A stretch of 64,000 bases of DNA from an uncultured virus (IMG/VR IMGVR_UViG_3300008954_002234) (taxonomy: Duplodnaviria > Heunggongvirae > Uroviricota > Caudoviricetes), in IMG/VR virus record IMGVR_UViG_3300008954_002234. One strand, written 5' to 3'. The notes beneath the pieces are model-generated. The model saw only the letters and a list, made by a program, of their open reading frames with translations. It searched no databases and was not told the DNA's origin. Made by a program: the position numbers and the translations under genes. Shown here piece by piece: positions 1-64,000 of this stretch. Position 1 is the stretch's first letter, and every line of letters starts with the position of its first letter.

Positions 1-597
1 CACCTTCTTGGTGATCTTTCTGGTCACAAACTCACAGCCTCTCCTAGGTCCTTCGTGGTTAAATAAAATAGAATGAACGGCGTATATATCATAAGACTCT
101 CTGTAAACTTTAACTAAATGTCTTGCTGCCGCTTTTGAAGCCCCGTAAGGGCTTCTTGGCTTAATGGGATGCTTAATATCTTGAGGACTATAATCTACAT
201 CACCAAGCTCTTCAGAGGAGCCAGCGCTGTAAAATCGACAGTCTGGCTTATGTTTTTTAATTGCCTCTAAGCATCGAATAACGCCACAAGCATTTATGTC
301 AAAAACGCTTAGGGGTGTATCCCAGCTAACTCCAACATAAGAGTTTGCCCCAAAATTAATAAGGTAATCTGGCTGAATCCTCATAACCAAATCACTTATG
401 CTGGCAGAGTCTGTCAAATCTCCGTCTACGAGGGTGAATCTATCGTGAGCTATAAAGCTCTTTATGTTATTAAGGTTCGGCGTGCCAGAGCGGCGCTGCA
501 TTCCGTAAACTAGATTGTCCGTGTTGTCGAGGAGATATTCTGCCATGTTTGAACCATCTTGGCCAAGAACACCAGTAATTAATACTTTTTTACTCAT
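1..597 (-). CDS. gmd: GDP-mannose 4,6-dehydratase (3' end beyond window; absent from ORF track)
   Basis: Manual translation from ATG at 597: MSKKVLITGVLGQDGSNMAEYLL...GDLTD...SSEELG...PRSPYGASK...FNHEGPRRG.EFVTRKIT, the Gmd signature. ATGA overlap with the upstream HAD gene; frame open to base 1. Confidence 0.95.
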   Translation of the reverse strand, partial: MSKKVLITGVLGQDGSNMAEYLLDNTDNLVYGMQRRSGTPNLNNIKSFIAHDRFTLVDGDLTDSASISDLVMRIQPDYLINFGANSYVGVSWDTPLSVFDINACGVIRCLEAIKKHKPDCRFYSAGSSEELGDVDYSPQDIKHPIKPRSPYGASKAAARHLVKVYRESYDIYAVHSILFNHEGPRRGCEFVTRKITKKV

Positions 598-956
598 ATA
601 TCTAAATTCCTTATCCCTTTATTTCTCTCTACATTAAAAGCAAAAGCTGTCAGTGTGCCATTAGGCTTTTTGTCATTTACTAAACATCTCGCTCCTCCTC
701 CTACTCCCATAATTAGCTGATCATAGAAAATGTTCATTTCGTGTAACTGTTTTTCAGTAAAAGCTCTCGAGCTCTCTTTCCTGCCCGTGATTAACACTAG
801 GTTATAACCTTTACCCTCCCATTCGTCAATCTTTTCTATTGTACCGTCAAGCGGCAGATCTCCTGTTTTGTATTCACTAGTTGCCTTCGATAGAGTTCCT
901 TTATGCTCTATGAGAGTTCCATCAATATCTAATATAATTGTTTTTGTTGGTGACAT
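594..956 (-). CDS. HAD-superfamily phosphatase (small, capsule-cluster type)
   Basis: ILDIDGTL motif I, LITGR motif II, VNDK motif IV. Confidence 0.85.
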   Translation of the reverse strand: MSPTKTIILDIDGTLIEHKGTLSKATSEYKTGDLPLDGTIEKIDEWEGKGYNLVLITGRKESSRAFTEKQLHEMNIFYDQLIMGVGGGARCLVNDKKPNGTLTAFAFNVERNKGIRNLDI

Positions 957-1015
957 TTTATTATCTTTCTGCTCTGTAATCTCCTCTGTGCTTTAAGCAA
1001 TATCTAATATTAATT

Positions 1016-1267
1016 TTATTGTGTTTTGCAACTGGCATGAAGTTTTAAAAAGTCCCCTTCTTTCATGAGGATTTTTTCTACTACTCCTTCGTTGTTCTCT
1101 AACCAAATCTCGGCTTTCCCTTTAATTATGTAGTTGGTTTCTTTTTTATAATTATGATATTGATAGCTAGTCTTGGTGCCTGCGTTGATGTATATTCTTT
1201 TATAGCAATACTTATCGTTAAGCTCTAGCCATTCCTCTTTGCCCCATGGTTTGTAAATTGTTTTCAT
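1016..1267 (-). pseudogene. Truncated cupin (mannose-6-P isomerase/sugar-isomerase-like)
   Basis: KPWGKEEW...TSYQYH..KKET first cupin motif is present. The sequence diverges after MKEGDF and lacks the second His motif (P...HR); no alternative frame restores it. Confidence 0.6.
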
Positions 1268-1343
1268 ATATTCTCAAAAACTGCTATTAGTTCTGGTTCG
1301 TTACTGGTCAGTCTTCCTGAAGACAGCAAGCAGTTATATTGTA

Positions 1344-2714
1344 TTATTTGTGATAGCTTAAAAACAAATCAAGATCTTCCGGGGTTCCTAATCCCCACAT
1401 TTTATCTATCTCGTAAACCTTGACTTTTTGTCCATCTCCTATAGCCTCATTAAAAACTGGACAAACATAAAACTCTCCATTTATTCTAATATCTTTATTG
1501 ATCATTTGTTCTGCATATTTTACATAATCAGAACCTTTAGCCCAGAAATAAATTCCAACAGTAGCTATATCGCTTATAGGTTTTTTCTCTGCAACTTCAG
1601 AAACGAAGCCTTGATCGTTTAGTTTTGCATAGCTCCACTTAGGATGCGTAGATTTAAAAGTTAAAATTCCTGCATCAATTGTGTCAGCGGTCATAGAATA
1701 CATAAATTCATTACTGTTCCATTCAGCAAGTTGGTCTGAATTTGCTATTAATAATGGTTTGTTATTATTTATTAGTTCTTTGGCTAGGAGCGTAGTGCAT
1801 GCGGCTCCTTCTGTAACTCCCTCAACCTGCACGATTTCACAGTTAGGAGAAATAAGAGACAGGGTCTCTTTTAAATTATACTTTTCGTAGTGAGTTTTTT
1901 GGACTATAAAAATGTGCTTTGCTTCGATATTAAGGTTATCAACAACTTGTTGTATCATAGGTTTACCATTAACTTCAATTAAAGGCTTAGGGAAAGTAAA
2001 TCCCGCTTTTTCGAATCTCGTTCCTGCACCGGCCATTGGGATCAAAACTCTCATATCCCCGCCTTGCCACTTAGGCTTAACTTTACATTCTTTATTAGCT
2101 GTATTCATAGTATCTACTATTTTGTTATAACATAAATCATAAGAATCTCTAACTGCACATAAATAAGAGCCAGATTTAATCGCTCCTTCTCTGCCTATGT
2201 GAGAATCTTCTACAATTATAGCTTCAGTTGGGTCTACTCCAGCTTTAATCATGCATTTTAAATATATTTCAGTACTTGGTTTAGGTTTCAAAACGTCTTG
2301 GTTAGAATAAAAGAAATCTATGTATTCTATTAATCCTTTTTTAAGCAGCATCATCTTTACTGTTTCTCTTATTGCGTTAGAGGCTACACAAATAGATAAG
2401 CCGTCACTTTTTAATCTCTTTAAAATATCAATTATTCTTTTGTCTTCTTTGAAATCGTTTTTAATAATTTTAAAGGTGTTAGCTTGCTTTCTTTTCCAGA
2501 GTTCCTCAGTTTGATGTTTGGGAAAATTTTTATGTTTAATGAGTAGTTCAATCTTGCGCGTTGTAGATAAACCGTCGTAGATAGCTAAATGCTCTTCTCT
2601 TTTTATAATAAATTTTTTATCAAAACTCTCTAAAGCTCTGTTCATCGCATCGTAATGCAACTCCCTAGTCTCGGTTAAAACGCCATCAAGGTCAAAAATA
2701 ATTAATTTTATCAT
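1344..2714 (-). CDS. HAD phosphatase fused to sugar-phosphate nucleotidyltransferase (GT-A fold)
   Basis: N-terminal FDLDGVL...KP...VEDS; C-terminal LIPMAGAGTRF..PKPLI...EVAEKK...GEFYVCP...GLGTPEDL. Confidence 0.9.
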   Translation of the reverse strand: MIKLIIFDLDGVLTETRELHYDAMNRALESFDKKFIIKREEHLAIYDGLSTTRKIELLIKHKNFPKHQTEELWKRKQANTFKIIKNDFKEDKRIIDILKRLKSDGLSICVASNAIRETVKMMLLKKGLIEYIDFFYSNQDVLKPKPSTEIYLKCMIKAGVDPTEAIIVEDSHIGREGAIKSGSYLCAVRDSYDLCYNKIVDTMNTANKECKVKPKWQGGDMRVLIPMAGAGTRFEKAGFTFPKPLIEVNGKPMIQQVVDNLNIEAKHIFIVQKTHYEKYNLKETLSLISPNCEIVQVEGVTEGAACTTLLAKELINNNKPLLIANSDQLAEWNSNEFMYSMTADTIDAGILTFKSTHPKWSYAKLNDQGFVSEVAEKKPISDIATVGIYFWAKGSDYVKYAEQMINKDIRINGEFYVCPVFNEAIGDGQKVKVYEIDKMWGLGTPEDLDLFLSYHK

Positions 2715-2725
2715 TTATTTAAAAA

Positions 2726-3148
2726 TTATGTTTTAAGGTAATTGGCGCAAACTCCATAACAGCCCAAACTGAGATTGGGTGAAGAGTTCAAGTCTACAAT
2801 AACAGATTTTTTTGTAATAAGTTTATTAGGGAAAGTCCATATAAATTTGTTAGATGTTATTGTGTAGTCGTCTTGATCATGCCAAAAACAATGAATAGAT
2901 TCGTTTGTTAACATTTTCTCTAAAGCTTTTAGATTTTTAGCATGGCACCAAAGCCTTTCGTCTTCTAAAAAGGACTCTTCTACTTTATAAGAGGGCTCAT
3001 CATGGCCTAGAAAAAAACTACCGTTTATGTATCTAACATCTACTTCGCAGTCTAGGCCTTTTGAAAGAGCCATTTCTATCTGAGCGGGGTTATTTTCAGA
3101 CTCAAGACTCGGCCCGTTAAAGTTTCCTCTATGCGCTATTAACCTCAT
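2726..3148 (-). CDS. GDPD/PLC-like phosphodiesterase
   Basis: IAHRGN...EN...EVDVR...LGHD...WCHAKN motifs. Confidence 0.8.
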   Translation of the reverse strand: MRLIAHRGNFNGPSLESENNPAQIEMALSKGLDCEVDVRYINGSFFLGHDEPSYKVEESFLEDERLWCHAKNLKALEKMLTNESIHCFWHDQDDYTITSNKFIWTFPNKLITKKSVIVDLNSSPNLSLGCYGVCANYLKT

Positions 3149-4206
3149 GTTAGTTCTTGGTAATTCGAGACAGCTACTTTAATATTAAGCAGCTCAAAAA
3201 ATTTAGGGTTTATCTTTTTAAGAGCGTATGCATGATTACCAAACCAGCAAAAATGACGGTCAAAGTACAGAGAGTTCAGCTTATCCGCTAAAAAAGTGTA
3301 GTCAGGTTCGCTCATTTGAGAAACATGCCTAATTAAATTAGGTAGTTGAAGGCCGTCTTCGCTTTTAGGTGGGTGATGAAAATCGTAAACCGGCAAGCGA
3401 ACCCCTATTGGTTTAACGTCTTCATCTTGAATGCTTATTATCTTTAAATCAATTTTTCCTTTTAATTTGTTAACATAAAGCCATAGCTCATAAGGCCACA
3501 TTTCACACGCAACCATAAAATAAGACAAAGGTTTATTAATGTTGATAGAGATTTCATCTACCATCTTTTTAAAAAGATCAGTATTTACCATATAGAAACA
3601 GTTTTGCCTAACTGCGCTTTTAATACCTTTCTGCACACTCTCATCTGATGGATCGTAACCAAGCAAGTCGCAAAGTATTAACCTGTTTCTTTCTTCCCAC
3701 TCTTTTCTTTCTGGGCCTTTTGTTGAAACAAATGAATAGTTTTCTTTTGCGTAATTCTCAAATATCTCATCAAAACTAAAGTCTTTTAAGGGCATAGATT
3801 CTGCATCTAAACACCAAACATAATCATAGCCAAACTGCTTTAGGAAAAGAATAGAATAAGATCTTTTGATAGAAACCCACCACCTATGGCCCCCCGCTCC
3901 CCAACACGGAATCGGCCTTACCCCTTTAGACAGTCTTGCTGATATTTCTTCGACTGACTCTTCTACCTTGCATTTGCACTTTGTTATAACTTCTGCCATT
4001 TGGTAATAACTAATATTGTGTAATTTAATTAATTCTGGGTATTTGTTATTAAAGTCTTCTAAACACTTAGGGTTATCAAAAAACACAAATATGGGAGTTG
4101 CCTCTTCGTCTGTGCATTTTTCATTCAAGCCTTTAATTAAGTTATGGGTATACTTAAAGTGGGCTGGAGTTGTAATTATATTAACTGCGCTTTTTATTGT
4201 CTTCAT
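3145..4206 (-). CDS. Putative GT-A-like glycosyltransferase
   Basis: YDYVWCLDAES DxE-type motif after a hydrophobic strand; operon context; ATGA overlaps at both ends. Confidence 0.45.
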   Translation of the reverse strand: MKTIKSAVNIITTPAHFKYTHNLIKGLNEKCTDEEATPIFVFFDNPKCLEDFNNKYPELIKLHNISYYQMAEVITKCKCKVEESVEEISARLSKGVRPIPCWGAGGHRWWVSIKRSYSILFLKQFGYDYVWCLDAESMPLKDFSFDEIFENYAKENYSFVSTKGPERKEWEERNRLILCDLLGYDPSDESVQKGIKSAVRQNCFYMVNTDLFKKMVDEISININKPLSYFMVACEMWPYELWLYVNKLKGKIDLKIISIQDEDVKPIGVRLPVYDFHHPPKSEDGLQLPNLIRHVSQMSEPDYTFLADKLNSLYFDRHFCWFGNHAYALKKINPKFFELLNIKVAVSNYQELT

Positions 4207-4994
4207 ATTAATTCTGGATTTGGATTTACGGCTCCGTTTTTTTCGAAGCTAGAAGTGTATTTTGGATTTATATAATCTATTCTACTTATAGTGGGCTTGA
4301 CTCTTATGTTAACGACATCTCTATAGCCTTCTATAATAGGGTTGGCTCGGTGACATGTATTATTGTTAAATGTAAATGCGGTGCCCTTAGGTCCAGTAAT
4401 TTTTACAGGTTGGTGTCCTGTGTCTTCCAATTCTTTTACTTCTTTATTTACTCTGGAACCATTTGGTGCGCTGTTCCATTTATCTGGTCCGACTCTATGA
4501 CCGTTAAACATGTAGCCTTTGCCGTCTGGCTTAGTCAAGTATTCAAAAGGCGAATTTTCTGTGGAGACATCATTTAAATATATTATATTTTTTACTATTT
4601 CATCTGGGTTATTATCATAATGCCATATATAAGAAGAGTCTCTTTCGCATTTTGTTGTTCTATATATATAGATTTTATCGACATACAAATGACAACCATG
4701 CATAGTGTTTTCTAGATGTGGCACAATATAATTAGACATGGTTTGTAGCTCATCTATAATGCTCCATATGTCTGGATACTGGAGCATAATACCTTGCTCC
4801 TGACTATTTGAAAAATAGTTAAAAACTTTTTGAGAAGCTGAGTCTGTCGCTGCTTTATAATCCTGACCAAAATTATGGGTAGGTAGAGGCCTAGCAGGGT
4901 CGTTGTAAAAGTTTTCAAGTTTAGGGGGCATAAGGCCTCTGTTGTCTTGCCTCCACTTCTCTCTGCAAAGATTGAAATATTCCTTATAGTTCAT
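4203..4994 (-). CDS. 2OG-Fe(II) dioxygenase (PhyH-like)
   Basis: WHYD...IIYLNDV...PFEY...CHRA...R facial triad. Start moved to ATG 4994 (ATGA overlap). Confidence 0.8.
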   Translation of the reverse strand: MNYKEYFNLCREKWRQDNRGLMPPKLENFYNDPARPLPTHNFGQDYKAATDSASQKVFNYFSNSQEQGIMLQYPDIWSIIDELQTMSNYIVPHLENTMHGCHLYVDKIYIYRTTKCERDSSYIWHYDNNPDEIVKNIIYLNDVSTENSPFEYLTKPDGKGYMFNGHRVGPDKWNSAPNGSRVNKEVKELEDTGHQPVKITGPKGTAFTFNNNTCHRANPIIEGYRDVVNIRVKPTISRIDYINPKYTSSFEKNGAVNPNPELI

Positions 4995-6136
4995 TTTGGG
5001 TCCCAACATATAAATATAACTCTGTATCCGGTAGAGTAGGCGTCATAAGCGAAAAGAAACCTAACTCCATGAAAAAACTGCCAAAAGAATTTTCTAATTT
5101 CTTTTAGTCTGATGTTCATCAATTTGTGGTTTGCTGTGGACTCAAAGCAAAGATACTCAGTCTTTTTTGCTATGTTGCCAATAAAGTCTTCTGCCCCTTT
5201 AGTGTGTGGGTATATCTGATGCAGAACCGAAGATAGGAAGGTTAAGTTATATTTATTCGTGTCGTTTTTAATAAAGTCTACCGCATCTGCTTGGATATAT
5301 TCTATGTTTTTAAGCCCGGTTATCTCGTCTCTAATTTCAGAAGCAAGCTCTATATCATGATCATACAAATCTACTCCAGTAACGGATTCGGCTCCGGCTA
5401 GGCTGGCTTGTGTTGAGAAAAAACCCTCGTTGCAGCCCAAGTCTAAAACCTTGTTTCCTTTGGCTTTATTCATATAGTAAAAGTTTAACTTCCTATAGCT
5501 ATCAAAATTCTTTCCGTCACTGCTGTACCCTTTAAAAGAAAAGCCGTTGCTGAATGTGTGGCCTTGATAGATTTTACCTTTCCACTTATTGTCTCCTTTG
5601 GACAGATACCTTTTTACTGCGTTAGAATAAATTTTTTCACAATCTTCTTTACTTGTTTGAGTTGGGATATGGTATCTATTTTGGTCAACTTTAAAGCGAT
5701 GAAAGTCTGCTATCTTATCTCCTATAATATTACCCTTCTTGCACCACTCGTCTTCTGGTGTTATGTTCTCTTCTAGGAAAGCGTTGTTAAGTTTGTTAAG
5801 TAGGTAGAGCGGAGCTTGTAGTTCTTCTTTTATGAACTCATGGTCTTCTTGTGGTATCCAGCTGGGCATCCAATGGGGTAATTCGTCATCATTTAAATGC
5901 TCAACCTTCATTAAAAGCTTATCAGAATCTATGTTATGATTGATTATCTCTGGAAAAAAGCTAAAGCCCTTAGACTTGAAATAGGATAAATTTTTGTCTG
6001 TTTCGGTTAAAGAATGGTACTTTGGTCTATTATCTTTAATGATTTTTATCCCTGTCCCGTCTCCGAGGTTAACATAAACGCAGTCGTCCCCTTTTAGGGA
6101 CTGTTTATTTTTTAAATTTAATTCAGAGAGTTTCAT
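4991..6136 (-). CDS. Kinase-like domain fused to class I SAM methyltransferase
   Basis: N-terminal GIKII...MKVEHL...KGNIIGDKIADF (degenerate kinase-like). C-terminal KVLDLGCNEGFFS...VTGVD...LSSVLHQ. Start moved to ATG 6136 (TAATG overlap). Confidence 0.7.
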   Translation of the reverse strand: MKLSELNLKNKQSLKGDDCVYVNLGDGTGIKIIKDNRPKYHSLTETDKNLSYFKSKGFSFFPEIINHNIDSDKLLMKVEHLNDDELPHWMPSWIPQEDHEFIKEELQAPLYLLNKLNNAFLEENITPEDEWCKKGNIIGDKIADFHRFKVDQNRYHIPTQTSKEDCEKIYSNAVKRYLSKGDNKWKGKIYQGHTFSNGFSFKGYSSDGKNFDSYRKLNFYYMNKAKGNKVLDLGCNEGFFSTQASLAGAESVTGVDLYDHDIELASEIRDEITGLKNIEYIQADAVDFIKNDTNKYNLTFLSSVLHQIYPHTKGAEDFIGNIAKKTEYLCFESTANHKLMNIRLKEIRKFFWQFFHGVRFLFAYDAYSTGYRVIFICWDPK

Positions 6137-6804
6137 TATATTTTTTCTGCTAGAGTAAACTGCCAATCGTAGTCTATGTCGAAAGCTTCTAGCTCGTTCA
6201 TAGGAAAAAGTTTTATATCTCCTTCTTCAAAGAAATCTCCCATGAACTTATTATCTTTTATGATATCCATTCTTGAGGCATAAAGAACATGCGCTGCTTT
6301 GTAGGTAGGCTCTACGGCTTTTGTGTTCATTATGGTTTGATTCTCTGGCCAAGGGGTAATTAACAAACCTTCTTTATTCCAAAAATAATCTTTTTGCTCT
6401 ATAACTCCAAATAAGTTTTCCTCTTTTTGCTCTATAAACTGTTTAGTAAACTCGTTAATCGTGTCAGTTTTTAGTAATGGAGAGCAGCCGTTAATCTTAA
6501 TAACATATTTAAAAGGTAATTTGTCGTGCCACTCATAGATCTTCTTGAGGCTATTATCGTTATTTGCTGATTCGTAGCTTCTTTTGAATACATTTACTCC
6601 TAGGTTCTTCGCCTCTTTTACTAGTTCGTCTTCATATACAGATACATAAAAATTTTCTTTAGGTATGTAATCGCTAAGTAGAATTTTTGTCATTGCATGC
6701 TTAAATAAATTAGTCCCTTTAAAAGGTCTTAACATTTTATTAGGAACTCTCTGAGAGTTTAGTCTGGCTTGTACAACAAATAATATATCTTTTATATCTT
6801 TCAT
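6136..6804 (-). CDS. neuA: Acylneuraminate cytidylyltransferase (CMP-nonulosonate synthetase)
   Basis: VQARLNSQRVPNKM..., CSPLL, FDIDYDWQF motifs; lies two genes from NeuB. Confidence 0.85.
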   Translation of the reverse strand: MKDIKDILFVVQARLNSQRVPNKMLRPFKGTNLFKHAMTKILLSDYIPKENFYVSVYEDELVKEAKNLGVNVFKRSYESANNDNSLKKIYEWHDKLPFKYVIKINGCSPLLKTDTINEFTKQFIEQKEENLFGVIEQKDYFWNKEGLLITPWPENQTIMNTKAVEPTYKAAHVLYASRMDIIKDNKFMGDFFEEGDIKLFPMNELEAFDIDYDWQFTLAEKI

Positions 6805-7847
6805 GTTTCCTTAGTAGCAAAAATGTCACTGGATTGATTTCCTGAGTGGCCTTGACCTAAATTGTTAAAGCAAGTGTCGGGGAAGGTTAGTAAGTACTGC
6901 CAAAGTAAAACAAACTGCCTTCTGTAAATATCTTCTGACCCTATTTTAGTCGGGGCCTCGTCTACTCCGTCCTTATCTATAGTCTTATATTCTTTATCAT
7001 CCTCGAACGAGTGTTTATGTCCTAGCGGATGGCCGTCTACCCCGAGAAAATCTACTTGAGAAGCTTTTAGTGCTGCCGCTAAGGCTAAAAGTCTGGGTCC
7101 TGCTCCTAATTTAGAGAAGTAACGAGTATGAAAGACAAAGCCGTCAGGGTATTTCTTTTTAAAGAGAAGTAGCTCGTCTTTAGTTTTAAAAGGCTGGACA
7201 AATGCATCTATTCCCCAGTATGTACTAGGTAAGCGCGCTGTATTGAGGTACTCTAGCAACTCTGCATCGTTTAGATCTACATTACCGCCTATCGAAAACA
7301 TATCTAGATCTAACTTTTTAATATGTTTATTTAAAAAGAATTTAGTGCAAGACCATATAAAATCATAACTGCCTAGGTTTACGGAACTAAACCTCTCGCC
7401 TAGGGTTGGGCCAGCACCTAAAATTAATATTTTTTTACCTTTGTATTTATTGTATTCATATTTAGGTAAATCTGTTATAAGCTCTGTGTTGTATGTGAAT
7501 GGCCTATTAAATAAATAACCATATTTATTTCTAACAAAGTGTATGCCGTTTAGTGGATTTTTTACAAAATCCTCTTTAGAATTTAGAAATGAAAACTCAT
7601 GAGGCCAATTCAGGTAATTTTCAGAGCTACTAAATATAGCTCCAGTTTTATTGTCAATCCATAGATCGTCTACCTCGCCTTTCTCGGACAAAAATAAAGA
7701 TTGAATCTTTTTGAGTTCTTCTAATTTTAAGTTTTTATAGTTGAATAGGAGTCTCCTGTTGAAGCCGCTCTCTTTAGTGTAAACTTGAGAGCAGTCATTC
7801 CATATTATGAAGTCTTTAAAAAAACGATTGTTAGCTTCTGTTGGCAT
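6801..7847 (-). CDS. Maf/DUF115 (MptE-like) putative nonulosonate transferase
   Basis: KKILILGAGPTL...WSC...LGVDG motif set of the GT29/GT42/Maf-like fold; sits between neuB and neuA. Confidence 0.6.
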   Translation of the reverse strand: MPTEANNRFFKDFIIWNDCSQVYTKESGFNRRLLFNYKNLKLEELKKIQSLFLSEKGEVDDLWIDNKTGAIFSSSENYLNWPHEFSFLNSKEDFVKNPLNGIHFVRNKYGYLFNRPFTYNTELITDLPKYEYNKYKGKKILILGAGPTLGERFSSVNLGSYDFIWSCTKFFLNKHIKKLDLDMFSIGGNVDLNDAELLEYLNTARLPSTYWGIDAFVQPFKTKDELLLFKKKYPDGFVFHTRYFSKLGAGPRLLALAAALKASQVDFLGVDGHPLGHKHSFEDDKEYKTIDKDGVDEAPTKIGSEDIYRRQFVLLWQYLLTFPDTCFNNLGQGHSGNQSSDIFATKET

Positions 7848-8686
7848 TAGCCTCTTAGTTTTTTTCTCACTGGCTTTTCGGAGTCGGTGACCTTGATCTT
7901 TCCATCTCCATAAGCTTGTTCTAGCTCTCTAATTCCGCTGACTAACTTGAATAGACCTTGGGGCTCAACAGAGCTCATGTGGTCAGACCCCCACATAGTT
8001 CTGTCTAAAGTAACATGTCTTTCTATAATAGTCGCACCAAGGTAGACTGCTGCAACAGAGGTTCCTAATCTAAATTCATGACCGCTGTAGCCTATATCTA
8101 TATTACTATACTTTTCTTTTAGGGTTTTTATGCATGATAGGTTAAGCTCGTTTATCGGTGCTGGATAGGTAGAATTGCAATGGAGTATCGCTATATCTTT
8201 ATAATCACAATGAACTTCTAACTCGCTTACTGCCCGATCTATTTCCTTGGGGGTGCTCATTCCTGTTGAGATTATGATTTTTTTGCCCGTGCTTCCTGCT
8301 GCTTTTATAAGTTTTTTGTTAGTTATCATAGCCGAGGGAATCTTGATAAACGGAATATCGTATTGCTCTAAAAACTTAAGGCTATCAAGGTCCCAAGGAG
8401 ACGCGCTCCAAGATATATTCTGTTGATTGCAATATCTATCTATTTCATCGTACTCCTCTTGTCCAAATTCTACTTTATATTTATACTCTAAGTAAGTCAT
8501 CTCCCCCCAAGGAGTATCCCTCATTACATTCTTTTGGTGTTCGGGAACACAAACATCTGGGTTTCGTTTTTGAAACTTTACCGCATCGCAACCTGCCGCG
8601 GCTGCAATATCAATTAGCCGCTTAGCTGTTTTTAGACAACCGTTGTGATTTATTCCTATCTCCGCTATAATATAAGTCTTCTTCAT
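7847..8686 (-). CDS. neuB: N-acetylneuraminate-synthase family protein (short form, no AFP-like domain)
   Basis: IIAEIGINHNG...DAVKFQK...ISTGM...LHCNSTYP...GYSGHE...IERHVTLD. Start moved to ATG 8686 (ATGA overlap). Confidence 0.95.
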   Translation of the reverse strand: MKKTYIIAEIGINHNGCLKTAKRLIDIAAAAGCDAVKFQKRNPDVCVPEHQKNVMRDTPWGEMTYLEYKYKVEFGQEEYDEIDRYCNQQNISWSASPWDLDSLKFLEQYDIPFIKIPSAMITNKKLIKAAGSTGKKIIISTGMSTPKEIDRAVSELEVHCDYKDIAILHCNSTYPAPINELNLSCIKTLKEKYSNIDIGYSGHEFRLGTSVAAVYLGATIIERHVTLDRTMWGSDHMSSVEPQGLFKLVSGIRELEQAYGDGKIKVTDSEKPVRKKLRG

Positions 8687-9345
8687 ACTTTGAATCTTTT
8701 TCCAAGTTGTTTTGATTTTCTTTCGTACCACTCTTTTATACGGTTTTTGTCTATGACTTTAGCTTGCATTTCTTTCCAGTTACCGTTCCAGTGCTTCGGT
8801 ACTATACCCGCTTCTTTTAATGTTGTAAGAGCGTCTATGTCGTCCTTAAATGTATATCCTTTTTTGGGGCCGTGCCACTCATAGAAAAATTCATTAATAT
8901 AATTTAATACATTTTTGTTTTTTAAGTCTTCGATTATTCTATATTCTGCTCCTTCTATATCAAGTTTTAAAACTATATAATCTTCTTTACAAAAGTTATT
9001 TAAAATCCAATTTGCAAGGCTTATTGACTTAGGCTTAAAATCCCTGAGTCTCGCTATGAAACTAGCGCCTGTCTTTGGGGTGAACTCGTCGACAGCCGCT
9101 CCTCCTTCTCCGCTACCATAAAAGTTAAGCTCGCCTTCTGTATCCTTATCCCAGACTGCAACAGGAATGTTTATGTTTATATTAAAATCTGGATAAAGCT
9201 GCCTTTTGAAATTCAGCTTCTTTTCAAAATCTTGGTTTGCCTCGAAACAGTGAATTTCGTAGTCCTTTGGATTATCCCGTGTCTCTATAAACAACTCTAT
9301 GGATTGGCCAAGGTTTGCTCCGCAATCTATGAATACTTTCTTCAT
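8683..9345 (-). CDS. FkbM-family methyltransferase
   Basis: FIDCGANLGQ...CFEAN...LKLDIEGAEY...EWH. Start moved to ATG 9345. Confidence 0.9.
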   Translation of the reverse strand: MKKVFIDCGANLGQSIELFIETRDNPKDYEIHCFEANQDFEKKLNFKRQLYPDFNININIPVAVWDKDTEGELNFYGSGEGGAAVDEFTPKTGASFIARLRDFKPKSISLANWILNNFCKEDYIVLKLDIEGAEYRIIEDLKNKNVLNYINEFFYEWHGPKKGYTFKDDIDALTTLKEAGIVPKHWNGNWKEMQAKVIDKNRIKEWYERKSKQLGKRFKV

Positions 9346-10007
9346 TGTAGTATATTTAGCTCTATTCCTTTCTTTGTAAGCCAATCTTTTATACTTGGAA
9401 TCGCTTGGGCATTAATTGTTATGTCCCAAGGTATCTCGCAGCCTTTATTATCCATTAGTGCCTTATCTTTTTCGTTATAGAAATGACTACCGTGAGCATC
9501 TAAATCCCATCCGATTGTTGTTATAGACTTCACCCCGACATGAATAGCTGTATAGAAGACAGTCTCCAGCATAATTCCCGGGCCTGTGCGTCTTTCTGTA
9601 CGGGTTTTGCTTATTAGATAATCGTCGTAATTTCTTTTTACTGCCAAGGTATTCTCTTTGCCTCCTATTTGCTCTACCAAAGGTATTCTAAAAAATACAT
9701 CACGATCCTGTTCTGGGTTCCATCTTTGTCCTTCTTCGTAATTACTGCTTGCAACAACAACTTCTGGCCTATGATCTGCATACCTATACGGTATGTTCAT
9801 GTAGTCAATAGGAAGATTAGAGCAATTCCAAAAATGAAAGTTTGTTTCATCTTTGAATTGGTCGTAAGCCTGTTTTACAGAAAAGACTAAATTACTATTC
9901 AGCTTAGCTCTGGTTTCTTTGTCTTTGTATTTATTTAGAGACGGTCCGCAGGCAAGAATGTAGCAGTCTTGTCCTTTCCTGCTGTCTTGTAATTCCTCTA
10001 AATTCAC
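9342..10007 (-). CDS. Second Maf/DUF115 (MptE-like) putative glycosyltransferase
   Basis: CYILACGPSL...FSVKQ...GVKSITTIGWDL...SHFY. Confidence 0.65.
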   Translation of the reverse strand: MNLEELQDSRKGQDCYILACGPSLNKYKDKETRAKLNSNLVFSVKQAYDQFKDETNFHFWNCSNLPIDYMNIPYRYADHRPEVVVASSNYEEGQRWNPEQDRDVFFRIPLVEQIGGKENTLAVKRNYDDYLISKTRTERRTGPGIMLETVFYTAIHVGVKSITTIGWDLDAHGSHFYNEKDKALMDNKGCEIPWDITINAQAIPSIKDWLTKKGIELNILQ

Positions 10008-10927
10008 TCTGTAATAAAAAGGTAGTCAAGTAAGGGTATGTATTGCGGGTTTTGAGAGTGTAGTTTAGCACAGGTCTCTGGCTTAACGTCCAATTGAGTA
10101 AGAGTAGACCAGTCTTCCTGAGAAGCTACGAAATTAAGAGTAAGCATGCTTCTGTCTTTAGTGATGACTTTTTGCCCTTTGTGGAAACCCGTAGTTATGG
10201 CCGAGAGGACATCTCCTTTTTTGGCAAACAAGGGCTTTACCCTGTCTTTTCCGTACATTCTTTCAATTTCTTCGTCTGGAACTCTATGTTGCTCTCTCCA
10301 ATTAGATGGCTTCTCGTATGCGCTTCCCTCAACATACGTAAAAGGGCCATGCCCGGGTTCCTCTACATCGTCTAAGTAAAGAAAGAACTTCAACAAGAAG
10401 GGAGCGTTATTGTCGCAATGATAAATCGTAGTTTGGGCATCCTCTAGTTTGTTGGCGAAGCTCTTCCTCAGGTTAAATGTCCCGACTGCTGGCAAGCATT
10501 TAAAGTAACACGTTGCTATTTTCACTAGCCTCTCATCAAAAAGGATGTCTCCAATTTCTGGTATATTGTAGAGCGGGTTTGCCACGCTCATAAAAAGCTC
10601 TTTTTCTCTGGCCTCTGATTGAGTTAGCGTACAGTCTTTTCCTAGTAGGCCATACTTTAAGGAAGGCCCTCCTTGGTCCAAAAAGAAATCCAGCCTCTCT
10701 TGAATCTTGTTTATTACATCTATCTTGTCATTGAATAAGCCTTCTAGCTTGGCCCATCCCCTTGGATAAAGCTCGTTATGGACAATATTCTCCTCGGTCT
10801 CTCCCCAAGACTCATTAGAGATTGGGTACCTAGCTGATCTTGTTTTTATTGACTTAACAACTCTATCGCAGTCGGGTTGTCCGCCTTTCATGCAATAGGC
10901 CGGAGGGAGTTTGATATCAAAATTCAT
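10004..10927 (-). CDS. 2OG-Fe(II) dioxygenase (PhyH-like)
   Basis: YHCD...KFFLYLDDV...GPFTYVEGS...GFHKG...R. Confidence 0.85.
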   Translation of the reverse strand: MNFDIKLPPAYCMKGGQPDCDRVVKSIKTRSARYPISNESWGETEENIVHNELYPRGWAKLEGLFNDKIDVINKIQERLDFFLDQGGPSLKYGLLGKDCTLTQSEAREKELFMSVANPLYNIPEIGDILFDERLVKIATCYFKCLPAVGTFNLRKSFANKLEDAQTTIYHCDNNAPFLLKFFLYLDDVEEPGHGPFTYVEGSAYEKPSNWREQHRVPDEEIERMYGKDRVKPLFAKKGDVLSAITTGFHKGQKVITKDRSMLTLNFVASQEDWSTLTQLDVKPETCAKLHSQNPQYIPLLDYLFITE

Positions 10928-10935
10928 CTTCCTTT

Positions 10936-10964
10936 ATTATAATAAGAACATGGATTAAAGTCAA
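10936..10964 (-). promoter_or_regulatory. Sigma70 promoter heading the glycan operon
   Basis: TTGACT-17 nt-TATAAT, ending 8 nt before ATG 10927. Confidence 0.85.
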
Positions 10965-10982
10965 GTAAAAGATTGCACTATT

Positions 10983-11768
10983 TTACAACATATGAAGTTT
11001 TTGCTTGGCTTGCGCAATCATCCATCTGTCCTTCTTGTCTAAGTGAGAACGTAGCTGATCGTCAATCTGCCTAAGCATCTCTGGCTTCTCTCCCATATGT
11101 TGATCTCTAACCTTCTGTATTCCTTGCACTACTTTTAAGAGGGTTCCAGTAGCTCCGCTTGCTGGCATAGCAAATGGAGCAACCATAGTCACTATCTTAA
11201 AGCCAATAGCAAAAACTACTAAAAATATAACAATACCAACAATCCAATATACTTTGCCCATTAGGCTTGAATACTTAGTTGCTTGCAATGCGTTTTCTTG
11301 ATTTATTGCTTTTAGTTTAGTTTGGGCGTCTTGTAATTGGCCAGAGAGAATCCTGTTTTGATTTTGTATGGCGATTAGCTCTTTATCCATAGTAGCTAGT
11401 AAGTCTTGACCTTTCTTAACCTCTGATGGGTCGGTAGAAAGTAATCCTGTCACCATTTGGTCAGACTTCATTGCGTTCTCCATTTGTGGAGGGCCAAGGG
11501 CTGTAACGCCTCTTGTTGTCATTTGTTTGGCTACTTGAGATTGCAGAGATGGATCTGGATCTCTCTGCAGGGCTTGATCTGCGGCGTACACAAAAGTCCT
11601 TCCGCTTTCTACTTGTTTGGTGTCATTGTTAGCTTTCTCCTGCTGTATGTTCTCTACAACTTTCTCTTGCTGATTAAACTTGCCTAAGGGTGTGGCGCAT
11701 CCGCCTAGGACAACCAAGAAAAGGGCCATTATATAAAAAACATCTTTAAAGTAGTTACTTTTTTCCAT
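10983..11768 (-). CDS. Lipoprotein with coiled coil and C-proximal TM helix (possible unimolecular spanin)
   Basis: Signal peptide with lipobox LGG/C24; Q/E/K-rich heptads; hydrophobic VYWIVGIVIFLVVFAIGF segment. Confidence 0.6.
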   Translation of the reverse strand: MEKSNYFKDVFYIMALFLVVLGGCATPLGKFNQQEKVVENIQQEKANNDTKQVESGRTFVYAADQALQRDPDPSLQSQVAKQMTTRGVTALGPPQMENAMKSDQMVTGLLSTDPSEVKKGQDLLATMDKELIAIQNQNRILSGQLQDAQTKLKAINQENALQATKYSSLMGKVYWIVGIVIFLVVFAIGFKIVTMVAPFAMPASGATGTLLKVVQGIQKVRDQHMGEKPEMLRQIDDQLRSHLDKKDRWMIAQAKQKLHML

Positions 11769-12316
11769 TATAAATATTTCTCCTTTATTGTTGTAAGAAC
11801 TTTAATTGATTTGTTCAAATCAAGATCTACCTTGCATAAACCTAAGCCCTTCTTTATAAAATCAACATACTTAGCCCTTGCGTCAGGGTAAGAGTCTAGT
11901 TCTGCATCAGAGTCGCAGAATTTTCTAATTGCGTCTTCAAAAAAGACTATTAAAATCAAACATAGCTGAGCTCCGTGGCATGAGACTTTTTTAGTGTCAA
12001 ACTCTATATTTTTTATATTTTTTAAACAAAAAAAGTATTTATAAAAAGCTTCTGCTAGAAACTCGCATTGTTTAGTATCCAGCCCCATTTTAAGTCCCTC
12101 TCTAAAAACCATTAAAAGGCATGATAATTTGGGATGTAGGTCTAAAAGCTTCTTCTTGTTAAGTCTTTTCTTGCTGGCTTGCTCAATTACTAAAATAATA
12201 TCACTTTTTTCATCAGTTATCTTTTCCACTACTTGTTCTTCTGTTTTTAGTAAGTGAGAAATATAGCTAATGGCCAAGTCATCAATAATATTATCTTTTG
12301 TTCGAGTTTTAGCCAA
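11768..12316 (-). CDS. Hypothetical protein
   Basis: 182-aa ORF abutting both neighbours (TTG start, TAATG overlap at its end). Confidence 0.7.
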   Translation of the reverse strand: MAKTRTKDNIIDDLAISYISHLLKTEEQVVEKITDEKSDIILVIEQASKKRLNKKKLLDLHPKLSCLLMVFREGLKMGLDTKQCEFLAEAFYKYFFCLKNIKNIEFDTKKVSCHGAQLCLILIVFFEDAIRKFCDSDAELDSYPDARAKYVDFIKKGLGLCKVDLDLNKSIKVLTTIKEKYL

Positions 12317-12658
12317 TCACATTTTATCCTTATATTTTATACCTCTTCTTTTTTTAGAGTAACTCTTTTCGGCTTTTTTCCTTATGGGATCTTCGCCTCC
12401 TGAGGCTGCTTTTCTTTTATCGCTAAGCTCTGATGAATAGTCCCAGATATCGCCCATTGTTCCTTTCATATTTTTAGTTTTTTCTGTAAACTGCTGAGCA
12501 GAAAATGGATCAATATCGCCATCCACAGAAGCATTAGGCACCGTAAATACCCTATTAAACTCCTTACCTTCTTCGGAATATACATGTTCTTCATCTATTT
12601 TTTGAGCGACAGATATGATTTCTCCGGTGTCTGGATTTTCGTATAGATACTCAGGCAT
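12317..12658 (-). CDS. FmdB-like small protein (Cys-less ribbon)
   Basis: MPEYLYENPDTGE...RVF N-terminus resembles the FmdB-type MPxYxYxCxxCG pattern but without cysteines. Confidence 0.55.
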   Translation of the reverse strand: MPEYLYENPDTGEIISVAQKIDEEHVYSEEGKEFNRVFTVPNASVDGDIDPFSAQQFTEKTKNMKGTMGDIWDYSSELSDKRKAASGGEDPIRKKAEKSYSKKRRGIKYKDKM

Positions 12659-13733
12659 TATTTAAAAATTTTAATATCTTCTCTGTTGTATTTTTATAAG
12701 TAAATTTGCTCTGTAATTCTAATCCTTTTTCATTTATGGGATTTGATTCAACTCTTTTAATAGCTTTTTCGCAAGCGTCAATGAACTGATCTTCATTAAA
12801 ATCAAATATACTCCCTTGGTTATATTCTCCATTTTCTTTAAAGAAGATGCCATCTATTGAGCTAATCTTTCCGGAGGGTTCTACTAATACAGAATTTTCT
12901 TCCGTAGCCCACTCTTTATAGCCAGTGCAATTTGATATGACTGAATGCTTTCCGATCGCAACAGAATGAAACTCAGGCAAACCCCACCCCTCTCCTCCTG
13001 ACATTCCTATAATAACATTAGCCGAATTTAGATAATCGTTATATTGAATGTTTTTATCCATGAAGTTTAGGAACTGAACATTAAAATATCTCTTACCTTC
13101 TAAGATTCTAGAGATTAACTCGGGCATTTGCTTTGAGATAAAAGTATTATGTATGGCACATTGCAGATGATACTTTGAGTCATTGCCAAACCTTTTAGCC
13201 CAAGACTGGATTACCTTCTTGTGTCTCTTTCTTTTCTCTAGCTTGCCACATAGGTTGAAGACTATTCTTCCGTCATCATAATATTTTTTATCTAACTTTT
13301 TAAAATGGTATTTGTCAAAGCCCAAAGGTATAAAGTCGGAATCTATTCCGTAGTTAGAAAAAGTATCAATAGCATGCTTGCTAGTAAAAAGCAGCTTGTC
13401 TGCGTTAGATGCTATATTTACTTCGGCTGGAGTAGGCGAGTCAAGTTCGTAGAAAGATAAAAGTGTCTGATTTTTCCCGACAGAATTCAAACCGGAAGAA
13501 TTTAAGTGCCATAATTGGAAAGTAGGAAAGTCTCTTTTGTGTTTCCTTGGCCCCTTAGCTATGCAGGACTTTAGCCATTTTACAAAATCCTCATCTATAT
13601 TATAGGAAGATAAATCCTCATTAATGGGGAAAATGTTCGGCTCAAGCCCCATTGCATACAGTTCTTTTAGTATGCAATGGGAGACTTGACCGAAGCTTAA
13701 CTTATTTATTGGGACTTGAAGAGAAAAACCCAT
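12651..13733 (-). CDS. GT-B glycosyltransferase (GT4-like)
   Basis: IPLGFD, GKLEKRK, GEGWGLPEFHSVAIGK (variant E-x7-E motif). Confidence 0.85.
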   Translation of the reverse strand: MGFSLQVPINKLSFGQVSHCILKELYAMGLEPNIFPINEDLSSYNIDEDFVKWLKSCIAKGPRKHKRDFPTFQLWHLNSSGLNSVGKNQTLLSFYELDSPTPAEVNIASNADKLLFTSKHAIDTFSNYGIDSDFIPLGFDKYHFKKLDKKYYDDGRIVFNLCGKLEKRKRHKKVIQSWAKRFGNDSKYHLQCAIHNTFISKQMPELISRILEGKRYFNVQFLNFMDKNIQYNDYLNSANVIIGMSGGEGWGLPEFHSVAIGKHSVISNCTGYKEWATEENSVLVEPSGKISSIDGIFFKENGEYNQGSIFDFNEDQFIDACEKAIKRVESNPINEKGLELQSKFTYKNTTEKILKFLNNA

Positions 13734-14026
13734 CAAAGGAGAGCGTCTTCTTCCGAGGGTGTCTCTTTGGCTGTTTCTGCCGTCGGGGCAGAGCCCGGCT
13801 GCTGCTCAGCAGGCCGAGACAAATAGATCCTAAAATCCGGAGCGTTTTCAGACTTTTTGTCTTTGTTAAAGAAAGCTACTACGGGGATCTTCCTTTCCTC
13901 GCCGAACTCTGTTTCAATCTTAAAATGACCAGAGAAAAACTTTTTGCCGCTGCTCTGAGATGTTTTTGTCCAGAGTGCGCCAACCTCTCTCTTGTCCCAA
14001 TCGTTGTTAGTATTACTATCTGACAT
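13733..14026 (-). CDS. DUF736-like protein (possible ssDNA-binding)
   Basis: VGALWTK...FFSG...KKSENAPDFRI motif with an acidic tail. Start moved to ATG 14026 because ATG 14035 lies upstream of the predicted TSS. Confidence 0.7.
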   Translation of the reverse strand: MSDSNTNNDWDKREVGALWTKTSQSSGKKFFSGHFKIETEFGEERKIPVVAFFNKDKKSENAPDFRIYLSRPAEQQPGSAPTAETAKETPSEEDALL

Positions 14027-14036
14027 AACTTCCATT

Positions 14037-14065
14037 AGTTTAAACCTAACTTACTTCGTTGTCAA
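14037..14065 (-). promoter_or_regulatory. Sigma70 promoter overlapping the 3' end of the HNH gene
   Basis: TTGACA-17 nt-TAAACT. Confidence 0.75.
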
Positions 14066-15236
14066 GCATTTTATTTCCTTTTGACATATTTTCTTGCGAC
14101 CAAAGTGGTTGCAGGTTAGTATAGTGATTAGGGCGATCGCCTTTAAACTTAGATATGGGGACTTTGTGGTCTATATGCCAAGAACCTGCGTGGTCTCCAT
14201 TTTCTCCTGCACCGTAGTTACACCAAGACATTCCGGGTTTAAACAAGGACTCTAAATGTTTTACAAGTTCTATTCTGGTGCATCCTATTCCTTGATTGAA
14301 ATTATTATCATGTGTTTTCATGAATGAGCTTAATCTCCTTCTTACGTTCCTTGCTGCCCTGTTCGCTGGACTCTTGCTATACTCTCTTCTTTTTTCTGGA
14401 TTGTTTAATTTCCACAGTTTGACTTTTTGTAAAAAATCATCCTTTTCCTCCTGAGTGTATCCCGCGTACTTAGCGGCGTGTCTTTTAGATTCGCAGTCTA
14501 AGCAATCAAAAGTGAGTATAGATCTGTCTTTTCCTGTATACCTAAACTCTTTAAAAGATTTTACCTCTCCGCATTTTCTGCATGGAGTCTTTTCGGAAAA
14601 ACTGTTAACAAAAAACTTAACCTTAAGAGAGCTTTCCTCTAACCACGGGTTCGCCTCATCATTCAAAAACAAAACCCAACCATTCTCTTTTAGGTTTAAT
14701 AATTTCTCAAAAGGTACTTCATGAGTGCCGCTGGTTTTGAATTTTCCTTGCGAAGCGTACTTAATAGTTTTCTCTAAGTCTTCTCTTGATATGACCTGAA
14801 CATAGTGCGAACCTGAAAGAGATGTTGGTGCTTGCAGAAAGTCAGAGATCATTCCGTCCTTAATTCTTATTCTCAAGAAGTCTCTGGCGCTCTTAAGGTT
14901 GCCTTTGTCGCTTTTACCACTTAGGCTTAATATCTTTCTGTCTCTAAGAATCCGAACTGCTTCACTAAGTTCAACTACGGATTGCTGAGGTACCCCTAGT
15001 ACATCCCTGTACCAATTAGCTTGCTTACGCTCGATATACAAGGACTTATTTTTTATCTCATAAGAAATATTATTACCCGCACTGTGAATAATCCGTATAT
15101 CGTTTACATTTAGGCAATCCTTGCATACTTCATCAACAGTAGAAGAATAGTAGAGCTTTACTCCTTCTATCCCTACGGTGATATTATAAAATTCACTTTC
15201 GGGCCGTTCTCGCAGACAAACGTTACATTCAATCAT
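14046..15236 (-). CDS. HNH endonuclease with two N-terminal Zn-finger modules (homing-endonuclease-like)
   Basis: CNVC..CKDC and CRKC..CLDC; C-terminal IGC...HLE..F..GMSW.NYG...WHIDHKVP...HYTNLQPLW..EN.SKGNK. Confidence 0.9.
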   Translation of the reverse strand: MIECNVCLRERPESEFYNITVGIEGVKLYYSSTVDEVCKDCLNVNDIRIIHSAGNNISYEIKNKSLYIERKQANWYRDVLGVPQQSVVELSEAVRILRDRKILSLSGKSDKGNLKSARDFLRIRIKDGMISDFLQAPTSLSGSHYVQVISREDLEKTIKYASQGKFKTSGTHEVPFEKLLNLKENGWVLFLNDEANPWLEESSLKVKFFVNSFSEKTPCRKCGEVKSFKEFRYTGKDRSILTFDCLDCESKRHAAKYAGYTQEEKDDFLQKVKLWKLNNPEKRREYSKSPANRAARNVRRRLSSFMKTHDNNFNQGIGCTRIELVKHLESLFKPGMSWCNYGAGENGDHAGSWHIDHKVPISKFKGDRPNHYTNLQPLWSQENMSKGNKMLDNEVS

Positions 15237-15796
15237 TTTTTATCTTTTATTTTTCTTTTTAGAACTTCGGCTCCTTTTCTATGTAAGTTTATTGCAGTTT
15301 GGGAGCTGAATCCTAGGGCTTTTCCTATATTAGCCCAAGTCATTTTATCTCCAGAGTAATATCTAAGCTTGTAAACATTCGATACTCTTTTGTCTTTTAG
15401 TTTTCCCAGCTCACTAAATATAAAACCTTTCATTTCTATATTTGAGTATGGATTCATTCTACTGTCTTCCGCCTTGTTGTTTTTAAGCCTTTCGCAAAGA
15501 AGCGACATTTTAGTTTTTTTATTTATTAAGTGTAGGCACCTATACTTAACATTATTACTTAGCCAAGTGCAGAAGCTGTACTTCTTAGTTAAGTCAAAAC
15601 TCTTCGCTGACTCGTAAATTATTAATGCTTTATCAGATAAGATATCACAGGGGTCAGCCCCTTTGCTAGATATTAAAGCACAGTATTTTGAGTACATAGA
15701 TAAAAAAACAGGGGAATACCTGTCTATTAACTTAATAAGAGAATCATTACAGTCCTTACTCTTTATTTTTTTTATTTCATTATAAAAGTTATTCAT
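15233..15796 (-). CDS. Phage RNA polymerase sigma factor (regions 2 and 4)
   Basis: Region 2-like LIDRY...YESAKSFD..K..FCTWL; region 4 HTH VYKLRY...TWANIGKALGFSSQTAINLHRKG. Confidence 0.85.
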   Translation of the reverse strand: MNNFYNEIKKIKSKDCNDSLIKLIDRYSPVFLSMYSKYCALISSKGADPCDILSDKALIIYESAKSFDLTKKYSFCTWLSNNVKYRCLHLINKKTKMSLLCERLKNNKAEDSRMNPYSNIEMKGFIFSELGKLKDKRVSNVYKLRYYSGDKMTWANIGKALGFSSQTAINLHRKGAEVLKRKIKDKK

Positions 15797-15820
15797 AATT
15801 TAAAAATATGCTAGATTGGG

Positions 15821-16197
15821 CACTCCGCTGCGCGAAGTGTAAAGTATTTTTTTTTGAGGTGATTATTGGTGGAATTATAAACTCTGGACACAGTCCACCC
15901 AACTAAGAAATTAAACAAACAATTACAAAAGAACGCTTTCGCTTCCATATTAGTTCCAATCGCAGGGACTCTCTCCTTTTCAGCCGTGTCTCTCAACAGC
16001 CTAGCTAATGACTCCTGTAACCTATTAAAAAGCGCGAATAATAAAAGGCAGAACTTTTTTAGATGGTTTCACTTCTCTCATACGCCGCCTGCACCCGCGT
16101 GTAGCGTACCTTCCAAGGTTCGAGAAGCCCCTTCGGGGTTGTTGGTCTCTTAAGAGTTACCAGACTCGCTTTCGCTGCAACCTTTTAATCGCACTTT
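15821..16197 (-). ncRNA. Putative ~380-nt multi-domain structured RNA (ncRNA or long leader)
   Basis: GC-richer non-coding tract. 5' stem 16181-16197 pairs with 16029-16048; second stem 16012-16020 pairs with 15923-15931; several hairpins. Wobbles are G-U on the minus strand, and the element starts at the predicted TSS. Confidence 0.7.
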
Positions 16198-16201
16198 CTT
16201 T

Positions 16202-16230
16202 ATTATAGATTTAGCTTGACTTTTTGTCAA
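16202..16230 (-). promoter_or_regulatory. Perfect-consensus sigma70 promoter (leftward)
   Basis: TTGACA (16230-16225)-17 nt-TATAAT (16207-16202); TSS about 16195. Confidence 0.9.
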
Positions 16231-16244
16231 GTTTTTTTTATAAT
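16216..16244 (+). promoter_or_regulatory. Sigma70 promoter (rightward), leaderless
   Basis: TTGACT-17 nt-TATAAT; predicted +1 coincides with the A of ATG 16251. Confidence 0.9.
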
Positions 16245-16250
16245 TAAGAA

Positions 16251-16703
16251 ATGGACAGACTGAGCTGGAAGCAGTATGGAATAGAATTATCTAAGACAGC
16301 AGCCCTTAGGAGCGAAGATCCTTTTGTGCAAGTGGGATGCTGCATTCTGAGGCCAGACAATAGCATAGCATCTTTAGGGTACAACGGAGCCCCTCCGGGA
16401 ATAAACATTGACTGGTCTAATAGAGACGACAGAAGAAAGAGGGTTGTTCACGCGGAGACAAATGCGCTAAGATTTATCAAACCCGGAGAAGCAGACAGGA
16501 TGTTCGTTACCCTCATGCCCTGCGCTGACTGTGTAAAAAATGCAGCCTCATATGGTATTAAGAACGTATTTTACATTAAAGCTTATGATTTCGATGCTTC
16601 AGCAATAGAGATAGCCCAAGAGTTTAAAATAACATTAGAACAAGTAAACAATGATCTCCGTATATATCAAAAAATTAGAAGAGTCGGCAACGATACCGAC
16701 TAG
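16251..16703 (+). CDS. dCMP deaminase
   Basis: RSEDP..QVG...GYNG...VVHAETNAL...PCADC. Confidence 0.93.
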   Translation: MDRLSWKQYGIELSKTAALRSEDPFVQVGCCILRPDNSIASLGYNGAPPGINIDWSNRDDRRKRVVHAETNALRFIKPGEADRMFVTLMPCADCVKNAASYGIKNVFYIKAYDFDASAIEIAQEFKITLEQVNNDLRIYQKIRRVGNDTD

Positions 16704-17076
16704 AGCCACAGACATGGACGCCGGATATGACTTGTATTCGATCAAAGATGGAATAGTGCCAGCGGGAAGCAGGAAGGTAGTCAACACGGGAATAGCTATA
16801 GCCATCCCGCCACCTTACTATGGAAGAATCGCTCCAAGATCCGGCCTTGCGGTAAAAAGAGGCATTGATGTACTAGCAGGAGTTATAGACGCAGGCTACA
16901 GGGGAGAAGTAGGAGTTGTCTTGCAGAACCTTTCTGACGAAGACTTTCCTTATAAAAAAGGAGACAGGGTAGGCCAATTAATACTCGAGCAGTGTAATAC
17001 TATAGAGTGGGTCGAACTAGACGAACTAGAAGACTCACAAAGGTCAGATGGAGGCTTTGGCAGCACAGGCACTTAA
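16651..17076 (+). CDS. dut: Trimeric dUTPase
   Basis: AGYDL, RSGLA, GVIDAGYRGE, GQL, RSDGGFGSTG: all five motifs. Confidence 0.97.
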   Translation: MISVYIKKLEESATIPTRATDMDAGYDLYSIKDGIVPAGSRKVVNTGIAIAIPPPYYGRIAPRSGLAVKRGIDVLAGVIDAGYRGEVGVVLQNLSDEDFPYKKGDRVGQLILEQCNTIEWVELDELEDSQRSDGGFGSTGT

Positions 17077-17428
17077 GACACTAGCGGCTTCAATAGCTGC
17101 TTGTGGTATCTTAATAGCATGGTTTAATACAGACATTCTGGCCTCGTATATAAAGCTTTTTCGTTTAGAAAGATTCACTTATTTAAAAGATTACGAACAG
17201 TATTTATTTGAATGCCCTGATAGTAAAACGAGCTTTTTACAATTCTCTTACGTTAAAGAACCAACATTTATAAACAAACTACTTAGTTGTCCTTATTGTT
17301 TATGTTTCTGGGTTTCTTTCATATGCTCTTTTATAGCCACCGGAAACCTTTTATTGATATTTGTATGCTACCCTATATCGCTAGTCCTATACCTCTCTTT
17401 TATTAAAATTTTTTTAAAAGATGAATGA
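17048..17428 (+). CDS. DUF1360-like membrane protein
   Basis: Hydrophobic helices and the LLSCPYCLCFWVS motif. Confidence 0.65.
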   Translation: MEALAAQALKTLAASIAACGILIAWFNTDILASYIKLFRLERFTYLKDYEQYLFECPDSKTSFLQFSYVKEPTFINKLLSCPYCLCFWVSFICSFIATGNLLLIFVCYPISLVLYLSFIKIFLKDE

Positions 17429-17771
17429 ATTAAAACAATTAAAAGTATGTAGTGAATTTTGTTCTTTACTTTTAAGTAAGCCTTTGGTATTATTAGACAT
17501 ATCAGAGCTGAAGAAAGTAATCACTCTCTGCCAAGGCGCTGCAACAGCATGCTGTTCGCAAAAACAAGATGCAAAAGCAATTGCCCAGAAAGAAGTTTAC
17601 AATTTAATAAAGTCTTTAAACAAGAAAAAAGTAAGCAGACTAAGAGAAGAACTAATAAACAAAGAAGAAAACTCAGGGTTAAACATTATTTTTGATATTA
17701 TAAATAAAAATCTTATTATATCACCAAAGACACAAACATCGACAGGGTACTGGAGATTCATCGGAAGATGA
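17421..17771 (+). CDS. Hypothetical protein
   Basis: 116-aa ORF overlapping both neighbours. Confidence 0.65.
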   Translation: MNELKQLKVCSEFCSLLLSKPLVLLDISELKKVITLCQGAATACCSQKQDAKAIAQKEVYNLIKSLNKKKVSRLREELINKEENSGLNIIFDIINKNLIISPKTQTSTGYWRFIGR

Positions 17772-17917
17772 TCGGTAAGACAGTAAGAGTTCTTGACGGA
17801 GATTATTCTTGGATAGGAAAAGTTATGGAAGTCCTTGATGAACAAAATTTCTCGGTTAAGCGAAGTAAAGAAGCTGACCCCAAAAAAATAAACATGTTCG
17901 ATATTAGATCCCTCTAA
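17768..17917 (+). CDS. Small hypothetical protein, 49 aa (not in ORF track)
   Basis: MIGKTVRVLDGDYSWIGKVMEVLDEQNFSVKRSKEADPKKINMFDIRSL; ATGA overlap at the start and TAATG overlap at the end fill the gap exactly. Confidence 0.8.
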   Translation: MIGKTVRVLDGDYSWIGKVMEVLDEQNFSVKRSKEADPKKINMFDIRSL

Positions 17918-18516
17918 TGTTTTCGCACAGCCCAAGCCAGCAAATAAACCCTTCAGAAACTTTTATGTTTGATAGATTATACTTCGAAGCAGACCTGCCA
18001 AAAGAAGAGCTTCCAGAAGAAATCAAATCTCAAGATATGTCTGAACTTGAGTTTCAAACTCACGACCTCAACAAAGAGATGAGCACTTGGTCTGTTTCTG
18101 CAGCGGGAGAACTTTTTCTCCATGAGGTAGAACGGAATATAACTAAGAACAATGCCGCTCCTCAGGGATTTGTAATAGAGGAGACTCCCTTAGGAATTAA
18201 GAAGATAGAAGAAACCAAGTCTATACATTTCTACAGAGTCTTCGATAGCAAAGAGAGAGATTATTGGGTTTCTTTTGACGCCTTATTCCATAAAGGCACG
18301 CTATTGCTAGTAGAAGTAAACGAAGTAAACGAAATAGACAAGGAAGAAAGAGCTGACGCCAAAGCCAAAGCCAATGAGCTCATGAAAGACTTCCAAGAAC
18401 GACAAGCTCGAAAAACCCCTCTCTTACTAAGACCAATTAAATTTATATTTGGCTTATGCTTGGTGGCTCTTCACTGGACAGGAAGCAACCTCTCTCAACT
18501 TCACTCGAAATTATGA
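17917..18516 (+). CDS. Hypothetical phage protein
   Basis: 199-aa ORF with MFD...FQT.DL...GEL...FY...F.ALF..G pattern typical of phage hypotheticals. Confidence 0.7.
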   Translation: MFSHSPSQQINPSETFMFDRLYFEADLPKEELPEEIKSQDMSELEFQTHDLNKEMSTWSVSAAGELFLHEVERNITKNNAAPQGFVIEETPLGIKKIEETKSIHFYRVFDSKERDYWVSFDALFHKGTLLLVEVNEVNEIDKEERADAKAKANELMKDFQERQARKTPLLLRPIKFIFGLCLVALHWTGSNLSQLHSKL

Positions 18517-19112
18517 TTGGAATAAGCGGTATAGCTGCGTCAGGAAAAGATCTATTTTGCAGGCTCTTGCTAAAAGAAATTAAAGGCCGAAGGATAGCCT
18601 TAGCAGACCAACTTAAGGAAGAAATAAAGCCTTATATTATCTCTAAATACGGCATTGATGTTACAAACTGCTCAACAGAATCAAAGAATAAAGTAAGAGA
18701 CTTTTTGGTTTTCTACGGAGGACTTAAGAGATTCCAGACAAATGGCCAATACTGGACAGATATAGCACAAAAGAAAGCTGACAGCTGCAAAAACACGCCT
18801 ATAGTCACAGACATAAGATATGATGATTATAAAAACGACGAGATAAGCTGGGTGAAAGGCAAAAACAAAGGCATCCTTATACACATTAGAAAATACTGGG
18901 AAACAGAAGGCTTATTTGAAATGCAAAAGCATTACTTCGAACCGCCCAACGAAGACGAAAAAAGAAACGACCCAAAACTAAGGGCTAAGGCAGATTACCA
19001 TATTGAATGGCCGCACATAGAAAGCCAGACCACAAAACAAATAGAAGACAGCTTAAGGCCATTTGCAAAAGAATTTGCCAAATGGTATAAAGAAAGGAAA
19101 AATAAAGTTTAA
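18513..19112 (+). CDS. Deoxynucleoside monophosphate kinase (T4 gp1-like)
   Basis: IGISGIAASGKD P-loop, ALADQLK, VTDIRY...E. Start moved to ATG 18513. Confidence 0.85.
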   Translation: MIGISGIAASGKDLFCRLLLKEIKGRRIALADQLKEEIKPYIISKYGIDVTNCSTESKNKVRDFLVFYGGLKRFQTNGQYWTDIAQKKADSCKNTPIVTDIRYDDYKNDEISWVKGKNKGILIHIRKYWETEGLFEMQKHYFEPPNEDEKRNDPKLRAKADYHIEWPHIESQTTKQIEDSLRPFAKEFAKWYKERKNKV

Positions 19113-19118
19113 ATAATT

Positions 19119-19343
19119 ATGTTTTACGACGCACTTATAATAAAGTATAAAGCGGAGATTGCAGAGTCGTTAGCGACCCTTGAAATCTATATGAACAAAA
19201 GCGTTGGCATCGGAGAGCACTCCGACCTAATCGCCGAGATGGATAAATATGTCTCTAAACTAGCGACAGCAGAGGACAACTTAACGACACTAGAGAGACA
19301 TCGTGACACACTTGCCCCAAAGAAAGAGCCAAAAACCTCATAA
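19119..19343 (+). CDS. Small helical phage hypothetical protein
   Basis: Contains VGIGEH motif, which I recall from aquatic phage hypothetical proteins. Confidence 0.75.
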   Translation: MFYDALIIKYKAEIAESLATLEIYMNKSVGIGEHSDLIAEMDKYVSKLATAEDNLTTLERHRDTLAPKKEPKTS

Positions 19344-19360
19344 AATAAGGGTTTTTGAAG

Positions 19361-19377
19361 TTGGCACGGAAATTGCA
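19361..19377 (+). promoter_or_regulatory. Sigma54 (-24/-12) promoter upstream of Hsp20
   Basis: TTGGCAC-GGAAA-TTGCA, an exact TGGCAC-N5-TTGC consensus ending 14 nt before the ATG. Confidence 0.85.
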
Positions 19378-19391
19378 TTATAAAAAACAAT

Positions 19392-19796
19392 ATGAGTACA
19401 TTAACATTAGCAAATATGGGTTTAAGAAACGTATCTAATCTTTTTGATTACGTAAACGATAGTCTCGAGAAAGACTATGACGATTGGGCAAGCTCTTGGA
19501 AGAGCTGGGCTTCAGACAACAACACTCACTTCAATGAGACAGACGACGGCTATGAATTTTATGTAGCACTAGCAGGACTCACTAAAGATGAAGTAGACGT
19601 TTCCGTCCTTGACAACAGGGTTAAGATTGTAGCCAAAGGCAGCTCTGCCGGTAGAGAAGTTGAATATGATAAAGCCTTCTCTGTGCCGACTAAAGCAGAT
19701 GCAGAAACTTTGGAAGCTAAAATGGAAAACGGTATGCTGAGTATCACTATCAGTAAACGGGAAAAGGAAAAGAACCGAACCATTACGGTGAAATAG
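19392..19796 (+). CDS. Small heat-shock protein (Hsp20/alpha-crystallin)
   Basis: ETDDGYE..VALAG...V.V.V.D...F.VP...AKMENGMLSITISK. Confidence 0.93.
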   Translation: MSTLTLANMGLRNVSNLFDYVNDSLEKDYDDWASSWKSWASDNNTHFNETDDGYEFYVALAGLTKDEVDVSVLDNRVKIVAKGSSAGREVEYDKAFSVPTKADAETLEAKMENGMLSITISKREKEKNRTITVK

Positions 19797-19821
19797 ACAA
19801 ATAGCTACCATTAGCTTCTAC

Positions 19822-19852
19822 GAGCCGCCTTCGGGCGGCTCTATTTTTTTTT
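19822..19852 (+). terminator. Rho-independent terminator
   Basis: GAGCCGCC-TTCG-GGCGGCTC followed by TA and a T9 run. Confidence 0.93.
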
Positions 19853-19853
19853 A

Positions 19854-19882
19854 TTGACAAACAACCAAGTGTGAGCTATACT
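19854..19882 (+). promoter_or_regulatory. Sigma70 promoter
   Basis: TTGACA-17 nt-TATACT, 9 nt before ATG 19892. Confidence 0.85.
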
Positions 19883-19891
19883 TATTAAAGA

Positions 19892-20440
19892 ATGATTCAG
19901 TTTTATAAAGCAAATCCAAAGGTAACAGGTACAGCATGCTCTTTCTCTGTTAATCCAAAAGATAAGTCCGTTTATGCAAGCTTAATTAAGCAAAAGAGCT
20001 GGGACGCTAACTCTAAGACAGGTAGATTTGACACAGAAAATAAGTGTATCACTAAATTAAACGTGATGGAGCTAGGCTCTATTATTAACGCGATAGATAC
20101 TAAAACTGATTGGTCAGCCTATCACGGGACTCAAACGAGAGCTACGAAAATGAATTTTTCTCCTTATTCCCAAGGAGATAATCACGGGTTTAACTTTAGG
20201 GTCACCGCAGACTCAAAGGAAGACTCAGAAAACAAAGCTACATTCTCAATGGGCTTTAGGTATGGAGAGGCAGAAGCTCTTAGGCAATATTTTGTTTTTT
20301 CAATGCACTCAATATTCCAAAATTCATTAGAGGAAGCTCAAGCTGCCGTAGGTAACAGCAAAAAAGGTAACTATTCGAAGAACCCCCCTCCGGCCCCTCA
20401 AACCAAAAAAGAAGAGGTAGACGACGACGTAGTTTGGTAA
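19892..20440 (+). CDS. Putative ssDNA-binding protein (Whirly/PC4-like inferred)
   Basis: Beta-rich core, Pro-rich linker and acidic aromatic-terminated tail EEVDDDVVW, typical of phage SSBs. Confidence 0.5.
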   Translation: MIQFYKANPKVTGTACSFSVNPKDKSVYASLIKQKSWDANSKTGRFDTENKCITKLNVMELGSIINAIDTKTDWSAYHGTQTRATKMNFSPYSQGDNHGFNFRVTADSKEDSENKATFSMGFRYGEAEALRQYFVFSMHSIFQNSLEEAQAAVGNSKKGNYSKNPPPAPQTKKEEVDDDVVW

Positions 20441-21075
20441 TGCTAGACAATTACAAACAAAGCGTGCCCTTCTTTAAATTTGGCACTCCAAACAGAGCTC
20501 CTTACTACTATATTTACTCTTTAGCTCATGTCAATATAAAAGGACTATGGATGGAGTTTGGAGTACATGACGGGACTACCCTTAATCTTATTGCAGAATT
20601 AATGGAAATAAGCCGCAGAGGACAAGTAATCTTTTACGGCTTCGACTCATTTGAAGGTCTTCCAGAAGACTGGAAAAAGGAAGGAGACAGGAAAAACTTT
20701 GACCTAAAAGGAGAGCTGCCCAAAGTAGCCTTCAATAACATAAGACTTGTTAAAGGATGGTTTGATAAGACTATTCCCGCCTTCAAGAAACTTGATTTGG
20801 CCAAAGAACAGAAAGCCGCCATGATACACATAGATAGCGACATCTACTCTTCCGCAGCGACAGTACTAGAAGAGCTTAAAGATAAAATAGTAAAAGGTAC
20901 GGTGATATTATTCGACCAATACCACGACGGAAGCGGAAAGTATCCAGAATACAAAGACCACGAATACAAGGCTTGGGCAGAATTTTCTGAGAAGTACCAA
21001 GTGTCTTATGATTGGGTAGCGCACACAAAAGACGACTGTCAAGCCTCACTTATAATAAAAGATATTAAAATTTGA
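20440..21075 (+). CDS. TylF/MycF-like O-methyltransferase
   Basis: EFGV..G, GFDSFEGLPEDW, VKGWF..T, HIDSDIYSS, GTVILFD. Confidence 0.9.
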   Translation: MLDNYKQSVPFFKFGTPNRAPYYYIYSLAHVNIKGLWMEFGVHDGTTLNLIAELMEISRRGQVIFYGFDSFEGLPEDWKKEGDRKNFDLKGELPKVAFNNIRLVKGWFDKTIPAFKKLDLAKEQKAAMIHIDSDIYSSAATVLEELKDKIVKGTVILFDQYHDGSGKYPEYKDHEYKAWAEFSEKYQVSYDWVAHTKDDCQASLIIKDIKI

Positions 21076-22988
21076 GAAAGAAGAAGATACTATTTCAAAG
21101 CGACTCAGCATTAGCTAAAACTGGTTTTGGAAGAAACTCTAAGGAAATACTTTCCTACCTATACGAAACCAAAAAATACGATATATATCACTACTGTTGC
21201 GGTACGACTAAAGGAGAGTCAGCCCTTAATAGGTTGCCTTGGAAATGCATTGGCACAATGCCCAAAGACAAAAACCTCCTTATTCAACTAAACCAAGACC
21301 CCCAGAAAGGAAGAGATGTTAATTATGGCGGCTACTTCGTTAATGACACAATAAAAGAAATCAAGCCAGATATATTTATTGGGGTTCAAGATATATGGGG
21401 AGTTGAATCTATGGTAAAAAAACCGTGGTTTAAAAACATAACTTCTGCAATATGGACAACCCTAGACTCACTTCCCTTATACCCAAACTCAGTAAAGATA
21501 GCGCCAGACGTAGAGAATTACTGGGTGTGGAGCAACTTCGCAGAGAAAGAATTTGCTAGGCTTGGCCACGATCACATAAAGACTGTACACGGAGTAATAA
21601 ACCATAAAGATTTTTACAAATTAACGGACAAAAAAAGAAAAGAATTAAGAAAAAAATTCAATATAGAAGAAGACGCTTTTATTATTGGCTTTGTATTCAG
21701 AAATCAATTAAGAAAGTCTGTACCTAATCTTATAGAAGGTTATGCTAAATGGAAAGAAAAGTGCAATCCTATTAAGAAAACTTATTTATTATTTCATACT
21801 CATTGGAAAGAAGGCTGGAATATTCATAAACTATGCGAAGAATACAATGTACCCAAAGACGAAGTAATAACTACTCATATATGCACTAAATGTCAAGATT
21901 ACTTTATTAAACCCTACAAAGGGCAAGAGGTAAACTGCGATCTATGCAACAAAAAGAAATCCCAAGTAACGTGTAGCGTAACAATGGGCATAGAAGAACG
22001 CCAGCTTAACGAAGTATATAATTTAATGGATGTCTATTGTCACCCCTTCACTAGCGGAGGGCAAGAGATACCCGTTCAAGAAGCTAAATTCACAGAGCTT
22101 ATAACCCTTGTTACAGACTATAGCTGCGGCGAGGAAAGCTGTGAAGACGGCTCAGGGTCTATCCCATTAAAATGGTCAGAGTACAGAGAGCACGGAACAC
22201 AGTTCAGAAAGGCCTCCACATGCCCTAACTCAATAGCTAAAAATCTAGATAAAGTCTTTAGAATGCTTCCAGAAGAAAGAAAAGCCATCGGAAAACAAGC
22301 AAGAAAATGGGCCATAAGCAAATTTTCCACCGAGGTAACTGGCAAGTTCTTGGAAGATTTCATAGATAACGCTCCATTTGCAGACTTTGACTTTGACTCT
22401 CTTGCTTGGAAGCCAAGGAACCCACAGGCCATTATCCCCGAGATAACTAATGACTCAGAATGGTTAACGTATATGTACAAACATATACTTAATATGGAAG
22501 CAGACGAAAATGATGAAGGCCATAAATATTGGATGAATCAAATATCTAATAAAATACCAAGAAAAAATATAGAAGACTTCTTTAAAAAGACTGCAACCAA
22601 AGAGAATCAAAATAACATACCATTCAAAATAGAAGACTTCTTAGATAAAGATGACGAAGGTAGAAGACTACTGGTCGTTATGCCGGGCAGTATAGGGGAT
22701 GTTTTTCTATCTACCGCAATACTACAAGATTTAAAAAATACATATAAAGAATATAACATATACTTCGCTACGAGCCAAAACTACTTTGAGGTCCTAGAAG
22801 GGAACCCATATATACATAAGATTATCCCTTATGACAAAAAGATGGACGACTTACTGTGGCTCGAAGGGAGAAGCAGTCACAAAGGCTTTTTTGAAGTCGC
22901 CTACCTGCCCCATATAGGCACACAAAGAATGTTTAATTACCAACATAACGGCAAAGATAAAATCAGCCTTAACTTATCATGCATTTAA
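21072..22988 (+). CDS. GT4-like glycosyltransferase with Zn-finger insert, fused to a GT9 N-terminal domain
   Basis: KTGFGR, RNQLRK, YNLMDVY..P...GGQEIPVQEA; CTKC/CDLC insert; C-terminal SIGDVFLST..L...NPYI. Confidence 0.85.
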   Translation: MRKKKILFQSDSALAKTGFGRNSKEILSYLYETKKYDIYHYCCGTTKGESALNRLPWKCIGTMPKDKNLLIQLNQDPQKGRDVNYGGYFVNDTIKEIKPDIFIGVQDIWGVESMVKKPWFKNITSAIWTTLDSLPLYPNSVKIAPDVENYWVWSNFAEKEFARLGHDHIKTVHGVINHKDFYKLTDKKRKELRKKFNIEEDAFIIGFVFRNQLRKSVPNLIEGYAKWKEKCNPIKKTYLLFHTHWKEGWNIHKLCEEYNVPKDEVITTHICTKCQDYFIKPYKGQEVNCDLCNKKKSQVTCSVTMGIEERQLNEVYNLMDVYCHPFTSGGQEIPVQEAKFTELITLVTDYSCGEESCEDGSGSIPLKWSEYREHGTQFRKASTCPNSIAKNLDKVFRMLPEERKAIGKQARKWAISKFSTEVTGKFLEDFIDNAPFADFDFDSLAWKPRNPQAIIPEITNDSEWLTYMYKHILNMEADENDEGHKYWMNQISNKIPRKNIEDFFKKTATKENQNNIPFKIEDFLDKDDEGRRLLVVMPGSIGDVFLSTAILQDLKNTYKEYNIYFATSQNYFEVLEGNPYIHKIIPYDKKMDDLLWLEGRSSHKGFFEVAYLPHIGTQRMFNYQHNGKDKISLNLSCI

Positions 22989-24163
22989 TAGAACAATATG
23001 CTCTATCATGTGGAGCGAAAATAAATAAGCCTTATATAAGGGAAAAATACTTCCCTATTCCAGCTAATAACTATATAACATTTTCCCCACAATCTAAGCC
23101 TTCTAAAAACTACGATTACTGGAAAGAAGTTTTATCAATGATAGTTCCGCCACTATCTAAAACAGGAATAGCTTTAGTTCAATTAGGAGTAGAGAAGGAC
23201 CCTAAGTTTGACGGCTGTATAGACTTAAGAGGCAAAACATCAATACCACAAGCGGCATACCTTATTAAAAGAGCCATAATGCAACTTGGCACGGATTCTT
23301 TTGCTACACACGTAGCATCTGCGTTTGGCACAAAAGTAGTATCCCTTTACTCTAACAGCCCAATACAGAACTGCAAGCCCTATTGGAGCAGACAAGAAGA
23401 CTGCATACTGTTAGAGTCAGACAGACAGGGACTTAAGCATTCTTTCGCAATAGAAGAAAACCCTAAGACAATAAATACAATAGCGCCAGAAGAGATAGCC
23501 TTGTCGGTATTTAAGCTACTAGGCCTACAAACAAGAGTTAGGCATAAGACAGTACAAATAGGAAGTAAATGGAATAACGAATTCCTAGAAGTCGTACCTT
23601 CCCATGTAGCGACATTTAGCAAGCCAGCCCCAAAAGACAGACACGTCATCAGGATGGATTATCACTTTAATGAAGAAGTGATGACTCTTCAGCTCAAGTC
23701 TAATCCGGGGCTGGTAGTGACCAATAAGCCTATTTCAATTGATTGCCTAGTCAAAAGCAAGGAGTTAATAGAGCAGGTAATATACTTGGTGGAAGACGAT
23801 AAATTTGAAGCTGACTTTATAAGAGAGTTAGATAGAAACGGTATTCAGAACTCAGTTTTTGCAGATTTAAAAAAAGAAGATTTAGATAAACTCAAATATG
23901 AACTGCTAGACCTGAACAAAGGCATAGCCTTAATAGAAAACAAAACAATAGAATCGGTGAGGAATTATGATAAAATCGATATTGATAAATTGATGTTTAG
24001 AAGCAGAAAGTTCATCATCGAAAAAGATAAGATTTATCCCGGAAAGGCCGCGTACTTAAATAAAAGATCAATAGACAACTTTAATTCAGATCCTATCCCA
24101 ATTTTTAATCAAAAAGAGTTTTGGAATGAAACAGACTTCTTCTGGCTCACAGAAAAGGTTTGA
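22979..24163 (+). CDS. GT9 (heptosyltransferase-like) C-terminal domain protein
   Basis: HLIEQY, SKNYDYW, VQLG, DLRGKTSI.Q.A.LI...LGTDS...HVASA...VSLY. Confidence 0.8.
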   Translation: MHLIEQYALSCGAKINKPYIREKYFPIPANNYITFSPQSKPSKNYDYWKEVLSMIVPPLSKTGIALVQLGVEKDPKFDGCIDLRGKTSIPQAAYLIKRAIMQLGTDSFATHVASAFGTKVVSLYSNSPIQNCKPYWSRQEDCILLESDRQGLKHSFAIEENPKTINTIAPEEIALSVFKLLGLQTRVRHKTVQIGSKWNNEFLEVVPSHVATFSKPAPKDRHVIRMDYHFNEEVMTLQLKSNPGLVVTNKPISIDCLVKSKELIEQVIYLVEDDKFEADFIRELDRNGIQNSVFADLKKEDLDKLKYELLDLNKGIALIENKTIESVRNYDKIDIDKLMFRSRKFIIEKDKIYPGKAAYLNKRSIDNFNSDPIPIFNQKEFWNETDFFWLTEKV

Positions 24164-24188
24164 CAAAAACCCAAGTTCAAGCTATACT
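24160..24188 (+). promoter_or_regulatory. Sigma70 promoter
   Basis: TTGACA-17 nt-TATACT, 8 nt before ATG 24197. Confidence 0.85.
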
Positions 24189-24196
24189 CTAGATAT

Positions 24197-24940
24197 ATGA
24201 CGGATAAAAACAAAGAAGTCGAACTTAATGCCGAAAAACTCTCTAGAAACACAAGAGGACTCCTAGAAAATCCTCCCGTGCCATATGTTTTTAATAAGGA
24301 CGGTTCAGTTAATTGGAGGAAAATGGTAAAAAAAGAATTTCTTGTAGCAAACAAACAAAGAACCAATGAAACTGACGTCTCAAATCTAGAAGACAGAGAC
24401 TTGCTTATCCTGCTAGGAGGTATTAAAGAGCTGGCCCAAATCAGAGGCTTTACTCAAGTCAACTACGACGTACACGCAGCCACGCAAGAGTATTTCGCTA
24501 CCACCTGCACAATAGAATGGCTACCCAACTATGAAACAAGCAATAAGAGCGTTTACTTCTCTGCCCTAGCGGATGCTCACCAAGATAATACTTATAGCTT
24601 TGCCTCTAACTTCCTCGCGGCTACCGCTGAAAACAGAGCCTTCGTAAGATGCGTCAGAAACTTTCTTAAGATCAATATCGTAGGCCAAGAAGAAATGGGA
24701 GGAGGAAGCTCAAAGCAAAATACGTTCACACAAAGCAGTGCTAAAGCTTCCCCTAGCAAGACAGACTCAAGTCCTTCTACCCTATTAGAGAAAGTTATGG
24801 AAACCAAAGGTGTGACTTTTGATGTAGTTAGAGACAGATTAATCAATGAAGGTTACTCTAAAGCAGAGAAATTTACTTCTACAAAAGATATACCAAAGAC
24901 AAAAACTTTTGAACTTATAGCAAGGCTAAAGAAAATTTAA
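24197..24940 (+). CDS. Rad52/Sak-like single-strand annealing protein (putative)
   Basis: GGIKELA..RG...ADA...N...AENRAFVRCVRNFLKINIVGQEEM resembles the SSAP AETRA..RA.R....I....EE motif. Confidence 0.6.
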   Translation: MTDKNKEVELNAEKLSRNTRGLLENPPVPYVFNKDGSVNWRKMVKKEFLVANKQRTNETDVSNLEDRDLLILLGGIKELAQIRGFTQVNYDVHAATQEYFATTCTIEWLPNYETSNKSVYFSALADAHQDNTYSFASNFLAATAENRAFVRCVRNFLKINIVGQEEMGGGSSKQNTFTQSSAKASPSKTDSSPSTLLEKVMETKGVTFDVVRDRLINEGYSKAEKFTSTKDIPKTKTFELIARLKKI

Positions 24941-24941
24941 A

Positions 24942-25295
24942 TCACCACTTGTCCACCGGACAGCTCTCCTCACTAAAGTAAGTTTTAAGAGGAACTACGC
25001 ACCCGCATTTTGCGCACCTTTGTATTTTCTCTATGTACCACGAGCAAGACTTACATATACTAGTCCTTCTTTCCCTTTCTTCTATTGTTGCCACCACCTT
25101 ATCTCCAGATACTAAAGCCTTCGTTGTGTTAAGTAAGCTCCTCGATGCGTTTTTAGCCATCTGCAGCTTAGTTGGTAGTTTTACTTCTTCTTTTTTTAAA
25201 TCTTTTTTTATTATCTCTCTTGTTCTGTTTTTGTTAGCTGAGACATTAGGGCTCACTGGTTCTATATAAGATTCTGATATATATTTTCTACTCAT
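24942..25295 (-). CDS. Cys-rich DUF6171-like protein at end of tail module
   Basis: R..ICKSC...RCAKCGC...K......CPVDKW. Confidence 0.75.
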   Translation of the reverse strand: MSRKYISESYIEPVSPNVSANKNRTREIIKKDLKKEEVKLPTKLQMAKNASRSLLNTTKALVSGDKVVATIEERERRTSICKSCSWYIEKIQRCAKCGCVVPLKTYFSEESCPVDKW

Positions 25296-28200
25296 TTCTT
25301 CATTAAGTCAAGGATAAGCGGGTTATCTTCTGGCACATACAAAGTCTTAATTTCTCCGGGCATACAGTGATGAACACAAGGGCCTAGATAGTCATTTGGG
25401 TTATGAATATTCCTTCTTACAGCCTTTACATATTTATTAGCTTCATAAACCGCTAACGCCAAATTAAATTCAGGCTCAATCTCAAAAACCCCCTTAGCTG
25501 AAACACGCACCCCTTCCGCAGTCTCTTGAGAGGAGTATTTAGGACCAACCACCTCATCTCCGTCAGACAAATCAAAAGCAGCCTCATAAGAACCCTCTCT
25601 TACGTAAGACCCTTTTTTACCATTGCTACATATACTGTGGTAGCCACCATTCTCGTAGTCAACCTTTCCAATTACATCATTAGAACAAGTATATTTCTTA
25701 GTTACTGATGTTGCCAATATATCAGCTTCTTCTGGCCTGTATTTATCCCTTAGCTCTTCTGGCAGGGACAATATAAACTCATTATCAGCAATTATTTCAT
25801 ACTCTGTCCATACTTTAGTAGTTTCTAAAAAGGCAGACAGGAAAGGCTTATCTTTGGTCTGGCAACCAAATACTATCTTATTTTCATAGCCTGCTTGAAT
25901 ATAATCACTTCCTCTAATGTCTACCAACTCTGACAAAATAGGCTCAAAACCGTGAGACCCAACCTCCCCTACTTCTATTTGAGAGCCCTTGTGAAAAGGG
26001 AACTGATCTTCGCTAACATCGTAAGTCCTAGAAGTAGCGTAATTTAGTATCTCACCTCCATAAGCGTAAGCTCTCTTCTGCAAAGTAGTCGGCAGAGGTA
26101 AGCCTTCCCCTTTTATAGGATTTACAAAGCCTTTATCAACCTTCTCTCGTGCTGGAGGATTACAATAGACACCTACTTCCTTGTTAATGTTTACTGTATT
26201 AGGAAACCCAACATCAGTAGGAGTAAACTCAGCGCTCAGCTCTTTAAAGTTCTCTTCATCTACAAGTTTATCATCATTCTCGTCCCATATTTTCGACTTA
26301 TCAATATTATAATCCTCTATATTAGCTGACGTATTATTTGATTGAAATGTTCCCGCTCCATCAGCCGTAAACGCAGAAAAGTAAGCTCTTTTTGTTTTAT
26401 TATCACTAGGATCAAAATATACTATATAATTAACTTTTGATTTATTCTCGTAAGACAAGTAGTCAAATGTTGTTTCGTTATTTCCCCAAAGATAGCGACT
26501 TTCCCCAGCATCCTTAGAATCATCATCGCTTGCAAATTCTAACCCTGCCATTACTGGGTTACTTATATACCTATACTCAATCCTTTTAAACCTTCTTATC
26601 TTAGCATATACTGGCGCATTGACAGTTATCCTGCTCATGAAGTTTACGGCCCTAGCGTAAGTATTAAAAACCTCTGATGTTAAATTAGCTCCCGGCACCA
26701 GACCAAAAGACTCAGGTAAGTCGGAGTTATCCTCTCTAGAAAAAGAGCTAATCCAAGGAGTAGTCTTTTCTATTACCTTATTAGGTATCACCCTATAATC
26801 CGCAAGTGTACCATTGTTGGCTAAAGCTTTAGCAGAAGCAGCTACTACAGCAGGATGAGTCTCAAACTGAACAACATGTCTTATGCTGCCGTTAGCGTCA
26901 AAAGCTAACTGACTCGTGTTTTTAGTTCCTTCATCATCTTTATAATCAGTTGAACCTCTATTGTAATACCCCTCCATACTAGAGCTTTCTGTGCCTTTTA
27001 TCTCCCGTTCGTCTTGCTCTACAGCATCTCCATAAAAATCCTGATCCTGCAGATCAGAAAGCGTCTGATTAACAAAATTACCTATCGACTGAATTCTGTC
27101 GGCTTGATCTTGTATGTCAGACCAAGTTTTGTTATCCTCTGAGCTACCAACCATGAAGTCTACTTTTGGCTTAGAGTTGCTAGAGCTTACGTCATCCACA
27201 TTATAGTAATCATCTATGGAGTCTGTCTGTCGCCTAGTCAGCCCAAATTCCTCTTGGTACTCCTTAGGTAGAGAACTCTCATTTCCTGTTAAGGTTACAT
27301 CAACAACAGTTAACCCTTGCTGCTCAATCCAAGTTTCAGCAACCCCTTCTGTGATGTACTCTAAACCTTTCTCACTGTAAGTATTTTTGTTGCCAATAGT
27401 AGTTGCTTGACTTATAACAGGCATGCTAGATACTTTATGTTGTTCTATTCTTTTGTTCTTCTGCTTATCCGATAAATCAACATACCCATGGCCACCGTTA
27501 GTTACTTCAATAAACTTAATCTTACCGTCCTCTATGGTAGCCCTTCCCTTAGCCTGTTGTCCCTCATCTGGCGCAGCTATCGTAACTGTTGGGGCGGTTC
27601 TGTAGTTAGCTCCTTTACTTAACAAGACCACCTTAGATATTCCCCCTCTATTTATTTTATCTTTGTAGCTAGCCCTCATACTATGATCAAAGTTTATCAT
27701 ATAAAGCCTAGTATAAGGTGTATCTATCTCCAAATTAGAATTCTTTTTAATATAATGGAACTCACCAAGAGTGCTTGTTCCAGACTTAGGAAAGGACACA
27801 GACTTGCCTATTAAATCATTTTCTGAAAGATTTATAGAGTACTTGCCATTAACAGACGAGCCCAACTTAGAGTCTATTATAGTAGAAGTCCATTTGAAAG
27901 GTATTCTAAGTGCGCTATTATTAGCAATTTTAATTTCCAAGTTTTTATTAACGTACGATATTTCTGCCTTAGTAATTTTTAACCTGTATTTATCGGTGTC
28001 ATTTATTTCTTTTTTAGTTTTTACTTTATATTTATCTTTTATAGAGTCTAAACCTGTATCAAAATCGTCCCATGTAGAAGTATTTGAGTTATATTTCTGC
28101 AGATCGCATTTAAATCTTTCAGGCTTAACAAAGAAGTTCGCGGCCTCTCCATCAAAGTCCTTTTCAAAACCTTGCCAAAAGTCTCTTATAGTATAAGATA

Positions 28201-31200
28201 AAGTATATTTATCAGAGTATGTAGCGTATATATATTGACAAGTAGCTGGCATACCCATGTCATAAAATAAATTATTAGCAAACGCTCTCCCAGTAATAGG
28301 CTTTGCTTCATTATCAAACGTAGTCAAATTGTCCCGCTTCTGAGTGTACGTTAATAAAGACTGATAGCCCTCTGTTTTGTAAGATGGATTTACATTCTTA
28401 AATACATTATCATTATCTGTTAAAGGCTCTTCGTCATTCAAAACAGGCAGCTGATAGTCAAAATAATCAAGAGACATATTTGCCTCATCGCTAGTGTACT
28501 TAGTGGAGTGCGGCTCGCTATTTATATATTCGACTCCTTCCACAAAACATATACTACTATAAATAATTTGTTTTCTTTCTTGTTCTGTAGTGTTTTCGCC
28601 ATTAATTACTATTTGTAAGTTCTCTTCTGTATTTTGTATTATATTTGTACCCTCACTCAAATCAGTAGAGCCTATTTTGGCGCTCTTTATACTATGGTGT
28701 TTCCGATAAATGTATCTATATTCTATATTTTTATTGAGCTTAACATTGTATGTATATACATTATCTTTATAGTTAACTGTATCTATTGCGCAGTTAGGTC
28801 TATATAGAAGATTTTTAAAAGATAAAAAGATATCCTTTATTTGAGACCAGTGGTTGTCTATAGTAGCGTCTTCGTGATTTGGGTTTATATACATTTCCAA
28901 ATTGTGAACAGTTCCGTCTGGCCATTTATCTACATTCTCCCATGAATAATTATTTAGAGTTTGTCCTCCGCTATTTTCCGCGTTCCAATATTTTGCTACG
29001 GTAGATAGCTCAAGGTTGGCCCTGACTGTATCTCCGGAGTATACCTCTCCTCCCCACTTATCTACAGAAATATCATCATCATTGATATCGGTGAACGGAG
29101 CTTCTAAAAAGAAAGTTAGATTGGAGATACAAATAGGGTAACTTAAAGTAGTCAAAGGATCTGTAGCAGCATTTTCGTCTGCCTGTTCAACTTTATATAT
29201 CTTTTTAAGCACCGAAGGCTCTGCTCTATGAGTGCCATCTGGCTCCGTTGCTAAGTCAAAATAGTTTACTATTTTGTAGTGGTCCTCGTTAGTTAAAGTG
29301 ACAGTATTGTCGTTACCAATGTTATCATAATCTTCCTTGGTAAATATTTTTAATAGTCTAAAAGAATACAATTCAGTTGCGTCGTTGTACGCTGTTACCT
29401 TAATAAAATATACCCCACCGTCACTCTTTAACAGCACCGAATCTCCATTACGTACAGGGGTTTCAGATGTTATTGTAGTAGATCCGTTAAAGTTTTTATT
29501 CTCACCACTTTGACTCAGCTTTACCCAGCTGCCCCTTTGCTTCACGACCCCTCCGGGCTTAGCTATATCATGATAAGATATTGAATTTACTTCCGTGTCT
29601 AGGTAGTACTGCAAGCTAGTAGACGAAGCATTATTAGTTAAGTAAGCGCCGACTTTGTCATCTGTCTTTAAGTCTTCAAAGACCAACTTGCGTTCTGTAA
29701 GCTTTTTCAGCCTGAACCTAATTTTGTCATACCTTTGTTTTCCCCTACTGGATATCAAATTTATCCCAAAAAACTCTGGAGAAGCATCTCTTATTGCATA
29801 CGTATCAAAAGGCAAGAAAGCATAACCAATATTATTCTTAAGGGTCTTCATCCTGTTACCAAGGACTAGCCTTACTCTCTTCTCAAAGTCAGAGGCATAT
29901 GTATTACTAGTGCTATGATCGTGGCCAGCGTGATCCGTATTAACTTCAGAGAAGCCTCCTTGAGTTGCGTCTTTCTTGAAGTCTAAATCAAGGCTTTTTA
30001 GCACTCCGTCAGGACGGAATACTAAAGTTTTATCAGAGGACACAGCGAGAACCATTGCCACCTTAGAGGCGTCTCCCCCAGTAAGGCTGTTCGCAGGAAA
30101 AGTAAATTCACTTTTTATCTCATATTCATAACCGGGATATTCTATATAGTAGTCGTCCTTATTAAACCCAACCCTAATGACGGAGTTCCCTTCACCGTCT
30201 TCTCTTAAACTTATAGGCTCGCTATCGACTATATTAAGAGAAGGAGAAACTCCATCCTTTTTAGGTATTACAAATTCAAAGTAATATTGGTCTTGGAATA
30301 CTTCTTCTTGACTATCTTCATCGGACACTTTAACTTTTTGTTTTATCCATTCCCCATCTATATCCCCCAACCTCCTACCTTTAATTAACTCTACGCTATC
30401 ACCAGAGGAGACTTTATCTATTATCTCACCAGCAACAAACTCATCTTTATCATCTTGAGAAGTAACGACACTCCACTGAGGGCTTTGTATATCATGATCC
30501 GCGCTGTCCATTCTGGCCTCCAACTCTTCGCTTATCTCTTTTGATTCGGCCTCAAAAAGTTCCTTATCTTCTTCCGCTTGGTCTTCTTCCAGATCAACCA
30601 CAAACTGAGAGCTTTTAAATAAAGCGTAATAATGGTATTTTATACTATATGTTGCGTGTCCAGCCACTCCCCTAAACTTCTCTCCGGGAGCGTACTCTTT
30701 TCCCATGTATATAACCACCGGCTGAAAGTCTCTATCCTCTGTTCCTTCAGCGTCTATATCAAGCTCTTCTTTTGTTGCGTCGTCTCTACCATATTTATGG
30801 AAAGGGTATTCTGTAGCTTTAAGTCTTTGAGAATCGGAAACAAAATTATAGTTGCTAGCATCAAAATCTTCTAGGGCATACTCTCTATTGGCCTCTATGC
30901 CACCAAAAGTAACCAAGTTATTCCTTTCGTCAAACTTTTTACAATGACACAATCTCTCATGTCCTGTATTGAGTGAGTAAGCTATTACATTGTGCGGCAT
31001 GTTCCAAGACAACTTAAGTCCATTAGCTATATAATCTATAGGGTTTTTGTCATAAATAATACTCTTCTGTCCGTCTTTCTTATTCCCATATAAAGTAACT
31101 CCAAATTTATAAAAAGTATTGTAGTGTTCTATACTATCATAACCAGAGCCTATTCCGAACTGATAGTAGTTTGTCTGGAACATATTAGAAAACTTGTATC

Positions 31201-34200
31201 TGGCTCCTATATAGTCAACCATTATTTCTTTTCTTAATATGCTTTGGGCATTGTCTTCTACTTCATCATAGTAATCTATATCTTTTATTAAATTTTGTAT
31301 GTCGGCGCTCTTAAGTTTCAAGAACCAGTCTCTTTTGTTGTATCTTGGGCATAGACCATAAGAGGCATCGCCTGAAGAAAAGTCCACTCTCTCCGAGGAA
31401 TATAACTTAGTCGAACTCTCCCCATTGATAGACACATCAATGTTTGATCTGGAAGCATTCATCAACTTAAACGTATCGCTGCTAGCCTCAACATCGGCGG
31501 GCTGAGTTATCACGTAATTAGCTCCTTCTATGAAATGCTTAGGCCTAATAACGTCATATTCTTCCCTCTTTAAAGCGTTAGCGCCGTCTACGCCCTCATA
31601 AAAGGCCCGACTGGGATTTAAGGTACTCTGCCTAGACTGTGACTCATCTGATGAATCAAGTTTTGCGTTTATCCTGTCATCATAAACATAACAAGGGTTA
31701 CGTCCAATATTCGCATAGAGTAATTCTTTTTTATCATTACCGGCGTTATAGAATATATCATAGCTGTCCTTGAAAATTAAAATCTTATTAGTATAGGAAG
31801 ACTTGTTTAAATAAGCTGATTTAAAAAGACTAATTCCCCCTCTACCCGGATCTGAGCTATACTTACTCGCTCCTTTCTGACTAAGAACTTTATCTTCTCC
31901 TTTAAACTTGATATCATAGAAAGAATCTTTATAAGTCTGTAGTTCAGTTATGCTTGGATTACTATTCCCATTTTGAGAACAAGATAGCATGACCCTAGGG
32001 TGTACGTCTTGTACAGCATCTTCCGACTGATACTTCTCATTGTTAGAATCAAGCCTCCTGAACTCATAAGAGTACCTATCATCCTCTCTTTGCACGCTAT
32101 ATATAGAAAATCCAGTAGATTGATTATTTTTAAATGTATAATGATAAAACTTTTTAGCAAGAATTACCTTGTTGTTAACAGAAGTATCTAATACAAACTC
32201 ATTAACATGACACAAAGGAGAAATAGGCTCACCTTGCCCAGAACTGGTAAAAGTAGCCGCGTCACTTGTTGTAATCTTTATCGGGTCTTGTGTCCTGTTA
32301 GTAACTGTATAGCCAACAGCAAAACTCTTTGTTCTCCCATCCCAGTTTTTTCTGCTTTCTATATCGTCTTTGCTTTTCCTCGGTAAATAATCATATATAT
32401 CGATAAAAGGCACAAGAGTAGTATTAAAAAAGCTATCAGAATCAAACTTGATAAATTCAACTGTACTTGAGTCAAAATAAACTACCTTATTCTCATAAAT
32501 ATTTCTGTCTAAGTTTAGGCCAACATCGACTTTAGAAAACTCTATATTTTTATTTTTGTTTAGTATGTTAAAGTTGGCACCACCCGAAGTTGTCAAATCA
32601 ACATAGCAGTCTGCTGGCAGCTCATATACACCAGAAGAGCCATCGATAGTTCCGCCACTTCCATGATTAACATGCCTTATATGAAACGTCTTAGAAGTAT
32701 TATTTAAAATCTTTATATCTTTTAAAGAGCTATTAAGCAACAAAGGAGTAGAGCTTGAATTGACGTTCGAAGCTAAAAACTCTCCCGTCTTAGAATAATA
32801 AAGGGAATTACCAAGAGAGACGGCCTCTATACCATAAGTGGCATTACTACTTACGTCCGAGTAAGTAATAGCGAAAGACGAATAAGAACCTTTAATTCTC
32901 TTAACTGTTCCTGCTGCCATAGTCGCTGAAACAGTTCCGGTTGGGTCCACTAAGCTGCAAGAATGCCTTGAAGCATTAACTAATGTAAAATAGAAATCCT
33001 GAGAATCTCCCTCGTACGCATTTATATAGATCGACAACGAAGGTAAGTATATATTAGCTCCGTGTTTTACTATCTTTTGGATAAAAACATCGTTTTCTTG
33101 CGGGCCTTCCTCCGGTTCAATATTCTGTATGATTTCATCTTCTTTTATTATATATCTTACCTTATGCACCGACCTGCCTATTAAATCCGTCCTATGCTCA
33201 GATACAGTATTACGATCTTTATCAAAAAGGCAATCTTCACTATATTCAATGCTTGTTATTATCTCTTCATCTGCCGGGCTTCCATCTTCATCTTCTACTA
33301 TTTCCTTAACAGCTTTTGTTTTTATTAAATCTTTTATAGATAGCTTTAATATTTCGCCTTTTTCTAAATAATTTTTATATACATTTTGACGCTGGAAGCT
33401 CGTTAGCTGTCCATCTGAGTATCCCCATAAAGAATATTGTTCATTTACAGGCTTAGAATCAAAATAACCAAGCAGCTCCGAGTTCAAATCAGTAGTGTCT
33501 TTTATTCTCTCGCTATTATGACCACCAAAGAAGTTGGCCTCAACAGAAGAAATTTTAAGGTTTTCATAGCCGTGATTGATAATATTTAAAGTACTATTTC
33601 CCTCTGAGCCTAAACCAACTAGCCTATAGTAATCGTCTGCCTCTTTGCTTTCGTCAGGCTTAAGAACGAAATTCGTTTCCTCCATTTCCTTTTGCTCTGA
33701 CTTTCTGTAATATACATCTAAACTGATTTGTATCTCTTTACCAAACACATGATGAGTCTTTTCTTTGTCTAACGAGACAGCAGGATACTCTATTTCTCTT
33801 TGTTCGTTAATCAACGGAAAAAGAGACTTAAACTGAATAGTAGCGTGTACCCTGAAATAGTCATAATCATCAAGGAAGTGTGTCGCCGCACTTAAATCAT
33901 CGTCCGTCTTAAAGTTCTCTATTTGAGCTTTATAAGTTACCCTAGAATGTAATACATTATCTGATTTATTATTATCTACAGGAATTAACTCTATTTGATC
34001 TATTAGCCTTATAGGCTTTGTTGAAACATTTATTATATTAAAATTACTAAAAGAATCACTATTGCCTGTAGGTCTATATTCCCAATTTCCCCATTCTGGA
34101 TCGACATTCTCTCTATAATCATCGGTTCCATCTGGATTATAAAGGTAAGGCATAGTAACGATAAAATCTTTCTCAACTATTATATCTTTTCCATTATGTA

Positions 34201-37200
34201 TCTCATGATCATAAAATATTCTATTCGGTGCTGTCAAATAGAAGGAGTCAACTTTTGATCCTTGTTTTATCGCATTGAGCGGACGCGCGTCAAAGCCTGA
34301 GTACTCGCCATCCTCGCCATCCTCAAAGGATATAACCTCTCCAAGCAGTATAGAATATTTTTCTAAACCTATAGAAAAGCCCAATTCGTTACCGTAATCT
34401 GTGGATGTGGCTGTTAATGGGACTTGGGGGTTGACCCCGTAATTAGAGGCGTTACTTATTAACAAACCTTTAAGCGCATCTATAGTCACAGAAAGAGTTC
34501 TAGAGAAATTGACCACCTTAACAGGCATATTGCTAACATTTAAGATAGCCACATTACCCAAATTAGAGAAAGAGTCTGGCAATACTATTATATCATTCTT
34601 ATCATAAAGACCTCTTATGAAATCGTATATAACAAAATTCAACAGCCCTCCATCATACCCGAAGGGAGTAGCAGCCGAATCAAACCCTAAGCTTTTTCTG
34701 TCTGGTATATGAGCTTCGTTAGACGGATAATAAATAGCCTCCCTATTAGAAGTATTAAAGTTCTGCACAGTAAAGCTACCGTTTCCACCATGCTTATATA
34801 TTCTCTTCTTTGAAAATGTGTCCTGAGAAGCATCATTTGTATTATACATAACAACCTCTTCATCAGAACCGTTAATCATTATATCGTTATCAAAATCATT
34901 GTCGGTTAAAGCAGCTTTAGCTGTAAACTCACCACTTGCTAAAATTTGATTGCCTACAGCTTGAAGTTTAGTTATATTGTTAGTATCTATTCCATTCGTA
35001 GAATCATAGCCCAATGCAACATGTATTCCAGATTCAGCTAAGTCTCCGCTAGAGAAATTTCCTAAAGTATCATGTCTATAATCATTATAATCGAGCGCTC
35101 CCAATCCGCCTCCTATGGCCTGTTGGTCGCTGAACTTTTTAATTGATGTTTCCTCTGCCCCAACGTTTAATATAGTAGCAGATCGATGCCCTAGGTTCTC
35201 TACTTTGAAAAATTCTGAGAAAAAGTAAAAATCGCTAGAGCCAGTAACATTAATTTTAGAAGCATCAGACAAGCTATTAGAGGTATGAAGATAAAAACTA
35301 TTCTCGTTTATTACTTGTATATAGTAAGTCTGAGCCTTTTTATTATCTGTAAAGTCTAAGTTTGCAGCCAAAGAAGTTCCAGCTGCCTCAGCTGTAGCGG
35401 CACTTAGCTTGGTCTGCTGCAAGGCAAACACCTCGCCCGCATCAACACCCGCCTCATTAGAGTCTTTATTAATATATACAAAAGCTAATTTATCATTTAG
35501 CTTAAGTTTTGCGCCCGTTTCTCTGAGCCCAGAGTCTACGTCAGCCATAAAGAAACTAGCTTCTTCAAGTTTCCCGCCCTTATATGTGAAATAGAAAAAC
35601 TCTCCGGCTTTTTGAAGCCAGACAAGTAAAGACTCTCCCTCTGCTATACTTGTTGCACCCGTTACAACTCCATTCCAGTTAGCTTTAAAATACTCTATGT
35701 CATCGTCCTGTTCTCCATCATCAATTTCATAATAATAATCAGCTATAGTCAACCTCTTACTATCGAAAGTTATTTTTTGACCAGATACAAAATCATGATT
35801 TAGAAGGTTAAATTTATCATTTCCTTCTGGAGATATCCTTTTTGAGCTAGTGTCAATGGAATATTTATGAACTTTTTTAACTTCTTGATCAATTCCAACA
35901 AGCTCTTTTAACTCCAAGAATCTCTTTATGTCAAGAGCAGATAAAGAACCATCAAATATAGCCACGTCGCCATCAACTAAAAAGTTATCCTTTCTCGGAC
36001 TCTTTGCATTAGTTAGTTGCAGATTGTCGTAGTTGCTAACGTCTGCACCTTTCTTAAAGACTGATTCAACACTACCAAAAGGAAAGACTGTGTTAATAAG
36101 CTTATCCGCATTATCTGGGTAGACTACGCCCATGCTGGACTCTGAATTGTTTATCAATATAGCGTTGTATCCCTGCGCTGTATTAAAATCACCACCTAGC
36201 GTCGGAAGCTCGAAAGCAAAATCGTCTTGGTAATTTATAGCTACCTGAGTTTTACTGTTTCCGGGATGAGATAATCTATGCTTGTTGGCTCTTTCACTTG
36301 ATACGGTATTAACATAAAATTTACTATGCTTTGCTTTTTCATTATCATCAGCGCCTTGAGCGACTTTAGATATTTTAACAAAATTTGACCTAGAGATAGA
36401 AGTTTCATAACTCTCAACATCTTCCTCTTTACCTTCGGCAGCAAATCTACAGAAATCATTTTCAGCAGAAAGATTTACAGTAAATTCATCAACTGCATTC
36501 TGGCTTGTTAAAAATATCTCAAAATTTTGAGGGTAGTCGTTCGACTCTTCGAAAAGTATTCCGATCCCCTCTGCTTGTTCCATAGAATATACTTTTCCAT
36601 GAGATTGCGGTCCAACTGATATACCGCCATCAGTTAGTAAGGGTATATTTTCAAAGGCCCAACCATAAGACTTTTTCTCGATACGCAACCCAAGAACTTC
36701 TCTTCCGGCAACATACTCTAATTCATCGTCAACAAAGACCCTCATTATGGGCAGTTTTGCCGTAGCTGTCCCTTTAACTTGAGATCTTAACACACTAAAG
36801 CTGAAACCCGTGCTTGTGCTAGCAGAGTCTATCCTTACATCTACATCTTCATTATGTATAAAAACATCTCCGTCATTACTATTAGCTACGGAAAGTTGGT
36901 TATATTTTATAACATCAATATCAGAGGTAGTCCAAGCGCTACTAGAATAGGTAAATTTTCTAGTCTTGTTTTTGGGTATAAAATCTACAGGTTTAGAATC
37001 TATTTTAAAATTAGAATCTGAGACCACTTCTACATCATGGTTGGTAGAATTTAAAAGTGTTATATGCTCAGAATCATTGAAGCCATCTGGCAAATAGACT
37101 TTAGAGTCAGTGTCTATAACGCCAGTTATATTAGCGTCACTATCTGTAAATCTTATTTTATCATGCTCAAATAACACAACGCCAGAAAGAGTTGGAGACT

Positions 37201-40200
37201 CCTTAGTACCGTCTGATAAGTATGTGACCCCCTGTAAAGAACCAAGAGTTGAGTCTTGAGAGCCTTGAGAGCCTTGGTCAGAAGCAACAAAACAACTTCC
37301 AGTAGATATGTTAGCCAAGACAGCGCTCCTCTCTAGCCTTGAGTCACTTACATGAACCGTACTTAAGTCGTCCAGAATGACTAAGCTGGCTTCATCATCA
37401 GAAGAATCATTCTTTACTACAGGCACTATGCTTTCAATAGGGGTCTCGGTGCCCTTAGATGCTGTGCCAGCGCTGTCTACTGTAACAGTCGATAAAGTCT
37501 TCTCAGAAAAGGTAATGCCACCTGCTGCTTTGTCGTCATCATCTATGTTTATAACATCGAATGAATAGTCTTTTCCTTGTATTGAAAAGTCCCCACCGGA
37601 CAAAAGGAATGTGTTATCTAACTTATCCTCCTCTGGCCAAACCTTATCATCGCTATTTATCTCAAAGCTTCCAGTTATGTATGGGCTGTTGTAGAACTCA
37701 TGAACAGGTCTATACGATACACCGCTTACGCCAGTCTCTATTGATACGCCCCCACCCCCTGTGACAAAAGAGGAGCAAGAAAAGTTAATTATCTGTCCAT
37801 CGTTATAATCGACGTCTCCGCTGGTGTGCCCATATATATCAAACGTACTAAATGCCTCTAACCCCTCAAAATGCGTACCTGTGATAGAAGGAGTAAAAAA
37901 CAACCTTGTCTGCCCTCCGTCCAAACCGACGCTCTCTCCTGTCTTTATAAATGGCTCCCCAAAACTCTTTTCTACTCTATTGAGAATCAGCCCACTGGGC
38001 CTTAAACCAACAACAGTCTTAATTTTTTCTGTGCTATCTATAGCTGAATCGGCGTTATATATCCTTAAACCAGTCAAGTTCGTAACTTCGTAAGGCTTGT
38101 TGTTTTCCATGTTAGAAAACTCGGAAGTAGAAGAAGGTTGGCCTCCTTCAGCCATTGAGAAAGTGTCATCAATAGATAAAGACTGAACCTTCATCTCGTC
38201 ACTGGTGTCAGAGCTTAGTAATATTTTCTCACTCGAGTCTTTATGTACTATATAAGTCTCATTTGGATCTAAGTGCACGATCCCCTGACTATCGTCAATC
38301 TCGGTATAGTTACTAGCCTGAGATGAATCTTCATCATTTGCAGCTTTTTGAGTTATATCTAATAAAGTACCTGTTGTCGGGACGCTAATCTCCAAAGGCA
38401 TAAAATTAAGTTTCTTTATAACCTCGGCGTTTGAACTAGTTGAAGATATAGATATTTTTTGTCTTTTTTCTACTCTAAACTCTATCTCTTCTGGCTTATA
38501 CTTTTTAGTTATATCAGTTTTATTAATTAAAGTAGGTACTATGTAAGCATGGTTAATGTTTCCAAAAGAATTTGGGTCGCCTCCACTATAATCATCATTT
38601 AAAAACAGAAAATAATCCTCGTAAGAGCTAACAGAATCTACATCAGTCCAATTACTTCCCGAATCTAAAGAATATTGAAGTTGATACGCCCATCCGCCTT
38701 GAGCAGATCTGGAATTTTTAAAACCAGTGTCGGATATTATAACAGCATCTTTTGTATAAAGTTTATATACATATTTTGTTACCCTTAATCTAGACCCCCC
38801 TTCAAAAGAAGAGTTTTTTGAGCTATGAAATGGCATGAGCCTAGAATCTTCTCCTCCTTTTTTACCAAGCCTTATATTCTCTATAGAAGAATTTCCTAAA
38901 TATTCATAATAGTAAGGAGCCTTGTTATCATTGAATCTATTAACTGATCTTTTTGAATTTCTTGTTCTGTAATGATAATTATCTAATTTTACTCTAGAGA
39001 AAACGGCAGAACTAGACGGTCCAGACGACCCGGAAGAGTTATCGACCACTATAGGTTCTCCCTCGTAATTCTTATTTATATGTGGGTTGTTCGGCGCTCT
39101 ATACGCATAGCTACTAATATAGTTTGTCTGAGCCCTTGAAATGGAGCGATTCTGCAGTGATGAGTTAAACAACATCCATTCGCTCATATGCTGAGTTGCC
39201 TCACCTTCATTCTCTTCGTGATAATCGTCCGGAGGGTTTACATTATTAAAAGTATTTTTATTAATTACCCAACTAGACAGAGGGCTGATATATCTGCTAT
39301 AATTGAATTTAAGTATTTTATATCTTCTTGGCAGAGGATCAAAACCAAAGTCGCTTTTAGGTATAGATCCCCCTATCCCTCTATATATAGATTGACCTAT
39401 ATATATTCTAGGTTGATAAAGGTTGGCCTTTAAGCCTTGACCTATAACTAAAGCCGCGCTGCTACTCGACACTTTAAAGGCGTCATATGCTGTATCCTCT
39501 TCCAAATCTTGACGCTTTCCTTCATCATACAAGTACAACTTTGAAACCGGCTCATTTTCGCTGCCTCTTTCTACTACTTTTGCTATAGCTATATGCTTCC
39601 AAGCATTTTGCCAATTATTGCTCAATGAATACGAATAAGTTGTACCTTTCAAGTCAATCTTCAAAGTGTCTTGGTCATGCATGTATATCTTAAATACGCC
39701 CGACCTTTCAAAAATTACTTTATTGTTTGATGATCCATTGTCATAACCCTTGATCCAAAACTCAAAAGAAAATTCGCCCGGCAAAATATTGAAGGCTCTA
39801 CTGCGAGAAACTGCAGCGCCATCATCAAATGATATTTGTAAATAATTAGCGTTGTTGCCATCAAATACCATTTGATATACATTAGTACCACCCCAAGTCA
39901 CCTGAGAAGTAGTTACTCCGTTGGTTGTTGTCTGACTTATGTTGTGACTAAACTTAGATAAATCATAAAACTTATGAGAAGCCGCGCTCTTTAATATTAA
40001 GCTATCTGGAGATTCACTGGCAAAGGTCATCTCCCTGAAGTCAGTAACAACAGGGGAAGTAAACCACTCTACTATCCTGTAGTTGGCATCAGTGTCGCTA
40101 GATACACCATTTACAGACTCTGTCATTGCTGACTCAGACGTAGCCTCTATTGCATGAGAAATAGTTTGCCAAGCAGACTGAGCATCTGCCCTATGTTGTA

Positions 40201-42949
40201 TTTCATAATAAGATCCTTTATTCGAAGGGGTAAAAGTAACATCGGCAGTCTTATCACCAGCATTATAGTTAGCAACGCTTAAGGAAGCGTCGGTTTCATG
40301 GGCGGGGTCCGAGCTGGCGCTACCAACATAGTAGCCGGTGCTCATTAAAACAGAGAAGCCTTCGTGAGGCTCTTTCCCGCGACTACTCGCCAAAGAGCAC
40401 TCAAATATACCCGGAAGAAAACCTTTTTCAGTTGAAGCGTTGACCAGATCAAAATCATCTATTATATTTTTCTCTAGGTTATCGTAAGTGTATTCTTCTG
40501 ATACGGTAGGTTGTAAATTATAGTAATCGTAGTCGCTATAAGGAAATTTAGGCTTGTTCGTTCTTTCTGTATGATATGTTTGAGTTAAATAAAGTTTTTC
40601 CTGACCCACGGACTCTGGATTTCTAGTAAATTCATTTACAGAGAAGGGGCTAAGAGTAGAGGCCTTCTCATCTGAAGAACGAGGCGGAGAAAAAGTATTA
40701 GCTTGAGAATCAACCTCAGAGTCTATATATATGTCTCTTTCTAAATAATACACAACGCCATCTTCCATAAACTGAGACAACGAGTCTATGTTTTGCTGCT
40801 GTCCAGTCGCTAACACAGTAAGCGAAGCTACATAATTCTTCTCAAAAAACAAATTGCTTCTTCTTTCGAATTGTTCTTTATTATTTTTTAAATTGTCAAT
40901 TTTTACAGACCCATCGGAACCATCTATATTTAAAAGGCTGCCGTTACTTAGAGTAACATAAGTCTCGTGAACCTTCCTCGCTGGGTCTAACACAAAAGAA
41001 GGCTTAGGTAAAAATTCATCCTGAAGTTCACTAGAAGAATCTCCTAAACATAGAGCCTTCTCTGACATTCTTATGTCCCTGCTACGTTTTGCTATGAACC
41101 TCTCTTGTTTGCCCCTGAGAAATTCAAACATATAAGAAGTGTCATTAAAAGTAGAATATTCTGTTAGAATATACTCCTGTTTCTCGTCATCAGATTGCTC
41201 TCCCTGAAAAAATACCTTAAAAGTTTCTCCGGCAGACGTATACTCAAGATTCGAATCTGAGTGAGCTGTATTATAGCCTCCCTTAGGAAGAACTATATAT
41301 TTTTCTCCAGAAGTAAAGTAAGAGTAACCAACACCGCTAACAATTGATTCAGCAACAGCTTCCGGCTCCAAGGCGGTGTCACTATTAATCAGGTAACTCG
41401 GGCCAAGTCTATTTTCATCAACAATTACCGCGCCCTTGTGTTTCGTAGTAGCCTCTTGAGATATCACGCTAGGAGTCTCACCAACTACAGAAGCCACTAC
41501 AGGCGTGTAGCTTCCATCGTCTTGAGCCCCAGTATTATAAAACACCTCTTGCCCAACATTTAAACTTGATTCTCCTGTCTCGTAATAAAGCCTCTTTGCT
41601 ATATCTGTTGTTGGAATGAATTGATACTCTAATTGGTAAAAGTTCTTATCATTAGCGTCTCCAGTAAAACACGCGCCTGCTCCAGTAGAAAAAGGGCTGA
41701 AGTTTAAGTCTATAGAATTATATTGATCAAAGCGACGAGAACGTAGCGGACCTATTGCCCTATAAGTTGACCTTTGATTAACCTTAAGCGACTCTCCATT
41801 TCTAAAAGTCATTTCATCGCTTTTTTGCCTTGTAGAAGGCCCTTCAGTTTTGAACCCTTCTGGATCCCCCTTGCCCCAATCTCTCAATAGATCTACCTCA
41901 AAATAATCTTGGCTGGTAGCGTAAGACCCAGTTGTTTCAACTGTTTCGTAAACACCGCTTACTTCAAAATTTACATTAGTATTTATATAATCAGTTAAAT
42001 TTTCATCATCTTCATAAGGAAATGTTGCGTTATAATCTATAGTTTTCCATTCAGCAGGATTATCGTCATCATTACTGTCTCTATTAACTCGTCTTTGTAA
42101 GGAATATGTTTTAGAAGGATCTACCGTAATATCAATAGTTCTCTTTTTTGTCAACTCTTCTCTATCGCTTATTACGCCTAAGTCTTTATAATCTCCGCTA
42201 TCTAAGACTTTATATTGAGTGAAAAGTTCATTTTGCAATGACTCATAGCCCATTTTAACACTTAACCCATTTTCGTCAGTCTTTGTATGGCTATCGACAA
42301 ATCCCGCTGCTTTAATTCTATCCGCAACGGAAGCTGATTCATCCCCAAGCTTATCAATTAAATCTAAACTAGAAAATCCTGTGACTTCGTGCCACCCAGA
42401 GACAATGTCCACTAAAGATGAATTAGGGGCGTCATCCTTATTAACTGTAGTAGTTTTCCTTAGTACTATGTAGCCCTTAGTTGACTCTTCTGTTCCATCT
42501 ATAGTTGCAGTTGTTAAGTTTTCTACTGGAAAAGTAACAAAAGGGCTCCCGTGCTGAACACAGCCTAAATTATTTAAGTTTTTAGAATTCACTTCGTACT
42601 CTTTTCCATCATTAATCAATTTGCACTTTTCTAGAAAGAGTAGAGTTCTTGGTATTTTTCCGTCTAAAAACTGACTATTTACCTGCAAATTTAAGATATT
42701 TTGCTCGGAATGGACTAGGTCGTCTAAAAGTATATCTTGTTCCCCGAAAAGCATCCCGGAAGTTAGCACCCTTGCTTGGTATTGCCCATCTGTCTCTTCT
42801 TGTACTCTTGGGGCCTCTGAAATATAAGGCTCGAATTCTGTTAGTCCAGCCAGCCTAAGTCTGTAGTTGTATTGCGGAAAATTCTTCGCCACCTGCTCTT
42901 CCGCAAATATGCTTTTTATAAACGTTATGTTGCTACTATTTTCCGCCAT
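25292..42949 (-). CDS. Giant (5885 aa) virion structural/tail-fibre protein with LamG-like domain
   Basis: Uninterrupted 17.66-kb ORF in the tail module. LamG-like FSFEFWIK...WKHIAI...RIY at about 39400-39850; G.NY.TAPTVTI...A.I..GKI..I.VTNGGHGY virion motif at about 27480-27640. Confidence 0.85.
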   Translation of the reverse strand: MAENSSNITFIKSIFAEEQVAKNFPQYNYRLRLAGLTEFEPYISEAPRVQEETDGQYQARVLTSGMLFGEQDILLDDLVHSEQNILNLQVNSQFLDGKIPRTLLFLEKCKLINDGKEYEVNSKNLNNLGCVQHGSPFVTFPVENLTTATIDGTEESTKGYIVLRKTTTVNKDDAPNSSLVDIVSGWHEVTGFSSLDLIDKLGDESASVADRIKAAGFVDSHTKTDENGLSVKMGYESLQNELFTQYKVLDSGDYKDLGVISDREELTKKRTIDITVDPSKTYSLQRRVNRDSNDDDNPAEWKTIDYNATFPYEDDENLTDYINTNVNFEVSGVYETVETTGSYATSQDYFEVDLLRDWGKGDPEGFKTEGPSTRQKSDEMTFRNGESLKVNQRSTYRAIGPLRSRRFDQYNSIDLNFSPFSTGAGACFTGDANDKNFYQLEYQFIPTTDIAKRLYYETGESSLNVGQEVFYNTGAQDDGSYTPVVASVVGETPSVISQEATTKHKGAVIVDENRLGPSYLINSDTALEPEAVAESIVSGVGYSYFTSGEKYIVLPKGGYNTAHSDSNLEYTSAGETFKVFFQGEQSDDEKQEYILTEYSTFNDTSYMFEFLRGKQERFIAKRSRDIRMSEKALCLGDSSSELQDEFLPKPSFVLDPARKVHETYVTLSNGSLLNIDGSDGSVKIDNLKNNKEQFERRSNLFFEKNYVASLTVLATGQQQNIDSLSQFMEDGVVYYLERDIYIDSEVDSQANTFSPPRSSDEKASTLSPFSVNEFTRNPESVGQEKLYLTQTYHTERTNKPKFPYSDYDYYNLQPTVSEEYTYDNLEKNIIDDFDLVNASTEKGFLPGIFECSLASSRGKEPHEGFSVLMSTGYYVGSASSDPAHETDASLSVANYNAGDKTADVTFTPSNKGSYYEIQHRADAQSAWQTISHAIEATSESAMTESVNGVSSDTDANYRIVEWFTSPVVTDFREMTFASESPDSLILKSAASHKFYDLSKFSHNISQTTTNGVTTSQVTWGGTNVYQMVFDGNNANYLQISFDDGAAVSRSRAFNILPGEFSFEFWIKGYDNGSSNNKVIFERSGVFKIYMHDQDTLKIDLKGTTYSYSLSNNWQNAWKHIAIAKVVERGSENEPVSKLYLYDEGKRQDLEEDTAYDAFKVSSSSAALVIGQGLKANLYQPRIYIGQSIYRGIGGSIPKSDFGFDPLPRRYKILKFNYSRYISPLSSWVINKNTFNNVNPPDDYHEENEGEATQHMSEWMLFNSSLQNRSISRAQTNYISSYAYRAPNNPHINKNYEGEPIVVDNSSGSSGPSSSAVFSRVKLDNYHYRTRNSKRSVNRFNDNKAPYYYEYLGNSSIENIRLGKKGGEDSRLMPFHSSKNSSFEGGSRLRVTKYVYKLYTKDAVIISDTGFKNSRSAQGGWAYQLQYSLDSGSNWTDVDSVSSYEDYFLFLNDDYSGGDPNSFGNINHAYIVPTLINKTDITKKYKPEEIEFRVEKRQKISISSTSSNAEVIKKLNFMPLEISVPTTGTLLDITQKAANDEDSSQASNYTEIDDSQGIVHLDPNETYIVHKDSSEKILLSSDTSDEMKVQSLSIDDTFSMAEGGQPSSTSEFSNMENNKPYEVTNLTGLRIYNADSAIDSTEKIKTVVGLRPSGLILNRVEKSFGEPFIKTGESVGLDGGQTRLFFTPSITGTHFEGLEAFSTFDIYGHTSGDVDYNDGQIINFSCSSFVTGGGGVSIETGVSGVSYRPVHEFYNSPYITGSFEINSDDKVWPEEDKLDNTFLLSGGDFSIQGKDYSFDVINIDDDDKAAGGITFSEKTLSTVTVDSAGTASKGTETPIESIVPVVKNDSSDDEASLVILDDLSTVHVSDSRLERSAVLANISTGSCFVASDQGSQGSQDSTLGSLQGVTYLSDGTKESPTLSGVVLFEHDKIRFTDSDANITGVIDTDSKVYLPDGFNDSEHITLLNSTNHDVEVVSDSNFKIDSKPVDFIPKNKTRKFTYSSSAWTTSDIDVIKYNQLSVANSNDGDVFIHNEDVDVRIDSASTSTGFSFSVLRSQVKGTATAKLPIMRVFVDDELEYVAGREVLGLRIEKKSYGWAFENIPLLTDGGISVGPQSHGKVYSMEQAEGIGILFEESNDYPQNFEIFLTSQNAVDEFTVNLSAENDFCRFAAEGKEEDVESYETSISRSNFVKISKVAQGADDNEKAKHSKFYVNTVSSERANKHRLSHPGNSKTQVAINYQDDFAFELPTLGGDFNTAQGYNAILINNSESSMGVVYPDNADKLINTVFPFGSVESVFKKGADVSNYDNLQLTNAKSPRKDNFLVDGDVAIFDGSLSALDIKRFLELKELVGIDQEVKKVHKYSIDTSSKRISPEGNDKFNLLNHDFVSGQKITFDSKRLTIADYYYEIDDGEQDDDIEYFKANWNGVVTGATSIAEGESLLVWLQKAGEFFYFTYKGGKLEEASFFMADVDSGLRETGAKLKLNDKLAFVYINKDSNEAGVDAGEVFALQQTKLSAATAEAAGTSLAANLDFTDNKKAQTYYIQVINENSFYLHTSNSLSDASKINVTGSSDFYFFSEFFKVENLGHRSATILNVGAEETSIKKFSDQQAIGGGLGALDYNDYRHDTLGNFSSGDLAESGIHVALGYDSTNGIDTNNITKLQAVGNQILASGEFTAKAALTDNDFDNDIMINGSDEEVVMYNTNDASQDTFSKKRIYKHGGNGSFTVQNFNTSNREAIYYPSNEAHIPDRKSLGFDSAATPFGYDGGLLNFVIYDFIRGLYDKNDIIVLPDSFSNLGNVAILNVSNMPVKVVNFSRTLSVTIDALKGLLISNASNYGVNPQVPLTATSTDYGNELGFSIGLEKYSILLGEVISFEDGEDGEYSGFDARPLNAIKQGSKVDSFYLTAPNRIFYDHEIHNGKDIIVEKDFIVTMPYLYNPDGTDDYRENVDPEWGNWEYRPTGNSDSFSNFNIINVSTKPIRLIDQIELIPVDNNKSDNVLHSRVTYKAQIENFKTDDDLSAATHFLDDYDYFRVHATIQFKSLFPLINEQREIEYPAVSLDKEKTHHVFGKEIQISLDVYYRKSEQKEMEETNFVLKPDESKEADDYYRLVGLGSEGNSTLNIINHGYENLKISSVEANFFGGHNSERIKDTTDLNSELLGYFDSKPVNEQYSLWGYSDGQLTSFQRQNVYKNYLEKGEILKLSIKDLIKTKAVKEIVEDEDGSPADEEIITSIEYSEDCLFDKDRNTVSEHRTDLIGRSVHKVRYIIKEDEIIQNIEPEEGPQENDVFIQKIVKHGANIYLPSLSIYINAYEGDSQDFYFTLVNASRHSCSLVDPTGTVSATMAAGTVKRIKGSYSSFAITYSDVSSNATYGIEAVSLGNSLYYSKTGEFLASNVNSSSTPLLLNSSLKDIKILNNTSKTFHIRHVNHGSGGTIDGSSGVYELPADCYVDLTTSGGANFNILNKNKNIEFSKVDVGLNLDRNIYENKVVYFDSSTVEFIKFDSDSFFNTTLVPFIDIYDYLPRKSKDDIESRKNWDGRTKSFAVGYTVTNRTQDPIKITTSDAATFTSSGQGEPISPLCHVNEFVLDTSVNNKVILAKKFYHYTFKNNQSTGFSIYSVQREDDRYSYEFRRLDSNNEKYQSEDAVQDVHPRVMLSCSQNGNSNPSITELQTYKDSFYDIKFKGEDKVLSQKGASKYSSDPGRGGISLFKSAYLNKSSYTNKILIFKDSYDIFYNAGNDKKELLYANIGRNPCYVYDDRINAKLDSSDESQSRQSTLNPSRAFYEGVDGANALKREEYDVIRPKHFIEGANYVITQPADVEASSDTFKLMNASRSNIDVSINGESSTKLYSSERVDFSSGDASYGLCPRYNKRDWFLKLKSADIQNLIKDIDYYDEVEDNAQSILRKEIMVDYIGARYKFSNMFQTNYYQFGIGSGYDSIEHYNTFYKFGVTLYGNKKDGQKSIIYDKNPIDYIANGLKLSWNMPHNVIAYSLNTGHERLCHCKKFDERNNLVTFGGIEANREYALEDFDASNYNFVSDSQRLKATEYPFHKYGRDDATKEELDIDAEGTEDRDFQPVVIYMGKEYAPGEKFRGVAGHATYSIKYHYYALFKSSQFVVDLEEDQAEEDKELFEAESKEISEELEARMDSADHDIQSPQWSVVTSQDDKDEFVAGEIIDKVSSGDSVELIKGRRLGDIDGEWIKQKVKVSDEDSQEEVFQDQYYFEFVIPKKDGVSPSLNIVDSEPISLREDGEGNSVIRVGFNKDDYYIEYPGYEYEIKSEFTFPANSLTGGDASKVAMVLAVSSDKTLVFRPDGVLKSLDLDFKKDATQGGFSEVNTDHAGHDHSTSNTYASDFEKRVRLVLGNRMKTLKNNIGYAFLPFDTYAIRDASPEFFGINLISSRGKQRYDKIRFRLKKLTERKLVFEDLKTDDKVGAYLTNNASSTSLQYYLDTEVNSISYHDIAKPGGVVKQRGSWVKLSQSGENKNFNGSTTITSETPVRNGDSVLLKSDGGVYFIKVTAYNDATELYSFRLLKIFTKEDYDNIGNDNTVTLTNEDHYKIVNYFDLATEPDGTHRAEPSVLKKIYKVEQADENAATDPLTTLSYPICISNLTFFLEAPFTDINDDDISVDKWGGEVYSGDTVRANLELSTVAKYWNAENSGGQTLNNYSWENVDKWPDGTVHNLEMYINPNHEDATIDNHWSQIKDIFLSFKNLLYRPNCAIDTVNYKDNVYTYNVKLNKNIEYRYIYRKHHSIKSAKIGSTDLSEGTNIIQNTEENLQIVINGENTTEQERKQIIYSSICFVEGVEYINSEPHSTKYTSDEANMSLDYFDYQLPVLNDEEPLTDNDNVFKNVNPSYKTEGYQSLLTYTQKRDNLTTFDNEAKPITGRAFANNLFYDMGMPATCQYIYATYSDKYTLSYTIRDFWQGFEKDFDGEAANFFVKPERFKCDLQKYNSNTSTWDDFDTGLDSIKDKYKVKTKKEINDTDKYRLKITKAEISYVNKNLEIKIANNSALRIPFKWTSTIIDSKLGSSVNGKYSINLSENDLIGKSVSFPKSGTSTLGEFHYIKKNSNLEIDTPYTRLYMINFDHSMRASYKDKINRGGISKVVLLSKGANYRTAPTVTIAAPDEGQQAKGRATIEDGKIKFIEVTNGGHGYVDLSDKQKNKRIEQHKVSSMPVISQATTIGNKNTYSEKGLEYITEGVAETWIEQQGLTVVDVTLTGNESSLPKEYQEEFGLTRRQTDSIDDYYNVDDVSSSNSKPKVDFMVGSSEDNKTWSDIQDQADRIQSIGNFVNQTLSDLQDQDFYGDAVEQDEREIKGTESSSMEGYYNRGSTDYKDDEGTKNTSQLAFDANGSIRHVVQFETHPAVVAASAKALANNGTLADYRVIPNKVIEKTTPWISSFSREDNSDLPESFGLVPGANLTSEVFNTYARAVNFMSRITVNAPVYAKIRRFKRIEYRYISNPVMAGLEFASDDDSKDAGESRYLWGNNETTFDYLSYENKSKVNYIVYFDPSDNKTKRAYFSAFTADGAGTFQSNNTSANIEDYNIDKSKIWDENDDKLVDEENFKELSAEFTPTDVGFPNTVNINKEVGVYCNPPAREKVDKGFVNPIKGEGLPLPTTLQKRAYAYGGEILNYATSRTYDVSEDQFPFHKGSQIEVGEVGSHGFEPILSELVDIRGSDYIQAGYENKIVFGCQTKDKPFLSAFLETTKVWTEYEIIADNEFILSLPEELRDKYRPEEADILATSVTKKYTCSNDVIGKVDYENGGYHSICSNGKKGSYVREGSYEAAFDLSDGDEVVGPKYSSQETAEGVRVSAKGVFEIEPEFNLALAVYEANKYVKAVRRNIHNPNDYLGPCVHHCMPGEIKTLYVPEDNPLILDLMKK

Positions 42950-42965
42950 AACCTTGAACCTTGCA

Positions 42966-42976
42966 TTATATTACAC
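42966..42976 (-). promoter_or_regulatory. Putative late promoter GTGTAATATAA
   Basis: Same motif occurs at 52771-52781; followed by CAAGGTTCAAGGTT-ATG. Confidence 0.6.
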
Positions 42977-42979
42977 CTA

Positions 42980-45900
42980 CTAACTGTTGTTTATCTGCCT
43001 AGGGTCAACATAATAGTAAGCAGTATGGTCTTCTTCAGAAGATCTAGATAAAAGCTCCCTATGACTCCAAGTATTGGGCTTGCCCAACGGGCCATCAATG
43101 TAAGGCTTAAGAAATTCTCCGGCCATAGCTCTTATATAAAAGTCCATTTGCGCATAAGGGTCAGTATCCAATCTGGCACCTTTACCGACATAAGGTATCA
43201 ACTTTAGAAAATAAAATCTAGGAAAGCAAGCTCCAAAAGGCCTGTATCCTACTCCTTCATGTATGTCGGTATCTGCGCCATAGTCTCCTATCATCATCCT
43301 TTTACAGTTATAACCGCCCCTGCCTAAATAGTTATGCATTAAATACTCTAAAACTGTATTTTCGTCGGTTCTGTAGCTTTCGTCTTTCAACTGCTCTTTA
43401 TCTACTGTCATCCATCCATTTCTACCAACAGCAAGCCTACCAGTCCTACTTAAGGGCCTGTCCAGCTCAACCCTAATAATATTAGCTGGTGAACGGTAAA
43501 TTCCCCCGCTAGGAGTTGAGCCACCGTAAGGCTTTCTGAAGGAAGGGTTGATATTAGTATTACTAAACAAATCATTATAATTAGAGTCTACTACCCTGCA
43601 GCTTTTAACCTTATAGGGCCTAGGAGTGACAGGAGGGCAAGCGCTTCTGTAAGCTCGTACATAATCTTCAACCCCGTATAACGCCAAATTCCCACTATCA
43701 GGTGAGTTTGTGTTAAAAATATAGTTCATGTTATTAGAACTTTTTGACAAGAAAACGTGAAGCCTAGGCCCCGGGTCATTCTGAGGCAAATTAGGTACTC
43801 TTAAAAGCTCTTGACGAATCATATCGTACTTTTCACCATATCTTCTTTCGTATTCTTTTGATCTATGATGACACCTATTATTAAGGAAACCCATAATATC
43901 ACCATAGACACTTGGTTTATATATATGAGAATTAGATGGATGATAATGGACCCCATTTAAAAACATTACCCACTCATTTGAATAATGAGGAAAGTTAGAC
44001 CTGTTTTTAACTTTGCTCTCCGGAAGTATACCCTCTATCTCGTAAGCACCAATATCGTTATATATGTTGTCAGACAGCTCAGCTGCATTACTCACATAAC
44101 TTTGGTTACTGCCCCCTGTAAATAAAGCTTTATGCCTCATTCCGACATCTGCACCCAACGCGTTTGGGTATTGGACTTTCTGAGTCTCAGAGGTATAATA
44201 TCCTTCTTCATTTATAGTAGCGCCTTTAGTAGTATACGGAGAATAAACAAAATAATTTTCTCCATATACTATAGGTTTATAATTAGCATGAGAAATGCTA
44301 TTTAAATTACTTTTGCCCTTGGATCCTTCATAGAAAATCCCAACAGGCTCTACGCTTGGCTCCATATGTTTTAGTATAGTAGATTTTGTTTTTTTAGCCA
44401 AGAACCTATTGAATCTCCTAAAATATAAAACCCCCCTGCCGCCCTCTATAGTATAATTTATTAAATCATACCTATCTGCTACTCTCATATATGAGCTAAC
44501 AAACTTACGTATAGATTCATATAAAGGACTACCGCTAACTTTCATCCTTTGCGCAGGTATAACAGAAGAGCCATATATATTTATTGCGGAGCCGTACCTA
44601 ATATAATTAGTAAAAATTCTTTTAGCGTCAAAAGAGTCATGCCCCACAGTGTCGACCCCGGGAAAATCTGCCCCTATAGTCCTCGCAAGCGCATTTCTTT
44701 GGTTCTGTTTTGATGCTGCTACCCTCAACAAGGCGTAAGCGTCTTGAAAACTAGGTTTTTGTTTAAGAAGAACAGCGAGTTTAAGCTTGGCATTGAATAA
44801 GTTGTCAAGAGCAAGTTTTTCCACTATAATTTTAGGGAAGCTAGCTCCTTGCTTCACAGCAAAAGTCTTTATTGATCGACTCCTTATGGGGTAATACTCT
44901 CCCTTTCCTCCTCCTTCGCTCTTACAAGAACTATCTCTTCGCCTTGATAAAAATATGTGCGTCTTGCTATCTTCTGGAGAAGAGCCAATATTTTTAACAA
45001 AAAATGTAGTTCCTTTAGAAGCTATATGGTCAGTCCATTTACCAGTATCAGTTTCATCCGAATTAAGATAGTTAGTTCTTATTCTTATCGCATCTCCCGC
45101 ATTCAAGCCATTAAGATTTGAACCAGTAAGTGCCGCAGGAGGCAATTTTAAGCATTCTCCATGTTTATCAGAATAAAACTCTGCAAAACTATCATCTTCT
45201 GTTACTGATTCACTTGTCACTAGTCCATTTGAATCAAATTTTGGCTGCTCAACAGACAATATGCCAGAGTTCGACTCAACCGTAGTAGACCAAGGGTTAC
45301 CAAAACTTATAACTTTATCTAAATGTTTATCTGAATCATCTGGATATTTTTTTCTCTGTGCTTCTACCCTAGCATTGTAATTTGCCATAGCCACAGGACT
45401 ATCATTTTTCTTTACCGCTTTTTCGCTATCAGTTAGTTTCCTTAGCTCATCTTTATAAACTGGCGCTATCTCGAATCTTACTTTATCATTTGTAGTACCA
45501 GTTCCGTCGCTAGCTTTGTAAAAACTTCCTGTTATTGGTTTTTTAAAATAAAATATTTTATTATAAACATAGCCTCTTCCACCACTTAAACCCCTTTTGT
45601 TAACAGTATAACTATGCTTTTTCCATATTATTGTCTCATGAAGCAAAACAGGCACTGACGGATTGTCTAAGTAACCATCGTCATTTATTATTTGTTCCTT
45701 TAGATCCCTAGACCCCCATATCCTTAGCTTAAAAGCCATATCTGAATTTTCTACTGCGTTAGTTTCTATATAGTATCCAGCTAAACAATAAGGTATATAT
45801 TTAGATTTTCTATCTAAACCAGCCAAAGGAAAAACCTTACTTCCTATTGGCGTACCGCCGGGACTCATGTTATCATAAGAGCATTTTAATAACATAGTTT

Positions 45901-47239
45901 CATTATATACGGTCCTGTCTTCATCATCTTTATCTGCATCTCCAGTGAACCTTAATGTCTTCCCATATCTGGGAATATTGTAAATTTGGCCAGTCTCATC
46001 TACTTCATCATAGTTTTCGAAGCCGATAACCTTTTTACGCCTATTAGTACTATTGTCTTGAGTTTGTGTTTTGTTTATAGAACTTAAATTTCTATAATTA
46101 ATATTTATTTGTTCTCCATTTACCGTTCCTAAAAAATTATTATCTACATTTCCTTGTGTTATTTTTAAGTTAAATTCTGGTCTATATTGCTCTAATTTAA
46201 TATTTCCAGTACCATCTATATTATTTCTAAACCCTTTCGGAAATCTAGCGGCTAACACAGGAGCTAAAATATTTTGCCTAGTCATATAACTAAAAAAGTC
46301 AAAACCCACGTCGCAGACACTCAAGCCCCCATAGCTCCTAACCCTCTTCATTCCATAAGTTTGCTGGCCCTTATATTCTCCAGTAGTATTAAAATCTAAC
46401 AATGGGGTATCCCAAGATTTGGCCTCGCAGAAAAGACTCCTTTGTTGTTCACTGCCCCTGAAGTAGTAAGTGTAAGCCCACAGCATCCACTTTAAAACGT
46501 CCTTAGTGGCATTCTTTCTTATAATTTTATTTCCCGATTCTCGTGGTGCGTATCTAGCATATACATGCTGGCTAGCATATTCAGGAAAAAAGTAATCCGA
46601 AGATCTTCCGGCTGAAGATAAACTTTTGCTAAAATAAACTTTATCATAAGGGCTTGGTAAATATGGGTACTTTCCTTTTCTCCAAGCCTTCTTTCTGTCT
46701 GGATAGTTTATATTGACATTCTCAAAGTAACTAAGGTTAACTTTATATGCACCTCTTTGTCTAAATGAATCCTCCCAATAATTACTATTACTCAAGACAG
46801 CCCTAGAGCTTTGGACTAACCCATCGAATAAATTGCCCTCTGCCCAAGGACCCATTCGATTTTCAAATAATTTATTCTCGTAAGTAACTCTCCCAAAAAT
46901 ATACGCATTAATAGGATTCATTACGTTTGCTCCCTGAGGCATTCCCGCTCCAGTAAGAGGCCAGTTTCCCTCTCCTGTTTGCGCTGTGGGTAAATCTATA
47001 TGAGCATAGACTTTCCACCACTCGTCTTCAGGGGGATTAACACCCAAGGGTTGCCCCGGGGTAGCTGTATTCCTCATCCCCGTAAACATGCTGTCTGCGT
47101 AGTAAAATATACTCCAAGCAGAAGCAGGGCCTGCTGATTCTATCCTTGAATTTACCTCTTTAGCTAGTCTATTATGTTGCTCTGTTTTAGGACACTTTTT
47201 TGAGTCAGCTAAAGGAACGCTTGAATAAAAAAATGACAT
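42980..47239 (-). CDS. Large virion protein of unknown function (1419 aa)
   Basis: Long ORF in the tail module; Tyr/Asn/Arg-rich; no recognised motif. Confidence 0.75.
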   Translation of the reverse strand: MSFFYSSVPLADSKKCPKTEQHNRLAKEVNSRIESAGPASAWSIFYYADSMFTGMRNTATPGQPLGVNPPEDEWWKVYAHIDLPTAQTGEGNWPLTGAGMPQGANVMNPINAYIFGRVTYENKLFENRMGPWAEGNLFDGLVQSSRAVLSNSNYWEDSFRQRGAYKVNLSYFENVNINYPDRKKAWRKGKYPYLPSPYDKVYFSKSLSSAGRSSDYFFPEYASQHVYARYAPRESGNKIIRKNATKDVLKWMLWAYTYYFRGSEQQRSLFCEAKSWDTPLLDFNTTGEYKGQQTYGMKRVRSYGGLSVCDVGFDFFSYMTRQNILAPVLAARFPKGFRNNIDGTGNIKLEQYRPEFNLKITQGNVDNNFLGTVNGEQININYRNLSSINKTQTQDNSTNRRKKVIGFENYDEVDETGQIYNIPRYGKTLRFTGDADKDDEDRTVYNETMLLKCSYDNMSPGGTPIGSKVFPLAGLDRKSKYIPYCLAGYYIETNAVENSDMAFKLRIWGSRDLKEQIINDDGYLDNPSVPVLLHETIIWKKHSYTVNKRGLSGGRGYVYNKIFYFKKPITGSFYKASDGTGTTNDKVRFEIAPVYKDELRKLTDSEKAVKKNDSPVAMANYNARVEAQRKKYPDDSDKHLDKVISFGNPWSTTVESNSGILSVEQPKFDSNGLVTSESVTEDDSFAEFYSDKHGECLKLPPAALTGSNLNGLNAGDAIRIRTNYLNSDETDTGKWTDHIASKGTTFFVKNIGSSPEDSKTHIFLSRRRDSSCKSEGGGKGEYYPIRSRSIKTFAVKQGASFPKIIVEKLALDNLFNAKLKLAVLLKQKPSFQDAYALLRVAASKQNQRNALARTIGADFPGVDTVGHDSFDAKRIFTNYIRYGSAINIYGSSVIPAQRMKVSGSPLYESIRKFVSSYMRVADRYDLINYTIEGGRGVLYFRRFNRFLAKKTKSTILKHMEPSVEPVGIFYEGSKGKSNLNSISHANYKPIVYGENYFVYSPYTTKGATINEEGYYTSETQKVQYPNALGADVGMRHKALFTGGSNQSYVSNAAELSDNIYNDIGAYEIEGILPESKVKNRSNFPHYSNEWVMFLNGVHYHPSNSHIYKPSVYGDIMGFLNNRCHHRSKEYERRYGEKYDMIRQELLRVPNLPQNDPGPRLHVFLSKSSNNMNYIFNTNSPDSGNLALYGVEDYVRAYRSACPPVTPRPYKVKSCRVVDSNYNDLFSNTNINPSFRKPYGGSTPSGGIYRSPANIIRVELDRPLSRTGRLAVGRNGWMTVDKEQLKDESYRTDENTVLEYLMHNYLGRGGYNCKRMMIGDYGADTDIHEGVGYRPFGACFPRFYFLKLIPYVGKGARLDTDPYAQMDFYIRAMAGEFLKPYIDGPLGKPNTWSHRELLSRSSEEDHTAYYYVDPRQINNS

Positions 47240-47242
47240 AAA

Positions 47243-47683
47243 TTAACTCCATTTTGCGCAAACAGTACCGCCGTCACCTCCGCCGCCTCCGCCGCCTCCT
47301 CTTTGTTGATAATTTAAATCCACCCAACCAGAATTAACAGCATCGCCTGTCCACATCACATGTAAGACATCTGAAGCCTCATACAAAGGTCTAGCTACAA
47401 AATTGCCAACACTGTTAAAAAATCCATTTGGAACATCTATAGTAAATTCCCCTTGAACTGGATTCTCAGCGCTGGCTTTTACGAGCATCACCCTTCTGTA
47501 GTTGCCTCCGGAAGCGTCAAACGGCCGCTCAATATACTTAGTATCGGTATTTTCGCTTAAACTCCCAGCTTCCCACTCCCTACCCGCAAAATGCCATTCC
47601 TCAGGGGTGTTAGCGTCCGGAATTTTACCCGCCACAGGAGAAACCTTCAGTATTATTGGTGCGTGTTGTTTTTGTATTCTCAT
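47243..47683 (-). CDS. Hypothetical virion protein with C-terminal poly-Gly linker
   Basis: Ends ...QQRGGGGGGGGDGGTVCAKWS. Confidence 0.7.
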   Translation of the reverse strand: MRIQKQHAPIILKVSPVAGKIPDANTPEEWHFAGREWEAGSLSENTDTKYIERPFDASGGNYRRVMLVKASAENPVQGEFTIDVPNGFFNSVGNFVARPLYEASDVLHVMWTGDAVNSGWVDLNYQQRGGGGGGGGDGGTVCAKWS

Positions 47684-49513
47684 TTATTTGCTAGGTTGAT
47701 AAGGAAGATGATCTAGATCATCATAATTTACAGCAGTTAATATTTCTCCAGCTTTTATAGGAGAACAGTCCATACATGTACCAGTTATAGCCTCGGAAAC
47801 AGAAAAATCATCAGATCCGCTTACTACCAAGTTATAAACCATAGGATCTGTGTCTACATAGTTTTTTGCTTCTACAGCTATGGTCTTTGCTTTGCTGTCA
47901 TAATCATCCGTGTTATAAAAATGCCTATACTCGTCAGCGTTCTCTATTCCAGTCTCTGACAATTGAGTAAAAGCGTTTATATCCCTAGACCCATAAGGGC
48001 CTATATAAACTTTCCAGTCAGAAGCCGGTTTTGTATAAGTATAATACATAGGAACCGCTTTTGCTAAAGTTTTAGTAAGAGCATCGTCTTTGTCAGGAGA
48101 AGGAACTATAGCAACTACATCTAAAACATTTTGTTGTTGCTTAAGCACGGCTCCATCAGTAGTAGTAAAGACCTGCCCACTTGTCCCCGCTGTTCCTGCT
48201 GTTGACGTATAAAGATTTTCAGCTATAGTATCTATCCAAGCATCAACTATTTGAGTTGAAAACGAAGCACTATCAGAGACGAAGCCTTGGGCATGCCCTA
48301 GAGCCAAAGATTGTCCTATAGATGTAGACACTACACCAGCGGTGCCTGAGGTTCCATAAGCCCCATGTTCGCCACTCCTAAAAGTTATGGATTTTTTAGA
48401 TGAGGGATCGTACCCCAATCCATTCTCACTCATCTCAACCCCTGTAATAAAGGCGTAATTTTTTGAATGGTCTCCGTCTACATGTTCGAGATAAATTCTA
48501 TAAGGCAATCCATACGTAACTTGGTTTTCATTTATGACTTCTTTGCTATAATCAAAATCGTAGAAACCCCTAACTGTTCTAGGCAAACCTCCCCCTATCG
48601 GCTGATCTTCTGAGCTTAAATCTGGATAGGTAGCGGAAAGGTACATTAAGTTTCTCTGCGCGTCCCCGCTATTCAAAGGAATACCTTCCTCATCTGGGGT
48701 CAAACTCATCCTCACTCCGCTAAGATTTTCTCCCTGTATTGCATTTATTTTAGCTGTTTTTGTAACCGTACCGAAGGTAGTATGAAAATCTATAGATATA
48801 TCGTAACTTCTAGGCTCCAGAACTCTCTGAGCCACTAGCTTCAAATCTTTTTGAGTATTAACTCCGGGTATATCTTTCAAGTTAGCTATATAACTACTAG
48901 AATTATCAAAAGCAAAAGCGTCCTTTCCTACGACTACTTCTCCAGATAAAACGCTAGAGGTTATACCAGCTCCATCGTCCATAAAAGTCAAAGCGCTACT
49001 AAAAGTCACAGTATCTCCTTTTTCTGGACCACTGATTCCAGCTGTACCCGAACTACCGCCGCTACCATAAACCTCCGTAGACAAAGGAGACTTTAGAGCC
49101 AAGCTACCTCCTCTTTCAAATATATCTAAATCTGTTATATTTATCTCACAATCTTTTGAGTCAAAAAAGAAATGCCTAACTTTAAAATCAGATTTCGACC
49201 CCTTTGAGCATATTAAGTTGTTATCAATAAAATAATCATAACTGTCAGCAATAAAAGTTCCTTTGAAATTAATATCTTTATCTTTTTGATAAGAAAAAAC
49301 AAATCTACCCTCCGGGTCAAACACCTTCCCGCTTTTCAAGTTGAAACGCAGCTCTCTTCCATTTACATCGCTATTTTGAGAGCCAACATGACCGGAGATA
49401 CCGAAGGCCGCTTCCCCAGAAGCATTATTAACATACATGTCTAAGTCGTAAGAAAGAGCCAAGTCGGCATCATTCGTGCTTATCGCTCTAGATTGTTTCC
49501 CACTTATTCTCAT
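47684..49513 (-). CDS. Putative tail/baseplate structural protein
   Basis: Ser/Gly/Thr-rich with three (S/A)GTAG motifs; module context. Confidence 0.7.
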   Translation of the reverse strand: MRISGKQSRAISTNDADLALSYDLDMYVNNASGEAAFGISGHVGSQNSDVNGRELRFNLKSGKVFDPEGRFVFSYQKDKDINFKGTFIADSYDYFIDNNLICSKGSKSDFKVRHFFFDSKDCEINITDLDIFERGGSLALKSPLSTEVYGSGGSSGTAGISGPEKGDTVTFSSALTFMDDGAGITSSVLSGEVVVGKDAFAFDNSSSYIANLKDIPGVNTQKDLKLVAQRVLEPRSYDISIDFHTTFGTVTKTAKINAIQGENLSGVRMSLTPDEEGIPLNSGDAQRNLMYLSATYPDLSSEDQPIGGGLPRTVRGFYDFDYSKEVINENQVTYGLPYRIYLEHVDGDHSKNYAFITGVEMSENGLGYDPSSKKSITFRSGEHGAYGTSGTAGVVSTSIGQSLALGHAQGFVSDSASFSTQIVDAWIDTIAENLYTSTAGTAGTSGQVFTTTDGAVLKQQQNVLDVVAIVPSPDKDDALTKTLAKAVPMYYTYTKPASDWKVYIGPYGSRDINAFTQLSETGIENADEYRHFYNTDDYDSKAKTIAVEAKNYVDTDPMVYNLVVSGSDDFSVSEAITGTCMDCSPIKAGEILTAVNYDDLDHLPYQPSK

Positions 49514-52500
49514 TGCATTGATCTATAGAAAGAATTCTTAGGCTGTACTGACTTTGATATCGGCCCGACTTTTCTGTATATAGCTTCAAGTTCCGGCACC
49601 ACAGGAGGTCTGTTCGAAAAGTTCACAGTAATAAAATAGCCAGATTCATCGTTACCAATAGATACAGACTCAAGACCGTTTTCTTGTCTTAAATATCTGC
49701 TCAGTAAACCCAGCCCTTCTTTTGAGTCTATATATATCTTATAACTAACACTTTCTCTAACCGTATCGACCTGCAAAGCTGAAATGTTGTTTCTTAGTAA
49801 CTCGTGATATTTTTGAGCCGGACTTTTTGTTAAAGTTTTGTATTCTAACTCTGTTAAATCGTCTTTGACAACCTCAAACCCCTGATCATTTATAATATCT
49901 ATTGGAAGCTCTCCTTTTACTATTCTTTCTGCTCCTTCCGGCGTGAATACAGTAGAAACATCTTGAGATATGTCCTGAGTAACGTACTTTATACTAGACA
50001 CCTTAGGGCTTATATAAGGTATAGATTTTTTATTATCTAGGCCATCATATACTTTTCTAATTCCAAGATTTGTTCGGGTCATCTGCCTCTTCCACCTTGC
50101 AACGCCGCCGTGATCTTGTTCGGTTGGAGCAGTTATTATTGTATCAGAGCTTCCATTCTTATTATCTTGCTTCCCGGTAATAGTATCAGCATAATAATAG
50201 TGTCTTTCTGATCTTTTTACTCCAGCATCCACCCTGCTATTATACCTTGTGATTACTAACCTTTTTGCCCATATCTGCTCATTACCATCTCCCATTATTT
50301 CTCTTGGGTATAGAGAATCTTTTATCGCTTCCGCTTCCCCGCAAGAGAGACTACTTAATCCTAATATATTGCTACTGCAGAGCTCTTGAGCAAGGTCTCC
50401 CTCGCAAACCGTTTTGCACTGGTCTGTATCTGTCGCTGAAACGTCCTGCTGTCTATCGCACATAGCAGCAAGAGCATTCATTTCTTCTATTAGGTTGCGC
50501 CCATCGCCAAAAGATATTCCAACGTCTCCTATTCGAGCAGCAGGGAAATTACCGTCTTTATTTTTCAACACCAAACATATTCCAACCTCTTTTCCAGTTG
50601 CTTTTTGTCTTTCCATAACATCGTAGGCTACAGCCGCATCACCCTTAAAGCGATCAACGACCTGAGACGACAAAGGCATTTCACACATAAAAGGCGCATA
50701 GTCCGATACTATATTTTGTTTGTATCTACTTACGTCTTGAGGCCTAGCAAACAACTCTGTGCGCAAGCCATCTTTGGCAGGCTCTCCATATTGCAGAGGA
50801 TTTAATCTAGATAATGTCCAAGGATTCAATACTCTCTCAACCTCTTCCCTAGAGGCAAACCAAGCCGCATTTCTTTCAAAATGAAAGAACCCATGACTTC
50901 TGTTTTTCGCATTAAAAGCGTCATTTGAGCAATTAACTTTTATTTGTTCCCTGAGTTTGTTTGCTTGATCATATAAATAATTCCTAAAGATGAGTCCGGA
51001 GCTTTCTAAAGCCTCTATTTTTAAATTAGATATGCCTTGTGCAAACTTAGCCATTGGGGTTTTGTAATGCTGCGCAGCTCCATAGAATGTAGCGCTAGGC
51101 TCTACTGTTATATTTTCTAATATTTTATAAGCTTCATTGCATGTAAAATATTCAGATGCGGGAGCAGAAAGAGTATAATGTTTTCCATAAAACTGATCAG
51201 CTATTGCGGTCTCAACACCCTTAACGTAGTCTCTGACAGTATCATCTTTTACCCCAAAAAACATTTCGTAGTCAGCTCCGTTAGGCCCCACTACTTTACC
51301 GTTTTGACTTTTAGTCTGAGCATCTAAACCTGTTTTTATCATTTGGTGAATACCTGCTTGAGATACTATAGATCTCTGTAGTTCTGCGTTTATATCACCG
51401 CCAAAGGTGATACCTAGGCCCTGAGTAAATCCAAGGGCATTAAAATAACCCGCAGCTGCATCGAATTTTTTTATTGCGCTGCCGGGAGCTTTTTTATAAA
51501 CCTGTATTGCCCTCCTTATATTATATATGTCTCTTAATTCAGGTGCAAACTTATTCAACATTATACTAATCAAGAAGTCCTTTAAGTTTCTTCCTAATAT
51601 TTTGCCACCGCCAGTAGCTATGGACTTTAGAGTTTGGCACACAAAGTAAACCTGAGAAACTTTTTCTGAGGTTTGCTCATTGGCTCCCGGGCCTCTTTGG
51701 AACACAGACGAAAAAGCTTGAGAGTATGTTCCATCAAGAGTTTTTGAATGATTCTTTGAATTTATGATTATATTGCTTCCGCTTATCATATCGGCTCCAT
51801 GGCCTTTATCTAAGCTGTCTATTCCCGATAAAGCTGTTTCGAATTTCGCCTGAATAGATCTATCCGTTAGATCTACGACACTCAAAGTCGGCCTTATCTC
51901 AGCGAAATTCCAAAAGAAAGATATGCCCAAATCATTTCCCCAATTCTGAAGAACGTCTTTAAGGGTGCCACTATAATTTCTTGTAAAATGCCTATTATTC
52001 TTTCTGTTAGGAAATCTACTTAGATCAATAGCAATACCAAAACTGCGTACTGACTTAACAAGGTCTTCGAAACTGTATGAAACATCAGATAAGGAACACT
52101 TGGTTTCTGTAAATTCTTCTTGACCTAAAACTATCCATCCTCCAGCCCAAACATTATTGGAGTCCTGTCTGATAACCTTGTAGGGCTTTAATGCGTCTCC
52201 ACTTGCGTTTGCTAAAGCCCTAAAAGTCCTCCTTGTAACTGCTTTATAGCCATTTGCGCTGCAAGTACGAAATGTTACCCCCTTTGCCCCTGATCTATTT
52301 ATATTATGAGTTTCTATAACGGGGCAAAATACATCCATTTCAATCATATTAGGAACAGAGTGTTTAGATGGGATTATTTGATAATGCTCATGAATTATTC
52401 CAACAAATATCCTATCAAGCAAAGCTGAGCCATCTGTATAATCAAGCGATAATATTTTATTACCTACTGATGTATTATCTGAGTAGCCCTTTAAAAACAT

Positions 52501-52761
52501 GTTCCTGAACAAAGGGTGTCCTGCAAACTTTATTTCAATTGGTGAAGCTAAATTTAAGTTAGCATTTGATATTTTAAACTCCCTATCTCCTCCTTCAGTT
52601 TTAGAGTATTGAGAGTCCAAAGCTACATTTACGTTAACTACTGTTGGGCTACCGTTATAACCTATTGTAGAGCTGGCACTATATATAACACCACCAAAAG
52701 CAAATCCGGGCTTTTCTCTACCTATTTGAATACTAGGTACTTCTACTTTATCTTTTGCCAT
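49510..52761 (-). CDS. Putative baseplate hub / tail-tip protein
   Basis: 1083 aa; beta-rich N-terminus and a GTLKDVLQNWGNDLGISFFW hub-like segment; downstream of the TMP. Confidence 0.55.
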   Translation of the reverse strand: MAKDKVEVPSIQIGREKPGFAFGGVIYSASSTIGYNGSPTVVNVNVALDSQYSKTEGGDREFKISNANLNLASPIEIKFAGHPLFRNMFLKGYSDNTSVGNKILSLDYTDGSALLDRIFVGIIHEHYQIIPSKHSVPNMIEMDVFCPVIETHNINRSGAKGVTFRTCSANGYKAVTRRTFRALANASGDALKPYKVIRQDSNNVWAGGWIVLGQEEFTETKCSLSDVSYSFEDLVKSVRSFGIAIDLSRFPNRKNNRHFTRNYSGTLKDVLQNWGNDLGISFFWNFAEIRPTLSVVDLTDRSIQAKFETALSGIDSLDKGHGADMISGSNIIINSKNHSKTLDGTYSQAFSSVFQRGPGANEQTSEKVSQVYFVCQTLKSIATGGGKILGRNLKDFLISIMLNKFAPELRDIYNIRRAIQVYKKAPGSAIKKFDAAAGYFNALGFTQGLGITFGGDINAELQRSIVSQAGIHQMIKTGLDAQTKSQNGKVVGPNGADYEMFFGVKDDTVRDYVKGVETAIADQFYGKHYTLSAPASEYFTCNEAYKILENITVEPSATFYGAAQHYKTPMAKFAQGISNLKIEALESSGLIFRNYLYDQANKLREQIKVNCSNDAFNAKNRSHGFFHFERNAAWFASREEVERVLNPWTLSRLNPLQYGEPAKDGLRTELFARPQDVSRYKQNIVSDYAPFMCEMPLSSQVVDRFKGDAAVAYDVMERQKATGKEVGICLVLKNKDGNFPAARIGDVGISFGDGRNLIEEMNALAAMCDRQQDVSATDTDQCKTVCEGDLAQELCSSNILGLSSLSCGEAEAIKDSLYPREIMGDGNEQIWAKRLVITRYNSRVDAGVKRSERHYYYADTITGKQDNKNGSSDTIITAPTEQDHGGVARWKRQMTRTNLGIRKVYDGLDNKKSIPYISPKVSSIKYVTQDISQDVSTVFTPEGAERIVKGELPIDIINDQGFEVVKDDLTELEYKTLTKSPAQKYHELLRNNISALQVDTVRESVSYKIYIDSKEGLGLLSRYLRQENGLESVSIGNDESGYFITVNFSNRPPVVPELEAIYRKVGPISKSVQPKNSFYRSMQ

Positions 52762-52770
52762 ATTCCTTCC

Positions 52771-52781
52771 TTATTTTACAC
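52771..52781 (-). promoter_or_regulatory. Putative late promoter GTGTAAAATAA
   Basis: Fills the 20-bp gap; followed by GGAAGGAAT-ATG. Confidence 0.6.
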
Positions 52782-54947
52782 TTAACTCTGCCCACTAAAT
52801 AAATTTTTGTCCGCTTCTGAATTATAAGAAAATATTTTAGCCCTAGTTCCCTCTAAAGGAGCAGGACTATCTTGAATAGATGTATCTAAAGAAACTCCAG
52901 CATTATTGAATATAAATGTCTTCTTTTTTGCGCTCGCCGGGGAAGTAGACAACAAGGCGTCTTCAGGGCTCTTTACATAGTCCACTCCCGGAATTTGCCT
53001 CAATCCATTTCTCCACACTTGCTCATTAAATATGTTAGGCACTAAAAACGTTGAGCCGTCGGTGTTTGTGTACGTAGTCTGAGAAAATTTATCAGAAGCC
53101 TGAGGGACAAAAAGCAAATCCATAGGATCATCCCCTAAAGAAGACGACTGTACTAAATAAGAAGTTTTCCCTGCGGTCGTGCTTTGTATATAATCTACTC
53201 CAGAAAGAATTTTAAGTCCATTAGCGTAAATATCTTTGTGTAGATAGTCTCCTGTAAAGTGCGTATCGGACCCGGGATAATGTCCTGTTAGACTAGCACC
53301 ATCAGTAAGATCATAAAACAAATGATCACTATCACTAAAATTATCCGATTTGCTGTTCAAAACTATTTGGTATTTATCATTTTCTATCCTGTCAGCAAGT
53401 GGGTATGTAGCCAAGGAGTCCTCTACTCCGGCATTGTTATCATTTATAAAAAAGTTGCCTTTATACATACCCAATACGTCTCCTACTTCCTTTAAATTTC
53501 CTCCTACATTATTGAATATATCTGATACAGAGTGGAGGCCAGAAACTTCTTGTAGGATTCTCCCATTTCTAAATACTTGCATAAATGGTTGCTTATCTCC
53601 ACTATTATATGAGAAATTATCATTTTTTATCTCAAAACCTCTGACTTCAAATTCGCTTTTATCACTTGAGTCATTATTTAAATCTATTGTTGCGAATTTA
53701 TAAATTGCATCTGAGCTGTAATTCATAGGTAACGGAGGGCCATAATAGGAATAGATCTCCAAGATTTCTCTATCAGTAATTGGGTTGTCAAATATTATTG
53801 AACCGGGAATAAATTGCATACCCGAAACATAGTCATCGTTTCTTATCGAACTAGCGTCAGAATATATACCAGTTATCGAACTTATATTAGCCTCTCCAGT
53901 CAAATCAACTAAAACTTCTTTATACAAAACGCCTTCTACCCCACTTTTTACATAATTAGGAATGTCTCGCCCATAATAATCTTTTAGCACTCCTGACTGA
54001 ACATATTCATAACCAGTGACTTCATAACCTATGGCTTGAGATTCTACTCGAACACCAGTTACCTCTTTAGTTATTCTTTCTCCTGTAACTAAAACCTCTT
54101 CAGCATAGGAGTCTAAATAGAAACTTTCCGCGACTACGTCCCTACTAGTCTCTGTCATATATTCATCATACAACAATATTGTGTTTATATAGCCAGAGAA
54201 CCCAGTATAGTTATGCCTATATGCATCATCACTTACCGGCATAAAGCCGCCAAAAAATAAATCGTACGAATCAGCAAAGCCAGCAAGAGGAGACTTTATT
54301 GAAACTGTATCTTGGTTTGGGTTATGCAAAGACACTTCTATGTTATTCGGATTCTTTGCTATAGAGACCACGTTGCTCCTATTAACATGTTTAGCTAGGG
54401 TCTCTACTGTTCTATCGTAATAGTCATAGTCCGAAGAACTATCCTGTTCGCCAGCTGTACCCGCTATGTATTCATAGTAGAGTCTATTTGATCCATTTAA
54501 CCCTACATGAAAGCCAGATAAAGAATTATCCCCACTCATGGTGGAAACTAAGACCCTAGACAAACTCGAGCTAGAAGCTTCGCTATACTGACCAGAAAAA
54601 TCCAGAAAGCAAGTCCAGCTTTCTCCGGTCATCTTATGTACACCACCAAGCAGGCTCATCCCATCAAAATAGCCAGAACCCGTAACAGTATTAGACTGAC
54701 TTAAGATTATAGCTGGATAATTATCATTCGCAATAATCGGTTTACCATCACCTGTGTCAACAAACTGAGTATCTCTGTTATGCAACTGGTTAAAAACTAC
54801 GTTGTAAATGCCGCTAGTTTTATAATACCTGTCTCTATCTATCGCATTTTCTGTATCAACTGATCCGCTTAGGTTATAATACGCCAAAAGAGCACCGGTC
54901 TGAAAACCGGCTTGACGAGTGTATTCTAATAAAACATCCTCTTTCAT
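52782..54947 (-). CDS. Virion structural protein with N-terminal LamG-like domain
   Basis: LLAYYNL...GYFDG...WTCFL...LFFGG...FSGYI..ILLY; repeated VFRNG/IYANG/VWRNG...G.DY baseplate-type motifs. Confidence 0.7.
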   Translation of the reverse strand: MKEDVLLEYTRQAGFQTGALLAYYNLSGSVDTENAIDRDRYYKTSGIYNVVFNQLHNRDTQFVDTGDGKPIIANDNYPAIILSQSNTVTGSGYFDGMSLLGGVHKMTGESWTCFLDFSGQYSEASSSSLSRVLVSTMSGDNSLSGFHVGLNGSNRLYYEYIAGTAGEQDSSSDYDYYDRTVETLAKHVNRSNVVSIAKNPNNIEVSLHNPNQDTVSIKSPLAGFADSYDLFFGGFMPVSDDAYRHNYTGFSGYINTILLYDEYMTETSRDVVAESFYLDSYAEEVLVTGERITKEVTGVRVESQAIGYEVTGYEYVQSGVLKDYYGRDIPNYVKSGVEGVLYKEVLVDLTGEANISSITGIYSDASSIRNDDYVSGMQFIPGSIIFDNPITDREILEIYSYYGPPLPMNYSSDAIYKFATIDLNNDSSDKSEFEVRGFEIKNDNFSYNSGDKQPFMQVFRNGRILQEVSGLHSVSDIFNNVGGNLKEVGDVLGMYKGNFFINDNNAGVEDSLATYPLADRIENDKYQIVLNSKSDNFSDSDHLFYDLTDGASLTGHYPGSDTHFTGDYLHKDIYANGLKILSGVDYIQSTTAGKTSYLVQSSSLGDDPMDLLFVPQASDKFSQTTYTNTDGSTFLVPNIFNEQVWRNGLRQIPGVDYVKSPEDALLSTSPASAKKKTFIFNNAGVSLDTSIQDSPAPLEGTRAKIFSYNSEADKNLFSGQS

Positions 54948-54949
54948 AT

Positions 54950-56767
54950 TTAACCTGTATCTAATCTATCTAAGTTTATAACGACGGATGATTTCTCGTG
55001 ACTTAAATTCCTTCTATATGTTATATCTCCAGTATCTTTATTTTCTACTTTATTTTGGGATTCTAACCTTTTTACATCCCCGGTCACGAAAGAGTTTATT
55101 AAGAAATTGTTTATACTCCTCACCTCTGCTGCTGCCGAGTCAAAAGTTTCCGCATCTCTATCGTCTGTGCCCCCTCTACAGTTAACTCCTACTTCTTCTC
55201 TTTGTGTTTGTAATTTCAAATCATAGATAAGATAATGTCCATTTTGTAAAGCAGAAGGTACGGGTTTATATATTTGAGCAGGAGGAGATACAGTGACGGA
55301 GTATCCAGCCTGCCTTAGAGAGCTATTCTCTGGAAAATCATCATCTGTTAGCCCGAGAGAAAACTGTATTGTGCCAGCAAACTTATTCTGGTCGATCGTT
55401 ATCGAATTTGGCTTAGGAGACAAGACATACTGGGTCCTAGTTGGAAACATTTTATGATAAGCTTTCTGAGCTTCATCTCTAACTATCTTGCAGTCATCAG
55501 CAACCATTAAATCTAATAAAATTTTATTATCCCTATTTTTCTTTGTTAGACTTCCTCTTGTTCTTATGTCCCCAGAACATTGAACAGTTATTATGTCTGT
55601 AATATTATCATGATTAAAGCTGACGTTATAATCAAAATAGGTATTGGCATTTTTTATTTTTGCTTGACTAAATAAATTATTATTATCGTAAACAGCCTGA
55701 AAGCCTATTGCCTTAGCCTCTTTATTTGGAGTAATAGTAAAGCTTACCGGATCTCTGTTTAATTCTAAATTATCTTCCGTTGCCTGCCTACTGCCTACGG
55801 CACCTTTTATATGCCTTAAATAAGCTTTATTAACTAAGTCATAAAAGTTTCTACTTTTAAGGTCTGCCTTAACCATGTCCCAAGTAACACTGTCCTCTTG
55901 GCTTCCGGTCAAATTTCCAGATAGGTTTACAGTTACAAACTCAGAGTTACTCTGCTCCTCAAATGACAAACTGTATGTTAAAAGCACATTAGCCGTCTGC
56001 ATTGAAGGAAGATTAGCTTCCTCGTCTGCGGAAGATGAAGCTTCGTTGTTTACAAATGAATAGTTTTCTGTAACTGAGTATGTTCCCGCTAACCTATTTA
56101 TATTTTCGTTTACAGAAGTGAGTATTAACGAAGAACCAGTATGTGCGTTTCTTATTATTTGTTGAGCAACCCTATTCGATGTACCTTTTTTTGAGTCAAC
56201 AAAAGATTTAGCATTCGCAAAAGCATTCGTATATCCATTTTCATTTGTATTGTAGCCAGTTGCAGAAACGTTATGAGTGGCAGTAGCTACTCCACCTCCA
56301 CCCTCAGAGTAATTCCAAGAATCAACAGGGTTGGATATGCCGTAGTTAGCTGTATAAAAATCTTTGTCGTTTTTGAATCCAGATAAAACTATAGTATAAC
56401 TCAAAATCCCAACATAAGTCGATGAGTCAAAGCTCACGCTTTGCACAACGCAATTATTAAGCTCGAAAAATGTATCATGCCCGCTAACAGCAAACTTTTG
56501 AAAATTTTTACTAAGAGCACCAGCGAAAGCTGCTGCGACCTTATCTCGCTTTTTGCTTAGTTTTTCATATTTAACGTTTGCCCCAGCGGCCTCATCTCCT
56601 GACCTTTTAGGTAAAAGCGCTACTTGGCCAGTCAGGGTAATTTCTACGGCAGTAGCCCAAAGGTCTCCTCCTAGAAATTGATTAGTGAAAGACTTGGAAA
56701 CATAAGGAGTTGGAACAGGAAAAATAAAATCCCCATACTGCACCTTTACGTCTTGTTTATAAGCCAT
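54950..56767 (-). CDS. Putative tail/baseplate protein (repeat-built; paralogue of next gene)
   Basis: Second gene after the TMP; shares repeated beta-hairpin motifs with 56769-58679. Confidence 0.7.
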   Translation of the reverse strand: MAYKQDVKVQYGDFIFPVPTPYVSKSFTNQFLGGDLWATAVEITLTGQVALLPKRSGDEAAGANVKYEKLSKKRDKVAAAFAGALSKNFQKFAVSGHDTFFELNNCVVQSVSFDSSTYVGILSYTIVLSGFKNDKDFYTANYGISNPVDSWNYSEGGGGVATATHNVSATGYNTNENGYTNAFANAKSFVDSKKGTSNRVAQQIIRNAHTGSSLILTSVNENINRLAGTYSVTENYSFVNNEASSSADEEANLPSMQTANVLLTYSLSFEEQSNSEFVTVNLSGNLTGSQEDSVTWDMVKADLKSRNFYDLVNKAYLRHIKGAVGSRQATEDNLELNRDPVSFTITPNKEAKAIGFQAVYDNNNLFSQAKIKNANTYFDYNVSFNHDNITDIITVQCSGDIRTRGSLTKKNRDNKILLDLMVADDCKIVRDEAQKAYHKMFPTRTQYVLSPKPNSITIDQNKFAGTIQFSLGLTDDDFPENSSLRQAGYSVTVSPPAQIYKPVPSALQNGHYLIYDLKLQTQREEVGVNCRGGTDDRDAETFDSAAAEVRSINNFLINSFVTGDVKRLESQNKVENKDTGDITYRRNLSHEKSSVVINLDRLDTG

Positions 56768-56768
56768 G

Positions 56769-58679
56769 TTAGTATTCTAAAGCTTCAGCAGCTACTCCTT
56801 TCTTATCTATAAAGCCAAGGTCAATATTGTAGTTAAAAGCATAGTCAGAAGTTAGGCTGTAAGTATAGTCGTTGAGGAACCAAGAAAGGTCGCCCTTTCC
56901 CACTTGTGGTGAAGTCACAAAAGCGCTATCTTTCACCTCTTGCTCTAAAGTAGACAAAACGCTATCAGAGGCAGTCTTTAAATAAGAAGCATGAGCTGAA
57001 TTTATCTTGTTTGCGCTTGGGTTTCTTTTTAATACTATTTGAGTACTTATGTTTTTTGACCCCGGCGTAGTCTGATTTGCGTCATAATTAGTTTGTTTTG
57101 TGTTGGGGGCTATAACAGAAGACCTCATTATTGTGGGCATTTTATAAGTATCTGTTTTTGATAACTTTCTTATATAGGTATCATCTCTCAAACTAGGGTC
57201 ATCAGAGTAAGTAAAAGAATAGTTAACAGAATTTCCGTAAATGTTATAAGACACACTAGAGGCTGTTAAATTCTTAGGATAAGCTAAATCATCAGTAGAA
57301 GAAGCAACCCTAAGTGACTCGTATAATGGAGTAACCCTGCTTATTACATCCGCCGAAGATGTTAAATTGTCATATTTTGTTTTAGGATCAAAGTTGATAG
57401 ACTTACTTTTATAATAACTAGTTATTGTTCCCGTCTCAGTCACAGTTGTAATATTAGAATTAGAGAGGTTTCCGTTAGTAGTGTACTCAAATATAGCTTC
57501 GTCATGCATTCTTGGATTAGTTGTATAAGATATAGTATATGTAATCCCGCCAGACATTCTATTTATATTCCTACCAAGAGAAACATATTTGTTTTTTAAA
57601 TCTGAAGAATTGCTCCATTCTGTTTGCCCCGGAACCCAGTCAGGAGAGCTTTGAACTAAATTCTCCAGATGTGTTTGGCATCTTGCATGCGCAGGTGATC
57701 CCCCTGTTTCCGCCGCATTTCCTATTAAGGCATACAAGCCTTGCACAGCATTTTCATAAGAGTCTTCGTTTTTACCCGAGTCACTTATACTAACACTGCT
57801 CCTGCCCTGAATATCACCATTTTCTGTGATTGTCACAGATCCGTCAGCGCCAACCGCCACATCATAGGTTAGCGCTGCAGACCAATACTCTCCGCTCTGT
57901 TGACTGGTATAAGCTCCGTTTTTTAAAGATAAAGATCTTGATATACTATATGTATTATTTATAGAATCGTAGTTCTCGGTAAATATACCATTACCTTTAA
58001 CAGTTCTTATAAAATTAGCATATCTACTATCTAAATAACCCACTTTAGGAGCCGAGCCCCCTTCCACATCAAAAGCTGCTAACGCCATATTTTTCGCCAA
58101 AGAAACAAAATCTACATTTGTTGGGCTATTATCTCTTAGAGAAAAGTTTATCCCTTGATTAAAACTAAACTCTCTATTTGCGCTTATTGAAAAGTCAAAT
58201 GTTTCGCTAAAAGATTCAAAATATTGCGTATATGTTTTTTCAAGAAAATCAGTGCTTTTATATAATTCTGAATCAGACTTAGTAAGATTTGATTTTGCAC
58301 TATCAAAAGCTTCATAATACTGCAGAGCCATAGTCACTTCAAGTAAATTTATATGGTTCTGCCTTGCTCCTTGGCTAGTAGGAAAATTATAAGATAATAT
58401 TTTTACATTTTCTATAGTTTGCCCGTTTATATTTATCTCTTCAACAAAACCAGTTGATAGTATTTCGTCAAGGTGAGTCTTTTGTAAAGTATCTATTTTC
58501 TTGAACTTGTCTGCTTCGTTAAGATTCCCAGTCGAACCAGTATCATGTACGGGATGGATAAATGCAGTTATGTCTAAATTTATCGTCCTGCCATACTGAA
58601 ATACACCACCATCCACATAATTAGCTTCCTGAGAAAAACCCAGTATTTGAGTGTTGTCTAGTTTTATAGTAGTAGCCAT
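56769..58679 (-). CDS. Putative distal-tail/baseplate protein
   Basis: Directly follows the TMP (TAATG overlap); beta-rich repeats. Confidence 0.7.
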   Translation of the reverse strand: MATTIKLDNTQILGFSQEANYVDGGVFQYGRTINLDITAFIHPVHDTGSTGNLNEADKFKKIDTLQKTHLDEILSTGFVEEININGQTIENVKILSYNFPTSQGARQNHINLLEVTMALQYYEAFDSAKSNLTKSDSELYKSTDFLEKTYTQYFESFSETFDFSISANREFSFNQGINFSLRDNSPTNVDFVSLAKNMALAAFDVEGGSAPKVGYLDSRYANFIRTVKGNGIFTENYDSINNTYSISRSLSLKNGAYTSQQSGEYWSAALTYDVAVGADGSVTITENGDIQGRSSVSISDSGKNEDSYENAVQGLYALIGNAAETGGSPAHARCQTHLENLVQSSPDWVPGQTEWSNSSDLKNKYVSLGRNINRMSGGITYTISYTTNPRMHDEAIFEYTTNGNLSNSNITTVTETGTITSYYKSKSINFDPKTKYDNLTSSADVISRVTPLYESLRVASSTDDLAYPKNLTASSVSYNIYGNSVNYSFTYSDDPSLRDDTYIRKLSKTDTYKMPTIMRSSVIAPNTKQTNYDANQTTPGSKNISTQIVLKRNPSANKINSAHASYLKTASDSVLSTLEQEVKDSAFVTSPQVGKGDLSWFLNDYTYSLTSDYAFNYNIDLGFIDKKGVAAEALEY

Positions 58680-61600
58680 TATTTCGGAGTAAGAACGTTT
58701 TTAATTGCCGGGTTGCTCATCATTCGTTTCCTCTGGCCGGGTGAAGCTGACTCTAAAACGGCTGTCATTAATGCCCTTATCTGTGCTTCTTGGGCGCCTC
58801 CGGCTTCCTCCCCATTAACATTAATATTTACTGTGTATCCACCTTCTTGATCAGGCCTAATGTCACGCATCGACATACCGCCATCTTCGTACTCTTTTAG
58901 AACCGGCCTGCTTCGAGTAACTGTCTTCCCCTCCATGAATTGCTCATGAGCTCGACTTGCTCCCCAAAGCCTATTCCTGCCGTGCTCCCGATAGCCTTGA
59001 TCGTGTTCATTCAGAGTGCCAGTCAAAAACCTTTCAAAAGTTTTATCTACTTTCCCTGTGTAACGAGAGGATTGACGCGCGCCTCCTGCTATATCCGTTG
59101 CCATATTTTCGATCCCCGGTTGTATACGGTTAGCGTAATCTCCGTATACAGCCTGTTCTCTGGAGCGCTGTTGAGACTCCATTTGAGATAACGCCATTGC
59201 ATCTCCCGTAATACTAGTATGAGATAGCTTTGAATTTTCTAATACTAAAGCCAGACTATCCAGTGCAGCTGTATTTCTATCAAGTGAATCTCCCTTGAAA
59301 GCATTTTCCGCTTGCTGCCTTGCCGCCTGAGCTATCTCTTGTCGAGACATTCCTCCTCCAAGCTCTCTATTCATCATGGTCATATGACCAAGGCTAGCCT
59401 GAAATTGAGCTGCGACAGCCTTCTTCCTTAAACGCTCAGGAAGTTGTCCCCCGAAAGCCTCTTGCATTCCAGCGAACTTTGTTGCCCTAGCTGATGCAAG
59501 GCCCTGTCTACTGCCAATCCTAAGAGACATGCGCTCTGCAGATGCACCAGCCATAATTTGGGAAAAAGCGTTGTTAAGGCGAGAAGGGTCTCTTGCCGCT
59601 GCTGCTCCCCCAAACTTTGTTAAATTTTGTTGCTGTTTAGCTATAATCCTTGAGGCTTCTGCTGTTTGTTGCTGTACATATAACTGCCTTTCCATTTCAC
59701 CGCCAAGATGATTATTAGAAGCTAAAAGAGCTTTAAGGCCTGACTCTAAAGCCTCTAGATTCTTCTTGCCATACTCATCGGCGTTTGCGTGTATTTTTTT
59801 GAGTTCAGTTAGTTGTTGCTCAACTGCACCTGTGTCTATAGCCCCAACCCCTTTAGTTGACGCTAGGCTTAGCTGTGCTCCTATGTCTGTCGCTAATTGT
59901 GTTCCAGCGAAGCCTTTTGTAAACTGAGCAGCCGTGAGAGATCCCTCCGCTGTAGTAACACTACCTTTGAACTGCTTAGCAAAATCTCCTCTTATTTTAT
60001 CTTGAGCCAACTGATCATCTAAATTTACCTTGCCCATTCCCGTTAAAAAAGCTTGAGCGCCTTTCTTTAAAATAGGAATTGTGGCAAGTCTAATCTTTTG
60101 CTCATCTGCCAAAGCTTTTTTTGTTGCGTCCAGAGCTTGTCTTTGCTCTTTATTAGCTTTCAGTATATCTTCTCTGGCTTTTCTTTCCGCTTCCATCATC
60201 TTAGCGTTTTTTATTGCCTCTTCAAATAATTTTACCTGAGCGTTTATAACATGCCTTCCTGCATCAGTGTCTTCGCCTAATATCTCTACGTTTTTAAGAC
60301 GAGCTTGCTCTTCGATCCCCATGTTTTTTTGTACCTCACCCAACAAACGAGCAGACTCATTGTCTCCACCTCCCCAATCAGCATCCAAGTGACCTTGGGC
60401 TTTGAGTAGTTTTTGCATGTCTTCTTGAAGCTGTTGAGGTGTCGCATCTTTGAAATAGTCTTGGTTACCTGTAGCCATGCTCCTTTTTATTATATCCTCT
60501 CCTAAACCTTTTTCTTCCTGTATTCTAGCATCACTTCTGCCAGTCCATACAGTCTCTGCCATTCTTTGGAAGTCATTTTGGGTATCTGACCTGCGTTGAG
60601 CTGCATCCTTTTTAGCTCCTTCAGCTTCTTTTGCAGCTTCAACAGCTTGCTTTAATTCTTGTGGATTTATAATTGCTCTTAGTTGAGCTTGAATATTACT
60701 TGGTAATTCAGTTAATGTTTTTGTTACTTGGTCATGAGCGGCCATAACTTCACGTATACTCGCATCACTATTATGGAATGTCTTTTCGTACATATCCATT
60801 GAGTCTCCAAGCTTATTTAAAATTCCTATATTTTTTTCTGTTGCTTCTGCTGTTTTTTGATATACGTCAGCTAACCTTCTAGCCTCTTTAGATACTGCGC
60901 TACCTTCATTTAAGAAATGATCAGTAGCCATTCCTATACCCACAGCGGCTACACCTAGACCCAAAGGAGTAGCCAATGCAGCGCCAGCGGCTCCCATACC
61001 GCCTGCGATAGCTCCACCAGCTCTAGTAGCCATTGCTGCCCCTTTCACAGCTCTTCCTGCGGATGCAGCCCTTCCCATTCCATGCAATTGCCTATTTACA
61101 TTATAATTAGTTTTGATACGAGACGCAGTCCTTCTACCACCTTCTCTCATGCCTGATGTAGCATCGCCGAGTGACATCGCGCCCATCGCCGCAAGGTCTG
61201 ACATTCCCCGATTCATGCTGCCAAGACTTACCTTTGATGTTAGAGCTTTTCCAATCCCTTTAGTTGAATCGAACATTGAGCCAGCCATGCCGATTGTAGC
61301 CATAGTCATCAAGGTGGAGCTAAGTTTGTCCATAGCTACGCGACTTTCTTTAGACTCAAAAGACCCGTCGTCAGTTGAGTTAGTTAACAGCTGCATAGCG
61401 GTTTGCAGAGCAAATATACCACCTGTCAGCTTCATCATTTTATTAGTGTTCTCTGAAAGGGCTTTGTCAGGACCAGCATCAGCGAAATTAGGTACGCCAG
61501 CCGTTTTCGGGTTTATTCCTCTAGCTAAGCTTCTTCTGATTCCTTGGCCAAGTCCTCCCGGTTCATCTTGAGTATTATATACCCCAAGACCCACGGGATT

Positions 61601-64000
61601 TAATCCAGAAGCCAAAGATCTACTTGTGCCTACTCTTATCTTAGAAGAAGGTATTCCTGCTGACCTTTCTCTAGTTATGGCGTTATGCAGAGCAGAGAAA
61701 CTAGGTATATACCCTCCTGCGGCGCTAGGTAAATTCATCTCTTCTATAAACGCCTTTATCTTCCTAGAGCCGGAACCGCCGCCACCTTTATTTATGCTTG
61801 TGAATACTTTGTTGGCCAAGCTGGTCATTGCATTTGCAGAGACACTTCTTTTGCCATCTGCCAATTTTAAAGAATCAGTGAAACCGAAACTACTTCTTAG
61901 TTTAGGTCCTGCAAAACCAGTCTCCTCAAAATCCCAAGTAGCATTTTGGTCGCCCCTAAGACTCCTTTCAAATCCTATTGCATTTTTTGTAAGCGCATTG
62001 ATAGACGCTTCAAATATAGACCCCTCTGCGCCTTTGGGAAATAGAGCGCCGCCTTGATTGGCTCTCATTTTGCTTATTATTTGCCCTGCTGGCTTAAACT
62101 CTTCTAAAACTCTTGGTCCAAAAAATTCATTAGTCACGTCCACTAAAGGCCCCGCCATATGTTTTTTAATCAAAGCGGCATATGCGTTATTAGTTTGAGG
62201 ATCTTTCTTATTGTATTTGCCAAGAAAAGACTTTTGCTGAAAACCTCCTATCTGTACCTTCTCAGGCCTTACTCCTCCTTTAGAACCAAGCACTGGCGCG
62301 CCCTTAATTGCTGTTATCCCACTTGTGCTTGCTGTTATGGTGGAGTTGTTATTTGTCTCTCCAAATAACGAAAGGACTCCGTAGTAACCGCCAACATTAA
62401 AAAATGGCATAGTGGGAGCCTTCTTAGCTTTAGTTTTTCTAGCTGCTATTTTGCTAGCCGAGGTCTTGTAACCAGCTTCCTCAGCTTGTTCTGGGGATAT
62501 GTATTTTTTGTCTCCCGGCTTTAGCCTCAATCTTGCCCCGATTTGTGAATTGCTCAGGCCTAGTGCAGGGTTTTTAACGAAGTTAGGTACATATCCGCCA
62601 GACAAAGCTTTTATAAAATCTTCATAAGCTCCAGAGCCTTTAGGCGGTATAACTGCTGTAGCTTTCTTGCCTTTTGAATTAGTGAAGTCAACCACACTTT
62701 CGTGGCCATTAGTCAATGCGGAAAACGCTCCGCCTCTTCCATTATGTATAGTATCTTTTTTTACTTTAGGGTTGGCTAATTGAGAACTGGAGTAGCCACC
62801 CATCATCATGCCTAATACTTCTTCATTTGCGAAGTTAGGGACATAACCGCCACTTCTACCTCTACCAAAAGCACCTCTGCCGCCAAATTTTCTTACCCCT
62901 CCTGCAGTTGCCCCAAAGTCAGGAGAGAAAGCTACATTCCCCCTACTCAAAGACGAAGCTATTTGATTGGATATTAAAAGCTGTCTATCTAGAGCTATAG
63001 TTTCTTCATTTATCCTTTGTAGTACAAGTTGATGCGCATCTTCTACTGACATTGTCCCAGCTCTAATTCTATTCATAACATCTGGGTTCTCAGATAGAAC
63101 GCCAAATATTTGTTTTTGTAAGTTTAACTGATTTTGGAATTGAGAGTTGAGCCCTGTTAGGGTTTTAAATGCGTCAGCTGCAAATGTAGCTAAGTTAGCA
63201 AATGTTTTGAACAAAACTCCGCCTATAATAATCAAACCGGGTCCACCTATAAACTTACCTATAGACTCAAAGACACTTTTACCTATTAGCTGACCAGCTT
63301 TTGCTAAGTCGGAGTCTCCGGCAGCGGATTCGAAAGTAGAATTAACAGCTCCAAATATATTTTGTAGCGCAGGAGCAAGAGTCAAGGTTCCAAGTTCGGC
63401 TGCAGCCTGCTTAAAAGTGTTCATTGTTTTTTGAAACTGAGCTGCTAAAGTTTGGTTAAGCTCTTCGTTTCTTCGGATAGCTTGATCTGAAGAACCAACA
63501 GAAATGCCTAAAGCTCTATTATATATGCCCTGTTCTCTATTCAAGTCACTTAACGCAGCCTTTAACACGTTAACTTGGAACACACCACCGACTAATTCTG
63601 AGATCTGAGCTCTTTGTGATTGAGTTAAGCTATCAAATGATTTGGCTAAATTAGTCAGCACTTTAATAGCAGGAAGAGTATCTCCTTCTAAACCTCTAAC
63701 TTGTATGCCAAGATTTTCTAATTCTTTTATAACTCTTGGTCTTTGTATTCTGGTAAATATAGTCTTAAAACTGTTACCAATTACAGCACCACCTCTAGCT
63801 GTCTTTTGTTGAGCAGTAGTGACAATAGCCAAAAGTTGGTCTAGGTCTACTCCAGCCGCAACAGCTGATGAGCCAACACGACCTAAGGCTTTTGCTAAAT
63901 CTTCCGAGCTTACGGCAAAGGCAGCATCAACGTTAGCTAATTTATTGATTATAGTAGTGCTGTCTAAGCCTACTTTCGTGAAAGTGTTGAGAGCGGCTGT
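58679..64000 (-). CDS. Phage tail tape-measure protein (TP901-like core; 5' end outside window)
   Basis: Frame is open to the window edge (TAALNTF...DAAFAVSSEDLAKAL.RVGS.A...GV..DQLLAIVT...G..IGNSFKTIFTRI), so the listed 63832 start is internal. Ala/Gly/Gln-rich and helical, more than 1770 aa. Confidence 0.93.
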   Translation of the reverse strand, partial: TAALNTFTKVGLDSTTIINKLANVDAAFAVSSEDLAKALGRVGSSAVAAGVDLDQLLAIVTTAQQKTARGGAVIGNSFKTIFTRIQRPRVIKELENLGIQVRGLEGDTLPAIKVLTNLAKSFDSLTQSQRAQISELVGGVFQVNVLKAALSDLNREQGIYNRALGISVGSSDQAIRRNEELNQTLAAQFQKTMNTFKQAAAELGTLTLAPALQNIFGAVNSTFESAAGDSDLAKAGQLIGKSVFESIGKFIGGPGLIIIGGVLFKTFANLATFAADAFKTLTGLNSQFQNQLNLQKQIFGVLSENPDVMNRIRAGTMSVEDAHQLVLQRINEETIALDRQLLISNQIASSLSRGNVAFSPDFGATAGGVRKFGGRGAFGRGRSGGYVPNFANEEVLGMMMGGYSSSQLANPKVKKDTIHNGRGGAFSALTNGHESVVDFTNSKGKKATAVIPPKGSGAYEDFIKALSGGYVPNFVKNPALGLSNSQIGARLRLKPGDKKYISPEQAEEAGYKTSASKIAARKTKAKKAPTMPFFNVGGYYGVLSLFGETNNNSTITASTSGITAIKGAPVLGSKGGVRPEKVQIGGFQQKSFLGKYNKKDPQTNNAYAALIKKHMAGPLVDVTNEFFGPRVLEEFKPAGQIISKMRANQGGALFPKGAEGSIFEASINALTKNAIGFERSLRGDQNATWDFEETGFAGPKLRSSFGFTDSLKLADGKRSVSANAMTSLANKVFTSINKGGGGSGSRKIKAFIEEMNLPSAAGGYIPSFSALHNAITRERSAGIPSSKIRVGTSRSLASGLNPVGLGVYNTQDEPGGLGQGIRRSLARGINPKTAGVPNFADAGPDKALSENTNKMMKLTGGIFALQTAMQLLTNSTDDGSFESKESRVAMDKLSSTLMTMATIGMAGSMFDSTKGIGKALTSKVSLGSMNRGMSDLAAMGAMSLGDATSGMREGGRRTASRIKTNYNVNRQLHGMGRAASAGRAVKGAAMATRAGGAIAGGMGAAGAALATPLGLGVAAVGIGMATDHFLNEGSAVSKEARRLADVYQKTAEATEKNIGILNKLGDSMDMYEKTFHNSDASIREVMAAHDQVTKTLTELPSNIQAQLRAIINPQELKQAVEAAKEAEGAKKDAAQRRSDTQNDFQRMAETVWTGRSDARIQEEKGLGEDIIKRSMATGNQDYFKDATPQQLQEDMQKLLKAQGHLDADWGGGDNESARLLGEVQKNMGIEEQARLKNVEILGEDTDAGRHVINAQVKLFEEAIKNAKMMEAERKAREDILKANKEQRQALDATKKALADEQKIRLATIPILKKGAQAFLTGMGKVNLDDQLAQDKIRGDFAKQFKGSVTTAEGSLTAAQFTKGFAGTQLATDIGAQLSLASTKGVGAIDTGAVEQQLTELKKIHANADEYGKKNLEALESGLKALLASNNHLGGEMERQLYVQQQTAEASRIIAKQQQNLTKFGGAAAARDPSRLNNAFSQIMAGASAERMSLRIGSRQGLASARATKFAGMQEAFGGQLPERLRKKAVAAQFQASLGHMTMMNRELGGGMSRQEIAQAARQQAENAFKGDSLDRNTAALDSLALVLENSKLSHTSITGDAMALSQMESQQRSREQAVYGDYANRIQPGIENMATDIAGGARQSSRYTGKVDKTFERFLTGTLNEHDQGYREHGRNRLWGASRAHEQFMEGKTVTRSRPVLKEYEDGGMSMRDIRPDQEGGYTVNINVNGEEAGGAQEAQIRALMTAVLESASPGQRKRMMSNPAIKNVLTPK

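Follow-up and report, generated by a model that had tools for sequence, protein, structure and literature searches.

Comparative evidence for a conserved, folded RNA directly ahead of an ECF-like sigma gene in an uncultured ocean phage

Comparison of related phage sequences indicates that the gap before the sigma gene of an uncultured ocean phage encodes a real, strongly conserved, folded RNA of ~375 bases. This RNA lies within a 64,000-nt stretch of phage DNA (the window) and runs on the minus strand towards the sigma gene, the direction that an earlier note on this DNA had proposed. Covariation supports ~15 helices, which are arranged in two domains and tied together by a long-range pseudoknot. 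The architecture and the place directly before the sigma gene are kept among the relatives, and we tentatively favour a role as a cis-acting leader of the sigma operon.

A structured RNA between a consensus promoter and the sigma gene

The earlier note had singled out this gap as the only long non-coding tract of the window. It measures 455 nt, while the next largest gap is 145 nt once open reading frames of at least 50 aa are placed. The perfect promoter described there (TTGACA-17-TATAAT, 16230..16202, minus strand) matches at 12 of 12 positions, and transcription would begin at about 16195. An overlapping divergent promoter ends its −10 element 6 nt before the ATG of a dCMP deaminase gene at 16251, a spacing from which the deaminase mRNA is predicted to be leaderless. 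The two −35 hexamers together form a palindrome, CTTGACN5GTCAAG, that is unique in the window. Between the last hairpin and the sigma ATG, 24 nt leave no room for a further promoter, and the minus-strand operon behind the RNA continues without large gaps down to ~10983. The window contains no tRNA genes. Contigs of three seawater metatranscriptomes from the same study gave no match to 15400-16600 at 80% likeness, which is uninformative on expression.

Table 1 Features of the RNA and its locus (window positions; helices of the RNA as supported in the alignment)
Feature	Position	Strand	Remarks
RNA as a whole	15821-16195	minus	perfect promoter at start, hairpin at end
Sigma-70-type promoter of the RNA (predicted)	16202..16230	minus	−35 and −10 columns nearly invariant in the 26-sequence alignment A3
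Divergent promoter TTGACT-17-TATAAT (predicted)	16216..16244	plus	overlaps the RNA promoter; layout conserved in A3
Domain 1	16031..16195	minus	closed by P1 (16189-16195 with 16031-16037) and P1b (16181-16187 with 16042-16048)
P2	16168-16175	minus	domain 1; GAAA hairpin
P3/P3a	16141-16165	minus	domain 1
P4	16128-16138	minus	domain 1
P5	16122-16127 with 16072-16077	minus	domain 1; encloses P5a and P5b
P5a	16108-16119	minus	variable hairpin
P5b	16082-16107	minus	invariant core
Junction CCAUCUAAAAAAGUUCUG	16049..16066	minus	conserved, single-stranded; 3′ part (16049-16055) is the 5′ pseudoknot strand
Domain 2	15921..16022	minus	closed by P6 (16012-16022 with 15921-15931)
Junction UCAUUAGCUAG	16001-16011	minus	domain 2; near-invariant; includes palindrome UAGCUA
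P8	15983-16000	minus	domain 2
P9	15966-15976	minus	domain 2
CCUGCGA..GAACUAAUAUGG	15945-15966	minus	domain 2; invariant
P10	15932-15945	minus	domain 2; GAAA hairpin
AAGUUGGGUG and hairpin P11	15885..15906	minus	AAGUUGGGUG invariant; P11 is UGGGUG, 5-nt loop, UGUCCA
A-rich spacer	15840..15884	minus	variable; alignment columns ~400-470; length differs by tens of bases, sequence unconserved
3′ hairpin CACUUCGC-GCA-GCGGAGUG	15821..15839	minus	paired in 99% of cells; double-sided change in 5 of 8 pairs
Spacer to sigma start codon	15797..15820	minus	24 nt, AU-rich; without Shine-Dalgarno-like sequence
ECF-like two-domain sigma factor, 187 aa	15233..15796	minus	leading gene of the operon that follows the RNA
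HNH/endonuclease VII-like gene, 396 aa	14046..15236	minus	phrog_1035, E 1.2e-23

The structural model was assessed on 26 distinct sequences, aligned with MAFFT without regard to structure (alignment A3). In the model 92.2% of cells are paired, and sliding the partners lowers this to 42.7-45.5%. Changes on both sides affect 28 pairs, compared with 9-17 in the slid controls, and the covariation score reaches 0.221, compared with 0.060-0.085. On each of five measures, all 500 shuffles fell short of the observed value. Covariation in homologues, which the earlier note had named as a test of RNA function, is present across the ~15 helices. Its argument from strand-specific G-U pairs also holds; as examples, every one of the 26 rows has U-G at columns 169/186, and columns 255/360 show G-U in 23 of the 25 rows that carry letters there. 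The same note had offered folding energy no better than dinucleotide shuffles as grounds for refuting an RNA function. The energy is indeed no better (z is +0.89 over the full tract, and −0.68 and +0.85 over domains 1 and 2), and we judge the covariation evidence to outweigh this result.

Domain 1 is closed by pairing of the 5′ end of the RNA with a segment 160 nt downstream; the long-range stem proposed earlier stands as P1, extended by P1b. Both sides change in three of seven pairs of P1, in two of six pairs of P5 and in all three pairs of the outer part of P5a. The proposed hairpins GC-GAAA-GC, UGGU..CUC-UUAA-GAG..ACCA and CCCC-GAA-GGGG are borne out by A3, as is the CUUCUC/GAGAAG stem that encloses ACCUU/AAGGU and ACGCU/GGCGU, and a single-sequence centroid fold reproduces the domain. 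A pseudoknot of 6-7 bp (16049-16055 with 15952-15958) ties domain 1 to domain 2; 97% of its cells are paired, and it contains one double change (L070, GUCCU with AGGAC).

The stem that closes domain 2 was likewise anticipated, and both sides have changed in 7 of its 11 pairs (16012-16022 with 15921-15931). RNAalifold on its own finds P6, P8 and P11. A domain-2 model built from this first phage group (R1) scores 162.6 bits at domain 2 and detects no second copy in the window. The second GCGAAAGC hairpin of the earlier note is also supported in A3. Two of its stems are not supported: for UGUU-GAGA-GACA, covariation favours another register, GCUGU/ACGGC, and the 3′ half of GGUGGA/UCCACC falls in the variable spacer, the stem being already broken in a 94%-identical relative (L069). 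The latter is replaced by the conserved hairpin UGGGUG/UGUCCA (15885-15901), or P11, in which 95% of cells are paired and changes are mostly one-sided. Two further candidates were rejected: a pairing of CAUUAG with CUAAUAUG, judged by eye on A3, where variants are uncompensated, and a canonical 11-nt GAAA receptor at UAUGG, for which the partner strand is absent and UAU is variable.

The last hairpin (15821-15839), also foreseen, ends 24 nt before the ATG. Across the relatives it is GC-rich with 7-8 pairs and a dG of −6.7 to −16.2 kcal/mol. The first 12 nt past it contain 6-8 U in 18 of 23 sequences, 4-5 in three, and 2 in the window and L069. From these features the hairpin looks like a terminator in most relatives, while terminator prediction leaves it unflagged in the window, where the U tract is weak.

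A protein-coding reading of the tract as a small open reading frame was rejected. The longest frames vary in place and strand among 22 sequences and no conserved one was found; in the 94%-identical L069 the longest is 21 aa. Variable columns fall evenly by codon phase (57/58/54), with no three-base periodicity.

Relatives, the sigma factor and a second phage group

Twenty-five further distinct relatives were found on uncultured phage contigs, with nucleotide identities of 72-94% for the RNA. A search with the single sigma protein found no relative; an alignment-based search recovered the related loci. At nine viral loci the RNA is 77-88% identical over ~360 nt and the sigma protein 55-70% identical, and by this measure the RNA is conserved above the neighbouring sigma coding gene. 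A pattern scan of metagenomes returned 52 hits, of which 29 are true (RNA identity 72-94%) and 23 are chance matches. The locus type is identical in 9 of 9 viral-collection hits and 29 of 29 true metagenome-contig hits, with the RNA at a sigma gene. Among the INPHARED cultured phages the RNA found no counterpart at DNA level, nor did the sigma protein by tblastn. The same kind of scan in cellular genomes gave 20 loci, all from GC-rich bacteria (GC 0.52-0.77), which were discarded; none is homologous by nhmmer, and the best match (E 0.14) is restricted to the search pattern itself.

The downstream gene is best classed, from its predicted domains, as an ECF (group 4) sigma, having regions 2 and 4 only and similarity to solved ECF sigmas. 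A profile of 23 sigma homologues matches SigW (5wuq) over residues 4-186 with 5-186 at E 3.6e-5. Of the 23 family members, 19 show Sigma70_r2 and 11 show r4; the window's own protein stays under the Pfam cut-off (18.6 vs 24 bits). The tie between RNA and sigma gene suggested earlier is upheld by the position of the start codon, 16-25 nt past the last hairpin in all 23 relatives that reach far enough. An obligatory partnership of the two is unlikely. In a third group of related phages a dNMP-kinase-like gene immediately precedes the sigma gene and no such RNA is present; the sigma therefore does not need the RNA. The HNH protein, the other partner that had been suggested, lacks homologues throughout the 25 related viral loci, where the sigma gene is followed directly by a 100-aa gene and a glycosyltransferase. 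As an insertion, the HNH gene is specific to the present genome and lies outside the conserved unit, so that a partnership with the RNA is not supported.

In a second, more distant group of phages the sigma proteins are 35-38% identical to those of the first, and the upstream neighbour is different and co-oriented. A leader of ~450 nt occupies the equivalent place before sigma and covaries separately, with 85.7% of cells paired against 32-40% when slid, and 22 both-side changes against 3-8. Common to both groups is the order of elements: P1-3′ strand, AUAG, P6-5′ strand, UCAYUAGCUA, P8, UGCGAU, pseudoknot strand, RAUGUGG and P6-3′ strand. The second-group pseudoknot strands are AAGUC(R) and UGACU. 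With filters off, R1 picks the right place in five of five second-group sequences, yet amid noise and with scores of 6.9-9.2 bits (E 0.8-3). Default filters leave no second-group match, and nhmmer between the RNA groups is not significant in either direction. Statistics do not establish that the two RNA groups are homologous; the architecture kept at the equivalent place, though the sigmas are 35-38% identical, suggests an old link between RNA and sigma.

A proposed cis-acting leader and its rivals

Our preferred reading, which we hold tentatively and at a little under even confidence, is that the RNA controls how much of the sigma gene is expressed, as the cis-acting leader of the sigma operon. 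We base it on an RNA that is conserved, covarying and non-coding and that sits at a fixed 16-25 nt before sigma in 23 of 23 relatives. We base it also on the second group, which keeps a leader there, on the 24 nt in which no promoter fits, and on the sigma start, which lacks a Shine-Dalgarno-like site while AAGGAAG-type sites precede other genes of the window. The last hairpin of the second group has no U tract, and its sigma gene would accordingly be read as one transcript with the leader. Early in infection, host sigma-70 RNA polymerase would transcribe the RNA from the consensus promoter. The folded core may then bind some factor, whether a small molecule, a protein or RNA polymerase itself, and this binding would set either transcription past the 3′ hairpin or translation from the sigma start. 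The outcome would be control over the timing and strength of the switch of host polymerase to the phage sigma. Counting against a cis-acting leader are the folding energy, no better than shuffles, and the third group, which expresses sigma without the RNA.

No alternative pairing between the core and the 3′ hairpin, as antiterminator or anti-sequestrator, is conserved, and no 6-8 nt segment resembling either half of the hairpin recurs upstream. Given also a spacer whose length shifts by tens of bases, a riboswitch expression platform of the classical kind is disfavoured. The pairing expected of a riboswitch or T-box-type attenuator, in which part of the sensor competes with the terminator or sequestrator, was likewise not found. 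Similarity to leaders of this kind, for example the T-box, lies in the succession of promoter, long folded leader and hairpin just before the gene, and in invariant unpaired blocks that could form a binding pocket. The RNA differs in the missing antiterminator and the varying spacer, and it is larger than most riboswitch aptamers; neither the T-box model nor any other riboswitch model of Rfam gave a hit at E ≤10.

The same lack of alternative pairing would suit a free-standing, abundant RNA of ~375 nt, acting in trans as a scaffold or decoy for a phage or host protein or assembling into an RNA-only oligomer in the manner of the large 'ornate' RNAs, with sigma made only by leaky read-through; we regard this as possible, though rather improbable. 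A U-rich tail and a preceding A-rich run, as in an ordinary terminator, would yield a discrete free RNA in most relatives (18 of 23 hairpins have 6-8 U in the next 12 nt and an A-rich run before), yet the window, L069 and the second group have no proper U tract after the hairpin. The RNA has a consensus promoter of its own, two GAAA tetraloop hairpins, and long invariant single-stranded blocks, including the UAGCUA kept in both groups, that could be binding or kissing sites. GOLLD, ROOL and OLE form homo-oligomers, according to the available part of PMC12286853. Against this reading stand the place directly before sigma, kept in both groups despite differing upstream neighbours, and the hairpin-to-ATG distance, which stays within 16-25 nt; complementary targets elsewhere in the window reach no more than 10-12 nt, which is chance level.

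It is doubtful that the RNA binds host RNA polymerase, sigma-70 or the phage ECF-like sigma through its invariant unpaired blocks and so decides the sigma hand-over. A variant of this reading is that it could self-assemble through the conserved UAGCUA palindrome. If true, the hand-over reading would make this a new class of large sensor or effector RNA with a direct effect on the transcription machinery, and an RNA-level switch of polymerase specificity without a described counterpart. The invariant unpaired blocks named for such binding are UCAYUAGCUA, CUGCGA..GAACUAAUAUGG and GCGGGUGCAGGCGGCG. A CsrA sponge was rejected, GGA motifs being few and unconserved.

Processive antitermination offers another, distinctly unlikely, explanation: the leader would bind its own polymerase and make it resistant to the hairpin and to terminators further along the operon. 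The put RNAs of phage HK022 are ~70 nt long and consist of two stem-loops. Like putL and putR, the RNA is phage-encoded and folded, follows directly after a strong early promoter, and precedes a long operon, here one without large gaps to ~10983. In most relatives the hairpin that comes next resembles a terminator, and no N- or Q-like gene was recognised nearby. The RNA is about five times larger, has a different, two-domain architecture and shares no sequence similarity with putL or putR, nor does it resemble any Rfam family by sequence or model; in the second group there is no terminator-like hairpin to overcome.

ECF sigmas often autoregulate, and DNA-level signals, such as operator sites or an embedded ECF-type autoregulatory promoter, GAAC-N17-CGT (15933-15956, GAACTAATATGGAAGCGAAAGCGT), which fits the AAC-N16/17-CGT pattern, could be held to explain the conservation. 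We consider this highly improbable and reject the embedded promoter, given that the motif is not enriched (11 window hits vs 13.9 in shuffles, with no other in the listed intergenic gaps), that L070 has a 2-nt insertion in the would-be spacer which keeps the hairpin and alters the spacing, that a change of L070 in the would-be −35 has its compensatory counterpart in the far strand of the pseudoknot, that the second group has no GAAC there, and that compensatory changes and one-strand G-U pairs show selection at the RNA level.

Comparison with known structured RNAs

Few known RNAs are large and combine numerous covarying helices with a pseudoknot and long unpaired blocks that do not vary. Those studied so far are ribozymes, riboswitches, ribonucleoprotein scaffolds or RNA-only assemblies. 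Bacteria and phages encode large orphan 'ornate' RNAs, namely GOLLD, ROOL, OLE, raiA and HEARO, and an association with phages is known. Our RNA resembles them in being large and multi-helical, in residing in uncultured phage DNA, in its GNRA tetraloops and pseudoknot, and in conservation above the neighbouring sigma gene. It differs in having no Rfam 15 match and in being locked to one place, directly before a sigma gene; its conserved core of ~330 nt is also smaller than GOLLD or ROOL.

Rfam 15 gave no matches across the whole window. At E ≤10, four weak matches appear within 15600-16400, all far under gathering scores (DicF, 18.3 vs 48 bits, on the plus strand), and the leaders of five related loci had no match either. 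The Rfam check called for earlier, which covered GOLLD, ROOL, HEARO, OLE, raiA, 6S, T-box, tmRNA, RNase P and the IMES motifs, accordingly returned no family at gathering score. 6S RNA is a long, largely double-stranded rod with a central bubble like an open promoter. This identity was rejected for an RNA with two multibranch domains and a pseudoknot, which matches no 6S model.

A search of the full-text literature found no description of the RNA. Fremin et al. 2023 (PMC10690425) catalogue viral candidate structured RNAs from an IMG/VR-type collection. In the accessible part of that source, two candidates immediately precede sigma-like genes, namely DNAVirus_4829 (39 nt) and DNAVirus_1961 (103 nt), and neither matches the size of the ~375-nt RNA. 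The readable part of its supplements contains none of six contig identifiers and not the invariant 12-mer.

As far as the available part of PMC12259090 describes it, the dCas12f-guide RNA-sigmaE system resembles this locus in the genetic linkage between a non-coding RNA and an ECF-type sigma gene. Unlike that system, no Cas12f-like gene occurs among the part of the window ORFs that was scanned or is reported near the related sigmas, there is no repeat/guide organisation, and related phages keep the sigma without the RNA.

With a consensus early promoter on one side and a phage sigma on the other, the RNA occupies a control point in this lineage of uncultured seawater phages, and it may therefore show how such phages time the take-over of host transcription. 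With ~330 conserved bases and a clear structure model, it is suited to structure probing, ligand screens and cryo-EM.

Architecture and distribution of the RNA

The RNA, a structured non-coding element on the minus strand (window 15821-16195), folds into two domains. Its structure was derived from RNAalifold and from reading by eye of A3, a 26-row alignment of the window and 25 distinct relatives (duplicates removed), made with MAFFT without structural input. P1 begins at the predicted +1, and domain 1 contains the GAAA hairpin P2, P3/P3a, P4 (CCCC-GAA-GGGG) and P5, which bears both P5a, a hairpin of variable length, and P5b, with an invariant core of ~22 nt (CUACAMGCGGGUGCAGGCGGCG). A conserved unpaired junction, CAUCUAARAAAGUUCUA, follows domain 1. 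Domain 2 holds a near-invariant UCAYYAGCUAG, P8, P9, a second GNRA hairpin (P10) and the invariant block CCCUGCGA..GRACUAA..UGGAAGC; 3′ of it lie an invariant AAGUUGGGUG with hairpin P11, a variable A-rich spacer and a 3′ hairpin. Complementary strands form a pseudoknot, and one relative, L070, alters both of them (GUCCU and AGGAC).

Positions of the features discussed, in window coordinates
Feature	Position	Strand	Remark
Promoter TTGACA-17-TATAAT, perfect	16230..16202	-	reads into the RNA
Promoter TTGACT-17-TATAAT, overlapping	16216..16244	+	towards dCMP deaminase
dCMP deaminase gene	ATG at 16251	+	other border of the gap
Domain 1	16031-16195	-	closed by P1 and P1b
Pseudoknot strand AGUUCUR	16049-16055		pairs with YAGAACU
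Domain 2	15921-16022	-	closed by 11-bp P6
Pseudoknot strand YAGAACU	15952-15958		pairs with AGUUCUR
GAAC-N17-CGT	15933-15956		internal to the RNA
187-aa sigma gene	15233-15796	-	directly downstream of the RNA
HNH/endonuclease VII-like gene, 396 aa	14046-15236	-	phrog_1035
100-aa gene	13733-14035	-	weak DUF736 match
TGGCACGGAAATTGCA	19362-19377	+	15 nt ahead of Hsp20-like gene
Hsp20-like gene	19392-19796
Terminator, then promoter	19797-19891	+
5,885-aa ORF	25295-42949	-	uninterrupted

An alignment-based search of viral contigs gave 25 loci with a sigma homologue; in the nine closest, the sigma protein is 55–70% identical and the 360 nt upstream share 77–88% nucleotide identity with the window. 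A pattern scan built on two invariant blocks of the RNA recovered the same nine viral contigs plus 52 metagenome stretches, 29 of which are true relatives (72–94% identity). The remaining 23 match by chance and are GC-rich, and the pattern's 20 matches in cellular genomes all fell in GC-rich bacteria, none homologous. Three rows of A3 (L054, L079 and L070) are truncated by contig ends. In one contig of 1,196 bp (L039:1-488; coverage 3.6 by its name) all similarity to the RNA stops after domain 1, so that either its assembly is chimeric or it represents a natural variant with domain 1 alone.

The window has no match in Rfam 15 at gathering scores, and at E up to 10 the RNA region returns just four weak matches, far below those scores; five related loci gave nothing in Rfam 15. 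R1, a covariance model of domain 2, finds no copy within the window other than the RNA itself, and the cultured phages of INPHARED match neither the RNA nor the sigma protein. Full-text literature searches returned no description of the RNA. In its accessible files, a catalogue (PMC10690425) of 10,006 candidate RNAs from viruses has two short candidates, 39 and 103 nt, ahead of sigma-like genes; the identifiers of our contigs and an invariant 12-mer are both absent from those files, and the RNA may be listed elsewhere in the catalogue.

Covariation, coding potential and folding energy

Covariation was counted on A3 over 89 pairs in 17 helices, against controls in which the partner columns of the same pair list were slid by 1–3 positions. 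Standard pairs form in 92.2% of cells versus 42.7–45.5% in the slid controls, a measure that favours the observed list, as the structure was defined from the window sequence while viewing A3. Pairs changed on both sides number 28 (9–17 when slid) and the covariation score is 0.221 (0.060–0.085), and none of 500 column shuffles matched the observed values on any of the five measures. Changes on both sides occur in P6 (7/11 pairs), the 3′ hairpin (5/8), P1 (3/7), outer P5a (3/3), P8 (3/5) and P5 (2/6). P1b, P9 and inner P5a score poorly (65–80% paired), and MAFFT shifted the register by one base there; P3, P4 and P5b are near-invariant and are therefore neither supported nor contradicted. G-U and U-G are frequent among the minus-strand pairs (26/26 rows at columns 169/186, for instance), which fixes the strand of the RNA.

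The tract is not protein-coding. Across 22 sequences it holds no conserved ORF, the longest ORFs differing in position and strand (21 aa in the 94% identical L069), and its variable columns are spread over the codon phases without periodicity (57/58/54, versus 3/2/8 for the first sigma codons).

These analyses bear out the element described in the earlier note, apart from two of its stems (UGUU/GACA and GGUGGA/UCCACC) and its energy argument. That note had offered folding energy as a test of RNA function, and the energy failed to beat that of dinucleotide shuffles: z was +0.89 over 404 nt (+0.38 on the plus strand), and domains 1 and 2 gave -0.68 and +0.85. The result stands, yet we do not take it as refutation, since a covariation test is more specific; in domain 1 the centroid fold still recovers the helices that covariation supports.

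Leaders in other phage groups

In a second group (L016–L024) the sigma protein is 35–38% identical, and a gap of ~490 nt (~850 nt in L021) precedes its gene, behind a co-oriented ORF. Scanning with a 16-mer brought in three further contigs of this group; the match to L091 was false. Five distinct sequences, aligned as A5 (L016:2465-2975, L021:2098-2720, L022, L090 and L096), all have a TTGAC promoter and ~450 nt of conserved leader, which holds an internal repeat, AAGGCGAUGGUGGA. With the structure defined on L016, 85.7% of cells are paired versus 32–40% when slid, and 22 pairs change on both sides versus 3–8.

As in the RNA, the 5′ end of this leader pairs with a segment just ahead of AUAG, and the order onward (P6 5′ strand, UCACUAGCUA, hairpin, UGCGAU, GACU, GAUGUGG, P6 3′ strand) parallels the window. 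UGACU has its complement in AAGUC(R), which immediately precedes the P1 3′ strand; together they are the counterpart of the window's pseudoknot, shorter by one pair. Unlike the RNA, the leader lacks P9 and P10; no U tract follows its last hairpin, and AAGGA lies ahead of the ATG. On architecture the two are probably homologous, although this is not statistically established. The sigma gene of a third group (L010–L015 and L025) directly adjoins a dNMP-kinase-like gene, leaving no space for an RNA.

The sigma locus and possible roles

The RNA occupies a 455-nt non-coding gap between the ATG of the 187-aa gene and that of dCMP deaminase, the sole long gap of the window. The two promoters share 15 bp and should therefore compete for polymerase; their -35 hexamers jointly form a palindrome, CTTGACN5GTCAAG, that occurs once in the window. 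In the window and aligned relatives, 6 nt separate the -10 of the divergent promoter (TATAAT; TAAAAT in relatives) from the dCMP deaminase ATG, which predicts a leaderless mRNA.

The window's sigma protein alone gives a weak Pfam Sigma70_r2 match (E 0.0016, below cut-off); metagenome protein sets yield 67 homologues of it. A profile of 23 of these homologues matches SigW, an ECF sigma of solved structure, along its whole length (E 3.6e-5), and also FliA and SigA region 2; Sigma70_r2 is detected in 19/23 and r4 in 11/23. From these profile matches we accept the product as an ECF-like two-domain sigma factor. Related viral loci conserve the gene order sigma, 100-aa gene, glycosyltransferase; the 100-aa gene (L001–L024) always comes after sigma, its product being 35–82% identical across phage groups. 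In the window the HNH gene sits between these two, and no homologue exists in any of the 25 related viral loci, which refutes the link to the RNA that had been proposed for it. The gene is inserted here and probably encodes a homing endonuclease.

The reading of the tract as a new structured RNA tied to sigma draws support from covariation, the absence of an Rfam 15 match and the 16–25 nt between 3′ hairpin and sigma start codon in all 23 sequences long enough. We tentatively prefer a leader that acts in cis on the sigma operon, because two groups whose upstream neighbours differ both keep the position before sigma, the distance from hairpin to ATG is constrained, sigma has no alternative promoter and the second group lacks a terminator. 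The invariant unpaired blocks imply that some factor may recognise them. No classical switch was found, so the regulatory mechanism we infer would be other than a standard riboswitch; a search upstream for a segment able to compete with either half of the 3′ hairpin stem found none. No SD-like sequence precedes the sigma start codon; other window genes have AAGGAAG-type sites.

Rather less likely is a free RNA, with sigma expressed by leaky read-through. The 3′ hairpin has a stem of 7–8 pairs behind a spacer of unconstrained length, and in 18/23 sequences, with an A-rich run before it and 6–8 U in the next 12 nt, it looks like a terminator. The window and L069 have 2 U in those 12 nt, and terminator prediction in the window did not call the hairpin. 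A search for trans targets by complementarity found none. A put-like antitermination RNA is improbable. Least credible is a signal at the DNA level: GAAC-N17-CGT resembles an ECF promoter, but the motif shows no enrichment across the window, and an insertion in a relative breaks its spacing yet preserves the hairpin.

The source is an uncultured tailed phage with tape-measure-like, glycosyltransferase, dNMP kinase, dUTPase and Hsp20 genes. Its 5,885-aa ORF is followed by very long ORFs of 1,419, 1,083 and 1,717 aa; seven long ORFs, the 5,885-aa one not among them, had no PHROG match except for a tape-measure-like N-terminus (58682-63832). Behind the Hsp20-like gene, a textbook terminator (GAGCCGCC-TTCG-GGCGGCTC with a T run) is followed immediately by a TTGACA..TATACT promoter, a full-strength example in the same phage, unlike the 3′ hairpin of the RNA. 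Ahead of that gene, TGGCACGGAAATTGCA fits the sigma-54 pattern TGGCAC-N5-TTGCA.
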